Shown here: one piece after another, positions 1 through 64,000 of the stretch | How the letters are laid out: the number at the start of each line of letters is the position of its first letter | How positions within the stretch are numbered: position 1 is the first letter of the stretch | DNA from: an uncultured Lachnospiraceae bacterium | GTDB lineage: Bacteria > Bacillota > Clostridia > Lachnospirales > Lachnospiraceae | Reading direction: 5' to 3' | DNA: 64,000 bases | Assembly (NCBI GenBank): GCA_947164865.1 | Contig: CAMUYA010000016.1 | Coordinates: 1,603-65,602, forward strand | Notes under the pieces: model-generated | What the model was told of the DNA's origin: nothing | What the model saw: only the letters and a program-made list of their open reading frames with translations | The model's database searches: none | Translations under genes and position numbers: made by a program

Positions 1-2044
1 CCTTCCATGCTTCCCATCCGTCAAACTCATCACTGATGTTAACGATAAGCTTGTTCTCGGCTATTCCCCCGGCATCCCAGCTCTCTCCGTCCAGTCTGAC
101 GAGGGCATATTCTCTGTATCCTTCACCGTATATCTTCTTATCGGCAGAATAGAAAATATCCATGAAAGCGCAGTGCCATACAAGACGCGCCGTGGGCAGG
201 CTCTTGGTGCGGAATGTGAGTTTCATCTTGTCCTCTATCCTGACTCCCTCCGTAGCTGCCGCCCTGTATCCGTCGATCTGGATGTTGGGCAGGTCGCCCT
301 CCGGTCCTTCGATGTACGAAACCTTTTCGGCGATCCTCGGGATATAATCCTCAGATACCGCTCCATCATCCTTGATGATATCAAAATCAAAGAAGTGGCA
401 GTTTTCGCCGGTAAAGCCAAGGTAAGCAAACCTTGAGCTGTCGGGCAGGGCGACGGTGACTGTGGTATCACGGAATTCGCTCTTTATCTTTATCATGATA
501 TGGTCGCTTTGCTTAACGGCCTCAACCTCGTAGTCAGTATTTCCGACCCATTCAGCCGAGCTTCTGCTCTTTATGTCCTTTTGGACTTCTATCTTTCTTA
601 CTCCGCTGTCGTCATAGCGGCCGTCAAACCATACCACCGCATATTCATAATAATTCAGGCTCTTTATTTCGCGCTCCTCATCATGATAGCGGCCGTCCAG
701 CGAATCAAACAGGATCATCGCAGGCTCAAACTCCTCGATGAATTTGTCGTGAGGTCCGCACTTGAAAGTGATGTGTCTGACTTCGTCGCTCATAACGATT
801 CCTTCGGAAACATTATCGCGGAACTTGGTGCTTACCACTTCATTCTTTCCTGCAAACTCTTTTACTTCATCCTTTTCCTGCATCTCAAACTCTGTATCGA
901 GGTCGATGAGATGCTGCATTATCTTAGCAAATCTGGGATCGAACTGAGTTCCCGCTCCCTTAACGATCTCCTCTCTCACATTCTGCTGAGGAATGGGATC
1001 ACGATAGCTTCTCTTTGAAGTCATGGCATCATAGGCATCCGCAACGGCGATGATCCTGGCAATCTCGGGAATATCCTCACCTTTGAGCTTTTCGGGATAT
1101 CCTTTTCCGTCATATCTTTCATGATGATAATGAGCACCTATGCTGAGATTGGGATATTCGGTGATACTGTGCAGGATCTCCGCGCCGAATGCGGAATGAT
1201 CCTGCATTATACGGTATTCTTCGCTTGTCAGCTTCCCTACTTTATTGACGATCTCCTCCGGGATGGCTATCTTTCCCACATCATGTAAAAGCGCTACATA
1301 GTATATTTCTTCACACTCAATCTTGCTTTTTCCGGCCTGTTCGGCTATCTTTCTGGCATACTCTGCCACTCTGGCAGAATGACCATGTGTGTATTTGTCC
1401 TTTGCGTCAACAGCGCTTACAAGAGCTATAGCTGTCTGTTCAAACAGTCGCTTGGCATTCTTGGACTCCTCATCCTTTTTGAACAGGCTTCCCTGGAAAG
1501 AAATGCAGACATAAATAATGGATCCGACTATATAGAGAGCGGCGATGGTATCGAAATAATTCCCGCCTCTGGAATACTCGGTCACAAGCTCCGGGAAAAA
1601 GTATCCGACTATCCAGCAGGCGGTGATGATGACCGTCTCGCTTATCAGCATCACTGCTTTAAGCATTCCGTCCAGAATAAGAGCTATATAGATCGTTCCC
1701 AGCAGCAGCCAGATGGGTGTCCCTCCGGAAACTCCGCCGTTGGTAAAAAACATTCCCGGCAGAAACAGAACCACCAGTATGACCGAGATGACTATCTTTG
1801 CCTGCTTTATGGTACCTGTGCTTACCGCGATAGCAAGATATACCGTAAAAAACAAAGTTCCTGCTGCCGTGGCGAGCGTGGCCATCAGAGGCTCACGCAT
1901 TATAAGCCCACATGGTATTGCCGCAAACAAGGCAAGCAATACTGCCGTTGAAAACAGTATGAAGGCTCTGTCCTTAACATCTATGGACTGATCGTAAATA
2001 TATGCTTTGAATCTGCCGTATTCTTTTTTAAAGATCTTGATCAT
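1..2044 (-). CDS. Membrane-anchored HD-GYP cyclic-dinucleotide phosphodiesterase with a duplicated C-terminal domain (3' end runs off the window)
   Basis: Not in the ORF track because there is no stop in the window. Manual translation from ATG 2044 (RBS GGGAG) is open to base 2. It has several N-terminal hydrophobic helices, then HSARVA, LLHDVGK, HHERYDGKGYP and IIAVADAYDAM, all HD-GYP motifs. Confidence 0.9.
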   Translation of the reverse strand, partial: MIKIFKKEYGRFKAYIYDQSIDVKDRAFILFSTAVLLALFAAIPCGLIMREPLMATLATAAGTLFFTVYLAIAVSTGTIKQAKIVISVILVVLFLPGMFFTNGGVSGGTPIWLLLGTIYIALILDGMLKAVMLISETVIITACWIVGYFFPELVTEYSRGGNYFDTIAALYIVGSIIYVCISFQGSLFKKDEESKNAKRLFEQTAIALVSAVDAKDKYTHGHSARVAEYARKIAEQAGKSKIECEEIYYVALLHDVGKIAIPEEIVNKVGKLTSEEYRIMQDHSAFGAEILHSITEYPNLSIGAHYHHERYDGKGYPEKLKGEDIPEIARIIAVADAYDAMTSKRSYRDPIPQQNVREEIVKGAGTQFDPRFAKIMQHLIDLDTEFEMQEKDEVKEFAGKNEVVSTKFRDNVSEGIVMSDEVRHITFKCGPHDKFIEEFEPAMILFDSLDGRYHDEEREIKSLNYYEYAVVWFDGRYDDSGVRKIEVQKDIKSRSSAEWVGNTDYEVEAVKQSDHIMIKIKSEFRDTTVTVALPDSSRFAYLGFTGENCHFFDFDIIKDDGAVSEDYIPRIAEKVSYIEGPEGDLPNIQIDGYRAAATEGVRIEDKMKLTFRTKSLPTARLVWHCAFMDIFYSADKKIYGEGYREYALVRLDGESWDAGGIAENKLIVNISDEFDGWEAWK

Positions 2045-2083
2045 CTCAGTCTCCCGAAAATAACAAACTCTGAATATATAGAA

Positions 2084-2112
2084 AAAATGTGGTATACATT
2101 ATACCACATTTT
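2084..2112. promoter_or_regulatory. Perfect 13-bp inverted repeat overlapping an extended -10 of the HD-GYP gene (operator, or terminator of the ABC pair)
   Basis: AAAATGTGGTATA-cat-TATACCACATTTT; the minus strand reads TGTGGTATAAT (TGn-TATAAT). Confidence 0.5.
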
Positions 2113-2173
2113 GACTATATAAAGTAAAACATTATTCACAAGGGTCATAAGCCCATTTACCGGAGTAATCCGA

Positions 2174-3970
2174 TCACCTGTAATACTTTGCCTGGGCCTC
2201 AAACATTTCGGCATAAATACCGCCGGGGATGCGCTCAAGCTCATCATGGGTGCCGTACTCGGCGATTTTTCCCCCACTGAACACTGCTATCTTATCACAG
2301 AACTTGCAGCTCGAAAGCCTGTGAGAGATATAAAACGCGCTTCGTCCTCCCACAAGTGTGTTAAACTGTCGATAAATATCATACTCCGCAACAGGGTCAA
2401 GGGCTGCCGTAGGCTCATCGAGGATAACCACCGGTGAATCCTTGTAAAGAGCTCTTGCTATGGCTATCTTTTGCTGCTCGCCGCCGGAGGGCTCAATTCC
2501 CTCTTCGTCAAAGAACTTGAAAATATTTGTATCCATACCCTTATCAAGTTTATTTACGAAATCTTCAAGGCCCACAAGCTCTGTCAGCTCGGCAATGCGC
2601 TTTTTCTCCGCTTCATCCGTCTCTTTGTCAAAGACGATATTATCCGAAAGAGTGAGAGCAAACAGCTTGAAATCCTGAAATACAGGGGCAAACTGCTCCA
2701 TATACTTCTTGTAGTCGTACTCTTTTATATTCACTCCGTCCAGAAGGATCTCACCCTCGGTCGGATCGTAGAGCCTGCAAAGGAGCTTTATAAAGGTCGT
2801 CTTTCCTGCGCCGTTAAGTCCTACGATTGATAGGTGCTCGCCGGGAGCGATCTTTATACTGATATCGTCAAGGATCTTTCTATCCGTTCCGGGATAGCTG
2901 AAGGAAACATGCCTGAATTCTATTTCATGAGGCTTTTTCTCCACAGGCTTATCCCCTTTCGGAAGAGCCGCCGGGTAATTCATAAACAGCACATACTCGT
3001 ATGCGTAATTACATCTTTTTATTATCTCGGTAATATTCCATACAAGACCGCCTAAGGTTGCATCGAGGGCTCCCTCGGAAGCAACAAGCTGACTGAAGAT
3101 ACCTACGCTGTAATAGCCCTTTATAGCAAGCAGCGCTACGTAGAAGTATGCAAATATGCTTCGGATGATTGAGAAAAGATCCAGCATCATCGCATAAGGA
3201 AACTGCGTATCCGCCTGCCATTTCCAGTGCTTATTGCTCTTGTCGGTATTATTCTGCCATGCAGACACAAAAGTCTCCTGCGCTTCGTAAAGCCTTACGT
3301 CTTTTCCATATCTTGGATCGACTATATTCCAGCCAAAGTATCCGAAAAGCCTGTTTACCTTAGACAGCTTACCGAAAGCCTCAAGGCTGATCTTGTTCTG
3401 CCTGGAAACAAGAAACGAATTGATGGCCACATATACCGCCATAACAGCTAAAAGGAGTGGCGCGTGGAGCGCTATTACGGTTACAAATCCGACTATCTTA
3501 AACACATTTCCGATAAACAAAAATACCTGATCCGCGACTCCCTTTACTCCGCCCGAGTACCAGTCCATTCCGGTTCTCGCCTTTTCTATCTGCTCAAGGG
3601 CTGCTTTGTCCTCGGTAAGCTGAAAATCAAGCTCCATTGAATGCTTTCCGATAAGGATATTAAAATAATTGCTTAATTTCTCCCCATACTTATTGAGCTC
3701 TGTATCACATTTATTGATGGTCAGGGAGAAAACTGCCTCTCCGAGAATAATTATCCCGGCATAAATGATCATCTTCTTAAGGTCTCTTGCTCCCACTATC
3801 TCGTCAATAATAAGAGGTGATACAAATATAGCGATAAAGGGCTGGCCGATGGTTGCTAAGGTCTTTATGATCTGAACCACGAAGAATCCCGGGTACTTCT
3901 TTCCTGCCGTTGAAAAAAGAAGGCTTATGGTCTCAAATATCTTTTTAAACTCTTTTTTATTCATTTTCAC
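2174..3970 (-). CDS. ABC exporter, fused permease + ATPase (second subunit of a pair)
   Basis: N-terminal TM helices; Walker A GLNGAGKTT, signature PSGGEQQK, Walker B VILDEPT, H-loop ISHR; 598 aa. Confidence 0.93.
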   Translation of the reverse strand: MKMNKKEFKKIFETISLLFSTAGKKYPGFFVVQIIKTLATIGQPFIAIFVSPLIIDEIVGARDLKKMIIYAGIIILGEAVFSLTINKCDTELNKYGEKLSNYFNILIGKHSMELDFQLTEDKAALEQIEKARTGMDWYSGGVKGVADQVFLFIGNVFKIVGFVTVIALHAPLLLAVMAVYVAINSFLVSRQNKISLEAFGKLSKVNRLFGYFGWNIVDPRYGKDVRLYEAQETFVSAWQNNTDKSNKHWKWQADTQFPYAMMLDLFSIIRSIFAYFYVALLAIKGYYSVGIFSQLVASEGALDATLGGLVWNITEIIKRCNYAYEYVLFMNYPAALPKGDKPVEKKPHEIEFRHVSFSYPGTDRKILDDISIKIAPGEHLSIVGLNGAGKTTFIKLLCRLYDPTEGEILLDGVNIKEYDYKKYMEQFAPVFQDFKLFALTLSDNIVFDKETDEAEKKRIAELTELVGLEDFVNKLDKGMDTNIFKFFDEEGIEPSGGEQQKIAIARALYKDSPVVILDEPTAALDPVAEYDIYRQFNTLVGGRSAFYISHRLSSCKFCDKIAVFSGGKIAEYGTHDELERIPGGIYAEMFEAQAKYYR

Positions 3971-5816
3971 TCACCCCGCTTTCCTCACGATAGTACTGAG
4001 CCTGGGTGTTGAACATATCAGCGTACTCCCCGCCTCTTTCCATAAGCTCGTCGTGTGTTCCGTACTCGATCATCTTTCCGTCCGCGAACATAGCTACGTT
4101 GTCGCAAAATCTGGTAGAGGCAAGCCTGTGGGAAATATAAACCGCACTCTTTGTTCCGACCATCTCGTCGAATCTCTCGTAAAGCGCCTGTTCCGCAAGG
4201 GCATCAAGAGCGGATGTGGGCTCGTCAAGCACAACAATCTTTGCCCCTTTATAAAGGGCTCTTGCAAGAGCCAGCTTTTGTTTCTCTCCGCCTGAAAGAT
4301 CCACACCGTCGTCTTCTACCACATTGGTAAGAGGCGTATCAATACCCTTTTCAAGAGATTTGATCTTATCAAGAAGATCCGCTTCCTCAGCACATTTAAG
4401 CACCTTATCCCTGTCCGTTCTATCCATCTGCTTAAGGGAAATATTCTCTCCAAGAAGAAACGCAAAGATTTCAACATTCTGGAATACCGGTGCAAAAAGC
4501 CTGTAATAGTCCTTTCTGCGGAATCTTCTGATATCCGTTCCGTTAAGCGTAATATACCCCTCTGTCGGATCATAAAGCCTGAGCAGAAGTTTGATCATCG
4601 TGGTCTTTCCCGCCCCGTTAAGTCCTACAACGGCCAGCTTCTCTCCCGGCTTTATCTTTAGATTAAGGCCGGTAAGAGCATCCTTTTCGGCTTTATGGTA
4701 TCTGTAGGATACATTTACGAATTCTATCTCGTATTCATCCGCTTCCGGCACAGGGATCGCATCCTGCTCATCGTCAAATATCTCAAGCTCCATAAAGGAT
4801 CTGAAATCGTCCGTCTCTAAAGAAGCCTTCTTGTAATCTCCGAATCTGTTCAGGAAATTGGTAAGAGCTCCCGAAAAAGCAATAGCCATCGAAAGAAACA
4901 TGGTAAAGTTTCCGACGGAAAGGCTCCTGTTAAAGATCGCCAGATAAAGGGCTCCGTATATGCATGCCTGGATAACGATATAGGTAAGCCTTGCCACTAC
5001 GTTGTATCCAAACCACATATCTTCGTGAAGAGCAATACGCTTATATCTCTTATCGTAGATACCTTTTTGCTTATCAGCAAGAAAAGAGCTGAGACCGTAG
5101 AGACGGATATCCTTGGCGAAATCAAAATCCTGGGTGACTCTTTCCATGTAGTGGGTTTTGCGCCACGTAGTGGAAAGCTTATCCCAGACCTCTTTTTTGT
5201 CTTTTTTTATGATATATCTGTAGTATAAAAACTCGCCGATACTGAGGATGATTATTGCGATGATGAGTCTCCAGTCAAGTACCGTTACCGCAATGAAGGT
5301 CACAACAAGAGTGAATGCGTTCTGCCCAAGCTCACGCATTCTGTTCATCATGCCCTCGACGCCGTTATAATTGCCACCGGTTGCCTCGCTTGCCCTTTCA
5401 GCTATATCCATAACATCAGGCTTTTCAAGCATCTCGAATTTAAGATTAAGTACGCGCTCGATACGCTCGGTTATCATATACATGCGAACGTAGATCAGTC
5501 TGTACCAGAGCTGATTGTTCGAGATCGTATTCCCCAGGGACAAAAGGACTGCTATAGCTCCCGCTATAGCGATGGTTATCAGGAGTTTGTGTATGCTCTC
5601 CTTTTCTCCGAGGCCCGCTGTAATATCATCGATAACAAACTTCCCGAAGATTCCCCAAAAGTACTGGAATACCGACCCGCATACAATGCCGAGCAGGGTC
5701 AGAAAGATCGCCTGCGGGCAGTACTTTGCCATATTTTTAATGATGTATCCGGTATTACTCCATATACCGAATTCTTTGTGCAAAGGATTGTCTTTGCTTT
5801 CTTTATAGTCTGACAT
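3957..5816 (-). CDS. ABC exporter, fused permease + ATPase (first subunit of a pair)
   Basis: GLNGAGKTT, LSGGEKQK, VVLDEPT, ISHR; RBS GGGAGGAG; overlaps the next gene by 14 nt; 619 aa. Confidence 0.93.
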   Translation of the reverse strand: MSDYKESKDNPLHKEFGIWSNTGYIIKNMAKYCPQAIFLTLLGIVCGSVFQYFWGIFGKFVIDDITAGLGEKESIHKLLITIAIAGAIAVLLSLGNTISNNQLWYRLIYVRMYMITERIERVLNLKFEMLEKPDVMDIAERASEATGGNYNGVEGMMNRMRELGQNAFTLVVTFIAVTVLDWRLIIAIIILSIGEFLYYRYIIKKDKKEVWDKLSTTWRKTHYMERVTQDFDFAKDIRLYGLSSFLADKQKGIYDKRYKRIALHEDMWFGYNVVARLTYIVIQACIYGALYLAIFNRSLSVGNFTMFLSMAIAFSGALTNFLNRFGDYKKASLETDDFRSFMELEIFDDEQDAIPVPEADEYEIEFVNVSYRYHKAEKDALTGLNLKIKPGEKLAVVGLNGAGKTTMIKLLLRLYDPTEGYITLNGTDIRRFRRKDYYRLFAPVFQNVEIFAFLLGENISLKQMDRTDRDKVLKCAEEADLLDKIKSLEKGIDTPLTNVVEDDGVDLSGGEKQKLALARALYKGAKIVVLDEPTSALDALAEQALYERFDEMVGTKSAVYISHRLASTRFCDNVAMFADGKMIEYGTHDELMERGGEYADMFNTQAQYYREESGVSENE

Positions 5817-5856
5817 GTAGTGATTACTCCTCCCGTTTTAGATAAGGGCCGAATGC

Positions 5857-5885
5857 ATTATAGCACGACTCACAGTAGAGTTGAA
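5857..5885 (-). promoter_or_regulatory. Putative sigma70 promoter of the ABC pair
   Basis: Minus strand TTCAAC-17 nt-TATAAT with a TGc extension. Confidence 0.45.
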
Positions 5886-6007
5886 CTGTAAATATCTAAT
5901 GTAATTGATGTTTTGGTGGGATAATTCAGCAATTTCTACTTATGGTAGAATTGGGGCCTGTGATCATGGATAATAGCTGAATTATTTATGAAAGGTGTTA
6001 TCGGGTA

Positions 6008-6036
6008 TTGAATCCGGCAATATTCGGTAGTATAAT
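6008..6036 (+). promoter_or_regulatory. Sigma70 promoter of the XRE-Uma2 gene
   Basis: TTGAAT-17 nt-TATAAT. Confidence 0.65.
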
Positions 6037-6084
6037 ATAACTAACGGTAAGATAATAGAGTTTATGATAAAGGGGGTGGCAGTC

Positions 6085-6939
6085 ATGACAATAGAGGAAT
6101 TAAAGAAACTCAAAGAAAAAAAGGGGTATACCTACACACAGATATGTGATCACAGCGGAGTTCCGATAGGTACAATAATCAAAATCTTCTCAGGTCAGAC
6201 ATCAAATCCCAGAAGGTCTACTCTGGATGCAATAGAAAAGATGTTGACTGATCCACAGTACGAGCATCTGGGAAAAAGCTTTTATTACGACGAAAAATCT
6301 AAGCCTACCGTTACATCATATACAAATGTATACGGAGAAAGTGTAGTAAGAGAACCTGTCCCTTTTTACGGCAGTGACATCGGTCCGCATACTGTGGAAG
6401 AATATAATAATCTTCCACAGGGAGTGCGGGTTGAACTGATAGACGGCGAATTCTACGATATGTCTTCGCCCACGCCCCTACACCAGGAGATAGTATATCA
6501 ATTTGCCAAACAGGTGGATCGGTTCATCGACAGTAATAAAGGCAAATGCAAAGTGATCCTTGGCCCGGTGGATGTGCAGCTCGACCTTGATGACAAAACG
6601 ATGCTGGTGCCGGATGTCATGATACTGTGTGATAGAAGCAAACTTCGAGACAGAGTCTATGGTGCTCCGGATTTTGTGCTGGAGGTTCTGTCTCCCTCGA
6701 CTCAAAAAAAGGATTTTGAGAAGAAATGCCCCAAGTACAGGAATGCCGGTGTACAGGAATACTGGATGATCGATTCCTTGAAAAAGATGCTTATCAAGTA
6801 TGACTTTACAGGGGAGGACTATGCACCTTACGTACCGCAGATAATGCCGCTTCAAGGTACCGAACCGATAAACATGTATCATGGGAAATGTATCATCGAT
6901 CTATCGGAGTTTAACAGGATCATCTGCGATTACGAATAA
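6085..6939 (+). CDS. XRE-family HTH fused to a Uma2/DUF820 (PD-(D/E)XK) nuclease-like domain
   Basis: N-terminal HTH (YTQICDHSGVPIGTIIKIFSG); C-terminal ELIDGE..MSSP...HQ, PDV, APDFVLEVLSPST, GVQEYWMID. Start moved from 6064 to ATG 6085, which follows RBS AAGGGGGTG. Confidence 0.85.
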   Translation: MTIEELKKLKEKKGYTYTQICDHSGVPIGTIIKIFSGQTSNPRRSTLDAIEKMLTDPQYEHLGKSFYYDEKSKPTVTSYTNVYGESVVREPVPFYGSDIGPHTVEEYNNLPQGVRVELIDGEFYDMSSPTPLHQEIVYQFAKQVDRFIDSNKGKCKVILGPVDVQLDLDDKTMLVPDVMILCDRSKLRDRVYGAPDFVLEVLSPSTQKKDFEKKCPKYRNAGVQEYWMIDSLKKMLIKYDFTGEDYAPYVPQIMPLQGTEPINMYHGKCIIDLSEFNRIICDYE

Positions 6940-6955
6940 GCCTGACTGTTAATGA

Positions 6956-6990
6956 AAACGCCCTCTCCCATTTGAAAGGAGAAGGCGTTT
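6956..6990. terminator. Likely bidirectional intrinsic terminator between convergent genes
   Basis: AAACGCC-c-TCTCC-loop-GGAGA-a-GGCGTTT with A/T flanks, between the stops at 6939 and 7046. Confidence 0.65.
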
Positions 6991-7045
6991 AATAGGTTAA
7001 AACAATATAACAGATCGAGATCAAACAAGCTTTATTGAATCAATA

Positions 7046-10000
7046 TCAAATAAACCTTATTGAAACAAGATCAAAGCTACTGCCGGGAAGAAAGATGAAC
7101 TTCACATCACCTTTTCCGGTGTAGCCGCTCACTTCAAATACCTGCTTCTCGGGGGCGTTACCACTTCCGGCAGACGGCTGCTTTTCCCCGGCGCCGGCCT
7201 TAAATTCAATTATATCTCTCTTTGAATCGGTTCCGTTATCAAAGAGCACATGGATGGTATTTACCGGAATATGCGATACTCCGGTTATCTCAAGCCTGCC
7301 GGCGGCTTTATCTCCAAAGTCCATATCCTTGAATTCAACGGTCACGTTGTTTCCGATGTTATCTATCCGGTCTGCTTTCTTTTCAAAGCTGTCGCCGTAT
7401 ACCGCATCACATTCGCCCGCATTCAAAAGCTCATAAGCCTTTTCCAGCTTCTTAAATGAAAATCCCGCAAACTGTGCCTTATCGTAGGTCACGAAATAAA
7501 GAGAGCTTACTCCCTTAACGCGGTGCCCCAGCTTATATGTCTCGCTCTGATATTCATTCCAGAGCGCAGGCTTTTCATAGACAACATCAGCCAGCATCTC
7601 ACTTCCTTTTGCATCCGGGAGGCCTTCCCATATCTGCATCGGGAACTTTCCGCCCGAAAGCACAAAGAGAGGAATCGTGATCTCGTCACTTCCGTAGCTT
7701 CCGAAGTCGATATCATCATATCCGAATACAGTCCTGTCGCCCCTTTGGGTGGCGATACCGTGCTCGTTGCCGTTACCCAGCTCGCTGTCGGAATAAGTAT
7801 AGAGACCACCTGCAATAAACCCGTAAGGATCAAGCAGTGCCTGCCCGATTCCCTCTGCGGTAAAGCCAAGCTCCGAAATGACCTTCACTGATTCACATCC
7901 GCATTTGGTCATGCAGCGGATCTTGAAGTATCCGTCTCCCAGAGCCTTGACTGTGGCACTAAACCCTTCCGTTTCAACGATCTTTGCTATATTACTGTCG
8001 ATGCCGGCTTCATCCACAGCTTTCCATATGAGTTCGTCGGGATCTACCGCGCCTGCTGCCGCTTCGGGCAGTATCCGGGCATTGACCTTTATCTTGACAT
8101 AATCAGGAGTGAGCACTCTTTCCTCGTCACACGAGAGTGCTATTTTCCTTACCCTCACGCCGTTTATACGTCTTTCCTTTACTTCGCGGCTACCGGCTTT
8201 TGTTTCGCTGCGGTCTTTTAAATCACTGCCGGTATCTTCCCCATCCTTCTTTTCTGAAAATCTCTCGGGAAGCAGTGACATACCCTCGATATCTTTTTTT
8301 TCAGATACTTCAAGGGTTACTTCCGCGCCCTCAAGCCCTTCTGCCGAGGCGGTTACCTTTATTTTGCCTGTTTCATTTCCCACGGCCGCACATATCAGCA
8401 TCTTTCCGGAAAACAGCCTCTTAAAGCTTCCCTTGTATTCTGCATCATCCGCGGAATCGCCGTTATCAAGGCCCGCAAGATATCCTGCTCCCTCCACCTT
8501 CACATTCACAAGATCGGTCGCATTTTCAACCGGATATCCGTCCTTATCCGTGGCGTATACCTCGATAAATGCCATATCTCCTATGCCTGCGGTGAGCTTT
8601 CTTTCCGGCTCATATACATTAAGCACAAGGTGCGCGCTGTCTCCGAAGGAATGGCGCGTCTGCCTTGCTATCTCTTTTCCGCTCTCATCATAGGCAACTG
8701 CTGTGATCTCGCCTGCTCTGTACTGCGTGATGTAATCCCCGGTGAGTACCTTGCCACTAACGTGATCTATCGCCTTCCTTCCGAGGCTTTCCCCGTTCAC
8801 AAAGAGCTCAACCACAGGGGCATTCGATGCAACCCTCACATCGACAGTCTGCCCTTCGTTGAAATCCCAGTATGGAAATACGTGCACGAAGGGATCTTTC
8901 TTTGCATCTGTCCATGCGGACTTATAGATATAGAATGTGTCCTTGGGAAATCCCGCGGTGTCTATCTGCCCGAAATATGAATTGCGGGTGTGATATGGAG
9001 TGGGCTCTCCGATATAATCAAATCCCGACCACAGGAACTGTCCCATTGAAAAATCGTGATCGCGCTCCGCTATTATGCTGTATTCCGCGTTGGGTGCGCC
9101 CCAGCTTGTGGTGGAATTGCCAAGGCTCGAGCACTGCAGATCATCATCCGCAAGCGTGCTCCTCTTATAGGGGAAGCGGTAAATCCCTCTGCTCTGAACG
9201 GTGGAGCTTGTCTCGCTTCCGAAGATATACCAGTCGGGATGCTCCCTGTGATGCTCATCATAAAGCTTCTCGCCGTAGTTATATCCGGCATATTTTAGGA
9301 TATCCGCACATTTCTGTGCGCCCTCCCATGCCATATAATTGGAGCCTATGCTTATTATGGCATTCCCGAGGGGATCGTTTTCTTTTGCCTCTTTCTGAAG
9401 GCAGCGGGTTATATCCTGGCCGTGAGCATCCTTGTGGGTGTCGTATATCTCGTTCCCGATGCTCCAGATAAATATGCTCGGATGATTGCGGTCGCGCCTT
9501 ATCCAGCTGCGCACATCCCTCTCCTGCCACTCCTTGAAAAAGCGGGCGTAGTCGTATTCTGTCTTGCTGCCCTCCCACATATCGAAGGATTCGTCGCAGA
9601 CGAAAAATCCCATTTCATCCGTAAGCTCAAGCAGACCAACTGCGGGCATATTGTGCGAGGTCCTTATAGCATTTACTCCCATGGTGCGAAGTATCTGCAG
9701 CTTTCTTCTCATGGCTGCCTTGTTAAATGCAGCGCCCAAAGCGCCCAGATCGTGGTGCTCGCACACGCCGTTTATCTTGGTATGGACTCCGTTTACAAAA
9801 AAGCCCTTATCCGTATCAAAAGTAAAGCTTCTGAAACCGAAAAGCCTCTCGTCGCCCTCCCCTTTGGGGGTGCCCGGGGCTAATACGATCTTCTTTTTTT
9901 CTTCCTCTGAGTCCTCTGAAGCAGGCTTTACAAGGGAGCTCTCAGTATCTTCATAATCCTCCTCGGGATCAAAGACAGAGAGCCTGCAGTCATAGAGCTT

Positions 10001-10768
10001 GGGATTCTCCGGCGACCATAGCTCCGGCTTTTCGATCTTTTCCGTAAACTCGATCCTTGTTACGCCGCTTGGGTATTCCTGCGCGGTAACTGCCCCTATA
10101 AGCGCGCTGTGGCTCTTTCCGAGCATGGGAAACCATAGAGTAGCCTTAAGCCTTGGACTCAGCTTTCCCACTCCGTTCTTATCATAGTCACCATTCCATG
10201 AGCAGTCGGCTTTGCCGTTAACGAGCTCGGCACTGACCTTTACTTCCCACTCGCCTGTAAGGTCGGTATCCGCAGTTATCTTTTCCCCTGCGGATACCAC
10301 AGGCTTAGCGGAAATATACATGCTGTCCGTTACTATATGGGTGCTTCTGTGCTCGATAAACCATACATCGCGGAATATTCCCGCTCCGCTGTACCACCTG
10401 CTGTTGGGCGAAAGGAAGCTGACCTTCACGATGATCTCGTTATCGCCTTCCTTTAAGAGCTCTGTTATATCAAAGAAAAAGCTGGAATACCCGTATTTCC
10501 ACTCACCTGCCGCCTTACCGTTAACGTAAAGAGCGGTATCCATATAGACGCCTTCGAAATATATCTCGTAGCGCCTCCCCGGCTTTTTCTTTAAGTCAAA
10601 TCTTTTCCTGTAAAATCCTGTTGAATCCTCATACAGATTCCCGGTCTGATAAATCAGCCAGTCATGCGGGAGATTCACTCTCTCAAAACGGGCTTCGTCC
10701 GGGCCCGGAATATCCGAGCCCGGCCTTAGCTTTGTAAACTCCCAGCCGTCATTAAATAGTGTTTTCAT
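7046..10768 (-). CDS. GH2 beta-galactosidase family protein with extra C-terminal carbohydrate-binding-like domains (1240 aa)
   Basis: VNLPHDW, FEGVY, GIFRDVW, GVCEHHDLGALGAA, NAIRTSHN, WSIGNEI, FGSET, FLWSGFDYIGEPTPY. Start MKTLFNDGWEF at 10768, 10 nt after the giant-gene stop; the track start at 10840 overlaps that gene. Confidence 0.92.
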   Translation of the reverse strand: MKTLFNDGWEFTKLRPGSDIPGPDEARFERVNLPHDWLIYQTGNLYEDSTGFYRKRFDLKKKPGRRYEIYFEGVYMDTALYVNGKAAGEWKYGYSSFFFDITELLKEGDNEIIVKVSFLSPNSRWYSGAGIFRDVWFIEHRSTHIVTDSMYISAKPVVSAGEKITADTDLTGEWEVKVSAELVNGKADCSWNGDYDKNGVGKLSPRLKATLWFPMLGKSHSALIGAVTAQEYPSGVTRIEFTEKIEKPELWSPENPKLYDCRLSVFDPEEDYEDTESSLVKPASEDSEEEKKKIVLAPGTPKGEGDERLFGFRSFTFDTDKGFFVNGVHTKINGVCEHHDLGALGAAFNKAAMRRKLQILRTMGVNAIRTSHNMPAVGLLELTDEMGFFVCDESFDMWEGSKTEYDYARFFKEWQERDVRSWIRRDRNHPSIFIWSIGNEIYDTHKDAHGQDITRCLQKEAKENDPLGNAIISIGSNYMAWEGAQKCADILKYAGYNYGEKLYDEHHREHPDWYIFGSETSSTVQSRGIYRFPYKRSTLADDDLQCSSLGNSTTSWGAPNAEYSIIAERDHDFSMGQFLWSGFDYIGEPTPYHTRNSYFGQIDTAGFPKDTFYIYKSAWTDAKKDPFVHVFPYWDFNEGQTVDVRVASNAPVVELFVNGESLGRKAIDHVSGKVLTGDYITQYRAGEITAVAYDESGKEIARQTRHSFGDSAHLVLNVYEPERKLTAGIGDMAFIEVYATDKDGYPVENATDLVNVKVEGAGYLAGLDNGDSADDAEYKGSFKRLFSGKMLICAAVGNETGKIKVTASAEGLEGAEVTLEVSEKKDIEGMSLLPERFSEKKDGEDTGSDLKDRSETKAGSREVKERRINGVRVRKIALSCDEERVLTPDYVKIKVNARILPEAAAGAVDPDELIWKAVDEAGIDSNIAKIVETEGFSATVKALGDGYFKIRCMTKCGCESVKVISELGFTAEGIGQALLDPYGFIAGGLYTYSDSELGNGNEHGIATQRGDRTVFGYDDIDFGSYGSDEITIPLFVLSGGKFPMQIWEGLPDAKGSEMLADVVYEKPALWNEYQSETYKLGHRVKGVSSLYFVTYDKAQFAGFSFKKLEKAYELLNAGECDAVYGDSFEKKADRIDNIGNNVTVEFKDMDFGDKAAGRLEITGVSHIPVNTIHVLFDNGTDSKRDIIEFKAGAGEKQPSAGSGNAPEKQVFEVSGYTGKGDVKFIFLPGSSFDLVSIRFI

Positions 10769-10778
10769 AGTTACCTGA

Positions 10779-13700
10779 TCATTCCCTGAGTTTCTTAAAT
10801 ACTGATACTGCTGTCTCGTTGTCGGTCTTTCCGATGGCATCCTCTAAGCCTAATACGGCAAGCGTACACTTTGCAAGGATCCTCGGCTCCTCGAAAGGAT
10901 TGTAATCACTTGCCGAGAAGAGAATAGCGTGAACCATATTTAGCCTTATAAAGTCCACAAGCTCCTCATCGCGCTCAAATCCCTGCGCGTTGCGGATAAG
11001 GTCAAGCTGCCTGCTGCCCACAACGATATTGCCGTTCACATCCTTCTTGGTCTTGTGCTTAGATACATAGCTTTCCGGCTTGTCATGATAGCGGAACTTT
11101 TCCTCCACCTGCTCCCTTGCAGCGTAGATGTCCTTGACCGTTGCGTTTCCGGCACCCTGATAATAATCTCTCACGGTGTTCTTATCGGACATGCAGTGCC
11201 AGAAATAATTAGCAAGATCAACAACCTTATCGATGATCTTGGAGGCTCCCTCCACACCGGCATATTCGGCAACCTTGCCTGCCACGGTTCCTGCAGCCTT
11301 GGATATCTTCCGGGACTCGATATTCTTTGTCATATCGGTACCGCCGCTGACAAGAGCCTTATTGTTGTTCAGCACTTCGGTAAGAGATACCTTCTTTTTC
11401 TGCGAAACATTGAGGTTCTCTATCTTTGACTTATCCTCTGCGCTCTTTTTTGCGCCCTCATCCTTTGCATCACCAAGCTTTTTGATGTTGATGGAGGCCT
11501 CTACAATATCCTTGAAATCTCCGATCATGGAGATAACGGGGTTAACATAGGTCTTTGCCCAGTCGAGAAGGTCACCTGTTTCTTCAGCGGCCTTGAGCAG
11601 CTTTGTGACATTATTCTTCACAAAGTCGGGAAGAAGGTCGTCAACCTTCTGTTCGAAGGCTTCAGCTTTATCGGTATACCACTCTCCGATGGCCTTGGTG
11701 CTGACAAAGCCCTTCATGTATTTCTCGATATATCCGTCGATCTTCTCAAGCTGCTCATCGTTTTCCGCAAAGGCATCTATGGCAGCCTTGGCATCTGCCG
11801 CTCCCTTTATCGCCTTACCGGAGAACCTGAGCACCATATCAACATACTTATAACCTGTGATCTCGTGGTTGACAATCTCGGTAGCTTCCACGCCTTTAAG
11901 GGTTTCTGACAGCCCGTCGGAGAGTTCCTTTTCCTCTTCCTTATCGTCCAGTACATCCTTGTACGCGCCTATTACGCTCTTGATGTTTTTACCGAAGGTC
12001 TTAAGCACCTCCTTCTGTTCCTGGAAAGAACCGGCCAGATCGTATATGCCTCTGAGGTCGTGGTTCTTTCTCTTGAAGGCTTCTTCTTTTTCCTTCTTGA
12101 TCCTTGCCTCAAACTGCTCCTGAGTCTCGCCGTCCTTGGGCTTTTCCTCCTCGACCTCCATATCCTCTACAAGGTCGTCTTCCTTCTCCTTATCCTTCTC
12201 AAGCATCTCATTTGCCTGATCGTGAAGGAAGTTTGCGGTCTTCTGGGATACGATATAATCGGCAAATCCCACCGCGGTATCGAAGAACCCGAGATTATCC
12301 TTGATCTCGTCATAGCCCTCCCTTGCGAGGAATCTCATAAATCTGGAGCCCGTATGATGCAGGTTTACCCTGAGGAACGAATTGTCCATCTTGAACTCCC
12401 CGTTCTTCTGCTTATCCCCGAGGGACTCATATACTGCCTGATCACCCGATACCATCTTGCTTTCGGAAGTGGTTCTGGTAACGAACTGAAGAGCTCTCTC
12501 AAAAAGCTTCCAGTCAATAACCGTCTTCCTGTCGGTGACAAGGAGCTGGTTGTTTACATAGAGATTTTTATTTGCCCAGTTGATATCAACGTTTTCGAAC
12601 TTCATATCATCGTTGACTTCTCTGGAAAGAAGACTCTCAAAGGCAGCCATGCAGGCTCCTTCGCCAAGCTCTGTGTCATTTCCGTTCGCCAGATATTCAT
12701 CTATCAGAGCATCTCTGTCAACGGGGTTAACGAAATCGCGCTCAGCCAGTCCGAATACATTCTTGTACAGGTTCTTCTGCGATACGTCAAGGATGTCTCT
12801 GTTCTCGAGAGCCTTGATAAACAGCTTCTTCTCGTTGGCATTAAGCTTATAATAACCGGTGAGCAGATCATCCGCATTGGACTGTCCGTTATTGAGCTTA
12901 TCCTCCTCAAACGCCGAGATGATCATGTTCTCAAAGGTCTCGACAGAGGAAGCTCCCGTCTCCATAAGAGATTTATGCTGACTGTAGAACCTTGCGGAAT
13001 TGGTCTTTTTATCCTTTTTCTCTTCAGCGTCCTGCCTGAGCAGGTTTCTGGACTGCCTTACGGCAAACTTCTTGATCCTCTCTCTGTCGATCTCTGCAAG
13101 GAAATCCATCGCTGCATCGAGAAGATCCCAGTCAACTACCCTGATCCTGTTTATTGAGGATTCAACAAAATCCGATTCCCTGAGCTCTCCTTCGGGAAGC
13201 TCCACATCGTCCCTTACCTGGAAGCTGAGAAGCGATGCCAGAGCTTTCTGTACGAATTCGGGATCCGCTGCGTCTCTGAGAGCTTCAAGCCTTCCCTCTT
13301 CACTCAGAAGCTTTTCGTACATCTTGAATCTTCCGGCAGAATCCACATGGGGAACCTTCTTGGTCTTTTCATCCTTTCCCGCGCTGGAAAAGTCAAGTAT
13401 GGTACGATTCTGAAGGATGTAGATAAGCAGGCCTCTCTGGCTGCTGCTCATCTTGTCGAATCTTGCCTTAACATTCTCGACCTTGACCCGGTTATGCAGA
13501 AGCTTTGATACCTTTGTACCCACTCTTCCTACAAGGCCCTGTTTGTCCTCTCTCTCAATATCCGTTTGGGAGTAATCCCCCAGGAACCTGTAGAGATCAC
13601 TCTGCGACTTGACATCAGCCTTATGTAGTGTCTTTGACTGCTGCCCGATATTGACAGACTCTGTGGCTTTGTTCTTTCTGTATCTGTCAGCCACCTTCAT

Positions 13701-16700
13701 GTTCTCTTCGGCGGCATTCATCCGGTCAAAGTCCTTGGGTCTTAACAGGTTCTTCTTCTTTTCGACCTTCTCAACAAACTGAAGTGCAGTCTTAAAGAGC
13801 TCCTCGTCTCCGGTGAGACGGAAGTTTTTGTATCTGAGGGTGACTGCGCGGATACTGCGGGCATAATCCACCTGCAGATCACCCGGCTTTCCGGCGATGT
13901 AATCGAGGATCTGCTTTCTCTCGGTCTTTATCACATCCGCCTTCATTCCGTATACTGCTCTCTGCGTTCCTCTCTCTTCGGGTTTGGATGCGTAAAGAGC
14001 TATCGCAAATATCTTTCTCTGCTCGGAATCGAGCTCGTTGTACTTCTCAACCAGCCACTTGTCGCTGGTGATACCTATCATGTGCTCAAAGTCCTTCCTG
14101 GTCTTTACTCCGGGATAGATATTCTGTTCTTCAAAATCCTTGTTGCTTACGGAATCGCCCTTTACAAGCAGAGCTTCTATGTTAAAGGAGGTGGATATCC
14201 TTTCCTTTACTTCCTCCGCAAAGGCGGCAGCGTCAAGCTCTCCCTCGCTGGCGGTGATGATGCTTCCGGTAAAGTACTCCCTGAGACCTCCCACATAGCG
14301 CGACCTTGAAACCACGTCAAGATCCTTGGTGTAAGCATCCTCTGCAAGCACTTTATCGATGACGCCGTATGCTTTTTCCGCACAGCTCAGGTACTTTTTC
14401 TGTGCATCGATCATACCCGCGAAAGCCTTCTGATCTCCGTTCAAGGATATGATATATGCTCTCATCTTCTCGCAGATATCTCTGTGAGCCAGAATAAGTC
14501 CGCTGTCGTTAAAGCTCATCTTTTCGAGCTCCGAGAGCTTCACATAGAAGTTCTTAAACTTGGATGTGAGCTTTTTAAGATTATCTCCCGTTCCGGTCTT
14601 CTCTTGGAATTTAGCCGCATAGACGAGGTAAAGGTCCATTGCTTCCTCGGGGATTTTGGCTTCGCCCGCCGCGTATTTGTAAATTCCCTTCAGTCTTTCG
14701 GCCTCGATCTTTACATCATTGTCTTCTCCCAGCACCCAGTCCGCAGCTCTGTCAGCCTTGGTAAGGAATGAGCTGTTAAGCCTTACATATTCATCAAGGC
14801 AGTCCGCAAGGATATCGGGATAAGTGATGTCCCCCTCTTTCTTGAACATCTGCTTTGCTTCCGCGAAGCGGCTCTTATCCTTTTCTTCTCCCTTGGATCC
14901 GACCTTGACCTCACCCTTTTTGCTCTGCGCGGCATAGATGAGCGATGTCTTAATCTGTCCCAGTTCCTTAAGGGTATCAAGCTTACCCGCAAAGAGCTTT
15001 TCGTTATACAGAGTGCGTCCTTCCGACTTCTTGACGGCAACAGCTGTCTGCGCATCCTGCATCTGCTTGATACGCTCCTTGGCCTCCGCTATGCTCTCGG
15101 GCCTGAATGAAACATCTTCCTCAAGCGCAGTTTTCTTGGAGCTCAGGAACTCTTCAATGGTCTTGTTCAGATTCTTTTTAAACTTCTTCGGATCTCCCAT
15201 AAGGGCAGCATCCCTGATGTAATTCCTGAAATCCTCAAGAGAGCTCTGAAGCTTTCTCTGTTGCTCAAAAGTCATGGAGCTGATGGTCTTTCTGACATCG
15301 ATATCAGCCTCAAATCCCTGTGAAAGCACTTCTCCAAGTTCCTCACTCACGCTGTCGGTGTGGGTGAGCACGTACTTTAAGAATGTCTCCTGCGCCAGGG
15401 AGTCATTTGCTTTGAAATTATCTATCTGGTTTTTGTAGTATTCCTCGAGGGTTCCCTGAAGGTTTGCAGCCTGGATAGTATCGGAGTTTTCGAGCAGATG
15501 ATCGTTCATCTGCTTAATGAGACCGTTTGCCTTCCTTTTGCCTCTGTCAAAGGCATCCGCCACACTGTCAAGCTTTGCGGTGAGTCCGAAAGTTACAACA
15601 TTTCCGATCTTGAACTTTAAGCTTCTTCCTTCTTTCTTGAGCTTATTTCTCTCCTTTACTTCCTCCTCATTGATCTTATCAAACCAGGGGTTTTCTTCCT
15701 CTGCTTTGAAATAATATGTAAGGCTCTTTTGGGCGTCTCCGGTTCCCTGCTCGAGGTTTGAAAGAATGGATTTGGTGTTCTGTTTGCTCTGGGTCAGATA
15801 GAGCCCTGTAAATTCCTCAAGCTTTCTGCTCCAGTACTTGACCGCCATTTCGGCATCATTTTCATTCAGTACCTTTTCGTACTCCTTATATTCAGCCTTA
15901 TCCTCATTAAGGTAATTCTTAAGATTATCCTCTGTAAAGAATTCTCCGACAAAGGAATACTTCTGATCCTTGATGGCCATTCCAAGTGGCGCAAATCTGC
16001 TATAGAGCTTTTCTATGCATTCGATCGCCACGGTCTCGGCACTGTCCAGAATATCAATGGTAAGCTCGGGGATACCCATGATGGTGTCAACAATAGGCTC
16101 CAGCAAACCATCCTTGTATTCTGCCAGCAGCTTTCTTCTCTCTTTATAGAGCATGGATGTCTCAAAGAGCTCGTCACTCTGCTTTCCGTCATTGACGCTT
16201 ATAAGGCTGTGGAGCATACTTCCAAGCTGATCCAGATTCTGCACGCCAAAGGCTTCCTGATTAAGTCTCTGCTCCTTATAGGACAGCTGAGCTTCATCTC
16301 CCGCACTGAACTTGGATATCTCGTCGGAGATTGCCCTGATCTCTTCATCAAGTTTCTTTGATTGAGTATTATTGTCGTAGATCTTTTTATTTGCTGCGCT
16401 GATGAGGTCATTGCATTCCATTATTACGCGGTCTGCCTCCCTGACTTCATCATGAGCTTTGTACTCTTTCTGCCTACATTCTTTAAGCTGTTCGTCCAGT
16501 TCCTTTAGTTTGGCATCATGCTCTTCTTTTTTGGCTTTCCTCTCCGATTTTTTTAAATTTTTTATTTTATCCCTGTATTGTGATAATTCCGCCTCTTTGC
16601 TTTCCCTCAGCTTTGTTGCTTCCTGGTGTTTCTTCCTTAGTTCATCGATGCTGCCCTCAGCTATTCTCAGCTTTTTCTTGGCATCGGCAGTATCCTTATC

Positions 16701-19700
16701 AAAATTGTCATTCTCTTTCTGAAGGGCATTTTTCCTGTCCTCCAGATCTTTTATCTTCCCCTGCTTTTTGGGAAGCTCTGCCAGAAGACCTTTCTCGTTC
16801 TGGTAATGCGTATCTCTCATTTTGAGCACAGTCCTCGCCAGCTTATTTCGAAGCTGCGGCTGAAGCTCCGGAGGATAATCCTTTATCATATCCTCGAGGA
16901 CTTGTGTCCTGTCATATGCATAGTTCGCGATACTGAAGAGATTATCCCTGTATTCCTCCTCCGGTTTACTGCCGTATGTAAAGAAATACTCCTGGAACTC
17001 CCCACCATGCCCCATAAGTATGTCCTGCACGCCGAACATACACATTTCGTATATGAAGTCTGTTACCTTGATCTGATCTTTTTCGACTTTCTTTTTCTTC
17101 TTCTTTTCGATAGCCTCGAGCTCATCTTCCGCATCAGGCTCTTTCACTCCCATAAAAGCTTCCCTGATGTCGTCAAGGAACTGTTCTTCACCGCCCTTGG
17201 CTGCAAGCTTATCATCCGTCACCACATTGGCGTTTCCCTTAACCTTTACGGTAAAGAATTTGAATTTCTTTTTGTCACCCTGAATAGCCTGCGCAAGATC
17301 CATCAAGCTTCCGTCGGGATTGTCTGAACTGAGGGCGCTCTTAAGCCATTTCCTCACCTGCATTACAGCCTCGGGGCCCAGCTCCTCAAGCCTTTTCCAT
17401 ACCTCCGAGGCGCGGTTTGCATGCGCGGCGCGCTTTCTCATCCAGTCCTTATCCCATCCGAGAAATGACTGTGCAAGAGTCTTTTCCCTGTCGGGCATAT
17501 CCTCATAGCGGTAACGTATCTTTCCGTCACGCATTTCCTTATCCGTGCCGATGGTGACAAGAAGTTTCTTTCTTACAAGCTTATTCTGCTGAGTCTGTTT
17601 GTTATACTCCGCCCTGAACACATTCTTTATATCGTCTTTAGAGGCTCCGCTTCTCATTATCTCAAGAAGGGCACGCTTCTGCACCTCGGGCGTCACCTCA
17701 TATTTTATGAGCATTTTCTTTATTTCTTCGTCTGCTCCTCCGGCGGTAATGCTCTCATGGAGATATATCATCATGTTTTCGATCTGGTCGAACCCAAGAT
17801 CATCCAATCCGTCGATTCCCTTTACATCCTTCATGAAAGGAAATCTCTCCCTGATAACGGGACTCTTAAACAGGATCACGTTCAGGTTGTCACTCAGGAA
17901 TTTTCTGATCCCCCGGTCGGGGATCACTGCCGAGAACTTGTCTCCGTTAATGAGCTGCTTTATCATTTCCCCAAAGGTGAGAGTATCCACCCGGGGTTCT
18001 TTAACTGCAGCCTTCCTCTTTCCGCAGTACTCATAACAGGATATCTTCTCCCCGCCTTCATCCTCATCAAAATACACCTTTGTGGATCTTTCAACAACAG
18101 CGGCAAAGCCTTGGATCATTACGTCATCGGACTCTCTTTTCAGGCTACCGACCTTGTCTGTAAGGAACTTGGAGCATGCCTTGTACAGCTTTTTCCAGCC
18201 CTGTTCCGACAGAGTCTTTCCTTCCAGCGCCTTTTCCATTCCTGCAAGATAGAGCGTGACGACCTCCAGCTCCCGTTCCATCAATTCCTGCTGATTTCCG
18301 GCTTCATCCCACTTGTCCTTCCTTGAAAGGAGATACTTTTCAACGGCAGGTCTCATCACTTCGGAGAAAGGTCCGCTTATCCTGTTCTTATATGCCTCAT
18401 CATAAGCCTTCTGCTTTTGGGCATATTTTCTGTTGGTGAGCGCCAGTCCGTTAAGGTATCTTTCGGCATAGTCCTTGATCACTCTGTTACCCGCAAAAAG
18501 TGCCTTATCTCCGATAAAATTACGCAGATCCTTATAAATATCGTCGGCGGCGAATCTGCCGAATCTTTCCACGACCATACGGCGCAGGAGTCTGTCTGTT
18601 CCCTGCGCACGTCTTACCATATTTGTCAGATCCTCATCCTTGAGTCCCAGTGCCTCTGTCTCTTCATCGGGGCCAAGCAGCTTAAGGAGAGCCTTGCTCT
18701 TGGCCAGTACGACGCCTCTGCCTCCAAGATCCGCCTTCTGCAGGATGGACCATCTGCCCGCTGCCTTGTAAAAAGGTGCTATATCCCCCTTCTTGATCGC
18801 CATGGTACTCTTTTTGAGAGTATTTTCCACGCTCTTACCCACCAAAAGGTTATTTCCGAACACGGCCTTATGCATATCCACACAGTATTTCTTAACCCAT
18901 GGTACTCCCGCATCCAGAAATGATATGAGCATCTCCCGCGACTGCTTGTTCTTTTCCTGCCCACGGATACTGTTTATCATTCCCTTTACAGCCATCCTGT
19001 CAAGAGCCTTAAGGTTTTCTTTTACGATCCCGTTAAGCTCTGAAAGCTTGGCTCTGTACTGTTCATCCGTATACAGATCATGTTCCTTATCGGTGAAAAG
19101 CTCGTTGTTGATAAAGGCACTGAATTCCGTAAGCTTCCAGTCGCTATCGATCTCCTTTTCCTCTCCGTCATCGCCTGCCCATTTCCCGCTGATAACCATC
19201 TGCCTTCTGGCATCGATGGCGTTCAGTCTTCTCTGCTTTTCTGCCTGGCGGGCTTCTCTTATTTCGTCTGCCTTGACATTATCTCTGGCGATATTCTGCT
19301 GTGCGGTATGCTTTGCTTTTTCCTTTACGTGACCGGTCACCTTTTCCCATGTGAAATACTTTCCGTAACCCTTGATATTACGGATCTCTTTCATCTCTTT
19401 ATCAAGCTTTGCACGAAGCTTCTTTATCTCGTTTGCATAGCCGTTGCGGGTTCTCTCGCTGATACCCTCATCCCGGGAATGATCGATATACATTCTGATC
19501 AGACGATAGTATTTACGCATCTTGTTCATGGAAATATCTATCGCATATTTATCGTCATCGACCATATAAGCCTTAATGTATTCTTCCCTCGCCTCCGCAT
19601 CAAGCTCGATATACTTTTTCTCAAGCTTAAGCAGCTCACCGGACTTAAGGATCCCGTGACCCATCATGTTGTCGAAGTCCACTTCGGCCATCTTGCGGTT

Positions 19701-20000
19701 TCTTATATCCTTGCTTCTGGCGACGCTCTTTTTTCTGTCCTTTGCACTGTATTTTGAATTCTTTTTTTCAAGTGCCCTGGCTTTCCTGTCATCAATAGTC
19801 TGATCCTCTTCGCTTTTATTGATCTTCCGGAACTCGGAAAAGAGTGCCTCAACTGTCCAGCTTTTGTTCAGGGCTATATCTTTATTCTCATAGAACTTGT
19901 ATGTGTTAACCTTTTCGGCCCCGATCATAAGGCCCCGGTCGCCCTCCTCAATATGAGTTTCCTTAACCTTTATTTTGTTGAGCTCGTCAAAATCTGCCAT
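10779..20000 (-). CDS. Giant 3073-aa Lys/Glu-rich, largely helical protein of unknown function; no signal peptide or anchor
   Basis: Uninterrupted 9.2 kb ORF with RBS GAGG. Long heptad coiled coil near aa 1070-1230, three internal repeats near aa 1985-2505. I recognise no catalytic family. Confidence 0.9.
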   Translation of the reverse strand: MADFDELNKIKVKETHIEEGDRGLMIGAEKVNTYKFYENKDIALNKSWTVEALFSEFRKINKSEEDQTIDDRKARALEKKNSKYSAKDRKKSVARSKDIRNRKMAEVDFDNMMGHGILKSGELLKLEKKYIELDAEAREEYIKAYMVDDDKYAIDISMNKMRKYYRLIRMYIDHSRDEGISERTRNGYANEIKKLRAKLDKEMKEIRNIKGYGKYFTWEKVTGHVKEKAKHTAQQNIARDNVKADEIREARQAEKQRRLNAIDARRQMVISGKWAGDDGEEKEIDSDWKLTEFSAFINNELFTDKEHDLYTDEQYRAKLSELNGIVKENLKALDRMAVKGMINSIRGQEKNKQSREMLISFLDAGVPWVKKYCVDMHKAVFGNNLLVGKSVENTLKKSTMAIKKGDIAPFYKAAGRWSILQKADLGGRGVVLAKSKALLKLLGPDEETEALGLKDEDLTNMVRRAQGTDRLLRRMVVERFGRFAADDIYKDLRNFIGDKALFAGNRVIKDYAERYLNGLALTNRKYAQKQKAYDEAYKNRISGPFSEVMRPAVEKYLLSRKDKWDEAGNQQELMERELEVVTLYLAGMEKALEGKTLSEQGWKKLYKACSKFLTDKVGSLKRESDDVMIQGFAAVVERSTKVYFDEDEGGEKISCYEYCGKRKAAVKEPRVDTLTFGEMIKQLINGDKFSAVIPDRGIRKFLSDNLNVILFKSPVIRERFPFMKDVKGIDGLDDLGFDQIENMMIYLHESITAGGADEEIKKMLIKYEVTPEVQKRALLEIMRSGASKDDIKNVFRAEYNKQTQQNKLVRKKLLVTIGTDKEMRDGKIRYRYEDMPDREKTLAQSFLGWDKDWMRKRAAHANRASEVWKRLEELGPEAVMQVRKWLKSALSSDNPDGSLMDLAQAIQGDKKKFKFFTVKVKGNANVVTDDKLAAKGGEEQFLDDIREAFMGVKEPDAEDELEAIEKKKKKKVEKDQIKVTDFIYEMCMFGVQDILMGHGGEFQEYFFTYGSKPEEEYRDNLFSIANYAYDRTQVLEDMIKDYPPELQPQLRNKLARTVLKMRDTHYQNEKGLLAELPKKQGKIKDLEDRKNALQKENDNFDKDTADAKKKLRIAEGSIDELRKKHQEATKLRESKEAELSQYRDKIKNLKKSERKAKKEEHDAKLKELDEQLKECRQKEYKAHDEVREADRVIMECNDLISAANKKIYDNNTQSKKLDEEIRAISDEISKFSAGDEAQLSYKEQRLNQEAFGVQNLDQLGSMLHSLISVNDGKQSDELFETSMLYKERRKLLAEYKDGLLEPIVDTIMGIPELTIDILDSAETVAIECIEKLYSRFAPLGMAIKDQKYSFVGEFFTEDNLKNYLNEDKAEYKEYEKVLNENDAEMAVKYWSRKLEEFTGLYLTQSKQNTKSILSNLEQGTGDAQKSLTYYFKAEEENPWFDKINEEEVKERNKLKKEGRSLKFKIGNVVTFGLTAKLDSVADAFDRGKRKANGLIKQMNDHLLENSDTIQAANLQGTLEEYYKNQIDNFKANDSLAQETFLKYVLTHTDSVSEELGEVLSQGFEADIDVRKTISSMTFEQQRKLQSSLEDFRNYIRDAALMGDPKKFKKNLNKTIEEFLSSKKTALEEDVSFRPESIAEAKERIKQMQDAQTAVAVKKSEGRTLYNEKLFAGKLDTLKELGQIKTSLIYAAQSKKGEVKVGSKGEEKDKSRFAEAKQMFKKEGDITYPDILADCLDEYVRLNSSFLTKADRAADWVLGEDNDVKIEAERLKGIYKYAAGEAKIPEEAMDLYLVYAAKFQEKTGTGDNLKKLTSKFKNFYVKLSELEKMSFNDSGLILAHRDICEKMRAYIISLNGDQKAFAGMIDAQKKYLSCAEKAYGVIDKVLAEDAYTKDLDVVSRSRYVGGLREYFTGSIITASEGELDAAAFAEEVKERISTSFNIEALLVKGDSVSNKDFEEQNIYPGVKTRKDFEHMIGITSDKWLVEKYNELDSEQRKIFAIALYASKPEERGTQRAVYGMKADVIKTERKQILDYIAGKPGDLQVDYARSIRAVTLRYKNFRLTGDEELFKTALQFVEKVEKKKNLLRPKDFDRMNAAEENMKVADRYRKNKATESVNIGQQSKTLHKADVKSQSDLYRFLGDYSQTDIEREDKQGLVGRVGTKVSKLLHNRVKVENVKARFDKMSSSQRGLLIYILQNRTILDFSSAGKDEKTKKVPHVDSAGRFKMYEKLLSEEGRLEALRDAADPEFVQKALASLLSFQVRDDVELPEGELRESDFVESSINRIRVVDWDLLDAAMDFLAEIDRERIKKFAVRQSRNLLRQDAEEKKDKKTNSARFYSQHKSLMETGASSVETFENMIISAFEEDKLNNGQSNADDLLTGYYKLNANEKKLFIKALENRDILDVSQKNLYKNVFGLAERDFVNPVDRDALIDEYLANGNDTELGEGACMAAFESLLSREVNDDMKFENVDINWANKNLYVNNQLLVTDRKTVIDWKLFERALQFVTRTTSESKMVSGDQAVYESLGDKQKNGEFKMDNSFLRVNLHHTGSRFMRFLAREGYDEIKDNLGFFDTAVGFADYIVSQKTANFLHDQANEMLEKDKEKEDDLVEDMEVEEEKPKDGETQEQFEARIKKEKEEAFKRKNHDLRGIYDLAGSFQEQKEVLKTFGKNIKSVIGAYKDVLDDKEEEKELSDGLSETLKGVEATEIVNHEITGYKYVDMVLRFSGKAIKGAADAKAAIDAFAENDEQLEKIDGYIEKYMKGFVSTKAIGEWYTDKAEAFEQKVDDLLPDFVKNNVTKLLKAAEETGDLLDWAKTYVNPVISMIGDFKDIVEASINIKKLGDAKDEGAKKSAEDKSKIENLNVSQKKKVSLTEVLNNNKALVSGGTDMTKNIESRKISKAAGTVAGKVAEYAGVEGASKIIDKVVDLANYFWHCMSDKNTVRDYYQGAGNATVKDIYAAREQVEEKFRYHDKPESYVSKHKTKKDVNGNIVVGSRQLDLIRNAQGFERDEELVDFIRLNMVHAILFSASDYNPFEEPRILAKCTLAVLGLEDAIGKTDNETAVSVFKKLRE

Positions 20001-20025
20001 TTCATCATCCTCATCGTAACAAATG

Positions 20026-20051
20026 CACCGGGCAAAAAATGCTGCCCGGTG
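20026..20051 (-). other. Intra-operon stem-loop between the GNAT gene and the giant gene
   Basis: CACCGGGCA-8 nt-TGCCCGGTG, perfect 9-bp GC-rich stem. Confidence 0.55.
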
Positions 20052-20061
20052 GCTGTATAGT

Positions 20062-20895
20062 TTACTGTGCCATCATCTCACCGAATTCATCCAGCTCCTC
20101 GACAGACCAGCCGTTCCAGGTTGCAATACATACCGTCTGTCCCTCGCCCTTATCTCCAAAGAAACCGTCCGCCATTCCGGCTGCCTCGGGTGTCACGGCT
20201 GAAAACCAGATATCCGCATCCGGATACAGATCATCTGCAACCTTGCAAGCATGACCAAGCAGTTCTCCCACCACGATCGCATTCCTTGCCTGTGTGAAAA
20301 GGAACGAAAGCTCAAGCTCCTTTTTACCGTGTTTCCTGAAAAACACCGCTCCGCTTACCTTTCCGTCACTTACGGCAGCGAGGCACATATTCTTTTCAAG
20401 AAGAGGATCCTCAATGTCGACAAATCCTTCGAAGCCTTCCTCCGATGCCGCCCTGATAAAGGCTGTCCGTTGCTTTGCATCAAGCGAAAAGAATTCCTTC
20501 ACACCCGGGCTTGCCTTTTTCAAGGTCTTCCAGCGACTGTTCTTTTTTCTGGCATCCGCGGTGATTGTAAATATTTCCTTGTTCTCCCTCACCGTAAAAT
20601 TCGGCTGTGCCTCAAAAAACTCCGCAAGATCCTCACTTTCATCCGCAAGGAAGGATGCCTGCACCGGAACAAATCCTTCCGAACGGGCGATAATGCTCAA
20701 AGCGTTCTGGAGCAGCATGCTTCCTATACCCTTCCGTCTCTCGCTTTCTTTCACAAAAAGGTATGTGATATTGACCCCTTCAGACAGTTCAAGGCAGAGC
20801 TCAGCGATGAGCCCTGCCTTTCCGTTTCTTACTCCGAGTCTTATTTCACCTTTTTCTTCCGAAACACTGAGTTTAACTACTTCTGGTCTCTCCAT
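20062..20895 (-). CDS. Tandem GNAT-fold protein (N-terminal domain keeps the acetyl-CoA motif, C-terminal domain degenerate)
   Basis: ITYLFVKESERRKGIGSMLL is GNAT motif A (R-x-x-G-x-G); 277 aa; resembles 53879-54733. Confidence 0.75.
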   Translation of the reverse strand: MERPEVVKLSVSEEKGEIRLGVRNGKAGLIAELCLELSEGVNITYLFVKESERRKGIGSMLLQNALSIIARSEGFVPVQASFLADESEDLAEFFEAQPNFTVRENKEIFTITADARKKNSRWKTLKKASPGVKEFFSLDAKQRTAFIRAASEEGFEGFVDIEDPLLEKNMCLAAVSDGKVSGAVFFRKHGKKELELSFLFTQARNAIVVGELLGHACKVADDLYPDADIWFSAVTPEAAGMADGFFGDKGEGQTVCIATWNGWSVEELDEFGEMMAQ

Positions 20896-20928
20896 ATGTT
20901 CTCTCCCGGTAAAATAATCTTTATAAAA

Positions 20929-23007
20929 CTATTCTTTGTCTGTCTTTGCCGCATCGATCTCGCGCTGCGCGATGTCATTGGGAGCCTGCTCATATCTTGC
21001 AAACTCATACGAGAACACGCCGCTTCCCCTTGTCATGGAGTAGAGCCTTGTGTCGTATTCATAGAGCTCAAGATAAGGGATCTCTGCAGTGATCTCGGTG
21101 TTGCCGTTTCCGACGGGATTCATTCCCAGCACCTTGCCTCTGCGCTTGTTGAGATCACCCATTACATCTCCGGTGAAATCATCGGGTAAAGTGACCGTAA
21201 GGGTTGCAATGGGCTCGAGAAGCACGGGATCGGAATTCATGAATCCCTGCTTGAATGCCTGCTCTGTAGCGACCTTGAATGCAAGCTCGGATGAGTCAAC
21301 CGTGTGATAACTTCCGTCGTAGAGAGTAACCTTTACTCCGGTAACGGGGTATCCTGCAAGAGGACCTGCCTTGACTGATTCCGCAACACCCTTTTCGACT
21401 GCGGGGAAGTAGTTCTTTGGAACCGCACCGCCCACAACCGTCTGTTCAAATACATACTGGCGCTCTGAGTCATAGGAAGGCTCGAGATAGATCTTGACAT
21501 GTCCGTACTGTCCGTGTCCGCCCGACTGCTTTTTGTATTTGTACTCGGTATCGGATTTCTTGCGTACAGTCTCCTTGAAGGCAATACGTGGCTTTTCGAG
21601 CACGATATCGACTTTGTATTTGTCGGACAGTATGCTCTGAACCACATCGAGCTGCTGACCGCTTATACCGTAAAGGAGTGTCTGTCCGTTTTCGGCATCG
21701 TTTACTGTCTTGAGTGTAAGATCCTCTGCGCACATCTTGGCAAGTGCCTGTGAGATCTTGTCCTCATCGCCCTTGTTCTTGGCCTTATAGCTTCTGTAAA
21801 CGTAGGGCTTTGAGATAGCTGCGCGCAGGTAGGTAACGGGATTCTTTCTGGTGGAAAGTGAATCCGTGGTCTGGGTGACTGCCAGCTTTGCAAGAGCGCC
21901 TAAATCTCCTGCGTGAAGCTCTGCAACTTCCTCGGCCTTTCCTGCGCTGAATATGTAGAGCTTTCCAATCTTTTCATCCGCATCACGGTGATAGTTGAAA
22001 AGCACATCATCAGGCTTGAGCACGCCTGAATTAACCTTGATAAGTGAATACTTTCCAATGAAAGGATCCACGATGGTCTTGTATACGTAAGCCGACTTTG
22101 GCTTAGAGAAATCATAATCCGCCTCAAATACTTCGTTGTTGGTGGTATTGATTCCCGCACATTTACATCTGTCGGGGCTGGGGAAGTATTTGATGATGTC
22201 GGCCATGAGAGTATACATTCCTCTTGCAAGTGTATTGGATCCCATGAGCACCGGCACGATGGAGCCGTCAAACACGCCGACTCTCATTGCAGCTCTGATC
22301 TCGTCCTCGGAGAATTCATCTCCTCCGAAGTATCTTTCCATAAATTCTTCGCTGGTCTCGGCTACTGCCTCTAAAAGTACGTCACGGCAAATCTTGAGGT
22401 TTTCCTGTGAATAATCGGGAACGTCGAATTTATCGACCTTTCCCTCGGCATTCCAGCGTTTAGCCTTCTGCTGGATAACATTAACGTATCCTACAAATTC
22501 TTCGTTCTCGCGGATGGGAAGGTGGAACGGAGCTATTCTCTTGCCGTAAAGATCCTGCAGATCCTTAACTACATTCTTGAAGCTGGCCTTGTCGATATCC
22601 ATCTCGGTAACGAATACCATTCTCGGAATCTTTTTCTTTTCGCACATTTCCCATGCACGCTTAGTTCCCGCTTCGATACCGGCCTTACCTGACACAACTA
22701 TGATAGCTGCATCGGCCACCGAGAGTGCTTCCTCTGCCTCTCCTATGAAATCAGGTGATCCGGGAGTGTCAAGGAGATTGATCTTGTAATCCTCCCAGGG
22801 GATCGCGATCAGTGTAGTGTTGATGGATATTCCTCTCTTGACCTCTTCCTTGTCATAGTCACTGAGAGTGTTTCCGTTTGCGGTGCTGCCCATGCGTCCG
22901 GTTACCCCTGCCAGGTACGCCATCGCTTCCGCAAGCGAAGTCTTTCCACAGCCTCCGTGCCCCAAAAGCACTACGTTTCTGATCTTGTCAGTAGTAAATA
23001 CGTTCAT
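20929..23007 (-). CDS. fusA: Elongation factor G paralogue (EF-G2/fusA2 type)
   Basis: GHGGCGKTSL, RGISI, DTPG, KKQSGGHGQYG, DGSYHTVDSSELAFK, LLEPI, GDVMGDLNKRRG. Start at ATG 23007, 9 nt after AAGGAGG. Confidence 0.92.
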   Translation of the reverse strand: MNVFTTDKIRNVVLLGHGGCGKTSLAEAMAYLAGVTGRMGSTANGNTLSDYDKEEVKRGISINTTLIAIPWEDYKINLLDTPGSPDFIGEAEEALSVADAAIIVVSGKAGIEAGTKRAWEMCEKKKIPRMVFVTEMDIDKASFKNVVKDLQDLYGKRIAPFHLPIRENEEFVGYVNVIQQKAKRWNAEGKVDKFDVPDYSQENLKICRDVLLEAVAETSEEFMERYFGGDEFSEDEIRAAMRVGVFDGSIVPVLMGSNTLARGMYTLMADIIKYFPSPDRCKCAGINTTNNEVFEADYDFSKPKSAYVYKTIVDPFIGKYSLIKVNSGVLKPDDVLFNYHRDADEKIGKLYIFSAGKAEEVAELHAGDLGALAKLAVTQTTDSLSTRKNPVTYLRAAISKPYVYRSYKAKNKGDEDKISQALAKMCAEDLTLKTVNDAENGQTLLYGISGQQLDVVQSILSDKYKVDIVLEKPRIAFKETVRKKSDTEYKYKKQSGGHGQYGHVKIYLEPSYDSERQYVFEQTVVGGAVPKNYFPAVEKGVAESVKAGPLAGYPVTGVKVTLYDGSYHTVDSSELAFKVATEQAFKQGFMNSDPVLLEPIATLTVTLPDDFTGDVMGDLNKRRGKVLGMNPVGNGNTEITAEIPYLELYEYDTRLYSMTRGSGVFSYEFARYEQAPNDIAQREIDAAKTDKE

Positions 23008-23091
23008 GCCCAAATTCCTCCTTCTCGAGTTATAAAATTTGTACCCTAATCACTATTCTAACACATTTTTCTGTCTTTTAATATCCTGTTT

Positions 23092-23472
23092 TAACTTGCA
23101 GGTTAATGTACTATCGGTAATTCATTTTATTTAGTGACGGCATGGACAATATGAGTTGTAGTTTGTCTCATGGGCTCTGCTGCTAAGCGCGACGCCTAAT
23201 TCGATCAAACTACAATCTCATATCGCCCATACCTGTCGCTAAGTAAGTATTATTGTTGATTACTTAATCAGTAACAGCGAGTTCGTGCAAATGCTATGCT
23301 GAGAGCAATGTGTCTGAGGCCGGCACTTACTGAGAACGAGTGAAACGAAGTTCGAAGTTAGTACCGCTGCTCGAAGACCCATAGCTGCGAAGCGGTGCGC
23401 GAAGCATACATTTGTGCGGACTCGCGTAACTCAGTTACTAATAAACTCGATAGTAAGTTAAACTGCAAGTTA
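23092..23472. mobile_element. 381-bp MITE-like element / highly structured non-coding repeat
   Basis: 25-bp terminal inverted repeats with 22/25 identity (TAACTTGCAGgTTAAtgTACTATCG at 23092-23116, mirror at 23448-23472), TA at both ends, nested long internal stems, no convincing ORF. Confidence 0.65.
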
Positions 23473-25077
23473 TCCCACTATTTTGTGAAGAGCCTTGCGG
23501 ACAGCGCCGGTTCCTGCGATAAGCTCATTAAAATATTCTGTGACAAGCTCAGCAAGCCCTGCCTTGAACAGATCGACACCCCATATAGTCGCATCCTCAA
23601 GAAGATCCTTAAGCGCATCTGCGGACACCTTGTCTCCGAGCTTTATTCCGGCAACAACCTTCATCGAAGCCTCAAGCCTCGGATCATCGCTGGGCTTGAA
23701 CTCTTTTCCGCTGTCATCAACAGCCATAAGATACCTGAGCCATCCCGCAAATACAAAAGGAATGCACTTAAGATCTCCCACATTCATCCCTCTTGCGATA
23801 TAATTCTTGATCGTCTCGCCGAATCTGATGGGAAGCTTCTGCGAAGTGTCGGTTGCGATCCTCTGAGGAGTATCCGGCATAAAAGGATTGGGCACGCGCA
23901 CGTTGAGTACCGTATCTATGAACTCCTTGGGATCCAGCACTCCGGGATCAACCACGACGGGAAGTCCCTCTTTGTAACCGATGATCTCCACAAGCTTCTT
24001 CAGATCAGCATCCTTCATCTCGTCGGATATTCTGGTGAATCCCAACAGACATCCGTATACGGCAAGAGCTGTGTGCAGAGGATTGAGGCATGTGCAGACT
24101 TTCATCTTCTCAACCTTGTCAACAGTCTCTCTGTCGGTAAAGATCACTCCCACTTTGTCAAGCGCAGGCCTTCCGTTGGGGAAGTTATCCTCAACCACAA
24201 GGTACTGAGTCTCCTCCGCATTTACAAAAGGCGCTACATATGTTCCCTTTGTGGTAACCACGGGATCAAGCCCGTCGAGAGCGTCACTGCGCAATATATC
24301 CTCAACCGATGCATCAGGCCTCGGGGTTATCTTATCTATCATTGACCAGGGGAATGAAACCCTGGCAGGATCGTTGATGTAATCCAGGAACTCCTTCTCG
24401 GCTTTTCCGTTTTCGCCCCACGCCTTTGCAAATGCGCTCACTGCTCCATAAAGCTTATCACCGTTGTGTGAGCAGTTGTCCGTGGAAAGCATTGTAATGG
24501 GAAGCCTTCCGGCCTTAAATCTGGCATAGAGAAGGGCTGTCACTTTTCCCATGTATGTCAGCGGCCTTTCGGGGCCTTTGGTGAAATCCGATATTATGGC
24601 GGGAGCAACAGTGCCTGCGGCATTTACTATGCTGTAGCCTTTCTCCGTGATGGTAAAGGTGGCCATCTTGAGCGAAGGAGACGTAAATATTTCTTTTAAT
24701 CTGTCAAATTCGGCACCGTTTTCCGAGTCCAGAATGCACGATTCCGAAACAGATCCGATCACTCTTTTGCCGATGGATCCGTCGCTCTTAAGCGTCACAA
24801 GCACCGACAGATTATCGTTATTCCTGTAGGACTTTTCGATTATCTCATAATCAAAACCCTCGATAACGATAACACCCTTGTCGGAATAGCCCTTTTCCAG
24901 CATATCCTGGCTGAGTGCGGCATGGAAAGCGCGGAACAGATTACCGCCGCCGAAGTGCACCCATTCGGGGTTCTTCTTTGTGTTTTCGCTTACGGATGCG
25001 ATGTCGAATTTGGGAAGATCATAACCCTTGTCTTCCCACTCTTTTTTGTTGCTGATACCGCTTAAACTGAGTTTCAT
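23470..25077 (-). CDS. uxuB: D-mannonate oxidoreductase (mannitol dehydrogenase family)
   Basis: WVHFGGGNLFRAF, TFTITEKGY, LSTDNC, MIDKITP, KVCTCLNPLHT, DTSQKLPIRF; overlaps uxuA by 4 nt. Confidence 0.85.
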   Translation of the reverse strand: MKLSLSGISNKKEWEDKGYDLPKFDIASVSENTKKNPEWVHFGGGNLFRAFHAALSQDMLEKGYSDKGVIVIEGFDYEIIEKSYRNNDNLSVLVTLKSDGSIGKRVIGSVSESCILDSENGAEFDRLKEIFTSPSLKMATFTITEKGYSIVNAAGTVAPAIISDFTKGPERPLTYMGKVTALLYARFKAGRLPITMLSTDNCSHNGDKLYGAVSAFAKAWGENGKAEKEFLDYINDPARVSFPWSMIDKITPRPDASVEDILRSDALDGLDPVVTTKGTYVAPFVNAEETQYLVVEDNFPNGRPALDKVGVIFTDRETVDKVEKMKVCTCLNPLHTALAVYGCLLGFTRISDEMKDADLKKLVEIIGYKEGLPVVVDPGVLDPKEFIDTVLNVRVPNPFMPDTPQRIATDTSQKLPIRFGETIKNYIARGMNVGDLKCIPFVFAGWLRYLMAVDDSGKEFKPSDDPRLEASMKVVAGIKLGDKVSADALKDLLEDATIWGVDLFKAGLAELVTEYFNELIAGTGAVRKALHKIVG

Positions 25078-26159
25078 CTCTTCTCGATTCCTCTCGTGTG
25101 ACTCTTTTCTATAGCCTCCCAGAGCCCGTTGAGATACGTAGCTCCGAGAGCCCTGTCATAAAGCCCGTAGCCGGGCATTGCCACCTCATCCCATATCATT
25201 CTGCCGTGATCTGGACGGATCGGTCCGTCAAATCCTATGTCATAAAGTGCCTTCATGATCTCATACATATCAAAGCTTCCGTCGCTTGAAAGATGAGCCG
25301 ACTCCTCAAAATTGGTAGGGGAGTGGAACTTAAGGTTGCGGACATGGGCAAAATGAATGCGTCCTTTCAGGGATCTGATCATATCCGGAAGATCGTTTTC
25401 CAGATTTGTTCCGTATGAACCCGAGCAGAAGGTTACTCCGTTGTGGGGATTATCCACCATCTGCATCATGCGTAGAATGTTTTTCTTGTTGATGATGATC
25501 CTGGGAAGACCAAATACACTCCATGCTGGATCATCGGGATGGATGGCCATGTTAATGTCGTACTTGTCGCAGACAGGCATTATCTTTTCCAGGAAGTACT
25601 TAAGGTTTGCGAAAAGCTTTTCGTCGTCGACATCCTTATACTGCTCAAAAAGCTCCTTGATGTGAGCCATTCTCTCAGGCTCCCATCCGGGAAGTATCGC
25701 GCCGTTTGCATCCCCCGCTATCATATCAAACATTTTCTCGGGCTCTATGGCATCTACAGCTTCCTGAGTGTAAGCAAGCACGGTGGATCCGTCGGGGCGC
25801 ACTCTTGCAAGCTCCGTTCTGGTCCAGTCGAATACCGGCATAAAATTGTAGCAGACAAGATGAATATCTTCTTTTCCGAGATTCTCAAGAGTCTCTATAT
25901 AGTTAGCGATGTACTGCTCGCGCTCGGGCGCACCGGTCTTGATCGCGTCGTGTACGTTAACGCTTTCGATACCGGATATGTGAAGGCCTGCCGCAGCCAC
26001 CTCATCCTTGAGAGCTTTGATCCTCTCTCTGCTCCAAACTTCACCGGGCTGTGTGTCATAAAGCGTCGTGATGACACCGGTCACCCCGGGGATCTGTCTT
26101 ATCTGTTTTAAAGTAACGGTATCGAACTTCGACCCGTACCAGCGAAAGGTCATTTCCAT
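25074..26159 (-). CDS. uxuA: Mannonate dehydratase
   Basis: MEMTFRWYG, ESVNVH, CYNFMPVFDWTRT, AIHPDDP, HFAHVRN, PIRPDHGR, PGYGLYDRALG. Confidence 0.97.
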   Translation of the reverse strand: MEMTFRWYGSKFDTVTLKQIRQIPGVTGVITTLYDTQPGEVWSRERIKALKDEVAAAGLHISGIESVNVHDAIKTGAPEREQYIANYIETLENLGKEDIHLVCYNFMPVFDWTRTELARVRPDGSTVLAYTQEAVDAIEPEKMFDMIAGDANGAILPGWEPERMAHIKELFEQYKDVDDEKLFANLKYFLEKIMPVCDKYDINMAIHPDDPAWSVFGLPRIIINKKNILRMMQMVDNPHNGVTFCSGSYGTNLENDLPDMIRSLKGRIHFAHVRNLKFHSPTNFEESAHLSSDGSFDMYEIMKALYDIGFDGPIRPDHGRMIWDEVAMPGYGLYDRALGATYLNGLWEAIEKSHTRGIEKR

Positions 26160-26175
26160 TTTTTTACCTCATCCA

Positions 26176-29037
26176 TCATCCTTTAATATAATCAGAGTAT
26201 CCATCCCAGCCAAGGGAAGGATCATACTCTTTTTCAAACACAAATTTAAGGTCCTTGAGCTTAAGCCCGTTTCCTCCGAAGTAGAATCTCATCACTCCGT
26301 ATTTGGAGCTGAGAAGCACTTTCCGCGAGAGTGTCTTCCACTCGCCTCCGGTACCGTTAAATGTTATGGTGCCGCTGGGTATGCTCTGGAAGAAAATACC
26401 GATGGGTATCTGTGCAAGTTCGGACAGTTCACTCGACCCTGTTATCTCCATATGATAACACCCAATCTGCTTAACATCCAGTCCAAATGCATAAACACAT
26501 CCCTGAACCGATAAAACTTTTGACAGATCGATAGTGGTTCCGTCCTGTATTTCAAAGTAATCCACATTTGCGGAATCCACTGCTCCGTCTTCGGAATCAA
26601 AGCCTGTAAGCTCCAGCTCGGGCTCTTTTCCGTTCATTCTCTCGAAGGCGTGGGTCTTCATAAGGAAATTACATATATTTGCCGCACATCTTACGAAATG
26701 GCCTCTGGTGATATGTCCTGCCTCCAGCTCCGAAAGCAGATTATCATCCGCGGAATTGCGGTCGGCTTCGGGAGTTACCGCATACCAGTCGTTCTGGGCC
26801 AGTACGCATCTGGCAAAATCATTTCTGGAAACCTTTCCGCCAACATCTCCTATCTTGGCCCACCAGTCCGTCATGACCATGCCTTCGAATCCCCACTCTC
26901 CGCGAAGTATATCCGTAAGCATGTCGTGCCTTCCGTTGGTCCATGTGCCGTTAACCGCACCGTAGGTGGTCATCACGGAATCGGCTCCTCCCTCTTTGAT
27001 AGCGAGCTCAAAGCCTTTGAGATAGATCTCCCTCAGAGCTCTCTCGGAGATAACGCTGTCGATGTCATGTCTGCGGGTTTCCTGATTGTTTCCGCAAAAA
27101 TGCTTAAGGGTTCCGGATACGCCTGCCGATTTAAGGCCTCTGAACTGCGCCGCAGCCATGCGTCCCGTAACCAGCGGATCTTCACTGAAATACTCAAAGT
27201 TCCTGCCGTTAAGTGGATGACGGTGAATGTTGATACCCGGTCCCAGCAAAACGTCTATCTTGTTCTTAACCATCTCTATGCCCAGCATGGAGAATAGCTT
27301 TTCGTTTAAGCCGGTATTCCATGTGCAGGCAAGAAGTGTTCCGTTGGGGAGGCTGAAAGCTCTGGTGCCACAGTCCATTCTCATGCCGGAAGGACCGTCG
27401 GAGCAGCATCCGCAGGGAATGCCGAAACCTTTAAGGCTGTCGCTCACACCGCCGAATGCAGCTGCGGTACCTGCGGTAACCTTGGGGCTTCCCATACCTT
27501 CACCGCGCACGATGGAAGCCAGATCTTCATCGGAGAGCTGCGCAAGGAATTCATCCATTGATGCTTTTCCCGCTTTAACGTCCGCAAGCTTTATTCCTTT
27601 ATCTCCTGTATAAGGGATAAATTCAGGCTTGTCGGCATATGCCTCCTCCAGATCCTTAACCTTTGCGGTAGGTACTTCTTCCTCCGAAAAGCTTCCCGTG
27701 AGTGCACCTTTACCGTCTGTTTCGGGTTTGATCCTCTTAAATTCTTTAATGGGAGCCATTCGGGAAGAAAGCTTCTCCATGCACACCGTTTCGGCAAGGG
27801 AGAACTTTCCGCAGCTTTGCAGCTTATCCGATACATCGCCCGCCAGAAGCTCGTATTCTCCGGCTTCCAGTACATAGCTGTAAGGGAATCCCGTAACACC
27901 CGAATCATCATAGGATGATATGATGTAAGGATCTATTTCTACGGTTATTCTGCACTCCTGTGAGGGATTTAAAAGTTCCGTCTTTGCAAATCCTGCCAGG
28001 GATATTGCCGGTTTTCCGAGCTTTCCCTGAGGTGCTGCCACATATATCTGCACCACTTCTTTTCCGGCCATGCTTCCGGTATTTTTAACATCCACGTAAG
28101 CAAGTATTTTAAAATCTTTTCCGTTTATGTCCCTCTCTACGACTATCTCTCTGTCGTTTTGGACATTCATGGAATTTTCAAGAACTATCCCTGCAGGTCT
28201 CAGATCAAATGTTGTATATGAGAGTCCGTATCCGAAAGGATACAGGATCGCATCTTTTTTAAATGTCGAATAATATCTGTACCCGACATATATATCCTCT
28301 GCATAGCAGTTGTAATCGGTGCGTCCGAAATTGGGGAATGCCGGTGTGTCTTCTATCTTCCGTGCTATCGTGTCGGTGAGCTTTCCCGAGGGAGATACGT
28401 TGCCGACGATAACATCGGCTGCGCCAAGGGCACCCACTTCTCCTCCCTGCCAGATATACAGGATGGCATCGGGATCTGCGCCTTCCACATCGGTCATATC
28501 AAGCACGGCGCTGACATTCATTACCACGATCATTCTGTCAAAGCATTTGCGCACTGTGCGGAGCATATCCGCCTCAGTATCGGAAAGCCTGTAAGCGCCT
28601 TTTTTGTCGGCGTAATCCTGCTCCTCGCCGGCCGTTCTTCCGATGATTGCGATCGCTATGTCCGACTCTGCGGATGCTTTTTTTGCCACTGCTTCATCAA
28701 GCGGCATCTCTTCCTGTGACCAGGGCTCGCTTCCGAATCCCGCACCCATGTCGTAAGGGTGGCTCTTGTCAAACTCGGCATAGACTGCTTTCAGACCCTC
28801 GTTTAACACGATGCCTTCCTCCTCGAGCGCCTCGGGAACGGTCCACACCTTTCCGGCGTTTACCATTCCTCCCGAGCCTGTTCCGCTCTTGTAGTAATGG
28901 CTCTGTATACGTCCGAAAAGAGCTGCCTTGGTACCCTTTGAAAGGGGAAGAACGTTTTTATTGTTCTTAAGGAGGACTACGCCTTCCGCTACCGCCTGCC
29001 TGGCTGTCTTTTCATATTCGCTGCGATCAAGTTTCAT
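26176..29037 (-). CDS. GH3 beta-glucosidase family protein with permuted domain order (953 aa)
   Basis: The usual C-terminal domain comes first (AEGVVLLKN, GRTAGEE, EDIYVGYRY, YPFGYGLSYT), then Fn3, then the TIM barrel (SDGPSGMR, GPGINIHRHPLNGRNFEYFSEDP, KHF, VMTDWW). Start 29037 after GAAAGG. Confidence 0.92.
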   Translation of the reverse strand: MKLDRSEYEKTARQAVAEGVVLLKNNKNVLPLSKGTKAALFGRIQSHYYKSGTGSGGMVNAGKVWTVPEALEEEGIVLNEGLKAVYAEFDKSHPYDMGAGFGSEPWSQEEMPLDEAVAKKASAESDIAIAIIGRTAGEEQDYADKKGAYRLSDTEADMLRTVRKCFDRMIVVMNVSAVLDMTDVEGADPDAILYIWQGGEVGALGAADVIVGNVSPSGKLTDTIARKIEDTPAFPNFGRTDYNCYAEDIYVGYRYYSTFKKDAILYPFGYGLSYTTFDLRPAGIVLENSMNVQNDREIVVERDINGKDFKILAYVDVKNTGSMAGKEVVQIYVAAPQGKLGKPAISLAGFAKTELLNPSQECRITVEIDPYIISSYDDSGVTGFPYSYVLEAGEYELLAGDVSDKLQSCGKFSLAETVCMEKLSSRMAPIKEFKRIKPETDGKGALTGSFSEEEVPTAKVKDLEEAYADKPEFIPYTGDKGIKLADVKAGKASMDEFLAQLSDEDLASIVRGEGMGSPKVTAGTAAAFGGVSDSLKGFGIPCGCCSDGPSGMRMDCGTRAFSLPNGTLLACTWNTGLNEKLFSMLGIEMVKNKIDVLLGPGINIHRHPLNGRNFEYFSEDPLVTGRMAAAQFRGLKSAGVSGTLKHFCGNNQETRRHDIDSVISERALREIYLKGFELAIKEGGADSVMTTYGAVNGTWTNGRHDMLTDILRGEWGFEGMVMTDWWAKIGDVGGKVSRNDFARCVLAQNDWYAVTPEADRNSADDNLLSELEAGHITRGHFVRCAANICNFLMKTHAFERMNGKEPELELTGFDSEDGAVDSANVDYFEIQDGTTIDLSKVLSVQGCVYAFGLDVKQIGCYHMEITGSSELSELAQIPIGIFFQSIPSGTITFNGTGGEWKTLSRKVLLSSKYGVMRFYFGGNGLKLKDLKFVFEKEYDPSLGWDGYSDYIKG

Positions 29038-29050
29038 ATGTATACCTTTC

Positions 29051-32000
29051 TTATTTATCCTTAATCTCCGCATGAAGAGCCTGAAGGGATTTTATCTCGC
29101 TTTTCTTTCCGGACTCCATGTATCTGATCCCGTCCGCTGCAGCTTTTGCCGCCGCGATGGTGGTGATGTACGGGATCTTCTTCCTTATGGCTGCCTTGCG
29201 AAGGTAGCTGTCGTCGTGAACGCTGTCCTTTCCGACAGGGGAATTGATCACAAGGTCGATCTCTTTATTTTCGATGGCATCCAGCACGTTGGGGCGCCCC
29301 TCGTAGAGCTTCTTGACCTTTGTCGCCTTCACTCCGGCCTCGGTGATAAGATCGTAAGTTCCGCCGGTGGCAAGGATCTTAAATCCATCCTCCTCAAAGA
29401 GCTTTGCCACTTCCACGATCTCGGCCTTATCCTTACGGTTTACGGAAAGGAGCACCGTTCCGCCCATGGGCAGCGGCGACTGAACTGCTTCCTGCGCCTT
29501 GACAAATGCTTCTCCGTACGAAGGTGAGAGTCCGAGCACTTCACCTGTGGAGCGCATCTCCGGTCCGAGAATGGGATCCACCTCCTGGAACATGTTGAAA
29601 GGAAATGCCGCTTCTTTTACTCCGTAGTAAGGGATGTGCTGTTCCTTTAAAGTGGGCACCGGCGAAGGTTTTCCCGTAAGCTCTGCGGTGATTATCTCCG
29701 TTGCGAGAGGAACCATTCTGATGTTACATACCTTTGATACGAGAGGAACTGTCCTCGATGCTCTGGGGTTGGCCTCAAGCACAAATACCTTGCCGTTTTC
29801 GATGGCGTACTGCATATTCATAAGTCCCTGAACATGCATCTCTTCCGCAATCTTTCTCGTGTACTCCTTGATGGTCTCGAGATTGTCTGCCGGAATATGC
29901 GCCGAAGGAATGATGCAGGCTGAGTCTCCGGAATGAACACCGGCAAGCTCTATATGCTCCATTACTGCGGGTACAAAGGCATGCGTTCCGTCACAGATGG
30001 CGTCGGATTCGCACTCCATCGCATGATTGAGGAAACGGTCTATAAGGATAGGTCTGTCGGGAGTAACGCCTACGGCGGCGCGCATATAGTCTGTCATCTG
30101 ATCATCATCATAGACAACTTCCATTCCTCTTCCGCCCAGCACATATGAAGGGCGAACCATTACGGGATAACCGATCCTGCCTGCGATGGACTTCGCCTCC
30201 TCCACGGTGGTGGCCATTCCCGACTCGGGCATCGGTATTCCGAGCTTGTCCATAACAGCTCTGAACTGATCCCTGTCCTCGGCAAGGTCTATCACCTCCG
30301 GTGATGTTCCGAGGATCTTTACGCCGTTCTTTTTAAGATCTGCCGCAAGGTTTAAGGGCGTCTGCCCGCCAAACTGTGCGATAACTCCAAGGGGCTTTTC
30401 TTTCTCGTATATGCTGAGCACATCTTCCAAAGTGAGTGGCTCAAAATATAACTTATCCGATGTGTCATAGTCGGTTGAAACGGTCTCGGGGTTGCAGTTT
30501 ACGATGATCGTTTCGAAGCCGAGCTTTTTAAGTGCCATTGCCGCATGAACGCAGCAGTAATCAAATTCTATTCCCTGGCCGATACGGTTGGGTCCGCCGC
30601 CCAGTATCATTATCTTTTTGTTATCGGATGTGGGGTTCTTATCCGGTGCATTGTAGGTCGAGAAATAATATGCACTGTCCTTGGTTCCGCTTACATGCAC
30701 ACCTTCCCATGTTTCCACCACGCCGATCTGTTTTCTTCTGTTTCTGATCTCATCCTCGGGTATCTCCAGAAGTTGGCTGAGATACTTATCCGAGAAACCG
30801 TCCTTCTTGGCGGTAGTGAGGACATCATCCGCGGGAAGCTTGCCCTTCATGGAAAGAAGCTTTTCCTCTTCCTCCACCAGCTCTTTCATCTGCTCAAGGA
30901 AGTAATGCTTAACCTTGGTGATATCAAATATCTCCCCGGGTGTGACTCCTTTTCTGAGTGCCTCGTAAATGAGGAAATATCTCTCGCTGGAGGGAACGGA
31001 AAGCTTATTGAGGAGCTGTTCCTTTGAAAGCTCACCGAAGTTCTTAACATGTCCCAGTCCGTAGCGCCCCGTCTCGAGGGATCTGATGGCCTTCTGGAAA
31101 GCTTCCTTGAAGTTCTTTCCGATGCTCATTACTTCGCCCACAGCGCGCATCTGCGTTCCCAGCTTGTCCTCCACACCCTTGAACTTTTCGAAAGCCCAGC
31201 GTGCGAATTTGATAACCACATAGTCTCCGTCGGGAACGTATTTGTCGAGAGTACCGTACTTTCCGCAGGGGATGTCCTTGAGAGTGAGCCCGCAGGCAAG
31301 CATAGCGGATACCAGCGCGATAGGGAATCCCGTTGCCTTTGATGCAAGCGCCGATGAACGTGAAGTACGGGGGTTGATCTCTATTACGATGATGCGGTCC
31401 GAAACAGGATCGTGTGCAAACTGCACATTGGTTCCGCCTATGACCTGCACCTTGTCAACGATCTTGTATGCCTGCTCCTGAAGCTTTTTCTGGCATTCCT
31501 CCGAGATAGTGAGCATGGGAGCCGCACAGAAGGAATCTCCGGTGTGAACACCGAGGGGATCGATATTCTCGATAAAGCATACCGTGATCATATTTCCTTC
31601 GCTGTCTCTGACGACTTCCAGTTCCAGCTCTTCCCATCCGAGTATGGATTCCTCAACCAGCACTTGTCCTACCAGTGATGCCTGAAGGCCTCTTGCGCAG
31701 ACTGTCTTTAATTCCTCGGTGTTGTATACAAGGCCGCCGCCTGCTCCGCCCATTGTGTACGCGGGGCGAAGTACCACGGGGTATCCGAGCTTGTCCGCTA
31801 TTGCCAAGGCTTCATCAATCGAATAAGCAACTTCGCTCCTTGCCATCTCGATCCCGAGGCTGTCCATTGTCTTTTTAAATTCGATACGGTCCTCGCCGCG
31901 CTCGATGGCATCCACCTGCACGCCGATTACCTTTACGCCGTATTTTTCAAGCACGCCTGCTTTATTAAGCTCGGCGCAGAGGTTGAGTCCCGACTGACCG

Positions 32001-32272
32001 CCCAGATTGGGGAGCAGTGCATCGGGGCGCTCCTTTGCTATTATCTGCTCAAGCCTTTTAACATTAAGCGGCTCTATATAGGTCACATCCGCAGTCTCGG
32101 GGTCTGTCATGATGGTTGCGGGATTTGAGTTGACAAGCACGATCTCGTATCCGAGCTTCTTAAGTGCTTTACATGCCTGTGTTCCCGAATAGTCGAACTC
32201 GCATGCCTGTCCGATAACTATGGGACCGGAGCCTATGATTAGTACTTTTTTGATGTCTTCACGCCTGGGCAT
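29051..32272 (-). CDS. carB: Carbamoyl-phosphate synthase large subunit
   Basis: KKVLIIGSGPIVIGQACEFDYSG, GVHTGDS, EINPRTSRSSALASKATG, GGGPNRIGQGIEFDY, RPSYVLGG, C-terminal MGS domain; start MPRRE at 32272. Confidence 0.98.
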   Translation of the reverse strand: MPRREDIKKVLIIGSGPIVIGQACEFDYSGTQACKALKKLGYEIVLVNSNPATIMTDPETADVTYIEPLNVKRLEQIIAKERPDALLPNLGGQSGLNLCAELNKAGVLEKYGVKVIGVQVDAIERGEDRIEFKKTMDSLGIEMARSEVAYSIDEALAIADKLGYPVVLRPAYTMGGAGGGLVYNTEELKTVCARGLQASLVGQVLVEESILGWEELELEVVRDSEGNMITVCFIENIDPLGVHTGDSFCAAPMLTISEECQKKLQEQAYKIVDKVQVIGGTNVQFAHDPVSDRIIVIEINPRTSRSSALASKATGFPIALVSAMLACGLTLKDIPCGKYGTLDKYVPDGDYVVIKFARWAFEKFKGVEDKLGTQMRAVGEVMSIGKNFKEAFQKAIRSLETGRYGLGHVKNFGELSKEQLLNKLSVPSSERYFLIYEALRKGVTPGEIFDITKVKHYFLEQMKELVEEEEKLLSMKGKLPADDVLTTAKKDGFSDKYLSQLLEIPEDEIRNRRKQIGVVETWEGVHVSGTKDSAYYFSTYNAPDKNPTSDNKKIMILGGGPNRIGQGIEFDYCCVHAAMALKKLGFETIIVNCNPETVSTDYDTSDKLYFEPLTLEDVLSIYEKEKPLGVIAQFGGQTPLNLAADLKKNGVKILGTSPEVIDLAEDRDQFRAVMDKLGIPMPESGMATTVEEAKSIAGRIGYPVMVRPSYVLGGRGMEVVYDDDQMTDYMRAAVGVTPDRPILIDRFLNHAMECESDAICDGTHAFVPAVMEHIELAGVHSGDSACIIPSAHIPADNLETIKEYTRKIAEEMHVQGLMNMQYAIENGKVFVLEANPRASRTVPLVSKVCNIRMVPLATEIITAELTGKPSPVPTLKEQHIPYYGVKEAAFPFNMFQEVDPILGPEMRSTGEVLGLSPSYGEAFVKAQEAVQSPLPMGGTVLLSVNRKDKAEIVEVAKLFEEDGFKILATGGTYDLITEAGVKATKVKKLYEGRPNVLDAIENKEIDLVINSPVGKDSVHDDSYLRKAAIRKKIPYITTIAAAKAAADGIRYMESGKKSEIKSLQALHAEIKDK

Positions 32273-32316
32273 AAATAAAAACCTCACTTTTTCTTAAATG
32301 TCTTTATATATAGCAA

Positions 32317-32342
32317 TATCCCAGTTGCACGCAGCTGGGATA
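32317..32342. other. Stem-loop between uraA and carB
   Basis: TATCCCAG-t-TGC-ac-GCA-g-CTGGGATA; no U tract on the coding strand. Confidence 0.5.
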
Positions 32343-32359
32343 CTGTATCTTTATTCGGC

Positions 32360-33775
32360 TTACTCTTCCTCGGGAGCTTTCTTCAGAAGAAGGTTCGTAA
32401 GGATTCCGAGGATCAGTGCACATGCAACCTCAGTGATCGTAACCGATCCGAAGTTGAGTGTGAGCCCGCCGATACCGGCTATCAGTATCACGGACACGAC
32501 AAACAGATTCTTGTTCTTGTTGAGATTGACGTTCTGTATCATCTTGAGACCGGATACGGCGATGAATCCGTAAAGGGCCATACATACACCACCCATTACA
32601 CAGCTCGGTATCGAATTAACGAAGGCTATGAAAGGTGAGATGAATGAAATGACTATCGCTCCGCATGCTGCGGTGATGATCGTATAAACAGATGCGTTCT
32701 TGGTGATGGCCACACAGCCTATCGACTCACCGTATGTGGTGTTGGGGCAGCCTCCGAAGAACGCACCGACCATGGATCCCACACCGTCGCCGAGGAGGGT
32801 TCTGTGAAGCCCGGGCTCCTTGAGGAGATCCTTTTCAATGATGGAAGAAATATTCTTATGGTCTGCGATATGCTCGGCAAACACAACGAATGCTACAGGG
32901 ATATAAGCTGCTGCGATGGTGCCGATATATGCACCGTTCATCCTGTCAAAGCTTGAATTAAGGAATGTGAAATCGGGTACCGCAAAAAATGTCTTTATGG
33001 ATACGCCGCCGTCAACCAGAGCGGTAAATGAATCAAACGAAAGAAGCTTGAGCTGGTCGATCCCTGCCGCATTTCCTATAAGGGTCGCAACAAGGCAGAA
33101 GGCATATCCGGCGAGGATACCGAAAATGAAGGGTATCAGCTTGGCTGTCTTCTTTCCGTATGTGGAGCAGAGCATGGTAACCGCAAGGGTAACAAGACCT
33201 GCTATAAGAGCAACAACAGGTGTGGCAACAGGTGCACCGGCTTCATCTTTAACACCGCCGGTAAGGATGTCACCCACAGCGTTTCCCGCAAGTGAAAGTC
33301 CGATGATGGCAACGGTGGGTCCGATCACGACTGCGGGCATCAGTTTGTTGATCCAGTCTACACCCGCTATCTTGACGATAAGTGCAATAACTACATACAC
33401 AAGGCCGGCAAAAACCGCACCGAAGATAAGTCCGAGGTAGCCGAGTGACATTGAAACGGCGCCTGCGAATGCTGCGGTCATTGATCCGAGAAATGCGAAG
33501 GACGAGCCGAGGAAAACCGGGCTCTTTTTCTTAGTGAAAAGAACATAGATAAGGGTTCCGACTCCGGCACCGAAAAGCGCCGCCGCGGGGCTCATCGGAA
33601 CATATTCCGAACTGCCGAAAAGGGAAGTGCCTTCGGCTATCATTTTCAAAACATTCCCATTAATGATGATGGGGACTACAAGCGTTGCCGTCATGATAGC
33701 CAGCAGCTGCTGGATGGCAAACACCACAAGAGGGCCGAATTTGACTTTGTCATCAACCTGGTAGATGAGTTTCAT
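32360..33775 (-). CDS. uraA: Uracil permease (NCS2/NAT family)
   Basis: Highly hydrophobic; PVFLGSSFAF, PAVVIGPTV, EHIADH, LHRTLLGDG, PNTTYGES, LYGFIAVSG. Confidence 0.93.
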   Translation of the reverse strand: MKLIYQVDDKVKFGPLVVFAIQQLLAIMTATLVVPIIINGNVLKMIAEGTSLFGSSEYVPMSPAAALFGAGVGTLIYVLFTKKKSPVFLGSSFAFLGSMTAAFAGAVSMSLGYLGLIFGAVFAGLVYVVIALIVKIAGVDWINKLMPAVVIGPTVAIIGLSLAGNAVGDILTGGVKDEAGAPVATPVVALIAGLVTLAVTMLCSTYGKKTAKLIPFIFGILAGYAFCLVATLIGNAAGIDQLKLLSFDSFTALVDGGVSIKTFFAVPDFTFLNSSFDRMNGAYIGTIAAAYIPVAFVVFAEHIADHKNISSIIEKDLLKEPGLHRTLLGDGVGSMVGAFFGGCPNTTYGESIGCVAITKNASVYTIITAACGAIVISFISPFIAFVNSIPSCVMGGVCMALYGFIAVSGLKMIQNVNLNKNKNLFVVSVILIAGIGGLTLNFGSVTITEVACALILGILTNLLLKKAPEEE

Positions 33776-33840
33776 TGATCTCTCCTTCTCTCCTTTGGAG
33801 TAATAGAAATAAGTAAAGGAATACTAGATATAGTGTAAAA

Positions 33841-33868
33841 AGTGCCCTTTTTGCCTGACAGGCCACTA
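33841..33868 (-). promoter_or_regulatory. Possible PyrR-binding leader motif
   Basis: Minus strand GGCCTGTCAGGCAAAAAGG resembles the PyrR loop CCAGAGAGGC..AAGG and lies upstream of uraA-carB; the match is imperfect. Confidence 0.3.
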
Positions 33869-33983
33869 ATTACCGAAGTAAATCATATCACATGAAACTC
33901 CCTGTGTAAATTTGGGATAATGACTAAATCTTTCTACAATATCTAGTGATATTTTTATACATTTTCTATTGAATCCACAATAT

Positions 33984-34889
33984 TCAGTATTTCCTGCGGT
34001 TTTTAAGCCCTTCGTACAGCAGTTTGTAGTTCTCGTACCGCTCGGGAGCGATCCTTCCCTCCGAAACCGCCGCCTTTATTCCGCAGTCGGGCTCGGAGAT
34101 ATGAGCACAGCCTGCGAATCTGCAGTATTTTTCCTCAGGAACGAATTCCGGGTAGCACTCCCACAGCTTTTCCTTTTCAACTCCGCATACCCCCAGTTCG
34201 AGACTTGAAAAGCCCGGAGTGTCGAACACAAAAGTATCCTCATCCCACAGGGTAAACAGTTCCGAATGCCTCGTGGTATGCTTTCCCCTGTCGATCTTTT
34301 CCGAAATATCTCCGGTCTCCATCACCTTTTTCCCGGCAAGCAGATTTATCAGCGACGACTTTCCCACTCCGGAAGGTCCCGAAACCGCTGTTGTCTTCCC
34401 CTGCAAAAAGCCCTTAAGCTCTTCTATACCCTCGCCTTTTTTTGCGCTGACCACAAATACCTCATAACCTGCGCTCTCGTATATCCTTCTGAAATCATTG
34501 CCGGCATCCTCACCCCCGAGGTCCGATTTATTAAAGCAGACCGCGCAGGGCAAGCCCTGTCTTTCGAGCAGGATCAGCATCCTGTCTATAAGCCCGAGGG
34601 GCGGCTGAGGGCTGGCTATGGCAAAAATCACAAGCGCGGCATCAACATTTGCCACAGCAGGCCTTATAAGGGCATTCCGCCGCGGAAGGATATCAGTGAT
34701 GTTTGCCGATTCATATCCGTTTTCCGTAAGGACATCACGAATGGGAGAAACCTCGCAGTCATCCCCCACAAGAGGCTTGATACCGTCTTTTCTGAACAGC
34801 CCCCTGGCCTTACATTCATATATACGTTCGGCGGTCTTTACGTAGTAAAAACCGCCGATTCCTTTGATTATCTTTCCTCTTTCCGCCAT
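33984..34889 (-). CDS. rsgA: Ribosome small subunit-dependent GTPase A
   Basis: KARGLFR, VGD, RPAVANVD, NKSDL, GPSGVGKSSL, GKHTTRH, DTPGFSS, CRFAGCAHISEPDC. Confidence 0.97.
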   Translation of the reverse strand: MAERGKIIKGIGGFYYVKTAERIYECKARGLFRKDGIKPLVGDDCEVSPIRDVLTENGYESANITDILPRRNALIRPAVANVDAALVIFAIASPQPPLGLIDRMLILLERQGLPCAVCFNKSDLGGEDAGNDFRRIYESAGYEVFVVSAKKGEGIEELKGFLQGKTTAVSGPSGVGKSSLINLLAGKKVMETGDISEKIDRGKHTTRHSELFTLWDEDTFVFDTPGFSSLELGVCGVEKEKLWECYPEFVPEEKYCRFAGCAHISEPDCGIKAAVSEGRIAPERYENYKLLYEGLKNRRKY

Positions 34890-34902
34890 CCGCGTCTTCT
34901 CA

Positions 34903-37392
34903 TTATTCCTGAACGAATTCTATGCTTCTGGTGAATGTTCTGGTCTCCGTACGGCTTTCCTTTTTCTTGACCGGATTTCCGTTCTCATCGGTACCGTCCA
35001 CTTCGACCTCTGTGACCACGTCGTAGGACATGGTTATTGAACCCGTCGGAGCTGTAATGCCATAGTAATTTCCGGTGAAGGGGAAATTAGTGGTCGTGAC
35101 ATCGATCAGAGTCTTTCCGTCAGCCGTATTAACAACTATATGCACCTGTGTTCCGGCGGTATAATCCGCTGCCTCCTCAGTTGTGGGAGCGGAGATATTT
35201 GCTTCGTATTTGTAAGTTGCGGCCGTTTTTCCAAGGCTCACGGCAAAGTCCACCGTGGTTCCCTCGTCAACGTATTCGCCCTCTGCCACGCTTTGCTGGC
35301 AGATCTTATCCTTTTCTATGGTATCACTGCTTATCTGTGTGATATTACCGACCTTCAATCCAAGCTCCGTAAGCATTATCACGGCATCGGTCTCGTCCAT
35401 TCCGATAAGACTCGGAACTCTTACGCTCTTAACCTCCGGACCGATGCTGACAAAGAGCTCTACCGTGCTCCCTCTCGGAACCGAAGTTCCGGCGATGGGA
35501 TTCATGCTGATGACGATGCCTTCTTCTATCTCATCATCATGCTGCTCCGTCCTCTTTACCACAAAGCCCTCTTTTATGAGTGCATTTTCCGCCGAATCAA
35601 CCGAATATCCCTTTACGTCGGGGAGCGATACCCCTGCCATACCACTGCTGACCTTGAGGATGACAGTCGATCCCACCTCTACGGTCTGGCCTTCGGAGAG
35701 AGGATTTCCACTTGCATCCGTTGCAGCAATAACGGTTTCCGCTTCCACTGTATCCGACTCTTCGTATTCCAGGGAAGCTGTTACACCCAGGGCAAAGAGA
35801 GTATTCTTTACGTCATTTACATTACTGCCCACCATAGCCGGAAGCTCGGTGAACTTCGGTGCCTCTGTATCATTGTCATCGATAACGGGGCTTTCCGTCT
35901 GCTCGGGCTCCGCAGGCCGGTCGTTATGCCTGTTAAGCCTTCCCACCAGCGTAATGGCGAGTATAACGATTATAGCAAGGATAACAACAGCCGCTCCTAT
36001 GGCGATGAAAGTGGTGATGCGCTCCATTCTGGGATTGTAGTCCTCTTCTCCCTCGAGGCCTGTTCCTTCGTATTCGCCGGAGTATCCTTCCTCGTAGTTT
36101 TCGCCGGAATAGGATTCCTGATTGTAATTATCCTCTGTATATGTCTCGGCCTCATATCCGTTAGACCGATAGCCCGAAGATGATCCGTATCTGTTGTTTA
36201 CGTCGGGTCTTTCCTCATAACCGCCTTCGTAAGCCTCGTTGTTGTATTCGCGGCTCTCACTGTATTCACGGCCGGCGTTGTAATCGCGGCCGGCATTGTA
36301 ATCCCTGCCTGTGCTGTATTCCCGGTTATTCGCATAAGCCGGCGTGCTTTCGTATCTTTGATCTTCGTATGAAGGGGTGTACTCTTCGCCGAAGTTATCT
36401 CTGTAACCCTGTTCGGGAACCGAAGCAGGGGCAAGCTTCATCAGCCTTTCCTCCTCGGTGGGCTGCTCGATCTTCCCGGTAGCTCCGCTCTTTACACGAG
36501 CCACTTCTTCATCGGAGACGATCCTGGTTCCCCCAAGCATCTCGTGCTCATCCCTTACCACGAAATCCGTATCGGGAGTAAGAAGTGCCTGCTTAAGGTC
36601 CGCTATAAGCTCCTGCATATTCTGGTAGCGCCTGTCGGGGGACTTTTCACAGCACTTGAAGATGATGGATTCCACACACTGAGGGATCTCGGGTACATAT
36701 TCTCTGGGAGAAGGCATTTCCTCCTGAATATGCTTGATGGCGATCGCAACAGTGGTCTCACCGTTAAAAGGTACACGGCCCGTAAGCATTTCAAACATCG
36801 ATATACCCAGAGAATAGATATCGCTCTTCTCGTCGGAGTATCCGCCGCGTGCCTGCTCAGGGGAAGTGTAATGAACGGAACCCATTACATTCGAAGTGAT
36901 GGTATTGCTGGTGGCTGCCTTGGCTATACCGAAATCGGTAACCTTAACCTTTCCGTCCCTTGAAATGATTATATTCTGGGGCTTGATGTCACGATGAATG
37001 ATATGGTTTGCGTGAGCGGCCTCAATACCAAGGCTAACCTGAATGGCTATGCTCACCGCCTCTTTATACGTGAGACGTGCCTTCTTCTCAATATATTTCT
37101 TGAGGGTGATACCCTCCACAAGCTCCATTACGATATAGTGAATATCGTTTTCTTCACCGACATCATATACATTGACGATATTGGAGTGCATGAGCCCTGC
37201 TGCCGCCTGGGCTTCCACGCGGAACTTCGAGACGAAGTTCTCATTCTCACCGAATTCCGCTTTCAACACCTTGACAGCAACATTTCTGTTGAGCTTGGTA
37301 TCGAGAGCTTTATAGACATCAGACATTCCGCCGGTGCCTATCTTCTCGATGATCTCATATCTGTCATTTATTATCATTCCGATTTTGACCAT
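34903..37392 (-). CDS. pknB: PASTA-domain Ser/Thr kinase (Stk1/PknB/PrkC)
   Basis: IGTGGMSDVY, HRDIKPQN, KVTDFGIA, GSVHYTSPEQARG; one TM helix; three PASTA repeats. Confidence 0.96.
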   Translation of the reverse strand: MVKIGMIINDRYEIIEKIGTGGMSDVYKALDTKLNRNVAVKVLKAEFGENENFVSKFRVEAQAAAGLMHSNIVNVYDVGEENDIHYIVMELVEGITLKKYIEKKARLTYKEAVSIAIQVSLGIEAAHANHIIHRDIKPQNIIISRDGKVKVTDFGIAKAATSNTITSNVMGSVHYTSPEQARGGYSDEKSDIYSLGISMFEMLTGRVPFNGETTVAIAIKHIQEEMPSPREYVPEIPQCVESIIFKCCEKSPDRRYQNMQELIADLKQALLTPDTDFVVRDEHEMLGGTRIVSDEEVARVKSGATGKIEQPTEEERLMKLAPASVPEQGYRDNFGEEYTPSYEDQRYESTPAYANNREYSTGRDYNAGRDYNAGREYSESREYNNEAYEGGYEERPDVNNRYGSSSGYRSNGYEAETYTEDNYNQESYSGENYEEGYSGEYEGTGLEGEEDYNPRMERITTFIAIGAAVVILAIIVILAITLVGRLNRHNDRPAEPEQTESPVIDDNDTEAPKFTELPAMVGSNVNDVKNTLFALGVTASLEYEESDTVEAETVIAATDASGNPLSEGQTVEVGSTVILKVSSGMAGVSLPDVKGYSVDSAENALIKEGFVVKRTEQHDDEIEEGIVISMNPIAGTSVPRGSTVELFVSIGPEVKSVRVPSLIGMDETDAVIMLTELGLKVGNITQISSDTIEKDKICQQSVAEGEYVDEGTTVDFAVSLGKTAATYKYEANISAPTTEEAADYTAGTQVHIVVNTADGKTLIDVTTTNFPFTGNYYGITAPTGSITMSYDVVTEVEVDGTDENGNPVKKKESRTETRTFTRSIEFVQE
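36241..36330 (-). repeat. 18-bp coding tandem repeat in pknB (REYST-GRDYNA-GRDYNA-GREYSE-SREYNN)
   Basis: Visible in both DNA (ttgtaatcgcggccggc units) and protein. Confidence 0.75.
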
Positions 37393-37427
37393 AATTTATC
37401 CTGCATTCTAAAGTAAAACTGTTAATC

Positions 37428-38159
37428 TCAATCCTCGTATTTGATAAGGACAACCGAAATATTATCCTTACCTCCCGCATTGTTGGAATCCTCTATGAGC
37501 GTCTCAACCGCCTTTTCAAGATCCGGAGCCTTTTTGATGATCCTGCATATCTCATCATCTTCAAGCATGTTGGTAAGGCCGTCGGAGCACAAAAGCACGA
37601 TATCGCCATCCGTAAGTTCCTCGGTGTAGAGGTCCGATTCAATATAATCCTTAACTCCCACCGCGCGGGTTATTATGTTTTTATCCGGGTGATTTCTGGC
37701 CTGCTCTCTCGATATGCTGCCGCTTCGTATCATATCCTCCACAAGTGAGTTATCGACACTCAGCTGTCGGATCGCTCCGGCCCTGATCAGATAGATGCGG
37801 CTGTCTCCGACATTGATCGCCTGAAGATACCTGCCGACAAAGGTGGCGGCAACAACCGTTGTCCCCATTCCCATATATTCTTTAACTGCGTTTGCCTGCT
37901 CGTACACCTCGATATTGGCAGCTTCAACTGCCTTGGTAAGTATAACCTGCGGATTCTTTTCAAACGAAGAAGCCACATATTCCTCCATCACATCAACTGC
38001 GGTCCTTGAAGCGTAATCACCTGCGGCATGACCACCCATACCGTCTGCCACGATAAAGAGGTTTGAAAGGTTCCCAAGCTTTTCCGCTCTGGTGTAAACG
38101 TAGTCCTGATTAATTTTTCTTTTCTTTCCAATGTCCGTTCCGGAAAAGCTTGTCAGCAC
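37428..38159 (-). CDS. stp: PP2C-family Ser/Thr phosphatase (Stp1)
   Basis: NQD, VADGMGGH, MGTT, VGDSR, NIITRAVG, LCSDGLT, GGKDNIS; GTG start. Confidence 0.95.
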   Translation of the reverse strand: MLTSFSGTDIGKKRKINQDYVYTRAEKLGNLSNLFIVADGMGGHAAGDYASRTAVDVMEEYVASSFEKNPQVILTKAVEAANIEVYEQANAVKEYMGMGTTVVAATFVGRYLQAINVGDSRIYLIRAGAIRQLSVDNSLVEDMIRSGSISREQARNHPDKNIITRAVGVKDYIESDLYTEELTDGDIVLLCSDGLTNMLEDDEICRIIKKAPDLEKAVETLIEDSNNAGGKDNISVVLIKYED

Positions 38160-38196
38160 TGATTTTATCTCCGATCATGCCGCGATTTTTGCATTT

Positions 38197-39237
38197 TTAC
38201 GCAAAATACGACTGCTCCTGCATCACCTTCCTTCGAAGCTGTCCGCAGGCGCCGTCTATATCGCGACCCATTTCTCTTCTTATAGTAACATTTATTCCGT
38301 TTTTTTCAAGCTTATTTTGAAAAGCACGTATCCTTTTAGTGTCTGAAGGCGCGTAATTGCGCTCTTTTATCGGATTAACCGGAATCAGATTAACATGTGC
38401 GCCGCATTTCTTGGCCAGGGCCGACAGTTCCTGTGCATCTTCATCCGAGTCGTTGAATCCCGCCACAAGACTGTATTCAAATGTTATCCTTCTTCCGGTG
38501 ATCTCAAAATACTCTTTGCAGGCATCTATTGTTTCGCTTATGGTGAAACTGTTAGCGACCGGCATTATCTGTTTTCTTTTTTCATCCGTCGGAGCGTGAA
38601 GGGATAGTGCAAGCGTGAGCGCATATTTTTTTCGGGCAAATTCCTTTATCTTCGGTACAAGTCCGCAGGTAGAAACCGTGAGATTCCTCTGGCTGATATT
38701 CAGGCCGTTCTCGTCGGTGAGCATTTCGATAAAGCGTATAAGATTATCGAAATTATCCATAGGCTCGCCGCTTCCCATCACCACCACATTGGATACTCTC
38801 TCGGATATATCCCGGGTGATCTCGTAGATCTGTCCCAGCATCTCCCCGGCAGTAAGGCTCCTTGCAAGCCCGTCTATAGTGGAAGCGCAGAATTTACATC
38901 CCATCCTGCATCCCGCCTGCGATGAAATACATACGGAATTGCCGTGATGATACCGCATAAGCACGCTCTCTATCATATTTCCGTCAGACAGCTTGAAAAG
39001 ATATTTTCTCGTGCCGTCCAGCTTTGATTCCTGAACATTCACTTTTTCAAAGCCCTCGAACTCAAATTTCTCAGCAAGTTTTTGCTTAAGGCTTTTGTTC
39101 ACATTGCTCATCTCATCAAACGAGAGAGCACACTTTTTGTGAAGCCAGTCATAAATCTGCGTAGCCCTGAAGGGCTTTTCGCCCAGCGCTTCCATTTCAC
39201 TTTTCAATTCTTCAAGGGTTAACGATCGTAAGTCCAT
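38197..39237 (-). CDS. rlmN: 23S rRNA/tRNA m2A methyltransferase (radical SAM)
   Basis: CISSQAGCRMGCKFCAS, MGSGEP, LSLHA, EYSL, NLIPVNP, IDGACGQL. Confidence 0.97.
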   Translation of the reverse strand: MDLRSLTLEELKSEMEALGEKPFRATQIYDWLHKKCALSFDEMSNVNKSLKQKLAEKFEFEGFEKVNVQESKLDGTRKYLFKLSDGNMIESVLMRYHHGNSVCISSQAGCRMGCKFCASTIDGLARSLTAGEMLGQIYEITRDISERVSNVVVMGSGEPMDNFDNLIRFIEMLTDENGLNISQRNLTVSTCGLVPKIKEFARKKYALTLALSLHAPTDEKRKQIMPVANSFTISETIDACKEYFEITGRRITFEYSLVAGFNDSDEDAQELSALAKKCGAHVNLIPVNPIKERNYAPSDTKRIRAFQNKLEKNGINVTIRREMGRDIDGACGQLRRKVMQEQSYFA

Positions 39238-39259
39238 ATCATAAATATTATTTGTTTTT

Positions 39260-40564
39260 TTATTCTATACGCTCAAATACTGCGTAGAAGAAGCCGTCGC
39301 TATGGTCCTTATGCGGAAGGAGCTGAACAGGACCGGCAACTATTTTAAAAGGGTATTTCGCGGCTATTCTCTCCGCCTGTTTTTCGTTTTCATCCGGGTT
39401 AATGGTGCAGGTGCTGTATATGAGCCTGCCGCCCTTTTTAACATATTCCCACGAGGCATCGACAATGCTTTCCTGTATCTTTACAAGGTCTGATATCTTT
39501 TCCGGAGAAGCGTTATATTTGATGTCCCTTTTCTTTCCCATAACGCCCAATCCGCTGCAGGGAACATCGAGGATGAGTACATCGGCTTTTTCGATAAGAG
39601 AATCTTTCTTTTCTGATCCGTCTCCCGCACAGGCCTCTATATTATCTGCCTTCATCCTGCGGGCATTTTCTTTTATAAGCGGGATCTTATCTTCCGAAAG
39701 ATCAAATGAAAATACCTTTCCGCTCTCTCCTGCCTTTTCGGATGCGAGGATGCTCTTTCCGCCGGGTGCAGCGCACACATCTATAACGCAGTCGCCCTGC
39801 TTTATGCCTGCTGCCTCTATGGCAAGGCATGAGCTGATGTCCTGAACGGTAAAGAGCCCTTCATCATAGCCTGGAAGATTCTTTAATCCCTTTATTCCTT
39901 CCGCCGAAAAGACATAATCAAGTCTGCTGTCTTTTGTGAGTCTTACACCTTCGTTTTCAATTTTCGAAAGGCATGCCTTTCTCTCGTCATCAGTGAGCTT
40001 TGTATTAAATCTTAAACTTACAGGTCTTGTCTTAAGAAGTGCATCAAGAAGCTTCTCAGCTTCATCATTTCCGTATTCCTTCACCCATTTTTCACATATC
40101 CATTCGGGCACGGAATAACGCACGCTCAAGTACTTTATCCTGTCATCTTTTAAAGCTTCAAAAATATCCCCTGTTTTATTCTTTGAAACCGCTCTCAAGT
40201 TGGCATTCACAAATCCCGAAAGCCCCGCTAGCCCTCTCTTTTTAGCGAGCTTAACCGACTCGTTTATGGCCGCGCTGTCGGGAACAGAATCCATATATAT
40301 CAGCTGATAAGTGCCCATGCGGATCAGGTTTCTTATCACCGGTTTCATCTTATGTACAGGCGTTTTTGAAACGAGATCTATTCTGTAGTCAAGCTCGATC
40401 CTTCTTTCGATAACTCCCTCAAAAAGGCGCTTTATAAAGGCTTTGTCCTGACCGGTCAGATCATCGTTTTTATCCAGTATTTCTTTTATTATCTTACTCG
40501 AAAAATCGAGCTCCTTATCAAATGAAAGGAGCCCTTCGAGGACAAGTTCTCTTGTGTTTTTCAT
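39260..40564 (-). CDS. rsmB: 16S rRNA m5C967 methyltransferase
   Basis: N-terminal NusB-like domain; VQD, DVCAAPGGKS, DVPCSGLG, YSTCT, DGFFYA. Confidence 0.95.
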   Translation of the reverse strand: MKNTRELVLEGLLSFDKELDFSSKIIKEILDKNDDLTGQDKAFIKRLFEGVIERRIELDYRIDLVSKTPVHKMKPVIRNLIRMGTYQLIYMDSVPDSAAINESVKLAKKRGLAGLSGFVNANLRAVSKNKTGDIFEALKDDRIKYLSVRYSVPEWICEKWVKEYGNDEAEKLLDALLKTRPVSLRFNTKLTDDERKACLSKIENEGVRLTKDSRLDYVFSAEGIKGLKNLPGYDEGLFTVQDISSCLAIEAAGIKQGDCVIDVCAAPGGKSILASEKAGESGKVFSFDLSEDKIPLIKENARRMKADNIEACAGDGSEKKDSLIEKADVLILDVPCSGLGVMGKKRDIKYNASPEKISDLVKIQESIVDASWEYVKKGGRLIYSTCTINPDENEKQAERIAAKYPFKIVAGPVQLLPHKDHSDGFFYAVFERIE

Positions 40565-40627
40565 ATTTAAACAGGCATATCATCAATCAGTCTGTAACCG
40601 GCGTTTTTCTCTCGCGGTGAAGTTCTT

Positions 40628-41581
40628 TCAGCCAAGTATCGTTCCTTCTTTTATCCTTCCGGAAAGAAGAAAGTCTTTCGCGCTCATGCGCTTTTTGCCT
40701 TCACTCTGAAGCTCATAGATATCTATGAGTCCCGATCCTGCTGCCACGGTAAATCTGTCTTTATACACGGCAGTGACTTCACCTGCCGCGGCACCTGACG
40801 GTGCGGCTGTCAGATTTCCGTTTTCATCCTTTACAGGCTTAGCCATCCATATCTTAAGCTGCTTTCCGTCAAGGAATGTAAATGCGCTGGGCCAGGGATT
40901 CATTCCTCTTACCAGGCGTCCTATCACGTCGGCGCTTTTCGTAAAATCGATCCGGCCCATTTCTTTTTTGATGAGCTTTGCATAATTGCTTTTTGAATCA
41001 TCCTGTTTCTCAGGCTTAAGCTCTCCCTTTTCAAGGAGTACAAGGGCCTCGGTTATAGCCCTTCCGCCTATCTCCATAAGCCTGTCATGAAGGGTTTCAA
41101 AAGTATCTTCTTCGGTTATCTCCGTCTCTATCTTATAGAGCATATCTCCGGTGTCGATCCCTTCATCCATCTGCATGATCGTTACACCGGTCTTATCCTC
41201 GCCGTCGAGGATAACCTGCTGAATGGGAGAGGCTCCGCGGTATTTTGGCAGAAGCGATGCGTGAATATTTACGCATCCCAGGCGAGGCATATCAAGTATC
41301 TCCTTGGAGATTATCTGCCCGAAAGCGGCTACCACAAATATATCCGCATCATATTTTTTAAGCTCCGCAACCGACTCGGGGGTCTTTATCTTAAGCGGCT
41401 GAAATACGGGAATATTATTCTCCAGAGCCACTTCCTTTACCGGGGACGGCACAGGCTTATCGCTTCTTCCCTTGGCCCTGTCGGGCTGTGTGACCACAAG
41501 CAGGATATCATGCCCCGCTGCTATTAAAGCTTTAAGAGAACCGGCCGCAAAGTCCGGCGTTCCCATGAAGACTATCTTCAT
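40628..41581 (-). CDS. fmt: Methionyl-tRNA formyltransferase
   Basis: MKIVFMGTPDFA, VVTQPDR, NIHASLLPKYRGASPI, MDEGIDTGD; start 41581 after GGAGG. Confidence 0.97.
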   Translation of the reverse strand: MKIVFMGTPDFAAGSLKALIAAGHDILLVVTQPDRAKGRSDKPVPSPVKEVALENNIPVFQPLKIKTPESVAELKKYDADIFVVAAFGQIISKEILDMPRLGCVNIHASLLPKYRGASPIQQVILDGEDKTGVTIMQMDEGIDTGDMLYKIETEITEEDTFETLHDRLMEIGGRAITEALVLLEKGELKPEKQDDSKSNYAKLIKKEMGRIDFTKSADVIGRLVRGMNPWPSAFTFLDGKQLKIWMAKPVKDENGNLTAAPSGAAAGEVTAVYKDRFTVAAGSGLIDIYELQSEGKKRMSAKDFLLSGRIKEGTILG

Positions 41582-41619
41582 ATGCTTTTCCTCCGGTATC
41601 AATAATTCATATTTGATAC

Positions 41620-42114
41620 TTATTCCGATGCCTGCCCCTCTGCCTCATCCTTGCTCTTTACATCATATACTTCACCTTCCACCTTTTCGGTGTAGAGATG
41701 TCCTTCAAGGTGATCGCATTCATGGCATATAGCCCTTGCGAGGAGCTCTGTTCCTTCAAGGGTGATCTTGTTCATATCCGCATCAAATGCTTCGCATTTA
41801 ACGTAGTTGGGTCTGGTCACGTCTCCGGCCTTCCCCGGGAAGCTGAGACATCCTTCGGAGCCTGTCTGTGTCCCTTCTGTTTCCACGATGCGGGGATTAA
41901 TAAGTATATGGGGATCCTCCCCCGTTACATCTATCACGACTATTCTTTTGAGTATGCCCACCTGAGGCGCCGCAAGCCCCACTCCGCCTGCCGCATACAT
42001 GGTATCAAGCATATCCTGTATGAGTTCCCTTGTTCTGGGAGTCACTTCTGTTACTTCCTTACATACTTTATTTAATACGGGATCTCCGAATTCTCTGATG
42101 TTCCTTATGGCCAT
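41620..42114 (-). CDS. def: Peptide deformylase
   Basis: GVGLAAPQVG, EGCLS, HECDH. Confidence 0.98.
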   Translation of the reverse strand: MAIRNIREFGDPVLNKVCKEVTEVTPRTRELIQDMLDTMYAAGGVGLAAPQVGILKRIVVIDVTGEDPHILINPRIVETEGTQTGSEGCLSFPGKAGDVTRPNYVKCEAFDADMNKITLEGTELLARAICHECDHLEGHLYTEKVEGEVYDVKSKDEAEGQASE

Positions 42115-42179
42115 TTTGTGTCTCCTTAAATTATTTCAAATAGGAAGCTGGTCGCATTTCAAAGTACGAAATGCGATTG

Positions 42180-44396
42180 CTACTGATCAAAATCAAACTG
42201 GACAAAACATCCGCCAGCGCCCTGTTCCAATATATATTCCTCAAGTGAATCCTTAACATTCACAAGTATATCATAATCCTCGGCTTTAATATATACCACA
42301 TATCGATACATATCTTTCAATTTCTCGATAGCGGCAGGTGCCGGGCCTAGTACAGGAACTTTATAAGGCCCCTTTCTTACAATTTCTGCCAGCTCTCCCG
42401 CCAGCTTTTCCGCACGCGCTCTGTCAGGGCCGGCAGTTCTTATTCCCAGCATATGTGCCGCCGGAGGATACCCCATAAGCCTTCGGTATGCGATCTCCTC
42501 GGAATAGAATGTCTTATAATCCTGCGCCGCCGCATGCATAACGGCATAATGATCCGGTCGATAGGTCTGTATGACCGCATTCCCGGGAAGGGTTCCTCTC
42601 CCCGCGCGCCCTGCAGCCTGTGCCAACAGCTGGAATGTCCTTTCTCCGGATCTGTAATCCGACCCGTTGAGTGAAATATCCGCGGCAATGATCCCCACAA
42701 GCGTAACATTGGGAAAATCATGCCCCTTTACTATCATCTGGGTGCCTATGAGCACCTGTGCTTCCCCGTTCATAAAAGAAGATAATACCTTCTCGTATGA
42801 ATCCTTCGTCTTCGTGGTATCCGCATCCATTCTGAGGGTGGTCACACCTGGGAACATTTCCTTAAGCTTTTCCTCTATCTGTTCGGTTCCCGCTTTAAAT
42901 CCCGCTATATAACCCGATCCGCAGGACGGGCACTTTTTCGGCTTTGCCGTCTCATATCCGCAGTAGTGGCATACCAGCTTTCCGCCGTAGTGCTCCGATA
43001 GCGAAACATCACAGTGCGGGCACTTTATCACCTCTCCGCACTCCCTGCAGGAGATAAAGCCGGCATATCCCCGCCTGTTTAAAAAGAGCATGGCCTGCTC
43101 GTTTTTTTCTATCCTGTCTTTCAGCAGAGCCTGCAGCTTTCTGGAAAAGATCGACCTGTTGCCTTCCTTAAGTTCCTGCCTCATATCCGTCACGGTCACT
43201 TCCGGCAGGCTTCCGCCTGTAAGCCTCTCGTTAAGTTCAAAGAGCTTTATCTCGCCTTTTTCCGCTTTATAATAGCTCTCCAAAGAGGGGGTGGCCGAGC
43301 CCAGTATTAGGGCTGCATTCTCTCTCCGCGCAATATATTCTGCGACGCGCACAGCGTGGTATCTCGGAGTGTTTTCCGACTTGTAGCTTGTTTCGTGTTC
43401 CTCGTCTATTATGATCATTCCCAGGTTGGGGAAGGGCACAAACAGTGCAGATCTCGGCCCTATGATCACATCGATCTCCCCCGCTGCTGCCCGCATGCAC
43501 TGATCGTATCTCTCGCCGGATGAAAGTGTTGAATTCATCACGCTCACCCTGCTCCCGAACCTTTGATAAAACCTTACAAGTGTCTGATAAGTGAGAGCTA
43601 TCTCGGGGATCATAAAGATCACCTGCTCGCCTCTGCTTACAGCGATCTGTGCAAGTGTCATATACACTTCGGTCTTACCGCTTCCGGTTATTCCGTGGAT
43701 CAGATACTCCCCGGGTCGGGATTCATCGATATCTTTCTTTACGGAATCGACTATGGCCTGCTGGGATGCGCTCAGCGTAAGTGTCGGTCCTTCCCCTTTG
43801 TTTACATGCACGGGATTCCTGTATTTTGTTACTGCATCGATCCTGAGCGCCCCTGCTTTTTCAAGGGATCTGATGGTGGAAGCTGACACTCCCAGCTTTC
43901 CCGTTATCCATTCATAGGGAATGCTCTCCTGATCAAGAAGAGCATCGAGGAGCTTCACCTTGGCATTCTGATTCTTCTTCCTTAAAGCTTCACCTTTTAA
44001 GCTAAGCAGTTCTTCTCTTCCCAGAGTTCTGACCACTTCCCGAAGCAAAAGCTGCTTTACTTTTGCCTTGGCAGGAAGCACCACATGAAGCGCCTGATTC
44101 ATGGTCCCACCGAAATTGCGCTTGATAAAAGCTGCCAGTTCAAACTGCTTTTCCTCTATCGAGACGGATTCTCCCGAAACTCCGATAATATCCTTCACTA
44201 TCGAAGGGTCGCAGTCCGGCTCTTCAAGGAGTGATATAACATAGGCTTTGCGGGGATTATTACCTCTTCCGAAGGGGACTTCCACCCTGTTCCCCACATT
44301 TACCTTTTCTTCAAGCCTATCCGGAATATGATAGCAAAAGGGTCTGTCCAGAGAGCTGAGACTTATATCGATTATCACATTAGCGTATCTTTTCAT
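42180..44396 (-). CDS. priA: Primosomal protein N'
   Basis: HGITGSGKTEVY, IIDEEHE, SATPS, LNRRGY, two Cys clusters, GTQMIVKGHDFP. Start MKRYANV at 44396; the track start overlaps murE. Confidence 0.96.
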   Translation of the reverse strand: MKRYANVIIDISLSSLDRPFCYHIPDRLEEKVNVGNRVEVPFGRGNNPRKAYVISLLEEPDCDPSIVKDIIGVSGESVSIEEKQFELAAFIKRNFGGTMNQALHVVLPAKAKVKQLLLREVVRTLGREELLSLKGEALRKKNQNAKVKLLDALLDQESIPYEWITGKLGVSASTIRSLEKAGALRIDAVTKYRNPVHVNKGEGPTLTLSASQQAIVDSVKKDIDESRPGEYLIHGITGSGKTEVYMTLAQIAVSRGEQVIFMIPEIALTYQTLVRFYQRFGSRVSVMNSTLSSGERYDQCMRAAAGEIDVIIGPRSALFVPFPNLGMIIIDEEHETSYKSENTPRYHAVRVAEYIARRENAALILGSATPSLESYYKAEKGEIKLFELNERLTGGSLPEVTVTDMRQELKEGNRSIFSRKLQALLKDRIEKNEQAMLFLNRRGYAGFISCRECGEVIKCPHCDVSLSEHYGGKLVCHYCGYETAKPKKCPSCGSGYIAGFKAGTEQIEEKLKEMFPGVTTLRMDADTTKTKDSYEKVLSSFMNGEAQVLIGTQMIVKGHDFPNVTLVGIIAADISLNGSDYRSGERTFQLLAQAAGRAGRGTLPGNAVIQTYRPDHYAVMHAAAQDYKTFYSEEIAYRRLMGYPPAAHMLGIRTAGPDRARAEKLAGELAEIVRKGPYKVPVLGPAPAAIEKLKDMYRYVVYIKAEDYDILVNVKDSLEEYILEQGAGGCFVQFDFDQ

Positions 44397-44406
44397 CGGC
44401 AAGTCA

Positions 44407-45888
44407 TTAAACCTTGATGTTTTCTTCCTCCAGGATCTCCTTAATGAGCACTCTCTCATCCATCGGGTACTTGACACCCTTTATCTCCTGATAATCCTCA
44501 TGTCCTTTTCCCGCAAGGACGATAACATCCCCTCTTTTTCCGTTCTTGATGGCATATCTTATGGCTTCCTTGCGGTCGGGGATCTCTATATATTTTCCGT
44601 CCGTTTTGGAAATACCGGTCACTATATCCGCTATGATATCAAGTGGTTCCTCGAACCTGGGATTGTCCGATGTGATGATGGTAAGATCCGCCAGCTTTCC
44701 GCTCACTTCTCCCATCTCAAATCGTCTCGATTTTGCCCTGTTACCTCCGCATCCAAAGAGACAGATAAGCCTGTCCGGATTGTACTCTTTGAGCGCTGTA
44801 AGCAGGCTCTCAAGGGCCATTGCGTTGTGTGCATAATCGATAAGGAGGGTGAACTCATCCGACACTTTTACCTTCTCGATCCTGCCCTTTACGTGTGCGG
44901 AAAGGAGCGCTGTTTCTATATCATCTTCCGATGCCCCGAAATGTCTGCAGATAGCCGCGGCGCAGAGAGCATTGTACACGCTGAACCTGCCGGGTGAAGG
45001 AACCTTTGCATCGAGGGTAAGCAGCCCTTTTGTCTTGAAGCTTACTCCCAGATGACCGGGTTCTTTGTCAAGGCTGATATCTATCGCCCTAAGGTCACTT
45101 TTTTCATTAAGCCCGTATGTCTCAAGCTCACAGGTATGCCCTTTCAGGACTCTCTCAAAGAATTCGTCATCTCCGTTTGCGATACCCACCCTGCACTGCT
45201 TGAAGAGCATGGATTTGCACTCGAGATATTCATCAAAATCCTTATGCTCATTCGCACCTATATGATCGGGCGAAAGGTTGGTAAACACGCCTATATCAAA
45301 TATAAATCCTGCGCTTCTGTGCTGCATAAGAGCCTGACTTGATACCTCCATCACCACAGTATCAAGCCCTGCATCCGCCATCTTTTTGAAATATCCCTGA
45401 AGTTCATAAGATTCCGGAGTGGTATTCTTGGCAGGGATATGCTCGTCCCCTATAACGACCTCTATAGTGCCGATAAGGCCCACCTTCTTGCCCATATGTT
45501 CAAGGGCCGACTTTACCAGATAAGTGGTGGTGGTTTTCCCTTTTGTTCCGGTGATGCCTACTGTTTTGATCCTTTCGGCGGGGTGATCAAACCACGCTGC
45601 GGACATAAGTGCCAGTGCATATCTGGTATCCTTGGTAACTATACATACACATCCTGTTCCCTCAAGCCCCTCTATCTTTCTCTCGGCCACGATCGCTGCC
45701 GCTCCGGCCTCTGCTGCCGAAAGCGCCGCATCATGACCGTCAAAGTTGGCTCCTTTTATGCATACGAAAGCACTTCCTTTTTCGACCTTTCGGGAATCAT
45801 ACACAAGGGATGAGATTTCCCTGTCATATTCGCCCTTTGCATTTTCGATTTCAAGTCCTTTAAGCAGATCGCTTAGCTTTTTTGACAT
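44407..45888 (-). CDS. murE: UDP-N-acetylmuramyl-tripeptide ligase
   Basis: GITGTKGKTTT, NTTPES, MEVSSQ, TNLSPDH, DYAHN, FGCGGNR, SDNPR, AGKGHEDYQ. Confidence 0.97.
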   Translation of the reverse strand: MSKKLSDLLKGLEIENAKGEYDREISSLVYDSRKVEKGSAFVCIKGANFDGHDAALSAAEAGAAAIVAERKIEGLEGTGCVCIVTKDTRYALALMSAAWFDHPAERIKTVGITGTKGKTTTTYLVKSALEHMGKKVGLIGTIEVVIGDEHIPAKNTTPESYELQGYFKKMADAGLDTVVMEVSSQALMQHRSAGFIFDIGVFTNLSPDHIGANEHKDFDEYLECKSMLFKQCRVGIANGDDEFFERVLKGHTCELETYGLNEKSDLRAIDISLDKEPGHLGVSFKTKGLLTLDAKVPSPGRFSVYNALCAAAICRHFGASEDDIETALLSAHVKGRIEKVKVSDEFTLLIDYAHNAMALESLLTALKEYNPDRLICLFGCGGNRAKSRRFEMGEVSGKLADLTIITSDNPRFEEPLDIIADIVTGISKTDGKYIEIPDRKEAIRYAIKNGKRGDVIVLAGKGHEDYQEIKGVKYPMDERVLIKEILEEENIKV

Positions 45889-45916
45889 TTTTACATCACC
45901 TCATCAAAATAATGAA

Positions 45917-45953
45917 GCAGCTATCATTCGAATAAGACCCGAACAATAACTGC
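45917..45953 (-). terminator. Stem-loop (probable terminator) between the response regulator and murE
   Basis: Minus strand GCAGUUAUUGUUCG-9 nt-CGAAUGAUAGCUGC, 14 bp with three G-U pairs, followed by a U-rich run. Confidence 0.5.
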
Positions 45954-45977
45954 CTCTGTAGGTTCTTGCCTTTATGT

Positions 45978-46736
45978 TTATCCAAGCACCTTTTTCTTTT
46001 CGAAGAATTCATCGATAGCCTGAACAAATGCATCGGAAGACATGGATTTTAACAAATACCCTTCCGGCTTAAGTCCCATAACATCCATTATAGTGTTCCT
46101 GTCGTTCCTTCCCGTGAGGAAGATAACCGGAACTCCCATGAAATCCTGCTCTGTACGGACGATCTCAAGGACCTGCTTCCCGTTGATGACAGGCATTTCA
46201 TAATCAAGAAGCACAAGGTCGGGCTTGTCGAGGCTCAGATACTTAACCGCCATCGCCCCGGAATTAGCCAGAATAACCTGATACTTTTCTCCAAGGAGAT
46301 TCTTAACGTTCCTGAGCATAACTCCGGAATCGTCCACAACAAGGATCTTCTTCTTGATCACATTACTCTTCTCGTCGAGAAACTCATTGACTCTTGCCGC
46401 AATATCCTTTACATCAAAAGGTCTGAATATCTCTTCTTCTATGGCAGCCTCGGTGATAATGCCGCGGATACCCTCGATATCGATGGGATAACCAAGTAAA
46501 AAAATGGGTATGTCTTTTTCTATTGCTATATCTCTGAGATAAACCAGTGCCTGAGATTTGTCGCTCATGCTGGATTCCACGATGATAAGGCATATATCGG
46601 GAGATTCCTGAACAGCGGCGATCTCTCTCATATCCGGCTCTATCTCGATGATCTTGTGATCATAGCTCTGTATATATTCAATTAATGAAGTGGTCAGATA
46701 CTTTCGTCCTTCCCTGATGATCAGAACGTTTGCCAT
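45978..46736 (-). CDS. Response regulator with two receiver-like domains and no output domain
   Basis: C-terminal canonical REC (ILVVDDS, LVLLDYEMP, FLTG, YLLK); N-terminal half is a degenerate REC. Confidence 0.82.
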   Translation of the reverse strand: MANVLIIREGRKYLTTSLIEYIQSYDHKIIEIEPDMREIAAVQESPDICLIIVESSMSDKSQALVYLRDIAIEKDIPIFLLGYPIDIEGIRGIITEAAIEEEIFRPFDVKDIAARVNEFLDEKSNVIKKKILVVDDSGVMLRNVKNLLGEKYQVILANSGAMAVKYLSLDKPDLVLLDYEMPVINGKQVLEIVRTEQDFMGVPVIFLTGRNDRNTIMDVMGLKPEGYLLKSMSSDAFVQAIDEFFEKKKVLG

Positions 46737-46817
46737 ATTCCCTCCGGGAAAGTATATTCACGATATAATAAATCAAGGTTATTGTATCATTTTCAGATGG
46801 CATTAGTCAAGATTGCA

Positions 46818-47591
46818 TTAAAGCTCCCTGACATCGCTGAAATTCCACGATTTTATGTTTATCTCCACTATCGGAGTGCCGCAATAAGTGCATTTCTTGG
46901 CACCGAGCATCTTGAGAGGTGCTCCGCAATTGGGACAGCTCACCCCCATCCCGGCCTGATAATTGTCGGGAGAGGCATCCCTGTCCTGCACATATATCAT
47001 ATCCACATCATACTTGGACTGGGTCTTGATTTCTTTGCTGCCCTTAACGATCTGTCCGTCCCTGTCGGTTTGGTAGTATAAATACTCTATAGCCGACTGA
47101 AATGTAATGATACATCTTCCGGCTTTTTTGCTGTACTGGTTTATCTCGGTCCGGTGTATCTTGATATCCTCGTATGTTTCCCTGCACTCACGGTTTTTAA
47201 GATCCCTGATACGGTTTTCAAGCTTGTTTTCAAGCTCGTCGTAGCCTTCCGTGAGAAGCTCCGGATCCAGTTCACTCACAGCCTGCAGAAAAGAGATCAG
47301 AACCGACTGAGCTCTGGCCTTTGCCTCCTCATAGTCAAGATCGGGAAAATCCCTGTTTATGGCAGGCAAAAGAAGTGTGGTCTGTCCGGATACCGACTTG
47401 GGAGGCTGCTCTAATATATCACCCTTGGTGATACCCGAGTCTGATACCGCTTTTGCGATATCTGCCACATCGGATATCACCCCGGTAATGTCTTTTGCGG
47501 CTCCCGCGATCTTTCTTATCACAGTGATCACCACCAATGCAATTATAATGACTACTATCACACCGATAACCGGCGGAATCATATTAAACAT
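46818..47591 (-). CDS. Membrane-anchored Tim44/NTF2-like domain protein with a C-terminal Zn ribbon
   Basis: N-terminal TM helix; DFPDLDYEEAK region; CPNCGAP...KCTYCG. Confidence 0.6.
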   Translation of the reverse strand: MFNMIPPVIGVIVVIIIALVVITVIRKIAGAAKDITGVISDVADIAKAVSDSGITKGDILEQPPKSVSGQTTLLLPAINRDFPDLDYEEAKARAQSVLISFLQAVSELDPELLTEGYDELENKLENRIRDLKNRECRETYEDIKIHRTEINQYSKKAGRCIITFQSAIEYLYYQTDRDGQIVKGSKEIKTQSKYDVDMIYVQDRDASPDNYQAGMGVSCPNCGAPLKMLGAKKCTYCGTPIVEINIKSWNFSDVREL

Positions 47592-47623
47592 AGATCGTTA
47601 AATCCTTTCAGGAAACCGTCGTA

Positions 47624-48139
47624 TCAATATAACTCCTGTAATATCTCACCGAATACATCCGATGAAGCTCCCAATGAGCTGAGACCTGCCGCAGTCCCTA
47701 TAGCGGCACATACGATAATGCCGATAGTTATGCTCAGGCCGATTCCCACTGCACTGAGGATAATTCCGGGAACCGAAAGCTTTTTGCCTGTTTCGATTTT
47801 TTTGGTGATAATTGTAGCCTCCTCATGAACCTTTTTGTGAAGTATATTAACAGCAACTCCCGTTCCGATTCCGAAAAGACCAAAAATAATGGCGTAGATG
47901 ATTCCGTAAATGGGAATCCATCCGCAGGTAATGGTTGTAATTCCCTGAACAAGTGATGATATACCCAATACAAGGCCGGTGATCTCCTTTCCGGGGCATT
48001 TGGTTCCTGCGGGCTGCACTGATGCGGGATTGTAACTGTAAGCCTGAGCGGGCTGAACCTGCTGCTGGTATACAGGCTGCTGATAAACCTGCTGAGACTG
48101 CTGGGGTGTGTTGCTTTGGTAGATTGAATTGTTGTCCAT
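47624..48139 (-). CDS. Small membrane protein with a Gln/Pro-rich N-terminus (DUF4190-like)
   Basis: QQVYQQP low complexity, then GLVLGISSL and further hydrophobic helices; RBS AAGGAG. Confidence 0.65.
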   Translation of the reverse strand: MDNNSIYQSNTPQQSQQVYQQPVYQQQVQPAQAYSYNPASVQPAGTKCPGKEITGLVLGISSLVQGITTITCGWIPIYGIIYAIIFGLFGIGTGVAVNILHKKVHEEATIITKKIETGKKLSVPGIILSAVGIGLSITIGIIVCAAIGTAAGLSSLGASSDVFGEILQELY

Positions 48140-48186
48140 ACTGATCTCCTTTTGATATCATATATATAATCATTACACTAATATAG

Positions 48187-50541
48187 TTATACACCGACTA
48201 TATATTTTTTCAAGATGCTTTCAAGTTCCTTGGGATTTACCGGCTTGGAAAGATAATCCGAAAAGCCGTTCTCAAGGTACATCTCCTTCATACCCTCGAT
48301 GGCATTGGCTGTGAGTGCAACGACAGGGCAGTTCTGGAGTTCCTTTTTCCTGATCTCTGAAAGTGTCACGATACCATCCATATCGGGCATAAAATGATCC
48401 ATAAGTATCACGTCGAATTTCTCCCGTTTGCACAGCTCTATGGCATCTTTCCCGCTGTATGCGGTAAACACCTTTATCTCGGTCTTTTTGAGAAGTCCCT
48501 TTATGACGTTGGCATTCATCACCACATCGTCCACCACCAGCACTTTTGCATCGGGTGCCCTGAATGACTCTTTATAATCAGGGATGACTTTCTCCGCTTT
48601 GGTGAGCAGCTCATTTATCTCTCCGAGCTTTTCGCTCCCCACAGCCCTCTGAGGAATCAAAGCCGTAAAGGTGGAGCCCTTGCCGTAGATGCTGAAAACC
48701 TCTATTCTTCCATGCATCAGTTCGGCGATCCTGTGAGTGATGGCAAGGCCGAGACCGCTTCCTTCAATATTTCTGTTCCTTCCCAGATCAAACCTTCTGA
48801 AATTCTCAAAAAGCTTTTCCCTGTCCTCGTTTTTAATTCCGATACCGGTGTCGGATACCGAGAATTTCATGAGTATTTCATCCATCGATCCGGCATTGTT
48901 GCTCTTACCGAAAGATATCTCAAATCTGATACTTCCCGAATCGGTGTATTTCACGGCATTCGTGAGCAGATTGAGGATGATCTGACGCACTCTCTTATCA
49001 TCACCGTAGAGGGACGAGGGACAGTTCTTCCACGCATTTATCCTGAACTCAAGTCCCTTCTTTTCCGCTCTTCCCCGAATGACATTGTCTATATCCCGTA
49101 TCATCTCAAGAAGAGAATACTCTCTGCAGACAATCTCCATCTTTCCGGATTCGACTTTGGTAAAATCAAGTATATCATTTACTATACCGATGAGGTTCTC
49201 ACCGGCGCGCTTGATGTCGGAAGCGTAATTCCTGATCCTGTCCTCCGAGCTTTCGCGGATGATCATCTCGTTCATTCCCATAATGGCATTTATGGGAGTG
49301 CGGATCTCGTGTGACATATTGGCAAGGAAATCCGATTTCGCACTGCTCTCCACTATCGCCTTCTGCTTGTCGTTGTAAAGCTTTGCCACCAGCTTGATGC
49401 TGTCTATCATCGCTGCTGTGATCAGGAAAAAGGCTCCTATGTTGAGGAAGAAGCTTGTTACATCATAGAAATGCAGAAGCTGCGACAGTACCTCAAACAC
49501 TGCCATAATGTGGGTAAGGATCAGACCCACCGCGGGGATCATGATCTCTTTCAGCAGGCCTTTCCGCAAATCCAGAAAGAAAGTGATAAAGATCACTATC
49601 ATGGAAATGCCGAAGATAATATAGCTTCTTGTTATGGATTCAAAAAGATCCTGTATGTTCAGTACCTGAAGGATTATACTCAGGGCCACATTGGCGAACA
49701 CAAGAATTATGACGCCCCTGTAGATATTCCTGTATCTTTCCTTCTGAACAGAATCGATATAGAGCACCAGAGCTGCAGGCATTACCGATACCAAAAGGTA
49801 TGATACCGCTCCCGCAACCGACATGTTGGGGAAGAAAAACTGCCTGAGCTTCGATTCGACTATTGCCTGCACCGCAGCGATGATCGCAGCCCACGACGCA
49901 TACTTAAGAGGAAACAGCAGACCGTATTTGTACTGAAGGAACATACCGATGACGACTGTCAGTATTCCCAGTGCAAGCAGAAGCACCGCTGTTATAAGCG
50001 CAAACCCATACTGTCTGATAAGACATCTTAGGATACCTGTATAGGTTCCGATGTGCACATTATTGAAAGTTCCGCTGTATTCGTTGGGGCTCATCAGAAA
50101 GACAGTCATTGTCTTTCCGCTGTCGCTCTCCCTGAGGTCAACAAAAACATTCGTTGACAGACTGGCTTTTCCGAAGGGCCTTGTCCTCTTGGTGGAATAG
50201 CTCTCACGCATTTCCCCGTCTATCATGACTCTCATATCCTGCTGCGAGCTTCTCAGATACAGCATCTGCTCCGAATCCGGGATCTGCGGGAGTACACACT
50301 CAACCTCCATCCATTCACCTCTGGGGAAATTCACCTTGGTGGGTGGAGTGATAAGGGTTTTCTCCCCGTCTTCGCCCACAAGATACCAGTCGGCTTTAAG
50401 GATCTCGCAGTTACTGTCAAGCCCTCTGGCTTCCCTCGGAAGCGCTATCTCGCCGTTTATCAGAAAGCAGATGACGACCACCACAAAAACCACCAGTATA
50501 GTGGTATATACTCTTATCTCTTTTGAAAATCTCTCTCTCAT
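48187..50541 (-). CDS. Hybrid sensor histidine kinase / response regulator with a multi-TM sensor
   Basis: FLANMSHEIRTPIN, NLLTNAVKYT, DTGIG, GSGLGL, C-terminal REC (VVDD, MDHFMP, LSKP); start probably MRERF at 50541. Confidence 0.92.
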   Translation of the reverse strand: MRERFSKEIRVYTTILVVFVVVVICFLINGEIALPREARGLDSNCEILKADWYLVGEDGEKTLITPPTKVNFPRGEWMEVECVLPQIPDSEQMLYLRSSQQDMRVMIDGEMRESYSTKRTRPFGKASLSTNVFVDLRESDSGKTMTVFLMSPNEYSGTFNNVHIGTYTGILRCLIRQYGFALITAVLLLALGILTVVIGMFLQYKYGLLFPLKYASWAAIIAAVQAIVESKLRQFFFPNMSVAGAVSYLLVSVMPAALVLYIDSVQKERYRNIYRGVIILVFANVALSIILQVLNIQDLFESITRSYIIFGISMIVIFITFFLDLRKGLLKEIMIPAVGLILTHIMAVFEVLSQLLHFYDVTSFFLNIGAFFLITAAMIDSIKLVAKLYNDKQKAIVESSAKSDFLANMSHEIRTPINAIMGMNEMIIRESSEDRIRNYASDIKRAGENLIGIVNDILDFTKVESGKMEIVCREYSLLEMIRDIDNVIRGRAEKKGLEFRINAWKNCPSSLYGDDKRVRQIILNLLTNAVKYTDSGSIRFEISFGKSNNAGSMDEILMKFSVSDTGIGIKNEDREKLFENFRRFDLGRNRNIEGSGLGLAITHRIAELMHGRIEVFSIYGKGSTFTALIPQRAVGSEKLGEINELLTKAEKVIPDYKESFRAPDAKVLVVDDVVMNANVIKGLLKKTEIKVFTAYSGKDAIELCKREKFDVILMDHFMPDMDGIVTLSEIRKKELQNCPVVALTANAIEGMKEMYLENGFSDYLSKPVNPKELESILKKYIVGV

Positions 50542-50555
50542 AACTCCGGCCGAAA

Positions 50556-52454
50556 CTACCAATCAATCTTTACAAAACGCACTGCTCCTGCTGCCACCGG
50601 AACATCGATCGCAAATTCAAGAGGTTCTGGAATGATAGTGGCACTGTCAAGACGCCATGCCGGCTTGGGAAGCGGCTTTACATCCATGTATTGCTGGCCG
50701 GATTCTATATCGGTCACGCCCTGCGGCTTGCGGGTTGTTTCGTCGGTGGCAGTCCTTGCGCCCATGGATGTGATATCTCCCGGCTGCATATCCATCTGAT
50801 CGCCGTACCACTGTTTTTCGTCATCTCCGTACATATCTCCCCTGACGATCAGCCTTATATTCTGGTTTCTGTCCCCATAGTTCATAAGGGCGTAAATACC
50901 GTTGTCATATTCAAAGAGACTGAACTTTCCGCTTCCGCGGTCCCCGTTATCGGTATTGCATACTGTTTCATCCGGGCCCGCATACACGGGAAGCCCCTGG
51001 GTGATATGCTTTGCTATATTCTCTCTCACTGCTGCGGGCAGCTTGTAAAGATCGGCAAAATTCTCGGGAATGTTGAGTATAAAGAGCCTTCCCTTTCCGT
51101 ACTGATCCTCGGTAAGAACGGGATAATTATCCTCTCCGGCCTGTACGAAAATATCGGCCCAGGTTGCATTTGTCTTGTAATTCAACGCTTCGAATCCTAT
51201 CCTGCCGGAAGCGGAGGCTGTCTTCATCACATTGAAATTGCGGTTTCCTATCACAAATTCCGCGCCCTCTATATGTCTTCCCGTAAGCCTTACGGAGGTC
51301 AGATCCTCGATGCCTTTACCCGCTAATCCCTTGAAGAAGCCGGTAGTTATTACGGCATTTCCTCCGGCCCTTACATAGCTCTCCAGCTTTTCCGACACAT
51401 CTTCGCAGTAAAGAGCATTGGCCGCAAGAAACATAACCGGTGCATCTTTTTCGAATTCTCTGACCGGTTCAACAGGTATTCCGCACATACCAAGATAGTT
51501 GTAAAGCTGATCCTCACCTTCTCCGTCATAGGGCTCGAAAGCCTTTACGCCGACAGGTGTCCCCACTTTACCCATAAGTGCATCCGTTCTCGTGAGCGAT
51601 GCACCCAGGAAGGAAAGCAGCGGATTGTTTATCAGCCATTCGTAGTTAAAGAGCATAAGCTCCTTTGCTCCCGCAAAGAGCGTAAGATTTGCCTGATTGA
51701 TCCATACACTCGCATTGTCGGCAGATCCGCCCGGATCGATCCATCCGCCGCCGTTTCTGCCCGGCGCCGTGTTTTCGAGCAGTCTTATATTGGAATAAGA
51801 CATATAGCTCTGAAGATGCTGCTGAGACCAGATGGGGGATCTGCTCTCCGTTCCTGTGAATATGCCGTCAAATATATCCTTCTGTGTGCCGGGTGTGTAA
51901 CCGTTCTCGGCAAAGCTCTCGTACCAGTTGGGATATTTGATCACAAATTTAAGCTTCGGATTAATGCTGTGAGAAAGGGATACGATCTCTTTGGAAAACT
52001 CTGTCATAAGCTCGGTGCGGTACTCGGCCCATGTTCTTTTTCCCTTGGCCTGTATACACTTTTCACACCTGCATGATGTAAAGAAATAATCGTCAAGGAT
52101 TATCTCATCAAACACTTCGGAAAGGTCTCTTACTATCTGCAGATACCTGTCCCTGTGGGATTTGTCCGTATAACAGAAAACATCCATCACGGTGGGCTTT
52201 CTCTCCCCTTCAAAAACCGTTGAAGTAATTCCCCCGGCAGTGATGATCCCCTTTTCTTCAAATACCTTTTTGGCTATCCTTAGCTGTTCCTTAGAGACAT
52301 CCGATCTGCCCCTGTGATTCTCTATGTAAACCTTTCCGATAGGAGCCTTCTCAAGCGCCGTCTCCAGGTCTTTTCTCATCTTGTCCTCGTCAGCACGGTT
52401 CAGATAGTACGCCCATACATATGCCGAAACCGTAAAGTTGTCATACCCTTTCAT
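50556..52454 (-). CDS. Uncharacterised glycoside-hydrolase-like protein (GH42-like TIM barrel plus trimerisation-like domain)
   Basis: Soluble 632 aa; ILDDYFFTSCRCEKC resembles the CxCxxC zinc site of GH42; TIM-barrel periodicity judged by eye. Confidence 0.45.
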   Translation of the reverse strand: MKGYDNFTVSAYVWAYYLNRADEDKMRKDLETALEKAPIGKVYIENHRGRSDVSKEQLRIAKKVFEEKGIITAGGITSTVFEGERKPTVMDVFCYTDKSHRDRYLQIVRDLSEVFDEIILDDYFFTSCRCEKCIQAKGKRTWAEYRTELMTEFSKEIVSLSHSINPKLKFVIKYPNWYESFAENGYTPGTQKDIFDGIFTGTESRSPIWSQQHLQSYMSYSNIRLLENTAPGRNGGGWIDPGGSADNASVWINQANLTLFAGAKELMLFNYEWLINNPLLSFLGASLTRTDALMGKVGTPVGVKAFEPYDGEGEDQLYNYLGMCGIPVEPVREFEKDAPVMFLAANALYCEDVSEKLESYVRAGGNAVITTGFFKGLAGKGIEDLTSVRLTGRHIEGAEFVIGNRNFNVMKTASASGRIGFEALNYKTNATWADIFVQAGEDNYPVLTEDQYGKGRLFILNIPENFADLYKLPAAVRENIAKHITQGLPVYAGPDETVCNTDNGDRGSGKFSLFEYDNGIYALMNYGDRNQNIRLIVRGDMYGDDEKQWYGDQMDMQPGDITSMGARTATDETTRKPQGVTDIESGQQYMDVKPLPKPAWRLDSATIIPEPLEFAIDVPVAAGAVRFVKIDW

Positions 52455-52512
52455 GGTTAACCTCCACCTTGTCTGTGCCTTTTTATTATGCTCTGTGGTG
52501 CTTTGTTTCCCT

Positions 52513-53877
52513 TTAAGTTGTGTTTTGACCTTCTAACCCCTTAAGCCCGAAGTCTTTTTTGCTTCGTGCAAAATAATATATCATGTTAAGTGCCGCGGCC
52601 GCGATCCACGCCATCGGTGTAGCCACCGAGATTCCCACAAACCCGAATATCCGGCTCACCACCACCGCTGCGGTTATCCTCATGGACAGCTCAAGCACAC
52701 CTCCGAGCATCGGGATGCGTGTCTCGCCGATACCCTGCACCGCCGCGCGGAATATGAAGAGCACTGCTGCGCTCCACAAAAAACAGGATTCAATGGTCAT
52801 GTAGATTCCCGAAAGCCTAAGCACTTCCAGCTCTTCTTTTCCGACAAAAATCGAAACAAGCGCTTTACAGCTCACGATCAGCACTGCTCCCATGACAACG
52901 CTGAATATTCCCTCGGCTATAAGAGAAACCTTGACTCCCTCCCTTATCCTTTCCTTCTTCCCGGCGCCAAAATTCTGAGCCGTAAAAGTAACCAGTGCCG
53001 TCGCTATCGCAAACATGGGAGACACGGTGAATGTATCGATCTTGCTGCAGGCGGTATAAGCCGCTATCGCATCCGGTCCCATGCCGTTTAATGCACTTTG
53101 GAAAAACATCACACCTATACCTGTGATGGAATTCTGTACCGATATCGGGAGACCTGTTTTCACATGGTCCCACAAGAAACGTCCCTCTATCCTGAAATCG
53201 GAGCGTTTTAACCTAAAAAGTTCATACCTTTTCATACTGTAGATAAGACATGTTACCCCTGAAAGCGTCTGAGAAAGAATCGTGGCATAAGCCGCTCCCG
53301 CGACGCCCAGGCCAAAAACCAGTATGAATAAAAAGTCCAGCCCGATATTGATAACCGAAGCGATCATCAAAAATACAAGAGGAGTTGTGCTGTCCCCTAT
53401 GGCCCTTAACAGGCTGGATACCATGTTATAGAGCAGTATGCCGGCAAATCCGCCTATGCAGATAAGCTGATAAACATAGGCATCATCATAAAGCTCCTGA
53501 GGTATCTGAAGGACAACAAACAGTCCTCTTAAGAATAAAAGTCCCAGCCCTGTGCACAAAAGAGCCATAGCCGCCCCGATGATGTATACCATCGCCACGG
53601 ACCGCTTTGCCTTTTCCCTGTCACCCGCTCCGATGAACTGTGCGGTAAGTATGGTCACTCCGCTCGAGAGTCCGGACATCAGGCTGAAAATAACGAAATG
53701 AATGCTGTTGGTCGAGCCTACCGCAGCCAGAGCGTCAGCTCCCAGTGTGCGGCCCACTATCACAGTATCCGCGGCTGAATACACCTGTTGAAAGATGTTT
53801 CCAACAAGCACAGGCAACATAAATAGCAGTATTTTTTGTAAAGGATTGCCTACCGTCAGATCTGTTTTGTCTTTCAC
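52513..53877 (-). CDS. MATE family efflux transporter
   Basis: GNPLQKILLF, GNIFQQVYSAADTVIVG, ALAAVG, LRAIGDSTTP, QNFGA. GTG start 1 nt after the GNAT stop; the track start overlaps the GNAT gene. Confidence 0.93.
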   Translation of the reverse strand: MKDKTDLTVGNPLQKILLFMLPVLVGNIFQQVYSAADTVIVGRTLGADALAAVGSTNSIHFVIFSLMSGLSSGVTILTAQFIGAGDREKAKRSVAMVYIIGAAMALLCTGLGLLFLRGLFVVLQIPQELYDDAYVYQLICIGGFAGILLYNMVSSLLRAIGDSTTPLVFLMIASVINIGLDFLFILVFGLGVAGAAYATILSQTLSGVTCLIYSMKRYELFRLKRSDFRIEGRFLWDHVKTGLPISVQNSITGIGVMFFQSALNGMGPDAIAAYTACSKIDTFTVSPMFAIATALVTFTAQNFGAGKKERIREGVKVSLIAEGIFSVVMGAVLIVSCKALVSIFVGKEELEVLRLSGIYMTIESCFLWSAAVLFIFRAAVQGIGETRIPMLGGVLELSMRITAAVVVSRIFGFVGISVATPMAWIAAAALNMIYYFARSKKDFGLKGLEGQNTT

Positions 53878-53878
53878 G

Positions 53879-54733
53879 CTACAGCGCTTCCTCCAGTGTC
53901 CAGTTGAGATAAAGAGTCGCGTTCCATACTTTCTCGGAAGAAACGGCCTTTTCGCCCAATAACTTTTCAACTATTTTTTTAGAGCTTGCGTTGATATAGG
54001 GAACGGTGATCATCTTGTAATCGCCGTATTCCTCTATGCCCTTGTCCACAGCATATTTGAGCATGTACATGAGCTCTGCACCGTTCTCGGTCGTCTCGGC
54101 CCACGCAACCACAAGATGATCATCCTCCTCACCGATGATAAGGCATGCCGGAGAATTATCATTCCTGTCGCTTTTGACAACGCAGCTGAGCTTTTCGTTC
54201 AAAAGTCCGCTGTCTGTAAAATGTCTTAAGTGGGGATGTTTCCCCAATATTGAATTCTTCACGCTGCTTAAGCTCTCGGAAAGCGATACCACATTCTCGG
54301 TCGATATTCCCGACACAAACTTCGATGAAGCAATATCTCCGAGTGAGAATGTGTATGATCCGTGTTCTTCATCTTCCACAAGTTCAAATTCCAGATACTG
54401 GATAAATGCCCTCAGATCGGCACCTTCTTTCTCGTTTTCAACAAATGAAAAAACCAGCCTGTATATGTTATCGACAGAAAAAAGCATTGTGAGCGTCTGA
54501 CTCATAAGCTCAGTTCCGTATCCCTTTCTGCGGTGTTCGGGTTTTACGAAAAGGGAAATGATCTCTGCTTCACCGTCCACACCGGGGTCGGCAACTATGG
54601 CTCCTACCGGTTCATCGTCTTTCTTCAGACCGATTGCCACACTGTCACCCGTTCTCAGAGCCACTATCCCCTCCCAGGTGATAAGCTCATAAAAGCTTTC
54701 TTTCTGTTCTACATTAAGATCTATCAGCTCCAT
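53879..54733 (-). CDS. Tandem GNAT-fold protein, paralogue of 20062-20895
   Basis: EIISLFVKPEHRRKGYGTELM is motif A; 284 aa; RBS GAGG. Confidence 0.75.
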   Translation of the reverse strand: MELIDLNVEQKESFYELITWEGIVALRTGDSVAIGLKKDDEPVGAIVADPGVDGEAEIISLFVKPEHRRKGYGTELMSQTLTMLFSVDNIYRLVFSFVENEKEGADLRAFIQYLEFELVEDEEHGSYTFSLGDIASSKFVSGISTENVVSLSESLSSVKNSILGKHPHLRHFTDSGLLNEKLSCVVKSDRNDNSPACLIIGEEDDHLVVAWAETTENGAELMYMLKYAVDKGIEEYGDYKMITVPYINASSKKIVEKLLGEKAVSSEKVWNATLYLNWTLEEAL

Positions 54734-54791
54734 ATATTATCCTCGCAATTTGCATCTGTTTGCCATGACAGTAACATTATGAAACAGCTCA

Positions 54792-63481: not shown

Positions 63482-64000
63482 TTAATCAAAGCTTTTCCAC
63501 AGGTCTTTCAGGTTTGTTTCAGTGAGGTCTGTCGCTGATCCCTGCACCATCTGAGGTGACCCGCCGCCCTTGGCGCTGCATATCTTCTGCAAGGCTTTTA
63601 AGGCTTCTCTTGCGTCTCCGTTTTTGATGCCTATGATAAATCTGTAACCGGCTTCATCATTTCCCGCAAAGATGCCGCAGTATCCGGGGTGCAGCTCCGT
63701 AAGCTCGTTTACGCTTTTACGCATAGTAGCGGCATCCATGTCCTCTTCGATCAGTACCACGTTTTCCTGATCGACCGGAATAGATGACCTTTTTATCTCC
63801 GATAGCTTAAGGTCAGCTTCCCTTAGGCGCCCTTTCAGGTTATAGATTTCTTCCTTCAGTTCATCTATTCTGCCCCCTATTTCCTCAAATGGAAGGGAGA
63901 AATCCATCGAAAGCTTTGTCATAAGATCGTTCTCTGCCCTGAACAGCCTTAGAGCCCTGCTTCCGCAAATGATGTGTATGCGCACTCCGCCCTTGTATCT
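63482..64000 (-). CDS. C-terminal part of an alanyl-tRNA editing protein (AlaX-like, tRNA_SAD + DHHA1); 5' end outside the window
   Basis: RYKGGVRIHIICGSRAL, a coiled coil, then KGGGSPQMVQG (DHHA1); the frame is open to base 64000. Confidence 0.85.
   Translation of the reverse strand, partial: RYKGGVRIHIICGSRALRLFRAENDLMTKLSMDFSLPFEEIGGRIDELKEEIYNLKGRLREADLKLSEIKRSSIPVDQENVVLIEEDMDAATMRKSVNELTELHPGYCGIFAGNDEAGYRFIIGIKNGDAREALKALQKICSAKGGGSPQMVQGSATDLTETNLKDLWKSFD

Follow-up and report, generated by a model that had tools for sequence, protein, structure and literature searches.

A giant signal-less protein of Lachnospiraceae encoded with a tandem-GNAT partner, a candidate payload of PVC/Afp-type contractile injection systems

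To our knowledge, most payloads of extracellular contractile injection systems (eCIS) have yet to be identified, except in a small number of Gram-negative model systems. Their cargo genes are usually located 3' of the structural operon, and one of the proteins concerned, Afp18 of the Serratia entomophila antifeeding prophage, has a mass of 264 kDa. How eCIS select and load their cargo is still unclear, which also limits the use of these particles for protein delivery. Another group of large toxins, RTX/MARTX, is characterized by GGxGxD repeats, T1SS genes and an HlyC-type acyltransferase, which activates RTX toxins. For Afp18 and PVC cargo, polar N-terminal packing signals have been described (bioRxiv 10.1101/2023.11.13.566157; PMC9054023), and the largest cargo reported as loaded is 291 kDa (bioRxiv 10.1101/2023.11.13.566157). 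In polymorphic toxins (Zhang et al., 2012, PMC3482391), a conserved N-terminal trafficking part is joined to a C-terminal toxin domain that varies, with immunity genes behind it; the same paper lists Ntox11 (PF15521), a domain of predicted toxins, as PVC-delivered and gives no known immunity protein for it.

The window, i.e., the whole stretch of DNA that was analysed (64,000 nucleotides), contains a gene for a very large protein, referred to here as the giant, in the following setting:

7046-10768, minus strand: GH2 gene (Pfam GH2 domains), downstream of and outside the module
10779-20000, minus strand: giant gene, 3073 aa
20026-20051, minus strand: GC-rich stem-loop of 10 pairs, between the GNAT stop codon and the giant ATG
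20062-20895, minus strand: partner gene, 277-aa tandem GNAT (Pfam GNAT at aa 36-85, AF2, Foldseek), directly upstream of the giant
20929-23013, minus strand: EF-G-like gene (Pfam), upstream of and outside the module, with GH2 directly next to it in relatives

The GNAT and giant genes constitute a discrete two-gene cassette, precisely inserted (10.1 kb) between the EF-G-like and GH2 genes, which are adjacent in related genomes; empty sites were identified in G016, G017, G008 and G011, the last of which carries the cassette at another locus. Alignment to the empty-site relatives placed the true start of the GH2 gene at an ATG 10 nt past the giant stop codon, not at 10840. The two genes behave as an accessory cassette. 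Carriage by a prophage or another mobile element was rejected: housekeeping genes flank the cassette, its junctions measure 32 and 10 nt, and no integrase is present among the annotated flanking genes. In eight loci, a multi-pass membrane protein of about 340-385 aa (7TM/GGDEF-like) and a GNAT paralogue are encoded 0-7 kb from the giant.

The giant is encoded by a single, ATG-started ORF, and the protein has a mass of 352 kDa and a pI of 6.1. Selection, presumed in an earlier, sequence-only reading from the intactness of the 9.2-kb frame, was borne out by a dN/dS of 0.21 against a 90%-identical homologue; it is purifying and acts over the whole length, and the gene also shows a recombination mosaic in its middle. 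The hydropathy maximum (19-residue Kyte-Doolittle mean) is 1.11, so that neither a transmembrane segment nor a signal peptide was called, the latter being judged from hydropathy. LPxTG, Walker A and HExxH motifs were sought in the sequence and not found, nor did a motif scan reveal an NTPase or nuclease motif. No match was obtained in Pfam, PHROG, NCBIfam, PADLOC or among PDB sequences, in line with the earlier statement that no membrane or LPxTG anchor and no familiar repeat can be recognized. A PDB search with phmmer and three family profiles yielded a sole row below 0.01, a DUF2098 chain (E 0.003) that we could not explain; it was also the only PDB match from the profile of the N-terminal region. 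The protein is all-helical, with no recognized domains, and Pfam identified no catalytic, toxic or enzymatic domain in the giant or in 16 diverse relatives. The giant has no paralogue in its own genome. Along the chain, the following regions were distinguished:

aa 1-1060 (16821-20000, minus strand): N-terminal region, the most variable part within the family by the conservation profile
aa 1071-1230 (16311-16790, minus strand): highly charged helical stretch, a clade-specific insert missing from distant relatives
aa 1240-1950 (14151-16283, minus strand): middle region, with universally conserved blocks at 1250-1350 and 1650-1950 and no PDB profile match
aa ~1957-2082 (13755-14132, minus strand): Repeat A (hhalign A-C 93.2%, A-B 83.6%)
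aa ~2172-2310 (13071-13487, minus strand): Repeat B (hhalign B-C 99.3%; AF2 pLDDT 75-93)
aa ~2371-2517 (12450-12890, minus strand): Repeat C, the best-conserved part of the family (AF2 pLDDT 85-95)
aa ~2566-2824 (11529-12305, minus strand): acidic linker of low conservation (AF2 pLDDT below 50)
aa ~2825-3073 (10782-11528, minus strand): C-terminal long-helix bundle (AF2 pLDDT 75-95; helices of 30-47 residues)

Part of this layout had been anticipated from the sequence. The three repeats were recovered with hhalign on a 29-sequence alignment as diverged units of about 140-200 aa each, with no further copies beyond aa 1957-2517; Repeat B carries the motifs LQxRTxLD, LLSFQ and DW..L..A..F and has invariant R, D, S and W residues. 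The predicted Ala/Gly stretch corresponds to a helix of the C-terminal bundle (aa 2902-2934; window positions 11199-11297), and the last ~75 aa show some of the strongest conservation in the protein. More generally, conservation is highest in the C-terminal third, and variability is greatest at the N-terminus. The basic N-terminus proved weak, with a net charge of -2 for aa 1-60 and of +4 for aa 1-120; polar residues occupy 12 of the first 20 positions. What had been read as a coiled coil (16310-16790) is a highly charged helix, with 54% charged residues over aa 1101-1200, but a crude heptad scan of aa 1071-1230 did not call a canonical coiled coil. The structure search proposed earlier was run on an AF2 model of aa 1950-3073 and gave no fold match with Foldseek (PDB best E 0.16; BFVD best E 0.04, tape-measure-like noise).

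The description of the protein as an orphan did not hold, as its relatives fall into 182 clusters at 50% identity. Family members are helical proteins of 1900-4100 aa. They come from Lachnospiraceae of the rumen and gut, among them the cultured strains Butyrivibrio sp. Su6 and AE2015, with the proteins WP_103868001.1 and WP_022775797.1. Literature searches retrieved no description of the family, which is previously unannotated. The large K/E-rich ORFs located upstream of the giant (loci L014 and L021) and after an Ntox11 pair (L075) have no detectable kinship to it.

The giant occurs only in genomes carrying a PVC/Afp-type contractile injection system. Pvc16_N (PF14065), which matched none of 14 control genomes, served as the marker for such systems. 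Within the genus, it was present in exactly 5 of 25 genomes (G000, G007, G011, G015 and G023), and these are the giant carriers (5/5 versus 0/20 others; Fisher p 1.9e-5, uncorrected for shared ancestry). The marker was also found in 25/25 other giant-carrying genomes. A sample of 201 genomes across the genera of the family contained 20 with the marker and four with the giant, all four being marker-positive (p 7e-5, kinship ignored). In total, the marker accompanies the giant in 34/34 genomes, whereas its background frequency is about 10%; several genera are represented among these genomes, which carry the cassette at differing loci. Sixteen of the 20 marker-positive sampled genomes lack the giant; therefore, the machine does not need it, as would be expected for an optional payload. 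In the window's own genome, the injection-system locus (contig C13, about 26.8-42.7 kb) encodes (i) Pvc16_N, (ii) a sheath, (iii) a gp19 tube protein, (iv) two CIS_tube proteins, (v) a Phage_base_V spike and (vi) Baseplate_J. It is not adjacent to the giant, which is located on contig C16; the nearest case observed is in G191, where 42 kb of the same contig separate the two.

The direct upstream neighbour had been identified from sequence as a tandem GNAT, and two GNAT folds in one chain were confirmed at the level of the AF2 model (pLDDT 91.4), whose Foldseek matches (top E 4e-11) included 2wpw, 5kf1, MshD, VipF and Eis (E ~1e-11 to 1e-7, TM 0.5-0.63). The partner thus has a fold in common with the tandem GNATs CBG (2wpw, clavulanate pathway), Clostridium acetobutylicum glucosamine N-acetyltransferase (5kf1), MshD (1ozp), Legionella VipF (6wqb) and Eis, and, like them, has a CoA-binding loop in one domain only, although sequence identity is only 12-15%. 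It differs from them in retaining the loop (RRKGIG) in the N-terminal domain, and its family is multi-copy and nearly confined to Lachnospiraceae bearing injection systems (8 of 9 partner-family genomes are marker-positive; p 1.9e-8). In G122, G191, G223 and G235, family members share a contig with Pvc16_N, within ~65 kb. By the pattern R/Q-x-x-G-x-G/A in at least one domain, the window's partner has a predicted CoA loop. The loop of domain 2 is degenerate or absent in all family members, and the partners of L004, L005, L022, L025, L040 and group g2 have a degenerate loop or none at all. Since the loop is lost in many clades, a role of the GNAT as a universal activating enzyme was rejected. 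A same-strand ORF of about 270-330 aa precedes the giant in 31 of 35 loci, and 28 of these ORFs are relatives of the partner (22 by direct HMM matches, six by hhalign).

The window contains a second pair, in which a member of the same GNAT family accompanies a predicted toxin (53879-56378, minus strand):

53879-54733, minus strand: tandem-GNAT paralogue, 284 aa, following the Ntox11 gene (full-length partner-HMM match, 9e-15)
54792-56378, minus strand: Ntox11 protein, 528 aa (Ntox11 E 3.6e-45)

This gene order, Ntox11 and then GNAT, was repeated in all three other contexts (L075, L076 and L077). Ntox11 proteins resemble the giant in being signal-less, in occurring in the same genomes and in being paired with the same ~280-aa tandem-GNAT family, but they have no homology to it and are much shorter (~500-650 aa). 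The GNAT follows the toxin in Ntox11 pairs, whereas it usually precedes the giant. Neither the giant nor the two GNATs of the window matched known anti-phage defence systems in PADLOC.

Because the giant is found only in carriers of the injection machine, its likeliest role is that of a very large payload or of an accessory of that machine. On balance, we favour the view that the injection system probably has it as cargo or effector, Afp18-like in logic, with a dedicated GNAT partner. The cassette would be an optional accessory to a PVC/Afp-type system whose genes lie elsewhere in the genome; the giant would be expressed from the cassette, made in the cytoplasm, packed in or on the phage-tail-like particle without any Sec signal, and then passed to a target cell, in the way that the Serratia Afp delivers Afp18. 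The tandem GNAT may act as an immunity or neutralizing factor for its payload, or as a loading adaptor or chaperone, while a modifying enzyme is an alternative for the clades in which the acetyl-CoA loop is retained. Loading and delivery, a toxic activity of the giant, if any, and the role of its partner are what we infer here. The case for an effector-like protein that is delivered with no Sec signal is strong, though indirect, and comes from the co-occurrence and from the Ntox11-paired partner family; of the earlier suggestion of a translocated or pore-forming protein, this is the part that stood.

Like Afp18 and the PVC payloads Pnf and Pdp1, the giant has no Sec signal, a polar N-terminus and an AF2 model that is poor or unmatched, occurs only where a PVC/Afp-type system exists and is optional for the machine; with Afp18 it also shares very large size. 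No similarity to these proteins in sequence or fold was detected. As expected of eCIS cargo, its producer has a PVC/Afp-type system, and the protein carries no Sec/Tat signal or membrane anchor. Unlike Afp/PVC cargo, it has its gene at a distance from the structural operon and not at the 3' end of the latter, exceeds with its 352 kDa any cargo shown to load, belongs to a Gram-positive rumen host and has a dedicated tandem-GNAT partner of a kind undescribed for such cargo. The position away from the injection locus and the size above the 291-kDa maximum speak against a payload, as do the missing toxic or enzymatic domain, the lack of a fold match for aa 1950-3073 and a C-terminus that is conserved, unlike that of polymorphic toxins.

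The same co-occurrence data would also suit a protein that is tied to the machine without being injected, i.e., a cytoplasmic scaffold, tether, or assembly or release factor, comparable to the membrane-anchoring factors of cytoplasmic CIS, with the GNAT and the 7TM/GGDEF-like protein as regulators or anchors. A very long helical protein with a charged-helix spacer, a conserved C-terminal third and no catalytic motif agrees with such a role, and so does the GGDEF-like protein encoded with a GNAT paralogue near the giant in eight loci. We regard this role as rather unlikely: the giant is missing from 16/20 marker-positive genomes, its gene stands away from the structural operon, and Ntox11, with which the partner family is paired as well, is a predicted toxin rather than a structural component. 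It is distinctly unlikely that the giant is unrelated to the injection system, so that common ancestry or a common niche would explain the co-occurrence and the pair would form a separate cytoplasmic system, e.g., an acetylation-regulated structural protein or an unrecognized defence or conflict module. The marker in 34/34 carriers over a ~10% background, in several genera and with the cassette at different loci, argues against this, as do the empty PADLOC result, the missing NTPase and nuclease motifs and, for an acetylation-centred function, the loss of the acetyl-CoA motif in many partners; in its favour are the distance from the injection locus, statistics that ignore kinship, a patchy, cassette-like distribution that also suits defence islands, and purifying selection over the whole length.

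A self-sufficient pore-forming or self-translocating toxin that leaves the cell through lysis or an unknown exporter and is switched on by the GNAT, as RTX toxins are by their acyltransferase, is very improbable. The C-terminal long helical hairpin bundle with its Ala/Gly-rich helix recalls such proteins, and the order of a small acyltransferase-like gene and then a giant signal-less protein recalls rtxC-rtxA (RtxC/HlyC). However, ClyA, AhlB and colicin Ia appeared only among noise-level Foldseek rows for the aa 1950-3073 model (E 1.3-1.9, probability at most 0.11), the structural matches considered for this reading all having E above 1 and probability at most 0.23; with no hydrophobic segment of transmembrane grade, the pore-forming part of the earlier suggestion found no support. 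RTX repeats, a T1SS and an HlyC-family enzyme are lacking, as is any sign of acylation; RTX/MARTX was rejected on the lack of a Pfam match in the giant or 16 relatives and on the partner, which is a tandem GNAT and a pseudo-enzyme in many clades. A large clostridial toxin (glucosyltransferase, cysteine-protease, CROP) was likewise dismissed, with no Pfam or PDB sequence match. A T7SS substrate is unlikely, since no LXG match was obtained and the genome, 99.6% complete, yielded a single WXG100 match that fell below the cut-off; the latter result also counts against an exported toxin. The giant does not qualify as a polymorphic toxin, since the layout is reversed (conserved C-terminal third, variable N-terminus) and the partner is usually upstream.

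A broader idea, which we put forward tentatively, is that these GNATs, many of them pseudo-enzymes, define an unrecognized cargo-module system for the contractile injection systems of Gram-positive rumen bacteria, each copy marking and servicing one signal-less payload (Ntox11, orphans of 600-1400 aa or the giant) as an immunity factor or loading adaptor. The targets could then be rumen ciliates or competing bacteria, the module may play a part in rumen antagonism between bacteria and protozoa or among bacteria, and the giant would be the largest injection-system payload known, with a new fold. The ~280-aa tandem GNAT would be of use as a simple genomic marker, as it appears to flag payload genes scattered in the genome. 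With the giant, an unannotated family is seen whose presence depends on the injection system: if it is loaded, it sets a new upper cargo size, and if not, it represents a kind of accessory undescribed for these machines. The cultured carriers Su6 and AE2015, which are non-pathogenic, make the idea testable.

In the window, the gap between the two cassette genes holds the GC-rich stem-loop, whose U-tail is poor, so that an attenuator function is no more than a possibility. A ribosome-binding site (GAGGA) is located 8 nt ahead of the giant ATG at 20000, and at other loci the GNAT-giant gap is 0-25 nt.

The giant gene is a single uninterrupted frame, with a GAGGA ribosome-binding site 8 nt 5' of its ATG:

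20000 down to 10779, minus strand: giant ORF, ATG start, 3073 aa, 352 kDa, pI 6.1

Comparison with a 90%-identical homologue (locus L011) gave a dN/dS of 0.21, which indicates that the reading frame is kept by selection, as the sequence-only reading had presumed. Across aa 600-1800 (window ~14600-18200) dS to the same homologue is 0.4-1.4, against 0.02-0.16 at both ends, a contrast pointing to a recombination mosaic with an exchanged mid-gene portion. Lys, Glu and Asp make up 30% of the protein; Cys, Trp and Pro are scarce. The highest 19-residue hydropathy window (1.11) is well under TM-helix level and a motif scan found no LPxTG, in agreement with the earlier statement that both kinds of anchor are absent; Walker A and HExxH motifs were also absent. 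The basic N-terminus noted previously proved only marginal, and the stretch at 16310-16790 that had been read as a coiled coil is a very charged helix present in one clade only.

No match to the giant was found in Pfam, PHROGs, NCBIfam, PADLOC or PDB sequences. The word-indexed search returned nine relatives, and when a profile of aa 1950-3073 was run in an exhaustive HMMER search, 182 clusters at 50% identity came back (114 below 1e-30), so the label "orphan" had to be abandoned. Full-length members are nearly all 1900-4100 aa long, and sixteen diverse ones gave zero Pfam matches. Scanning one genome per species yielded 39 giant loci, their hosts being nearly all rumen or gut Lachnospiraceae, with two MAGs labelled Oscillospiraceae or Ruminococcaceae; among the hosts are the cultured Butyrivibrio sp. 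Su6 and AE2015, where the protein is annotated "hypothetical protein". The window's own genome holds no paralogue. Common to the entire family are aa 1250-1350, 1650-2600 (repeats included) and 2850-3073; variability is highest in the N-terminal third. The three proposed repeats were recovered by hhalign on a 29-sequence alignment (A-B 83.6%, A-C 93.2%, B-C 99.3%), with no additional copies elsewhere in the protein.

The AF2 model of aa 1950-3073 (29 sequences; mean pLDDT 70.6, pTM 0.63) has pLDDT 75-95 over the repeats and a confident C-terminal bundle (helices of 30-47 residues) that takes in the Ala/Gly helix, but is not confident for the acidic linker (aa ~2566-2824). Foldseek gave nothing significant (best E 0.16 in PDB and 0.04 in BFVD), and the modelled part is without a fold match in these libraries. 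The N-terminal family profile (aa ~270-331; window ~19008-19193) weakly matched (E 0.003) a 93-aa archaeal DUF2098 chain (PDB 8s7x_L), possibly by chance.

A ~280-aa GNAT-like gene lies immediately 5' of the giant, on the same strand, in five independent contigs with differing flanks. More broadly, 31 of the 35 loci with enough upstream DNA carry an upstream ORF of 270-330 aa: 22 are direct hits of the partner HMM, another is linked to it by hhalign at 94.6%, and a group of five aligns at 77%, colinear across 228 columns. Three loci have a response regulator in place of the partner, and in two a partner-like gene is directly 3' of the giant. At two loci (L021:2-5947 and L014:2-3142) the giant adjoins an upstream K/E-rich, non-GNAT ORF whose length is no less than 1982 and 1047 aa, respectively, both being cut by the contig end; neither could be detected as similar to the giant. 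The window's partner was modelled with pLDDT 91.4, and its nearest structures are the tandem-GNAT enzymes 2wpw, 5kf1, MshD, VipF and Eis (E 4e-11 to 1e-7), so the initial "tandem GNAT" call was correct. Domain 1 in the window's clade keeps an intact acetyl-CoA loop (R-x-x-G-x-G/A), which is degenerate at four loci (L004, L005, L037 and L044), missing from the Butyrivibrio clade and group g2, and found in domain 2 of no member; this variability suggests that the role conserved across the family is probably not catalysis.

In four congeneric genomes the GH2 gene is directly 3' of the EF-G-like gene, within a shared GH3-uxuA-uxuB-EF-G-GH2 synteny. In the window, the GNAT and giant genes (10.1 kb) stand precisely between these two, with 32 nt from the EF-G stop to the GNAT start and 10 nt from the giant's stop to the true GH2 start (ATG at 10768). 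Mechanical calling had placed that start at 10840, with a 62-nt overlap with the giant; alignment with relatives gave the real one. In one congener (G011) the EF-G/GH2 site is empty, and a 36%-identical cassette of its own lies elsewhere in that genome. Of the genes annotated in the flanks, none was seen to encode an integrase. A GC-rich 10-bp stem-loop with a weak U-tail (20026-20051, minus strand) is located after the stop codon of the GNAT gene and before the ATG of the giant, and could lower read-through into the 9.2-kb giant gene; at other loci this gap measures 0-25 nt. An HTH-Uma2 (putative restriction endonuclease) fusion gene (6064-6939, plus strand) separates the GH2 gene from the ABC transporter genes, on the strand opposite to them.

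The genome also encodes a PVC/Afp-like contractile injection system on another contig:

G000:C13, about 26.8-42.7 kb: injection locus with sheath, Pvc16_N, gp19-type tube, two CIS_tube proteins, Phage_base_V spike and Baseplate_J

Four unannotated ORFs (1420, 1243, 1276 and 830 aa) lie upstream of it (26.8-68 kb region; L079, L080 and L054), together with genes for a MORN protein, a two-component system and a double GNAT-family protein of 515 aa. Within the genus, Pvc16_N and the giant both occur in exactly five genomes (G000, G007, G011, G015 and G023; 5/5 versus 0/20, p 1.9e-5), four of which also have Ntox11. The marker was present in all 25 other giant-carrying genomes and in 0 of 14 controls. 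In the family sample, 20 of 201 genomes carry Pvc16_N; the giant occurs in four, all among these 20 (p 7e-5), and the GNAT family in nine, eight of them marker-positive (p 1.9e-8) with 2-10 copies each. These p values ignore phylogeny; the carriers span several genera, with the cassette at different loci. In four genomes (G122, G191, G223 and G235) GNAT copies and Pvc16_N share a contig within about 65 kb, and in G191 the giant is 42 kb from the marker. According to one report (bioRxiv 10.1101/2025.07.29.667580), about 1% of rumen bacterial genomes have eCIS.

Eight loci of several clades have, 0-7 kb from the giant, a multi-pass membrane protein (~340-385 aa) whose C-terminus bears a GGDEF-like motif (D-x-ETGF-x-NR) and which forms a pair with a GNAT-family paralogue; in the window's genome the pair is on a contig other than the giant's (L050:5073-6946).

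Loci of the membrane protein/GNAT pair near giants:
L019:11320-13328
L041:3837-4910
L021, L028, L035, L020, L001 and L002

Judged from this distribution, the giant appears to be an accessory of a PVC/Afp-type injection system, and an optional one because 16 of the 20 marker-positive genomes lack it. A coincidental association, which the uncorrected p values would leave room for, seems improbable given the pattern across genera. Together with the likeness to Afp18, its closest functional analogue (a signal-less toxin of 264 kDa, likewise poorly modelled by AF2), the co-occurrence somewhat favours the giant as a candidate payload or effector, with the tandem GNAT as its dedicated partner; the latter might be an immunity factor, an adaptor or a modifier. 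Afp18 is packed via a polar 20-residue N-terminal signal (bioRxiv 10.1101/2023.11.13.566157). Against a payload stand the distance of the giant gene from the structural operon, a mass of 352 kDa that exceeds the largest cargo shown to load (291 kDa), and the lack of any toxic domain found in the giant. A non-injected structural or anchoring accessory, to which the recurrent 7TM/GGDEF-like membrane protein lends some support, is considered unlikely. The pore-forming character suggested earlier found no support, as ClyA, AhlB and colicin Ia appeared in the Foldseek rows for aa 1950-3073 only at E above 1, and a self-sufficient pore-former is very improbable. Literature searches returned no account of the giant family, nor of a tie between tandem GNATs and injection-system payloads; what is new here is the protein family, its unmatched fold, extreme size and type of partner, accessories or payloads of injection systems being already known as a kind.

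The window carries a second gene pair with a tandem GNAT:

53879-56378, minus strand: 528-aa Ntox11 protein (E 3.6e-45), then a 284-aa tandem-GNAT paralogue, then a MatE transporter

The iterated partner HMM identified the GNAT (53879-54733) as a full-length family member, and an Ntox11 homologue is followed by such a member in all three other contexts (L075-L077). Ntox11 was described with PVC-type delivery and no known immunity protein (Zhang et al., PMC3482391); the adjacent GNAT may be this missing immunity protein or a partner. In one context (L076:5483-8938), two further proteins come after the pair, an AAA protein of 784 aa and one of 977 aa that carries an ADP-ribosyltransferase exotoxin domain (ADPrib_exo_Tox), making this a possible multi-payload island. 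The window's genome has about nine GNAT-family copies, mostly beside proteins without Pfam match. Those at L051 (C5), L052 (C3) and L053 (C11) lie beside large unannotated proteins: one adjoins an orphan of 1029 aa as well as a 738-aa TraX/7TM/GGDEF protein, and these loci also include a 2057-aa ABC1/kinase-like protein followed by a weak GNAT paralogue, and a cluster with orphans of 633, 687 and 640 aa.

Follow-up and report, generated by a model that had tools for sequence, protein, structure and literature searches.

The two GNAT genes and their neighbours

The window—the whole stretch of 64,000 nt analysed here—is chromosomal DNA from a Firmicute genome of 2.94 Mb (genome G000, contig C16; 47% G+C). 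Almost all of its genes lie on the minus strand, and those of interest are surrounded by genes with housekeeping roles (def, fmt, priA and carB among them). Two genes in it encode proteins with two GNAT domains each, which we call GNAT1 and GNAT2 (Table 1). Both ORFs are intact. The first-pass annotation, which singled them out, placed them correctly, gave their lengths and motifs correctly, and had the order of the genes right: GNAT1 lies 61 nt upstream of the ORF for a protein of 3073 aa, hereafter ‘the giant’, and GNAT2 lies 58 nt downstream of an ORF for a protein of 528 aa.

Table 1. Features of the two gene cassettes in the window
Feature	Coordinates	Strand	Remarks
Giant, 3073-aa K/E-rich orphan	10779..20000	-	Candidate eCIS cargo; adjoins GNAT1; orthologue pair elsewhere
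Hairpin, 10-bp, G+C-rich, weak T tail	20026..20051	-	Separates GNAT1 from the giant (gap of 61 nt)
GNAT1, 277-aa tandem GNAT	20062..20895	-	N-domain motif A RRKGIG (residues 53–58); C-domain a degenerate GNAT; pI 4.85
GNAT2, 284-aa tandem GNAT	53879..54733	-	Motif A RRKGYG (residues 68–73); pI 4.57; in the Ntox11-accompanying clade
528-aa protein, Ntox11 domain at residues 229–468	54792..56378	-	Candidate eCIS cargo; adjoins GNAT2
STAS-domain protein, 99 aa	56446..56745	-	Head of the Ntox11/GNAT2 gene string
212-aa protein	56747..57385	-	Close relatives also have it upstream of the STAS gene

The Pfam model Acetyltransf_1 (PF00583) matches both GNATs above its curated cut-off of 20.7 bits (GNAT1 27.6 bits, GNAT2 54.1 bits), and in both the match is confined to the N-terminal domain. 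Motif A (R/Q-x-x-G-x-G/A), the acetyl-CoA pyrophosphate-binding loop, is present in this domain and absent from the C-terminal one. The two proteins probably use acetyl-CoA. AlphaFold2 predicts both with confidence (GNAT1 pLDDT 95.0, pTM 0.84; GNAT2 pLDDT 92.9, pTM 0.84), and each model contains two GNAT folds per polypeptide; the tandem-GNAT fold proposed for them is confirmed, that is, at the level of predicted structure. The modelled fold begins at about residue 5 in GNAT1 and at residue 2 in GNAT2, with no N-terminal polar extension in either. When both models are compared with the PDB by Foldseek, the best matches are solved tandem GNATs (E 1e-10 to 1e-11): 2wpw, MAB_4324, MshD, 5kf1 (TM up to 0.63) and VipF.

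The giant has a polar N-terminus (MADFDELNKIKVKET) followed by a basic patch at residues 79–103. It has no match in Pfam, among PDB sequences or in PHROG, no similarity to the 528-aa protein, and no detectable homology to the other partner proteins described below. The pair it forms with GNAT1 recurs on a metagenome contig (L001): directly after an orthologue of GNAT1 (66% identity) comes a protein of 2151 aa that is orthologous to the giant (71% identity). The hairpin in the gap between the two genes is itself followed by the GAGGA ribosome-binding site of the giant gene; its role may be partial termination or stabilisation, and it could limit read-through from GNAT1 into the giant gene.

The 528-aa protein has one Pfam match, to Ntox11 (PF15521), and this is strong (155 bits against a cut-off of 25, E 3.6e-45). 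Ntox11 is, to our knowledge, a structurally uncharacterised domain. Its N-terminus, like that of the giant, is polar, and residues 53–77 form a basic patch. The STAS protein at the head of this gene string is a paralogue (38% identity) of a STAS gene in the eCIS operon to which we return below, and also of STAS genes in other cargo cassettes; the 212-aa protein has neither a Pfam match nor a paralogue. Comparison with a genome of the same genus (G151) for an empty site was defeated by loss of synteny and too great a divergence (the EF-G paralogue is 61% identical).

A diverged family of two-domain GNATs

The two GNATs were described at first as paralogues, and at first sight this is hard to sustain. 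Direct BLASTP joins them in the motif A region only (35% over 55 aa), hhalign with shallow profiles aligns 74 columns, and HMM-guided alignment puts their identity at 16.9% over 242 columns. When the genome is searched with GNAT1, another GNAT ranks above GNAT2. On pairwise BLASTP and shallow hhalign alone the claim would fail; profile searches and bridging homologues rescue it.

Word-based searches find four to five close homologue clusters for each protein. An exhaustive HMMER search with a GNAT1 profile extends the family to 233 clusters (50% identity; E up to 0.001). Almost all of these are 260–300 aa long, and the match runs from roughly residue 40 to residue 260 and so takes in both halves of the protein. 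GNAT2 matches 78 of the best 150 of these clusters, often at full length. An HMM made from GNAT1-seeded sequences only, without the relatives of GNAT2, scores GNAT2 at 103 bits (E 2e-30, residues 1–273) and GNAT1 at 257 bits, and since such a profile matches GNAT2 along its full length, both proteins fall into one family. The ordinary GNAT of the window (58677–59159, 160 aa) does not score with this HMM. At least one homologue, of 310 aa from genome G181, bridges the two directly: it matches GNAT2 over its full length (E 7e-14) and GNAT1 over residues 43–250 (E 9e-7). GNAT1 and GNAT2 are thus closer to each other than to generic GNATs, as members of one specific two-domain family, and the C-terminal resemblance noticed between them maps to a G-[DE]-K … A-T/x-W region of that family. 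They are not each other's closest relatives in the genome. They are old, diverged members of the family, not recent duplicates.

Nor is the partner a rare one that occurs twice, as had been thought. GNAT1 and GNAT2 are two of at least about 10 family copies in this genome—on contigs C3, C5, C11 (three), C13, C16 (two) and C20 (two)—and such counts are lower bounds, since the search scored no more than six candidates in each genome. Of 144 family representatives, 119 retain motif A (R53 in 88%, G56 in 86%, G/A58 in 94%). It is missing in ~17% of representatives, and in two tandem copies of genome G263, so that catalysis is not universal in the family. The family is acidic (median pI 4.87, where proteins of comparable size from this genome have 5.54), and it is distributed in patches: full-length members occur in 14 of 401 genomes (one per genus of the taxonomic family), usually several in each, and in a class-wide sample in only 3 of 399.

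The company the family keeps

Neighbours of the family were compared at 23 loci from 13 genomes, with ORFs called by a greedy longest-ORF heuristic. Of 37 family copies, 33 (89%) adjoin a co-directional ORF of 500 aa or more, against 28% of control genes (Fisher p 7e-14), and one of at least 1000 aa accompanies 35% against 2% (p 2e-11), the copies within one locus not being independent of one another. These are not random neighbourhoods; large co-directional neighbours are far above background. Two of the three ORFs in this genome that exceed 2000 aa adjoin family members, and ORFs beside copies in this genome include some of 2057, 1029, 729 and 633–687 aa. The order of the genes varies, with the GNAT upstream of its partner in some cases and downstream in others.

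Most partner proteins have no Pfam match. The remainder carry domains of effector type: Ntox11 in five proteins from four genera, and also at the C-terminus of a protein of 2413 aa; ABC1/APH-type kinase domains in proteins of 1792 and 2057 aa; and, elsewhere, PI3/4-kinase-like and calpain-type protease domains and a weak ART match. The core of the original idea, that GNAT-type proteins are dedicated partners of large, signal-less, effector-like proteins, draws support from these neighbourhoods and from family membership alike.

In a maximum-likelihood tree of 38 family members, the five Ntox11-adjacent GNATs (from four genera, and including GNAT2) form a clade with support of 99/97, and GNATs beside homologous partners of other types pair likewise, with support of 95–100. 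GNAT clades track partner families, then, a pattern characteristic of cognate pairs. Across the family many toxin folds are served, but single clades keep to particular ones. A separate clade (support 100/98) is found beside 7TM membrane proteins or STAS genes and not beside large effectors.

BLAST among the partner proteins detects no common N-terminal domain. What they share at this end is compositional, and the patterns that follow are descriptive and were partly chosen after inspection of the data. The first 20 aa are polar (0.61 against a background of 0.45), with D, A or G at position 2; a start of the form M-[ADG]-x?-[FY]-[DENQ]—MADFDEL, MAQFENY and MDDFQVK are examples—is found in 9 of 35 partners but in only 13 of 1329 controls; and a K/R-rich patch lies within the first 220 aa of 54% of partners against 10% (p 8e-10). 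The giant's first 20 aa are 60% polar and those of the Ntox11 protein 70%, values to be read with the caveat that the literature defines no consensus packing signal. DUF4157 (PF13699) has no match in the giant, the Ntox11 protein or 28 other partners.

A contractile injection system elsewhere in the genome

The first-pass annotation did not see the context that, in our reading, explains the pairing. An AAA ATPase of ~790 aa recurs in three cargo loci, and its orthologue in this genome, a protein of 787 aa (C13:18378–20741), lies at the end of a full Afp/PVC-like extracellular contractile injection system (eCIS) operon on another contig (G000 C13, about 18–43 kb). The structural genes of this operon include a Pvc16_N tail terminator, DUF4280 (PAAR-like), Phage_sheath_1, T4_gp19 tube, GPW_gp25, a Phage_base_V spike, two Baseplate_J and Tail_P2_I; its accessory genes encode a STAS protein, an ABC-type ATPase and an HATPase_c_2 protein. 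Other settings for this ATPase and for the proteins without signals (sporulation or coat, T7SS, flagellar export) were weighed, and were dropped because the ATPase ends a canonical eCIS operon.

How closely the family follows this machine was examined in 401 genomes, one per genus. Pvc16_N occurs in 36 of them: in 13 of the 14 family-positive genomes and in 23 of the 387 others (p 3e-14), these 23 being eCIS-positive genomes that lack the tandem-GNAT family. The one family-positive genome without Pvc16_N is a genome only 68% complete. A family-positive genome from another family of the same order also carries Pvc16_N. Full-length orthologues of the 787-aa protein (59–81% identity) are present in all 14 family-positive genomes and in 1 of the 387 others (p 6e-25), and that one has a borderline match to the tandem-GNAT family; the remaining eCIS-positive genomes have only a paralogue of ~30–40% identity, matched in the C-terminal half. 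The N-terminal region of the 787-aa ATPase, some 250 aa, is distinctive. A family member lies immediately upstream of the ATPase gene in at least five genomes (G164, G168, G169, G181 and G191), and family members lie within ~40 kb of the eCIS operon on the same contig in at least eight. Co-occurrence with the ATPase could, of course, reflect a shared eCIS lineage instead of a direct functional hand-over.

Ntox11 has been tied to PVC delivery before, on genomic grounds (PMC3482391). Known eCIS cargo carries polar N-terminal signals of 20–50 aa and is loaded in an AAA-ATPase-dependent manner, and cargo of the Afp18 type is giant, with a polar N-terminal signal that has no consensus (bioRxiv 10.1101/2023.11.13.566157). 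The giant and the Ntox11 protein are candidate eCIS cargo. Because the eCIS operon is on another contig, their status as cargo rests on the association of the family with eCIS and not on linkage within this genome.

What the tandem GNATs might do

The best explanation, and one in which we have moderate confidence overall, is that the tandem GNATs are cognate cargo partners of the eCIS and act on cargo before it is loaded. This overall level is a compromise, for our confidence differs from layer to layer. That GNAT1 and GNAT2 belong to one eCIS-linked family seems to us very likely, and that each is the cognate partner of the large protein beside it, quite likely. That they modify or chaperone cargo so that it can be loaded, and serve neither immunity nor co-injection, is a tentative choice, held at a little under even confidence.

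If this is right, each acidic GNAT would, inside the producing cell, bind the cargo to which it belongs. A plausible site is the basic region that follows the putative packing signal in the polar N-terminus. The GNAT would use acetyl- or acyl-CoA, at motif A of the N-domain, to modify the cargo, or would keep the cargo competent for loading, or both, and would then pass it to the 787-aa AAA ATPase. Several observations incline us to a cognate adaptor or modifier: a single partner family accompanies catalytic domains of many unrelated kinds; it follows the type of ATPase, and its position relative to the partner gene is variable; the family is acidic, and the cargo has an N-proximal basic patch; and the CoA motif is largely conserved. 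The idea can be pushed further, to a form that we think rather unlikely. In it, an acetyl or acyl mark put on the cargo by its own tandem GNAT acts as a post-translational licence, and the lineage-specific N-terminal domain of the ATPase reads either the GNAT–cargo complex or the mark itself, so that proteins of up to 3000 aa can be loaded into the tube. The mark would sit on the N-terminus (many partners begin M-A/G/D-x-F-D/E) or on lysines of the basic patch. Were this true, it would be an enzyme-written address label of a contractile injection system.

Immunity is the serious rival, since GNAT2 lies downstream of a toxin gene and the clades follow toxin type. A tandem GNAT might shield the producer from the neighbouring toxin until the latter is packed, by binding or acetylating the toxin or its product. 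GNAT2 and most other GNATs of the Ntox11 clade are directly downstream of the toxin gene, the classic position for immunity; GNAT clades co-vary with the toxin domain of the partner; and the family is multi-copy and polymorphic, in the manner of toxin–immunity arrays. Immunity families are normally specific for one fold, however, and here a single family accompanies Ntox11, kinases, a protease and unknown folds, which are unrelated. GNAT1 and several of its homologues are upstream of their partners, not downstream, and some of the partner domains (calpain, PI3/4-kinase-like) look as if they are directed at eukaryotes, such that self-protection would possibly be needless. The strict tie to one type of ATPase, with frequent adjacency to it, fits loading machinery better. 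On balance, we consider immunity improbable as the role of these proteins.

It is less probable again, and in our view distinctly doubtful, that the GNATs are themselves injected, possibly riding on their partners, and acetylate targets in the recipient cell in the way that Legionella VipF does. VipF is among the best structural matches of both models, the acetyl-CoA motif is conserved, and the GNAT genes do lie within cargo cassettes. Yet the likeness to VipF is the generic similarity of tandem GNATs (TM 0.38–0.50, 12–14% identity), and an independent effector would hardly be paired one-to-one with partners so different, or co-vary with them. The GNATs have no polar extension at the N-terminus, and this makes co-injection the weaker rival.

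Lastly, ordinary small-molecule acetyltransferases might stand beside large genes by chance—GNATs are abundant, GNAT1 and GNAT2 are only 17% identical, and the top TM-scores are to sugar and thiol acetyltransferases (5kf1 and MshD)—but the adjacency statistics (33/37 against 28%), the congruence of GNAT clades with partner types, the eCIS ATPase in 14/14 family-positive against 1/387 other genomes, and the restriction of the family to 3/399 genomes across the class render this extremely unlikely.

Implications

How eCIS choose and load their cargo, giant toxins above all, is a live question, and engineers are adapting these systems to deliver proteins. Loading would gain an enzymatic or chaperone-like component from a tandem-GNAT partner that is specific for its cargo and strictly tied in occurrence to one type of ATPase. 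No GNAT partner of PVC or Afp cargo came up in full-text literature searches on eCIS or contractile injection together with acetyltransferase, GNAT, cargo or Lachnospiraceae; the tandem-GNAT family beside eCIS cargo, with its linked ATPase subtype, is apparently an undescribed partner family.

The family also supplies a simple genomic rule for finding cargo genes that are distant from the eCIS operon. In this genome the rule makes candidate effectors of at least eight large ‘orphan’ proteins, the giant included. It gives a delivery context, too, for Ntox11 and for several eukaryote-like kinase and protease domains of commensal Clostridia.

Comparison with known systems

The closest parallel is with payloads of Photorhabdus virulence cassettes (PVC) and of the Serratia antifeeding prophage (Afp). 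Both there and here, a phage-tail-like operon encodes Pvc16_N, sheath, tube, baseplate and an AAA ATPase, and very large toxins or toxin-like proteins (Afp18, for example, of 2366 aa) lack conventional signals and have polar N-termini, which serve there, and may serve here, as packing signals. Cargo of PVC and Afp is loaded through the AAA ATPases Pvc15 and Afp15, and the cargo genes are often beside the operon. Here, in contrast, at least five contigs share the cargo cassettes between them, the host is Gram-positive, of the gut or rumen Lachnospiraceae type, and the ATPase has its distinctive N-terminal region of ~250 aa. The cargo differs from eCIS-associated toxins (EATs) of the DUF4157 type in that it lacks the DUF4157 marker.

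In size, acidity, position beside their own effectors and apparent specificity for them, the tandem GNATs resemble the class I chaperones of T3SS and the Eag/DUF1795 and DUF4123 proteins of T6SS. Such secretion chaperones and adaptors are thought to bind an N-proximal region of the effector and to pass the effector to an ATPase or spike. Their folds are unrelated to that of the GNAT family, which, unlike them, keeps an acetyl-CoA-binding motif, and retention of this motif would imply catalysis.

Acylation in the manner of the RTX activator HlyC was among the possibilities raised at the outset. HlyC and CyaC, toxin-activating acyltransferases of the TAAT family (PF02794), are indeed acyltransferases of GNAT-like fold, encoded beside a large toxin that they modify before export. 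The analogy is functional only. TAATs are single-domain proteins that use acyl-ACP, whereas GNAT1 and GNAT2 have two domains; a Pfam search (E up to 1) finds no match to PF02794 in either GNAT; and no RTX repeats are found in the 3073-aa or 528-aa partner by Pfam search.

Among proteins of solved structure, MshD (1ozp), CBG (2wpw), MAB_4324 (7q3a), 5kf1 and VipF (6wqb) share with GNAT1 and GNAT2 an arrangement of two GNAT folds and one canonical CoA site. Of these, CBG belongs to the clavulanate pathway, 5kf1 is a GlcN N-acetyltransferase of C. acetobutylicum, and VipF is from Legionella. They are distant relatives (identity 10–16%, TM-scores 0.4–0.63), and come from different genomic contexts. 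In MshD the active domain is the C-terminal one, whereas the CoA motif of GNAT1 and GNAT2 is N-terminal. N-myristoyltransferase, too, has its CoA motif in the N-terminal half and, by analogy, the C-terminal half of the tandem GNATs could serve to hold a peptide substrate.

eCIS operon and flanking genes

A complete operon for an Afp/PVC-like extracellular contractile injection system (eCIS) lies elsewhere in the host genome, outside the window (Table). Its structural genes encode Pvc16_N, DUF4280, sheath, gp19 tube, gp25, spike, two Baseplate_J and Tail_P2_I proteins, and it includes, further, genes for a STAS protein, an ABC ATPase, an HATPase_c_2 protein and the 787-aa AAA ATPase. Immediately upstream of the Pvc16_N gene come three successive ORFs, none with a match in Pfam, which may encode structural proteins of a fibre or tape-measure-like kind, or additional cargo. 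Downstream of the operon lie another AAA paralogue, of 740 aa, and further large ORFs of 987, 649 and 760 aa.

Table. Positions of the features discussed (G000, host genome of the window; G263 and G376, other genomes; C, contig; L, fetched locus)
Feature	Location	Strand	Remarks
Complete eCIS operon	G000 C13, ~18.4–42.6 kb		loci L067–L069
ORFs of 1420, 1243 and 1276 aa	G000 C13:42658–54573 (L069 6659–18573)	−	directly upstream of Pvc16_N gene
Tandem-GNAT clade without large effector neighbours	L015 5935–6849; L050 15105–15950; L049 9732–10583; L064 18947–19795; L051 10517–12064
Run of four ~280-aa genes	L014 (G263 C101) 3842–8233		276, 278, 279, 281 aa; flanked by large K/E-rich ORFs
Tandem-GNAT copies with in-frame stop	G376 C36:110358–111188; C34:76749–77564; C20:276–1094
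Single-domain GNAT	window 58677–59159	+	160 aa
MatE ORF as listed	window 52513–53970	−	TTG start
GH2 glycosidase ORF as listed	window 7046–10840	−	1264 aa
Giant gene	window 10779–20000	−	3073 aa
STAS gene	window 56446–56745		reference for identities
STAS genes, G000	C13:23127–23426; C11:70371–70676; C8:97133–97435
STAS genes, fetched loci	L058 75–416; L014 699–998

Divergent family members and gene boundaries

One well-supported clade of the tandem-GNAT family adjoins genes for 7TM membrane proteins (340–390 aa, some GGDEF-linked) or STAS genes rather than large effectors, and this clade may serve another role than the clades that are paired with cargo. In the L014 run, two of the four genes have lost motif A, the acetyl-CoA-binding loop, and are barely matched by the family HMM; these two appear to be degenerate members whose products are probably non-catalytic. 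Several high-scoring copies in G376 are each interrupted in frame by one stop codon, which could mark a pseudogene, reflect recoding or be a sequencing error; one such stop is likewise found in some AAA ATPase copies of other genomes. The ordinary GNAT situated 4 kb from GNAT2, the tandem GNAT beside the Ntox11 protein, is not a member of the tandem family; the family HMM gives no match to it.

The MatE ORF overlaps GNAT2 by 92 nt. In a close relative the orthologous protein has 437 aa, and therefore the true start is probably ~140 nt further downstream, a short gap then separating the two genes. As listed, the GH2 ORF and the end of the giant gene share 62 nt; translation of the glycosidase probably begins at a codon inside the listed ORF.

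STAS genes

STAS genes of the anti-anti-sigma type (~99 aa), 27–49% identical to the window copy, recur within the operon of the injection system itself and in several of the cargo cassettes. Their presence in both hints at a partner-switching regulatory layer common to the machine and its cargo.

Follow-up and report, generated by a model that had tools for sequence, protein, structure and literature searches.

Two head-to-head members of a widespread Lachnospiraceae family of structured intergenic repeats form a composite, probably mobile element between uxuB and an EF-G paralogue

Two divergent (head-to-head) units of different sub-families, one of them truncated, make up the 381-bp hairpin-rich stretch at 23092-23472, which lies between the 3' end of a uxuB-like gene and the 5' end of the gene for an EF-G paralogue. 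All positions without a contig name are those of the window, the whole stretch of 64,000 nucleotides that was analysed, which corresponds to C16:1603-65602 of a draft genome of 2.94 Mb (99.6% complete, and broken at repeats). The family to which the units belong is multicopy, and its copies have been gained, lost, truncated and replaced between sister species. On balance, we think it probable that the composite is a non-autonomous mobile repeat whose fold is needed in single-stranded form, and which is propagated by an enzyme supplied in trans, with the caution that the weights given to this reading and to its rivals are rough and overlapping.

The uxuB-like gene (23470..25077, minus strand) encodes an oxidoreductase of the mannitol-dehydrogenase family with the Pfam domains Mannitol_dh and Mannitol_dh_C, and its stop codon overlaps the end of the element; UxuA is encoded immediately upstream of it (25074-26159). 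On the other side, the EF-G paralogue (20929..23007, minus strand; Pfam GTP_EFTU, EF-G_D2, EFG_III, EFG_IV and EFG_C) starts with an ATG at 23007-23005, 84 nt from the left end of the element. An exact-protein look-up of uxuB, aimed at strain variants, returned no record. An earlier note on this DNA had proposed a MITE-like element framed by 25-bp inverted repeats, and these ends were recovered at 23092-23116 and 23448-23472 (22/25, or 88% complementary), as was the overlap of the right-hand TA with the uxuB stop, given that TTA at 23470-23472 is the stop codon of the ORF 23470..25077(-). The nested stems were recovered as well, at 23139-23155/23217-23233, 23156-23165/23206-23215 and 23277-23293/23409-23425. 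When the region 23085-23480 was folded, the plus strand yielded -154.4 kcal/mol (z -9.47) and the minus strand -145.7 kcal/mol (z -10.27), and none of 100 shuffled versions folded equally well. The proposed preference for the plus-strand fold held for the right half of the element (-64.4 kcal/mol on plus vs -52.5 on minus) but not for the left half, which is slightly more stable on minus (-56.8 vs -54.1 kcal/mol on plus), and such an opposite behavior of the two halves agrees with the presence of two oppositely oriented units. The two GCGAAGC words singled out as mini-hairpins are indeed present, at 23389-23395 and 23401-23407; the former, however, is the apical loop of a small hairpin, where most other copies read C-GNRA-G, and the latter is the 3' strand of a tandem-G.A internal loop, so that both are parts of a larger fold rather than independent mini-hairpins. 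The claim that the element sits directly upstream of the promoter of the EF-G paralogue was not supported, as no promoter-like site was found in or beside the element; likewise, no terminator-like site was found in or beside the window copy.

Read from left to right, the composite opens with the 3' tail of unit 1 (23092..23139, minus strand; ...CCGTCACTAAA-TAAAATGAATTACCGATAGTACATTAACCTGCAAGTTA), which holds the left inverted-repeat arm. Unit 1 itself (23140..23235, minus strand) is a long hairpin and a truncated member of the sub-family that we call H1, devoid of an inner arm of ~110 nt that was lost between two CTTAG/CTAAG words. Complete H1 units (~230 nt) are found at C24:24668-24895, C1:121329-121556, C23:54960-55190 and C14:14635-14863, each with an extra inner hairpin. 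On the minus strand, unit 1 has the same kind of ending as unit 2 (…CCATGCCGTCACTAAA), and a manual alignment of three features (outer stem, tail and CUUAGCGA/GAGCUUAG motif) suggests that H1 is kin to unit 2; searches with our covariance model R1 did not recognise H1. Between the 5' ends of the two units lies a spacer of 39 nt (23236..23274) that takes part in a weak palindrome (23233-23249/23261-23277, 76%) and in which no sigma-70-like promoter was found. Unit 2 (23275..23426, plus strand) is a complete three-way-junction unit of ~150 nt, made of a long outer stem, P1 (23277-23293/23409-23425), an irregular conserved arm with tandem G.A pairs (23318-23370, GGCCGGCACUU...UUAGUACCGCUGC), and a short hairpin (23386-23397). 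The R1 match to this unit, C16:24877-25040 or 23275-23438 in the window, scored 165.1 bits with an E value of 2.4e-40, and in this region the plus strand is 12 kcal/mol more stable than the minus strand. The right tail (23427..23472, plus strand) reads TAAC-TCAGTTACTAATAAACTCGATAGTAAGTTAAACTGCAAGTTA, where the C and G that complete CGTAAC are at 23425-23426, holds the right inverted-repeat arm, and ends with the three bases of the uxuB stop codon. Each unit, in other words, bears an outward-pointing 3' tail of ~45 nt, and the two tails together make up the apparent terminal inverted repeats (TIRs). Because of this, and because each unit also occurs alone, the view of a single MITE with simple TIRs had to be abandoned, although the multicopy, mobile, non-coding and hairpin-forming nature of the element was borne out.

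The composite is not a single-copy feature, as BLAST against its own 2.94-Mb draft genome returned 43 pieces. Four blocks that are also found apart from one another can be told among these pieces: ~100 nt at the left end, a first hairpin (positions 91-231 of the element), a second one (184-346), and ~80 nt at the right end. The second hairpin has at least 10 stand-alone copies in the genome; once aligned, these start with CAG, end with CGTNACTAAG, and have a conserved core. Element positions 1-104 were found as BLAST pieces at 9 other places, mostly contig ends, and at least 17 contig ends break inside copies, which indicates that the family fragments the assembly. The sequence at C1:121132-121387 is 98% identical to the window copy over 256 nt, and other composites, C24:24633-25242 and C1:121124-121596, share its layout with extra hairpins in the apical loops; composites of this layout occupy at least three loci. 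Three-way-junction units number 24-26 according to nhmmer and R1 (26 R1 matches in the genome), and further sub-families include ~10 H1 units and ~10 units of the type that we call SF4. Tails homologous to those of the window are found at 20 places in the genome, compared to 1 for the reversed control of the tail motif, and in this species and its sister these tails end in TTAAACTGCAA-NN-TA. Close pairs of units, as read from the match listings, are always arranged minus-then-plus, that is head-to-head (~13 in the genus, 3 in this genome, 5 in other genera). The partners of such pairs often come from different sub-families, which implies that they fold separately and not on each other. Other repeats were seen next to some units. 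A threefold tandem repeat of ATGATGTAATATACT immediately precedes a stand-alone unit (L006 ~1410-1470, G000:C9:32540-32600, G000 being the genome of the window), where a block of ~340 nt, unit included, is missing from the sister species. Tandem arrays of an ~11-nt repeat (TTAATTCTTGG, complement AAAAGACCAAG) flank two different units (G000:C25:600-745 and G000:C3:43030-43200), and this repeat may be a second family associated with the units.

The fold of the three-way-junction unit is conserved. RNAalifold, applied to 24 units of this genome, predicted 41 pairs, 31 of which show double changes. With the refined three-way junction, 90.9% of the cells of the own-genome alignment are paired, compared to 28-40% when the partner strand is slid, and double changes are seen in 38/56 pairs. 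For 85 units from other genera, the alignment of which (A2) was fitted to R1 and hence inflates the pairing figures, 92.4% of the cells are paired vs 34-44% upon sliding, 49/55 pairs carry double changes, and 0/500 shuffles reached any of these measures; covariation, which the earlier note had suggested checking, is strong across genera. The outer stem differs in sequence between copies and yet retains its pairing. The conserved part of the unit comprises the short hairpin, the loop of which is always a GNRA (GAGA, GAAA, GCAA, GCGA or GGGA), and an irregular helix that contains tandem G.A, U.U and C.A mismatches (GCCGGCACUUAGCGA…/…GAGCUUAGUACCGCUGC). G.U pairs exceed A.C combinations by 53 to 17, an excess that implies a preference for one strand. 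Compensatory patterns in long perfect stems can also arise in the absence of selection, through template-switch correction of quasi-palindromes, and covariation in the outer stem alone is therefore no proof of selection; it is the conserved mismatches, together with the GNRA loops, that argue for selection on the fold. Two orthologous units of the sister species, L198 and G000:C32:8539-8705, differ at ~8 positions per outer-stem arm and also in the inner hairpin, yet each is perfectly paired, and their flanks are only ~83% identical; either one was replaced by another variant, or their arms changed very rapidly and in concert.

R1 matches were obtained in 32/33 congeners (1-26 copies each), in one out of three other genera that were sampled first (30 copies), and in 94/300 genera of the same GTDB family, or about a third, a run in which a per-genome count of 9 units is to be read as at least 9. 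A scan of public genomes with an exact pattern returned more than 115 loci in rumen and gut Lachnospiraceae MAGs, Roseburia inulinivorans DSM 16841, Blautia, Fusicatenibacter, Oribacterium, Eubacterium spp. and Mogibacterium/Anaerovoracaceae MAGs, whereas phage collections, plasmid collections and viral contigs yielded no match to the family. The model matches L073, L098 and L106 come from the cultured carriers Roseburia inulinivorans DSM 16841, Lachnospiraceae bacterium FE2018 and Eubacterium sp. MSJ-21. The family has no match in Rfam 15, HEARO, IS605-orfB, Clostridiales-1, ribozymes and riboswitches included, a check that was also among those suggested earlier: a permissive scan of the window region gave FasX as its sole result (E 0.3, far under the gathering score), and six loci from other genera returned only spurious matches to plant miRNA hairpins below gathering. 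Our search of the literature on Lachnospiraceae repeats or motifs found no specific description of it. The tail motif RTTAAACTGYAA is distributed quite differently from the core, with 20 copies in the species, 6 in its sister G015, and at most 2 in the other congeners. As the core is found in many genera and the tails are nearly private to two species, the core unit is old and widespread, and the tail shell that creates the "TIRs" is recent. In another genus, each single unit lies inside a different and longer outer palindrome (GGGGTGGGGAAA…TTTCCCCACCCC). Two good matches to the model were also seen on MAG contigs labelled as Muribaculaceae, of the Bacteroidota (L054:1050-1209 and L093:2776-2935), which suggests that the contigs were misbinned or that the element moved horizontally.

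Comparison with the sister species, with flanks 92-98% identical, revealed how these copies come and go. In one case, a clean 148-nt indel is filled in G015:C118 and empty in G000:C20, with an ambiguity of only 3 nt (AGC), and the empty site already contains the conserved CGTCAC word that follows the unit; on these grounds, insertion and precise deletion are indistinguishable. No unambiguous target-site duplication emerged from the comparison. Remnants of internal deletions are found at C40:15151 and in the flhB-flhA spacer of G015, and the units at C26:36976, C3:31544 and C9:32638 are absent from G015, where the flanks differ. At four loci (uxuB/EF-G, upstream of ilvA, C22:11781 and C32:8539) the site is shared by both species but occupied by a different unit in each. 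The uxuB/EF-G synteny is retained in six congeners, and the empty sites that the earlier note had suggested looking for in relatives do exist, as this spacer measures 43 nt and is empty in G004 and G008. The same spacer hosts a different unit of ~230 nt in G016 and G017, a single R1 unit on the gene strand in G032, and an extra gene plus two tails with no unit between them in G011. In the latter genome (L169:360-1030), the extra ORF between uxuB and the EF-G paralogue is on the minus strand, and the bare pair of tail ends lies next to the uxuB stop (CTTGTAGTTTAATGACCAATTTAAACTGTAG). Copies that are 98-99% identical occupy unrelated loci, which points to recent spread.

Whether the composite could be a classical TA-targeting MITE, that is, an internally deleted derivative of an IS630/Tc1-type element moved by cut-and-paste through its TIRs in the way of RUP or Correia elements, is a question that mainly concerns the shell. 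The 25-nt inverted ends, the shared layout of the composites, and the excess of the tail motif over its reversed control would all fit such an origin, as would the TA flanks pointed out in the earlier note: 15/20 tail ends in the genome read CTGCAA-NN-TA, and 3/4 complete composites, including the one in the window, have a TA at both ends and in register. A TA duplication is thus plausible for the shell, judging from these junctions. However, no clean empty site proves such duplication, as scans of the sister genome and of metagenomes (empty allele; left junction) returned no empty allele of a composite, and the two bases between CTGCAA and TA are variable and not complementary within the element. 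A duplication of five bases (GTNAC) was also considered as a general rule and discarded, being limited to the composite copies of the SF1 type, where it looks like a prolongation of the outer stem. No transposase with matching ends could be identified either. This genome lacks DDE_3 (IS630), the presence of which does not track copy number, and although the sister species has a single IS630-like element, its ends (CTAGTATAGCTGTT...) are unlike those of the repeat (TTGCAGTTTAA). Moreover, the TTAAACTGCAA-ended tails are common to ~10 composites in the species and its sister, but the inner units, which have variable ends and also occur tail-less, are independent of the tails and far older and more widespread, and their conserved centre and variable termini are the reverse of what a MITE would display. 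For these reasons, we regard the MITE explanation as unlikely.

The search for other mobilising enzymes was equally negative. Y1_Tnp (PF01797) is absent from G000 and G035, which carry 26-30 units, and present in G034, which carries none, and no unit adjoins the Y1 genes of relatives. RVT_1 (PF00078) is absent from G000, G015, G035, G176 and G300, all multicopy carriers, and the IS110 DEDD domain (PF01548) gave no match above cut-off in G000 or G035 and does not track copy number. Several congeners possess ORFs of 270-320 aa whose Y1_Tnp domain is weak and whose length sets them apart from the IS200 type (~140 aa); such long ORFs are found at L207 and L208 (G027:C149 and G008:C23, respectively), in both cases with no adjoining unit, and at G016:C8:124753-125085. 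In G000, contig C50 (4480 bp) encodes a protein of ~445 aa similar to integrase-core (rve-type) transposases, a Mu B/TniB-type ATPase-like protein of ~277 aa and a zinc-finger ORF; as read from its translations, C50 resembles a Tn552/Mu-like transposon, and it shares no sequence with the repeat family.

A second alternative would see the units as functional structured RNAs, such as a guide or scaffold, a ribozyme, or a protein-binding regulatory or processing element, with genes copied around the genome and selection acting at the RNA level. The architecture speaks in favor of it (a three-way junction with GNRA loops that never vary, tandem G.A pairs, mismatches that are conserved, and arms of variable length), as do covariation across genera, conservation of the core across the bacterial family and beyond, and the strand asymmetry seen in both the G.U count and the folding energy. 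Many copies, furthermore, are followed at a distance of 20-40 nt by a ribosome-binding site and an ATG of the same strand. Orientation relative to genes, however, is nearly random: according to gene contexts derived from crude ORF calls, unit and downstream gene share a strand in 45 of 78 cases and differ in 33, with ++ contexts outnumbering -- contexts elsewhere (30 vs 16) and the opposite being true in this genome (7 vs 11). The fold is equally intact whether units are sense or antisense to host genes (0.871 vs 0.858, p 0.26), the genes downstream form a mixed set (ilvA, flhA, sigA and others), no enrichment of -10 boxes was seen upstream of units, and the 85 contexts studied revealed no recurrent neighbouring protein, no adjacent large ORF, and no transposase or integrase nearby. 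To this we should add that close relatives have anywhere from 0 to 30 copies, that nearly identical copies attest to recent spread, and that the best matches of 19 congeners share no syntenic master locus. The family is not a gene-linked RNA, and we consider the functional-RNA reading unlikely.

It is also conceivable, even if we rate it as quite improbable, that the three-way-junction unit is the recognition or catalytic module of an undescribed mobilisation system, in which a folded strand is acted upon by a host or unrecognised enzyme, or in which the RNA is self-processing or acts as a guide. Such a system would explain spread and site-specific exchange without Y1, IS110, IS630 or reverse-transcriptase genes.

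More doubtful still is the possibility that the units behave as cassettes exchanged by site-specific recombination on folded ssDNA, in a manner similar to attC/Xer, docking at CGTNAC-TAAG and possibly relying on a host recombinase. In the genus, nearly all units are followed by CGTNACTAAG, a word that the one clean empty site already contains; different units occupy the same site in sister species with the flanking tail retained, and the invariable head-to-head arrangement would be expected if the pair occupied the two half-sites of a palindromic docking site. The lack of a dedicated transposase in the genome would also be accounted for, and by eye the GTTAAAC in the tail fits the attC consensus GTTRRRY. 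Against these cassettes, just one clean case underlies the argument from the empty site, conservation of the 3' word is loose in other genera, where the word is part of an extended outer stem, and no integron-like arrays or association with integrases were seen, the units being scattered singly among housekeeping genes. Replacement, in addition, could equally result from homologous recombination between the ~45-nt tails.

Four further candidates were rejected: a riboswitch or cis-regulatory leader by near-random orientation, diverse downstream genes and the lack of a terminator; a retroelement-borne RNA (group II intron or retron) by the absence of a reverse transcriptase gene in five multicopy carriers; an IS110/IS1111 bridge (seek) RNA by the absence of a DEDD gene in G000/G035 and of a large adjacent ORF; and REPIN/REP-RAYT by the absence of a Y1/RAYT gene in the genome and by doublet units of 150-250 nt instead of ~20-40 nt.

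To return to the non-autonomous mobile repeat that we favor, the composite would have been built from two head-to-head members of an old and widespread Lachnospiraceae family of structured intergenic repeats. Folds stay intact whatever the direction of host transcription, from which we infer that the fold is required as a single strand, either as ssDNA or as an RNA copy, for propagation by the trans-supplied enzyme. The element would then have landed in, or been exchanged within, the spacer between uxuB and the EF-G paralogue, which is a recurrent landing site in the genus. A transcript reading through from uxuB to the EF-G paralogue would be predicted to contain unit 1 in sense and unit 2 in antisense, both as long double-stranded stems.

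Structured, MITE-like intergenic repeats are known in other bacteria, and include Correia/NEMIS in Neisseria, RUP and BOX in Streptococcus pneumoniae, ERIC in enterobacteria, and bcr in the Bacillus cereus group. BOX, ERIC, Correia and RUP, along with REPINs, are the nearest biological analogues of our units. Like Correia, RUP, BOX, ERIC and bcr, the family described here is short, non-coding, multicopy and intergenic, forms stable hairpins, occurs in either orientation, and varies in presence between relatives; its modularity recalls BOX, and its TA-rich flanks recall RUP and Correia. It differs from all of these, however, in having a conserved centre (the irregular helix in the three-way junction) and variable termini, in reaching roughly one in three genera of a bacterial family where the others are limited to one species or genus, and in showing no parent IS and a head-to-head arrangement of units often from different sub-families. 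REPINs, which are REP doublets mobilised by RAYT Y1 transposases, share with our units the occurrence as inverted doublets and singlets, a structure thought to be read in ssDNA, and an enzyme acting in trans; their units, however, measure ~25 nt compared to 150-250 nt here, where partners are often from different sub-families. The resemblance to IS200/IS605 elements and to the omega-RNAs of TnpB/IscB lies in the insertion beside a short conserved word with no obvious duplication, in the strand-specific fold, and in a structured RNA-like module of ~150 nt that ends at the boundary. Unlike IS200/IS605, the family is found in a genome with no Y1, has no IS605-orfB/HEARO match in Rfam and no adjacent large ORF in the 85 contexts, and has units with mutually paired ends in place of separate subterminal hairpins. 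Among published categories, the closest is that of the 'mobile/repeat sequence candidates' (MRSC) from the genome-wide ncRNA surveys of the Breaker laboratory, defined by a conserved, structured, multicopy motif with inconsistent orientation, the structure of which may matter as DNA (PMC11109978). The family is indeed a structured motif, multicopy and inconsistently oriented, even though it has no Rfam counterpart and no transposase or integrase nearby, and Lachnospiraceae are not mentioned in that work (PMC11109978).

Lachnospiraceae are dominant bacteria of the gut and rumen, and a repeat found in about a third of their genera, with up to ~30 copies per genome, interrupts short-read assemblies and remodels the DNA between genes, operon-internal spacers included. 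The family is also well defined, having a covariance model and showing clear covariation, and has no entry in Rfam. The conserved irregular helix points to a specific partner, and if that partner proved to be a new mobilising enzyme, or if the RNA itself proved to be active, these repeats would represent a new type of bacterial mobile element. Otherwise, they would still provide a useful annotation class and a marker of strain-level variation.
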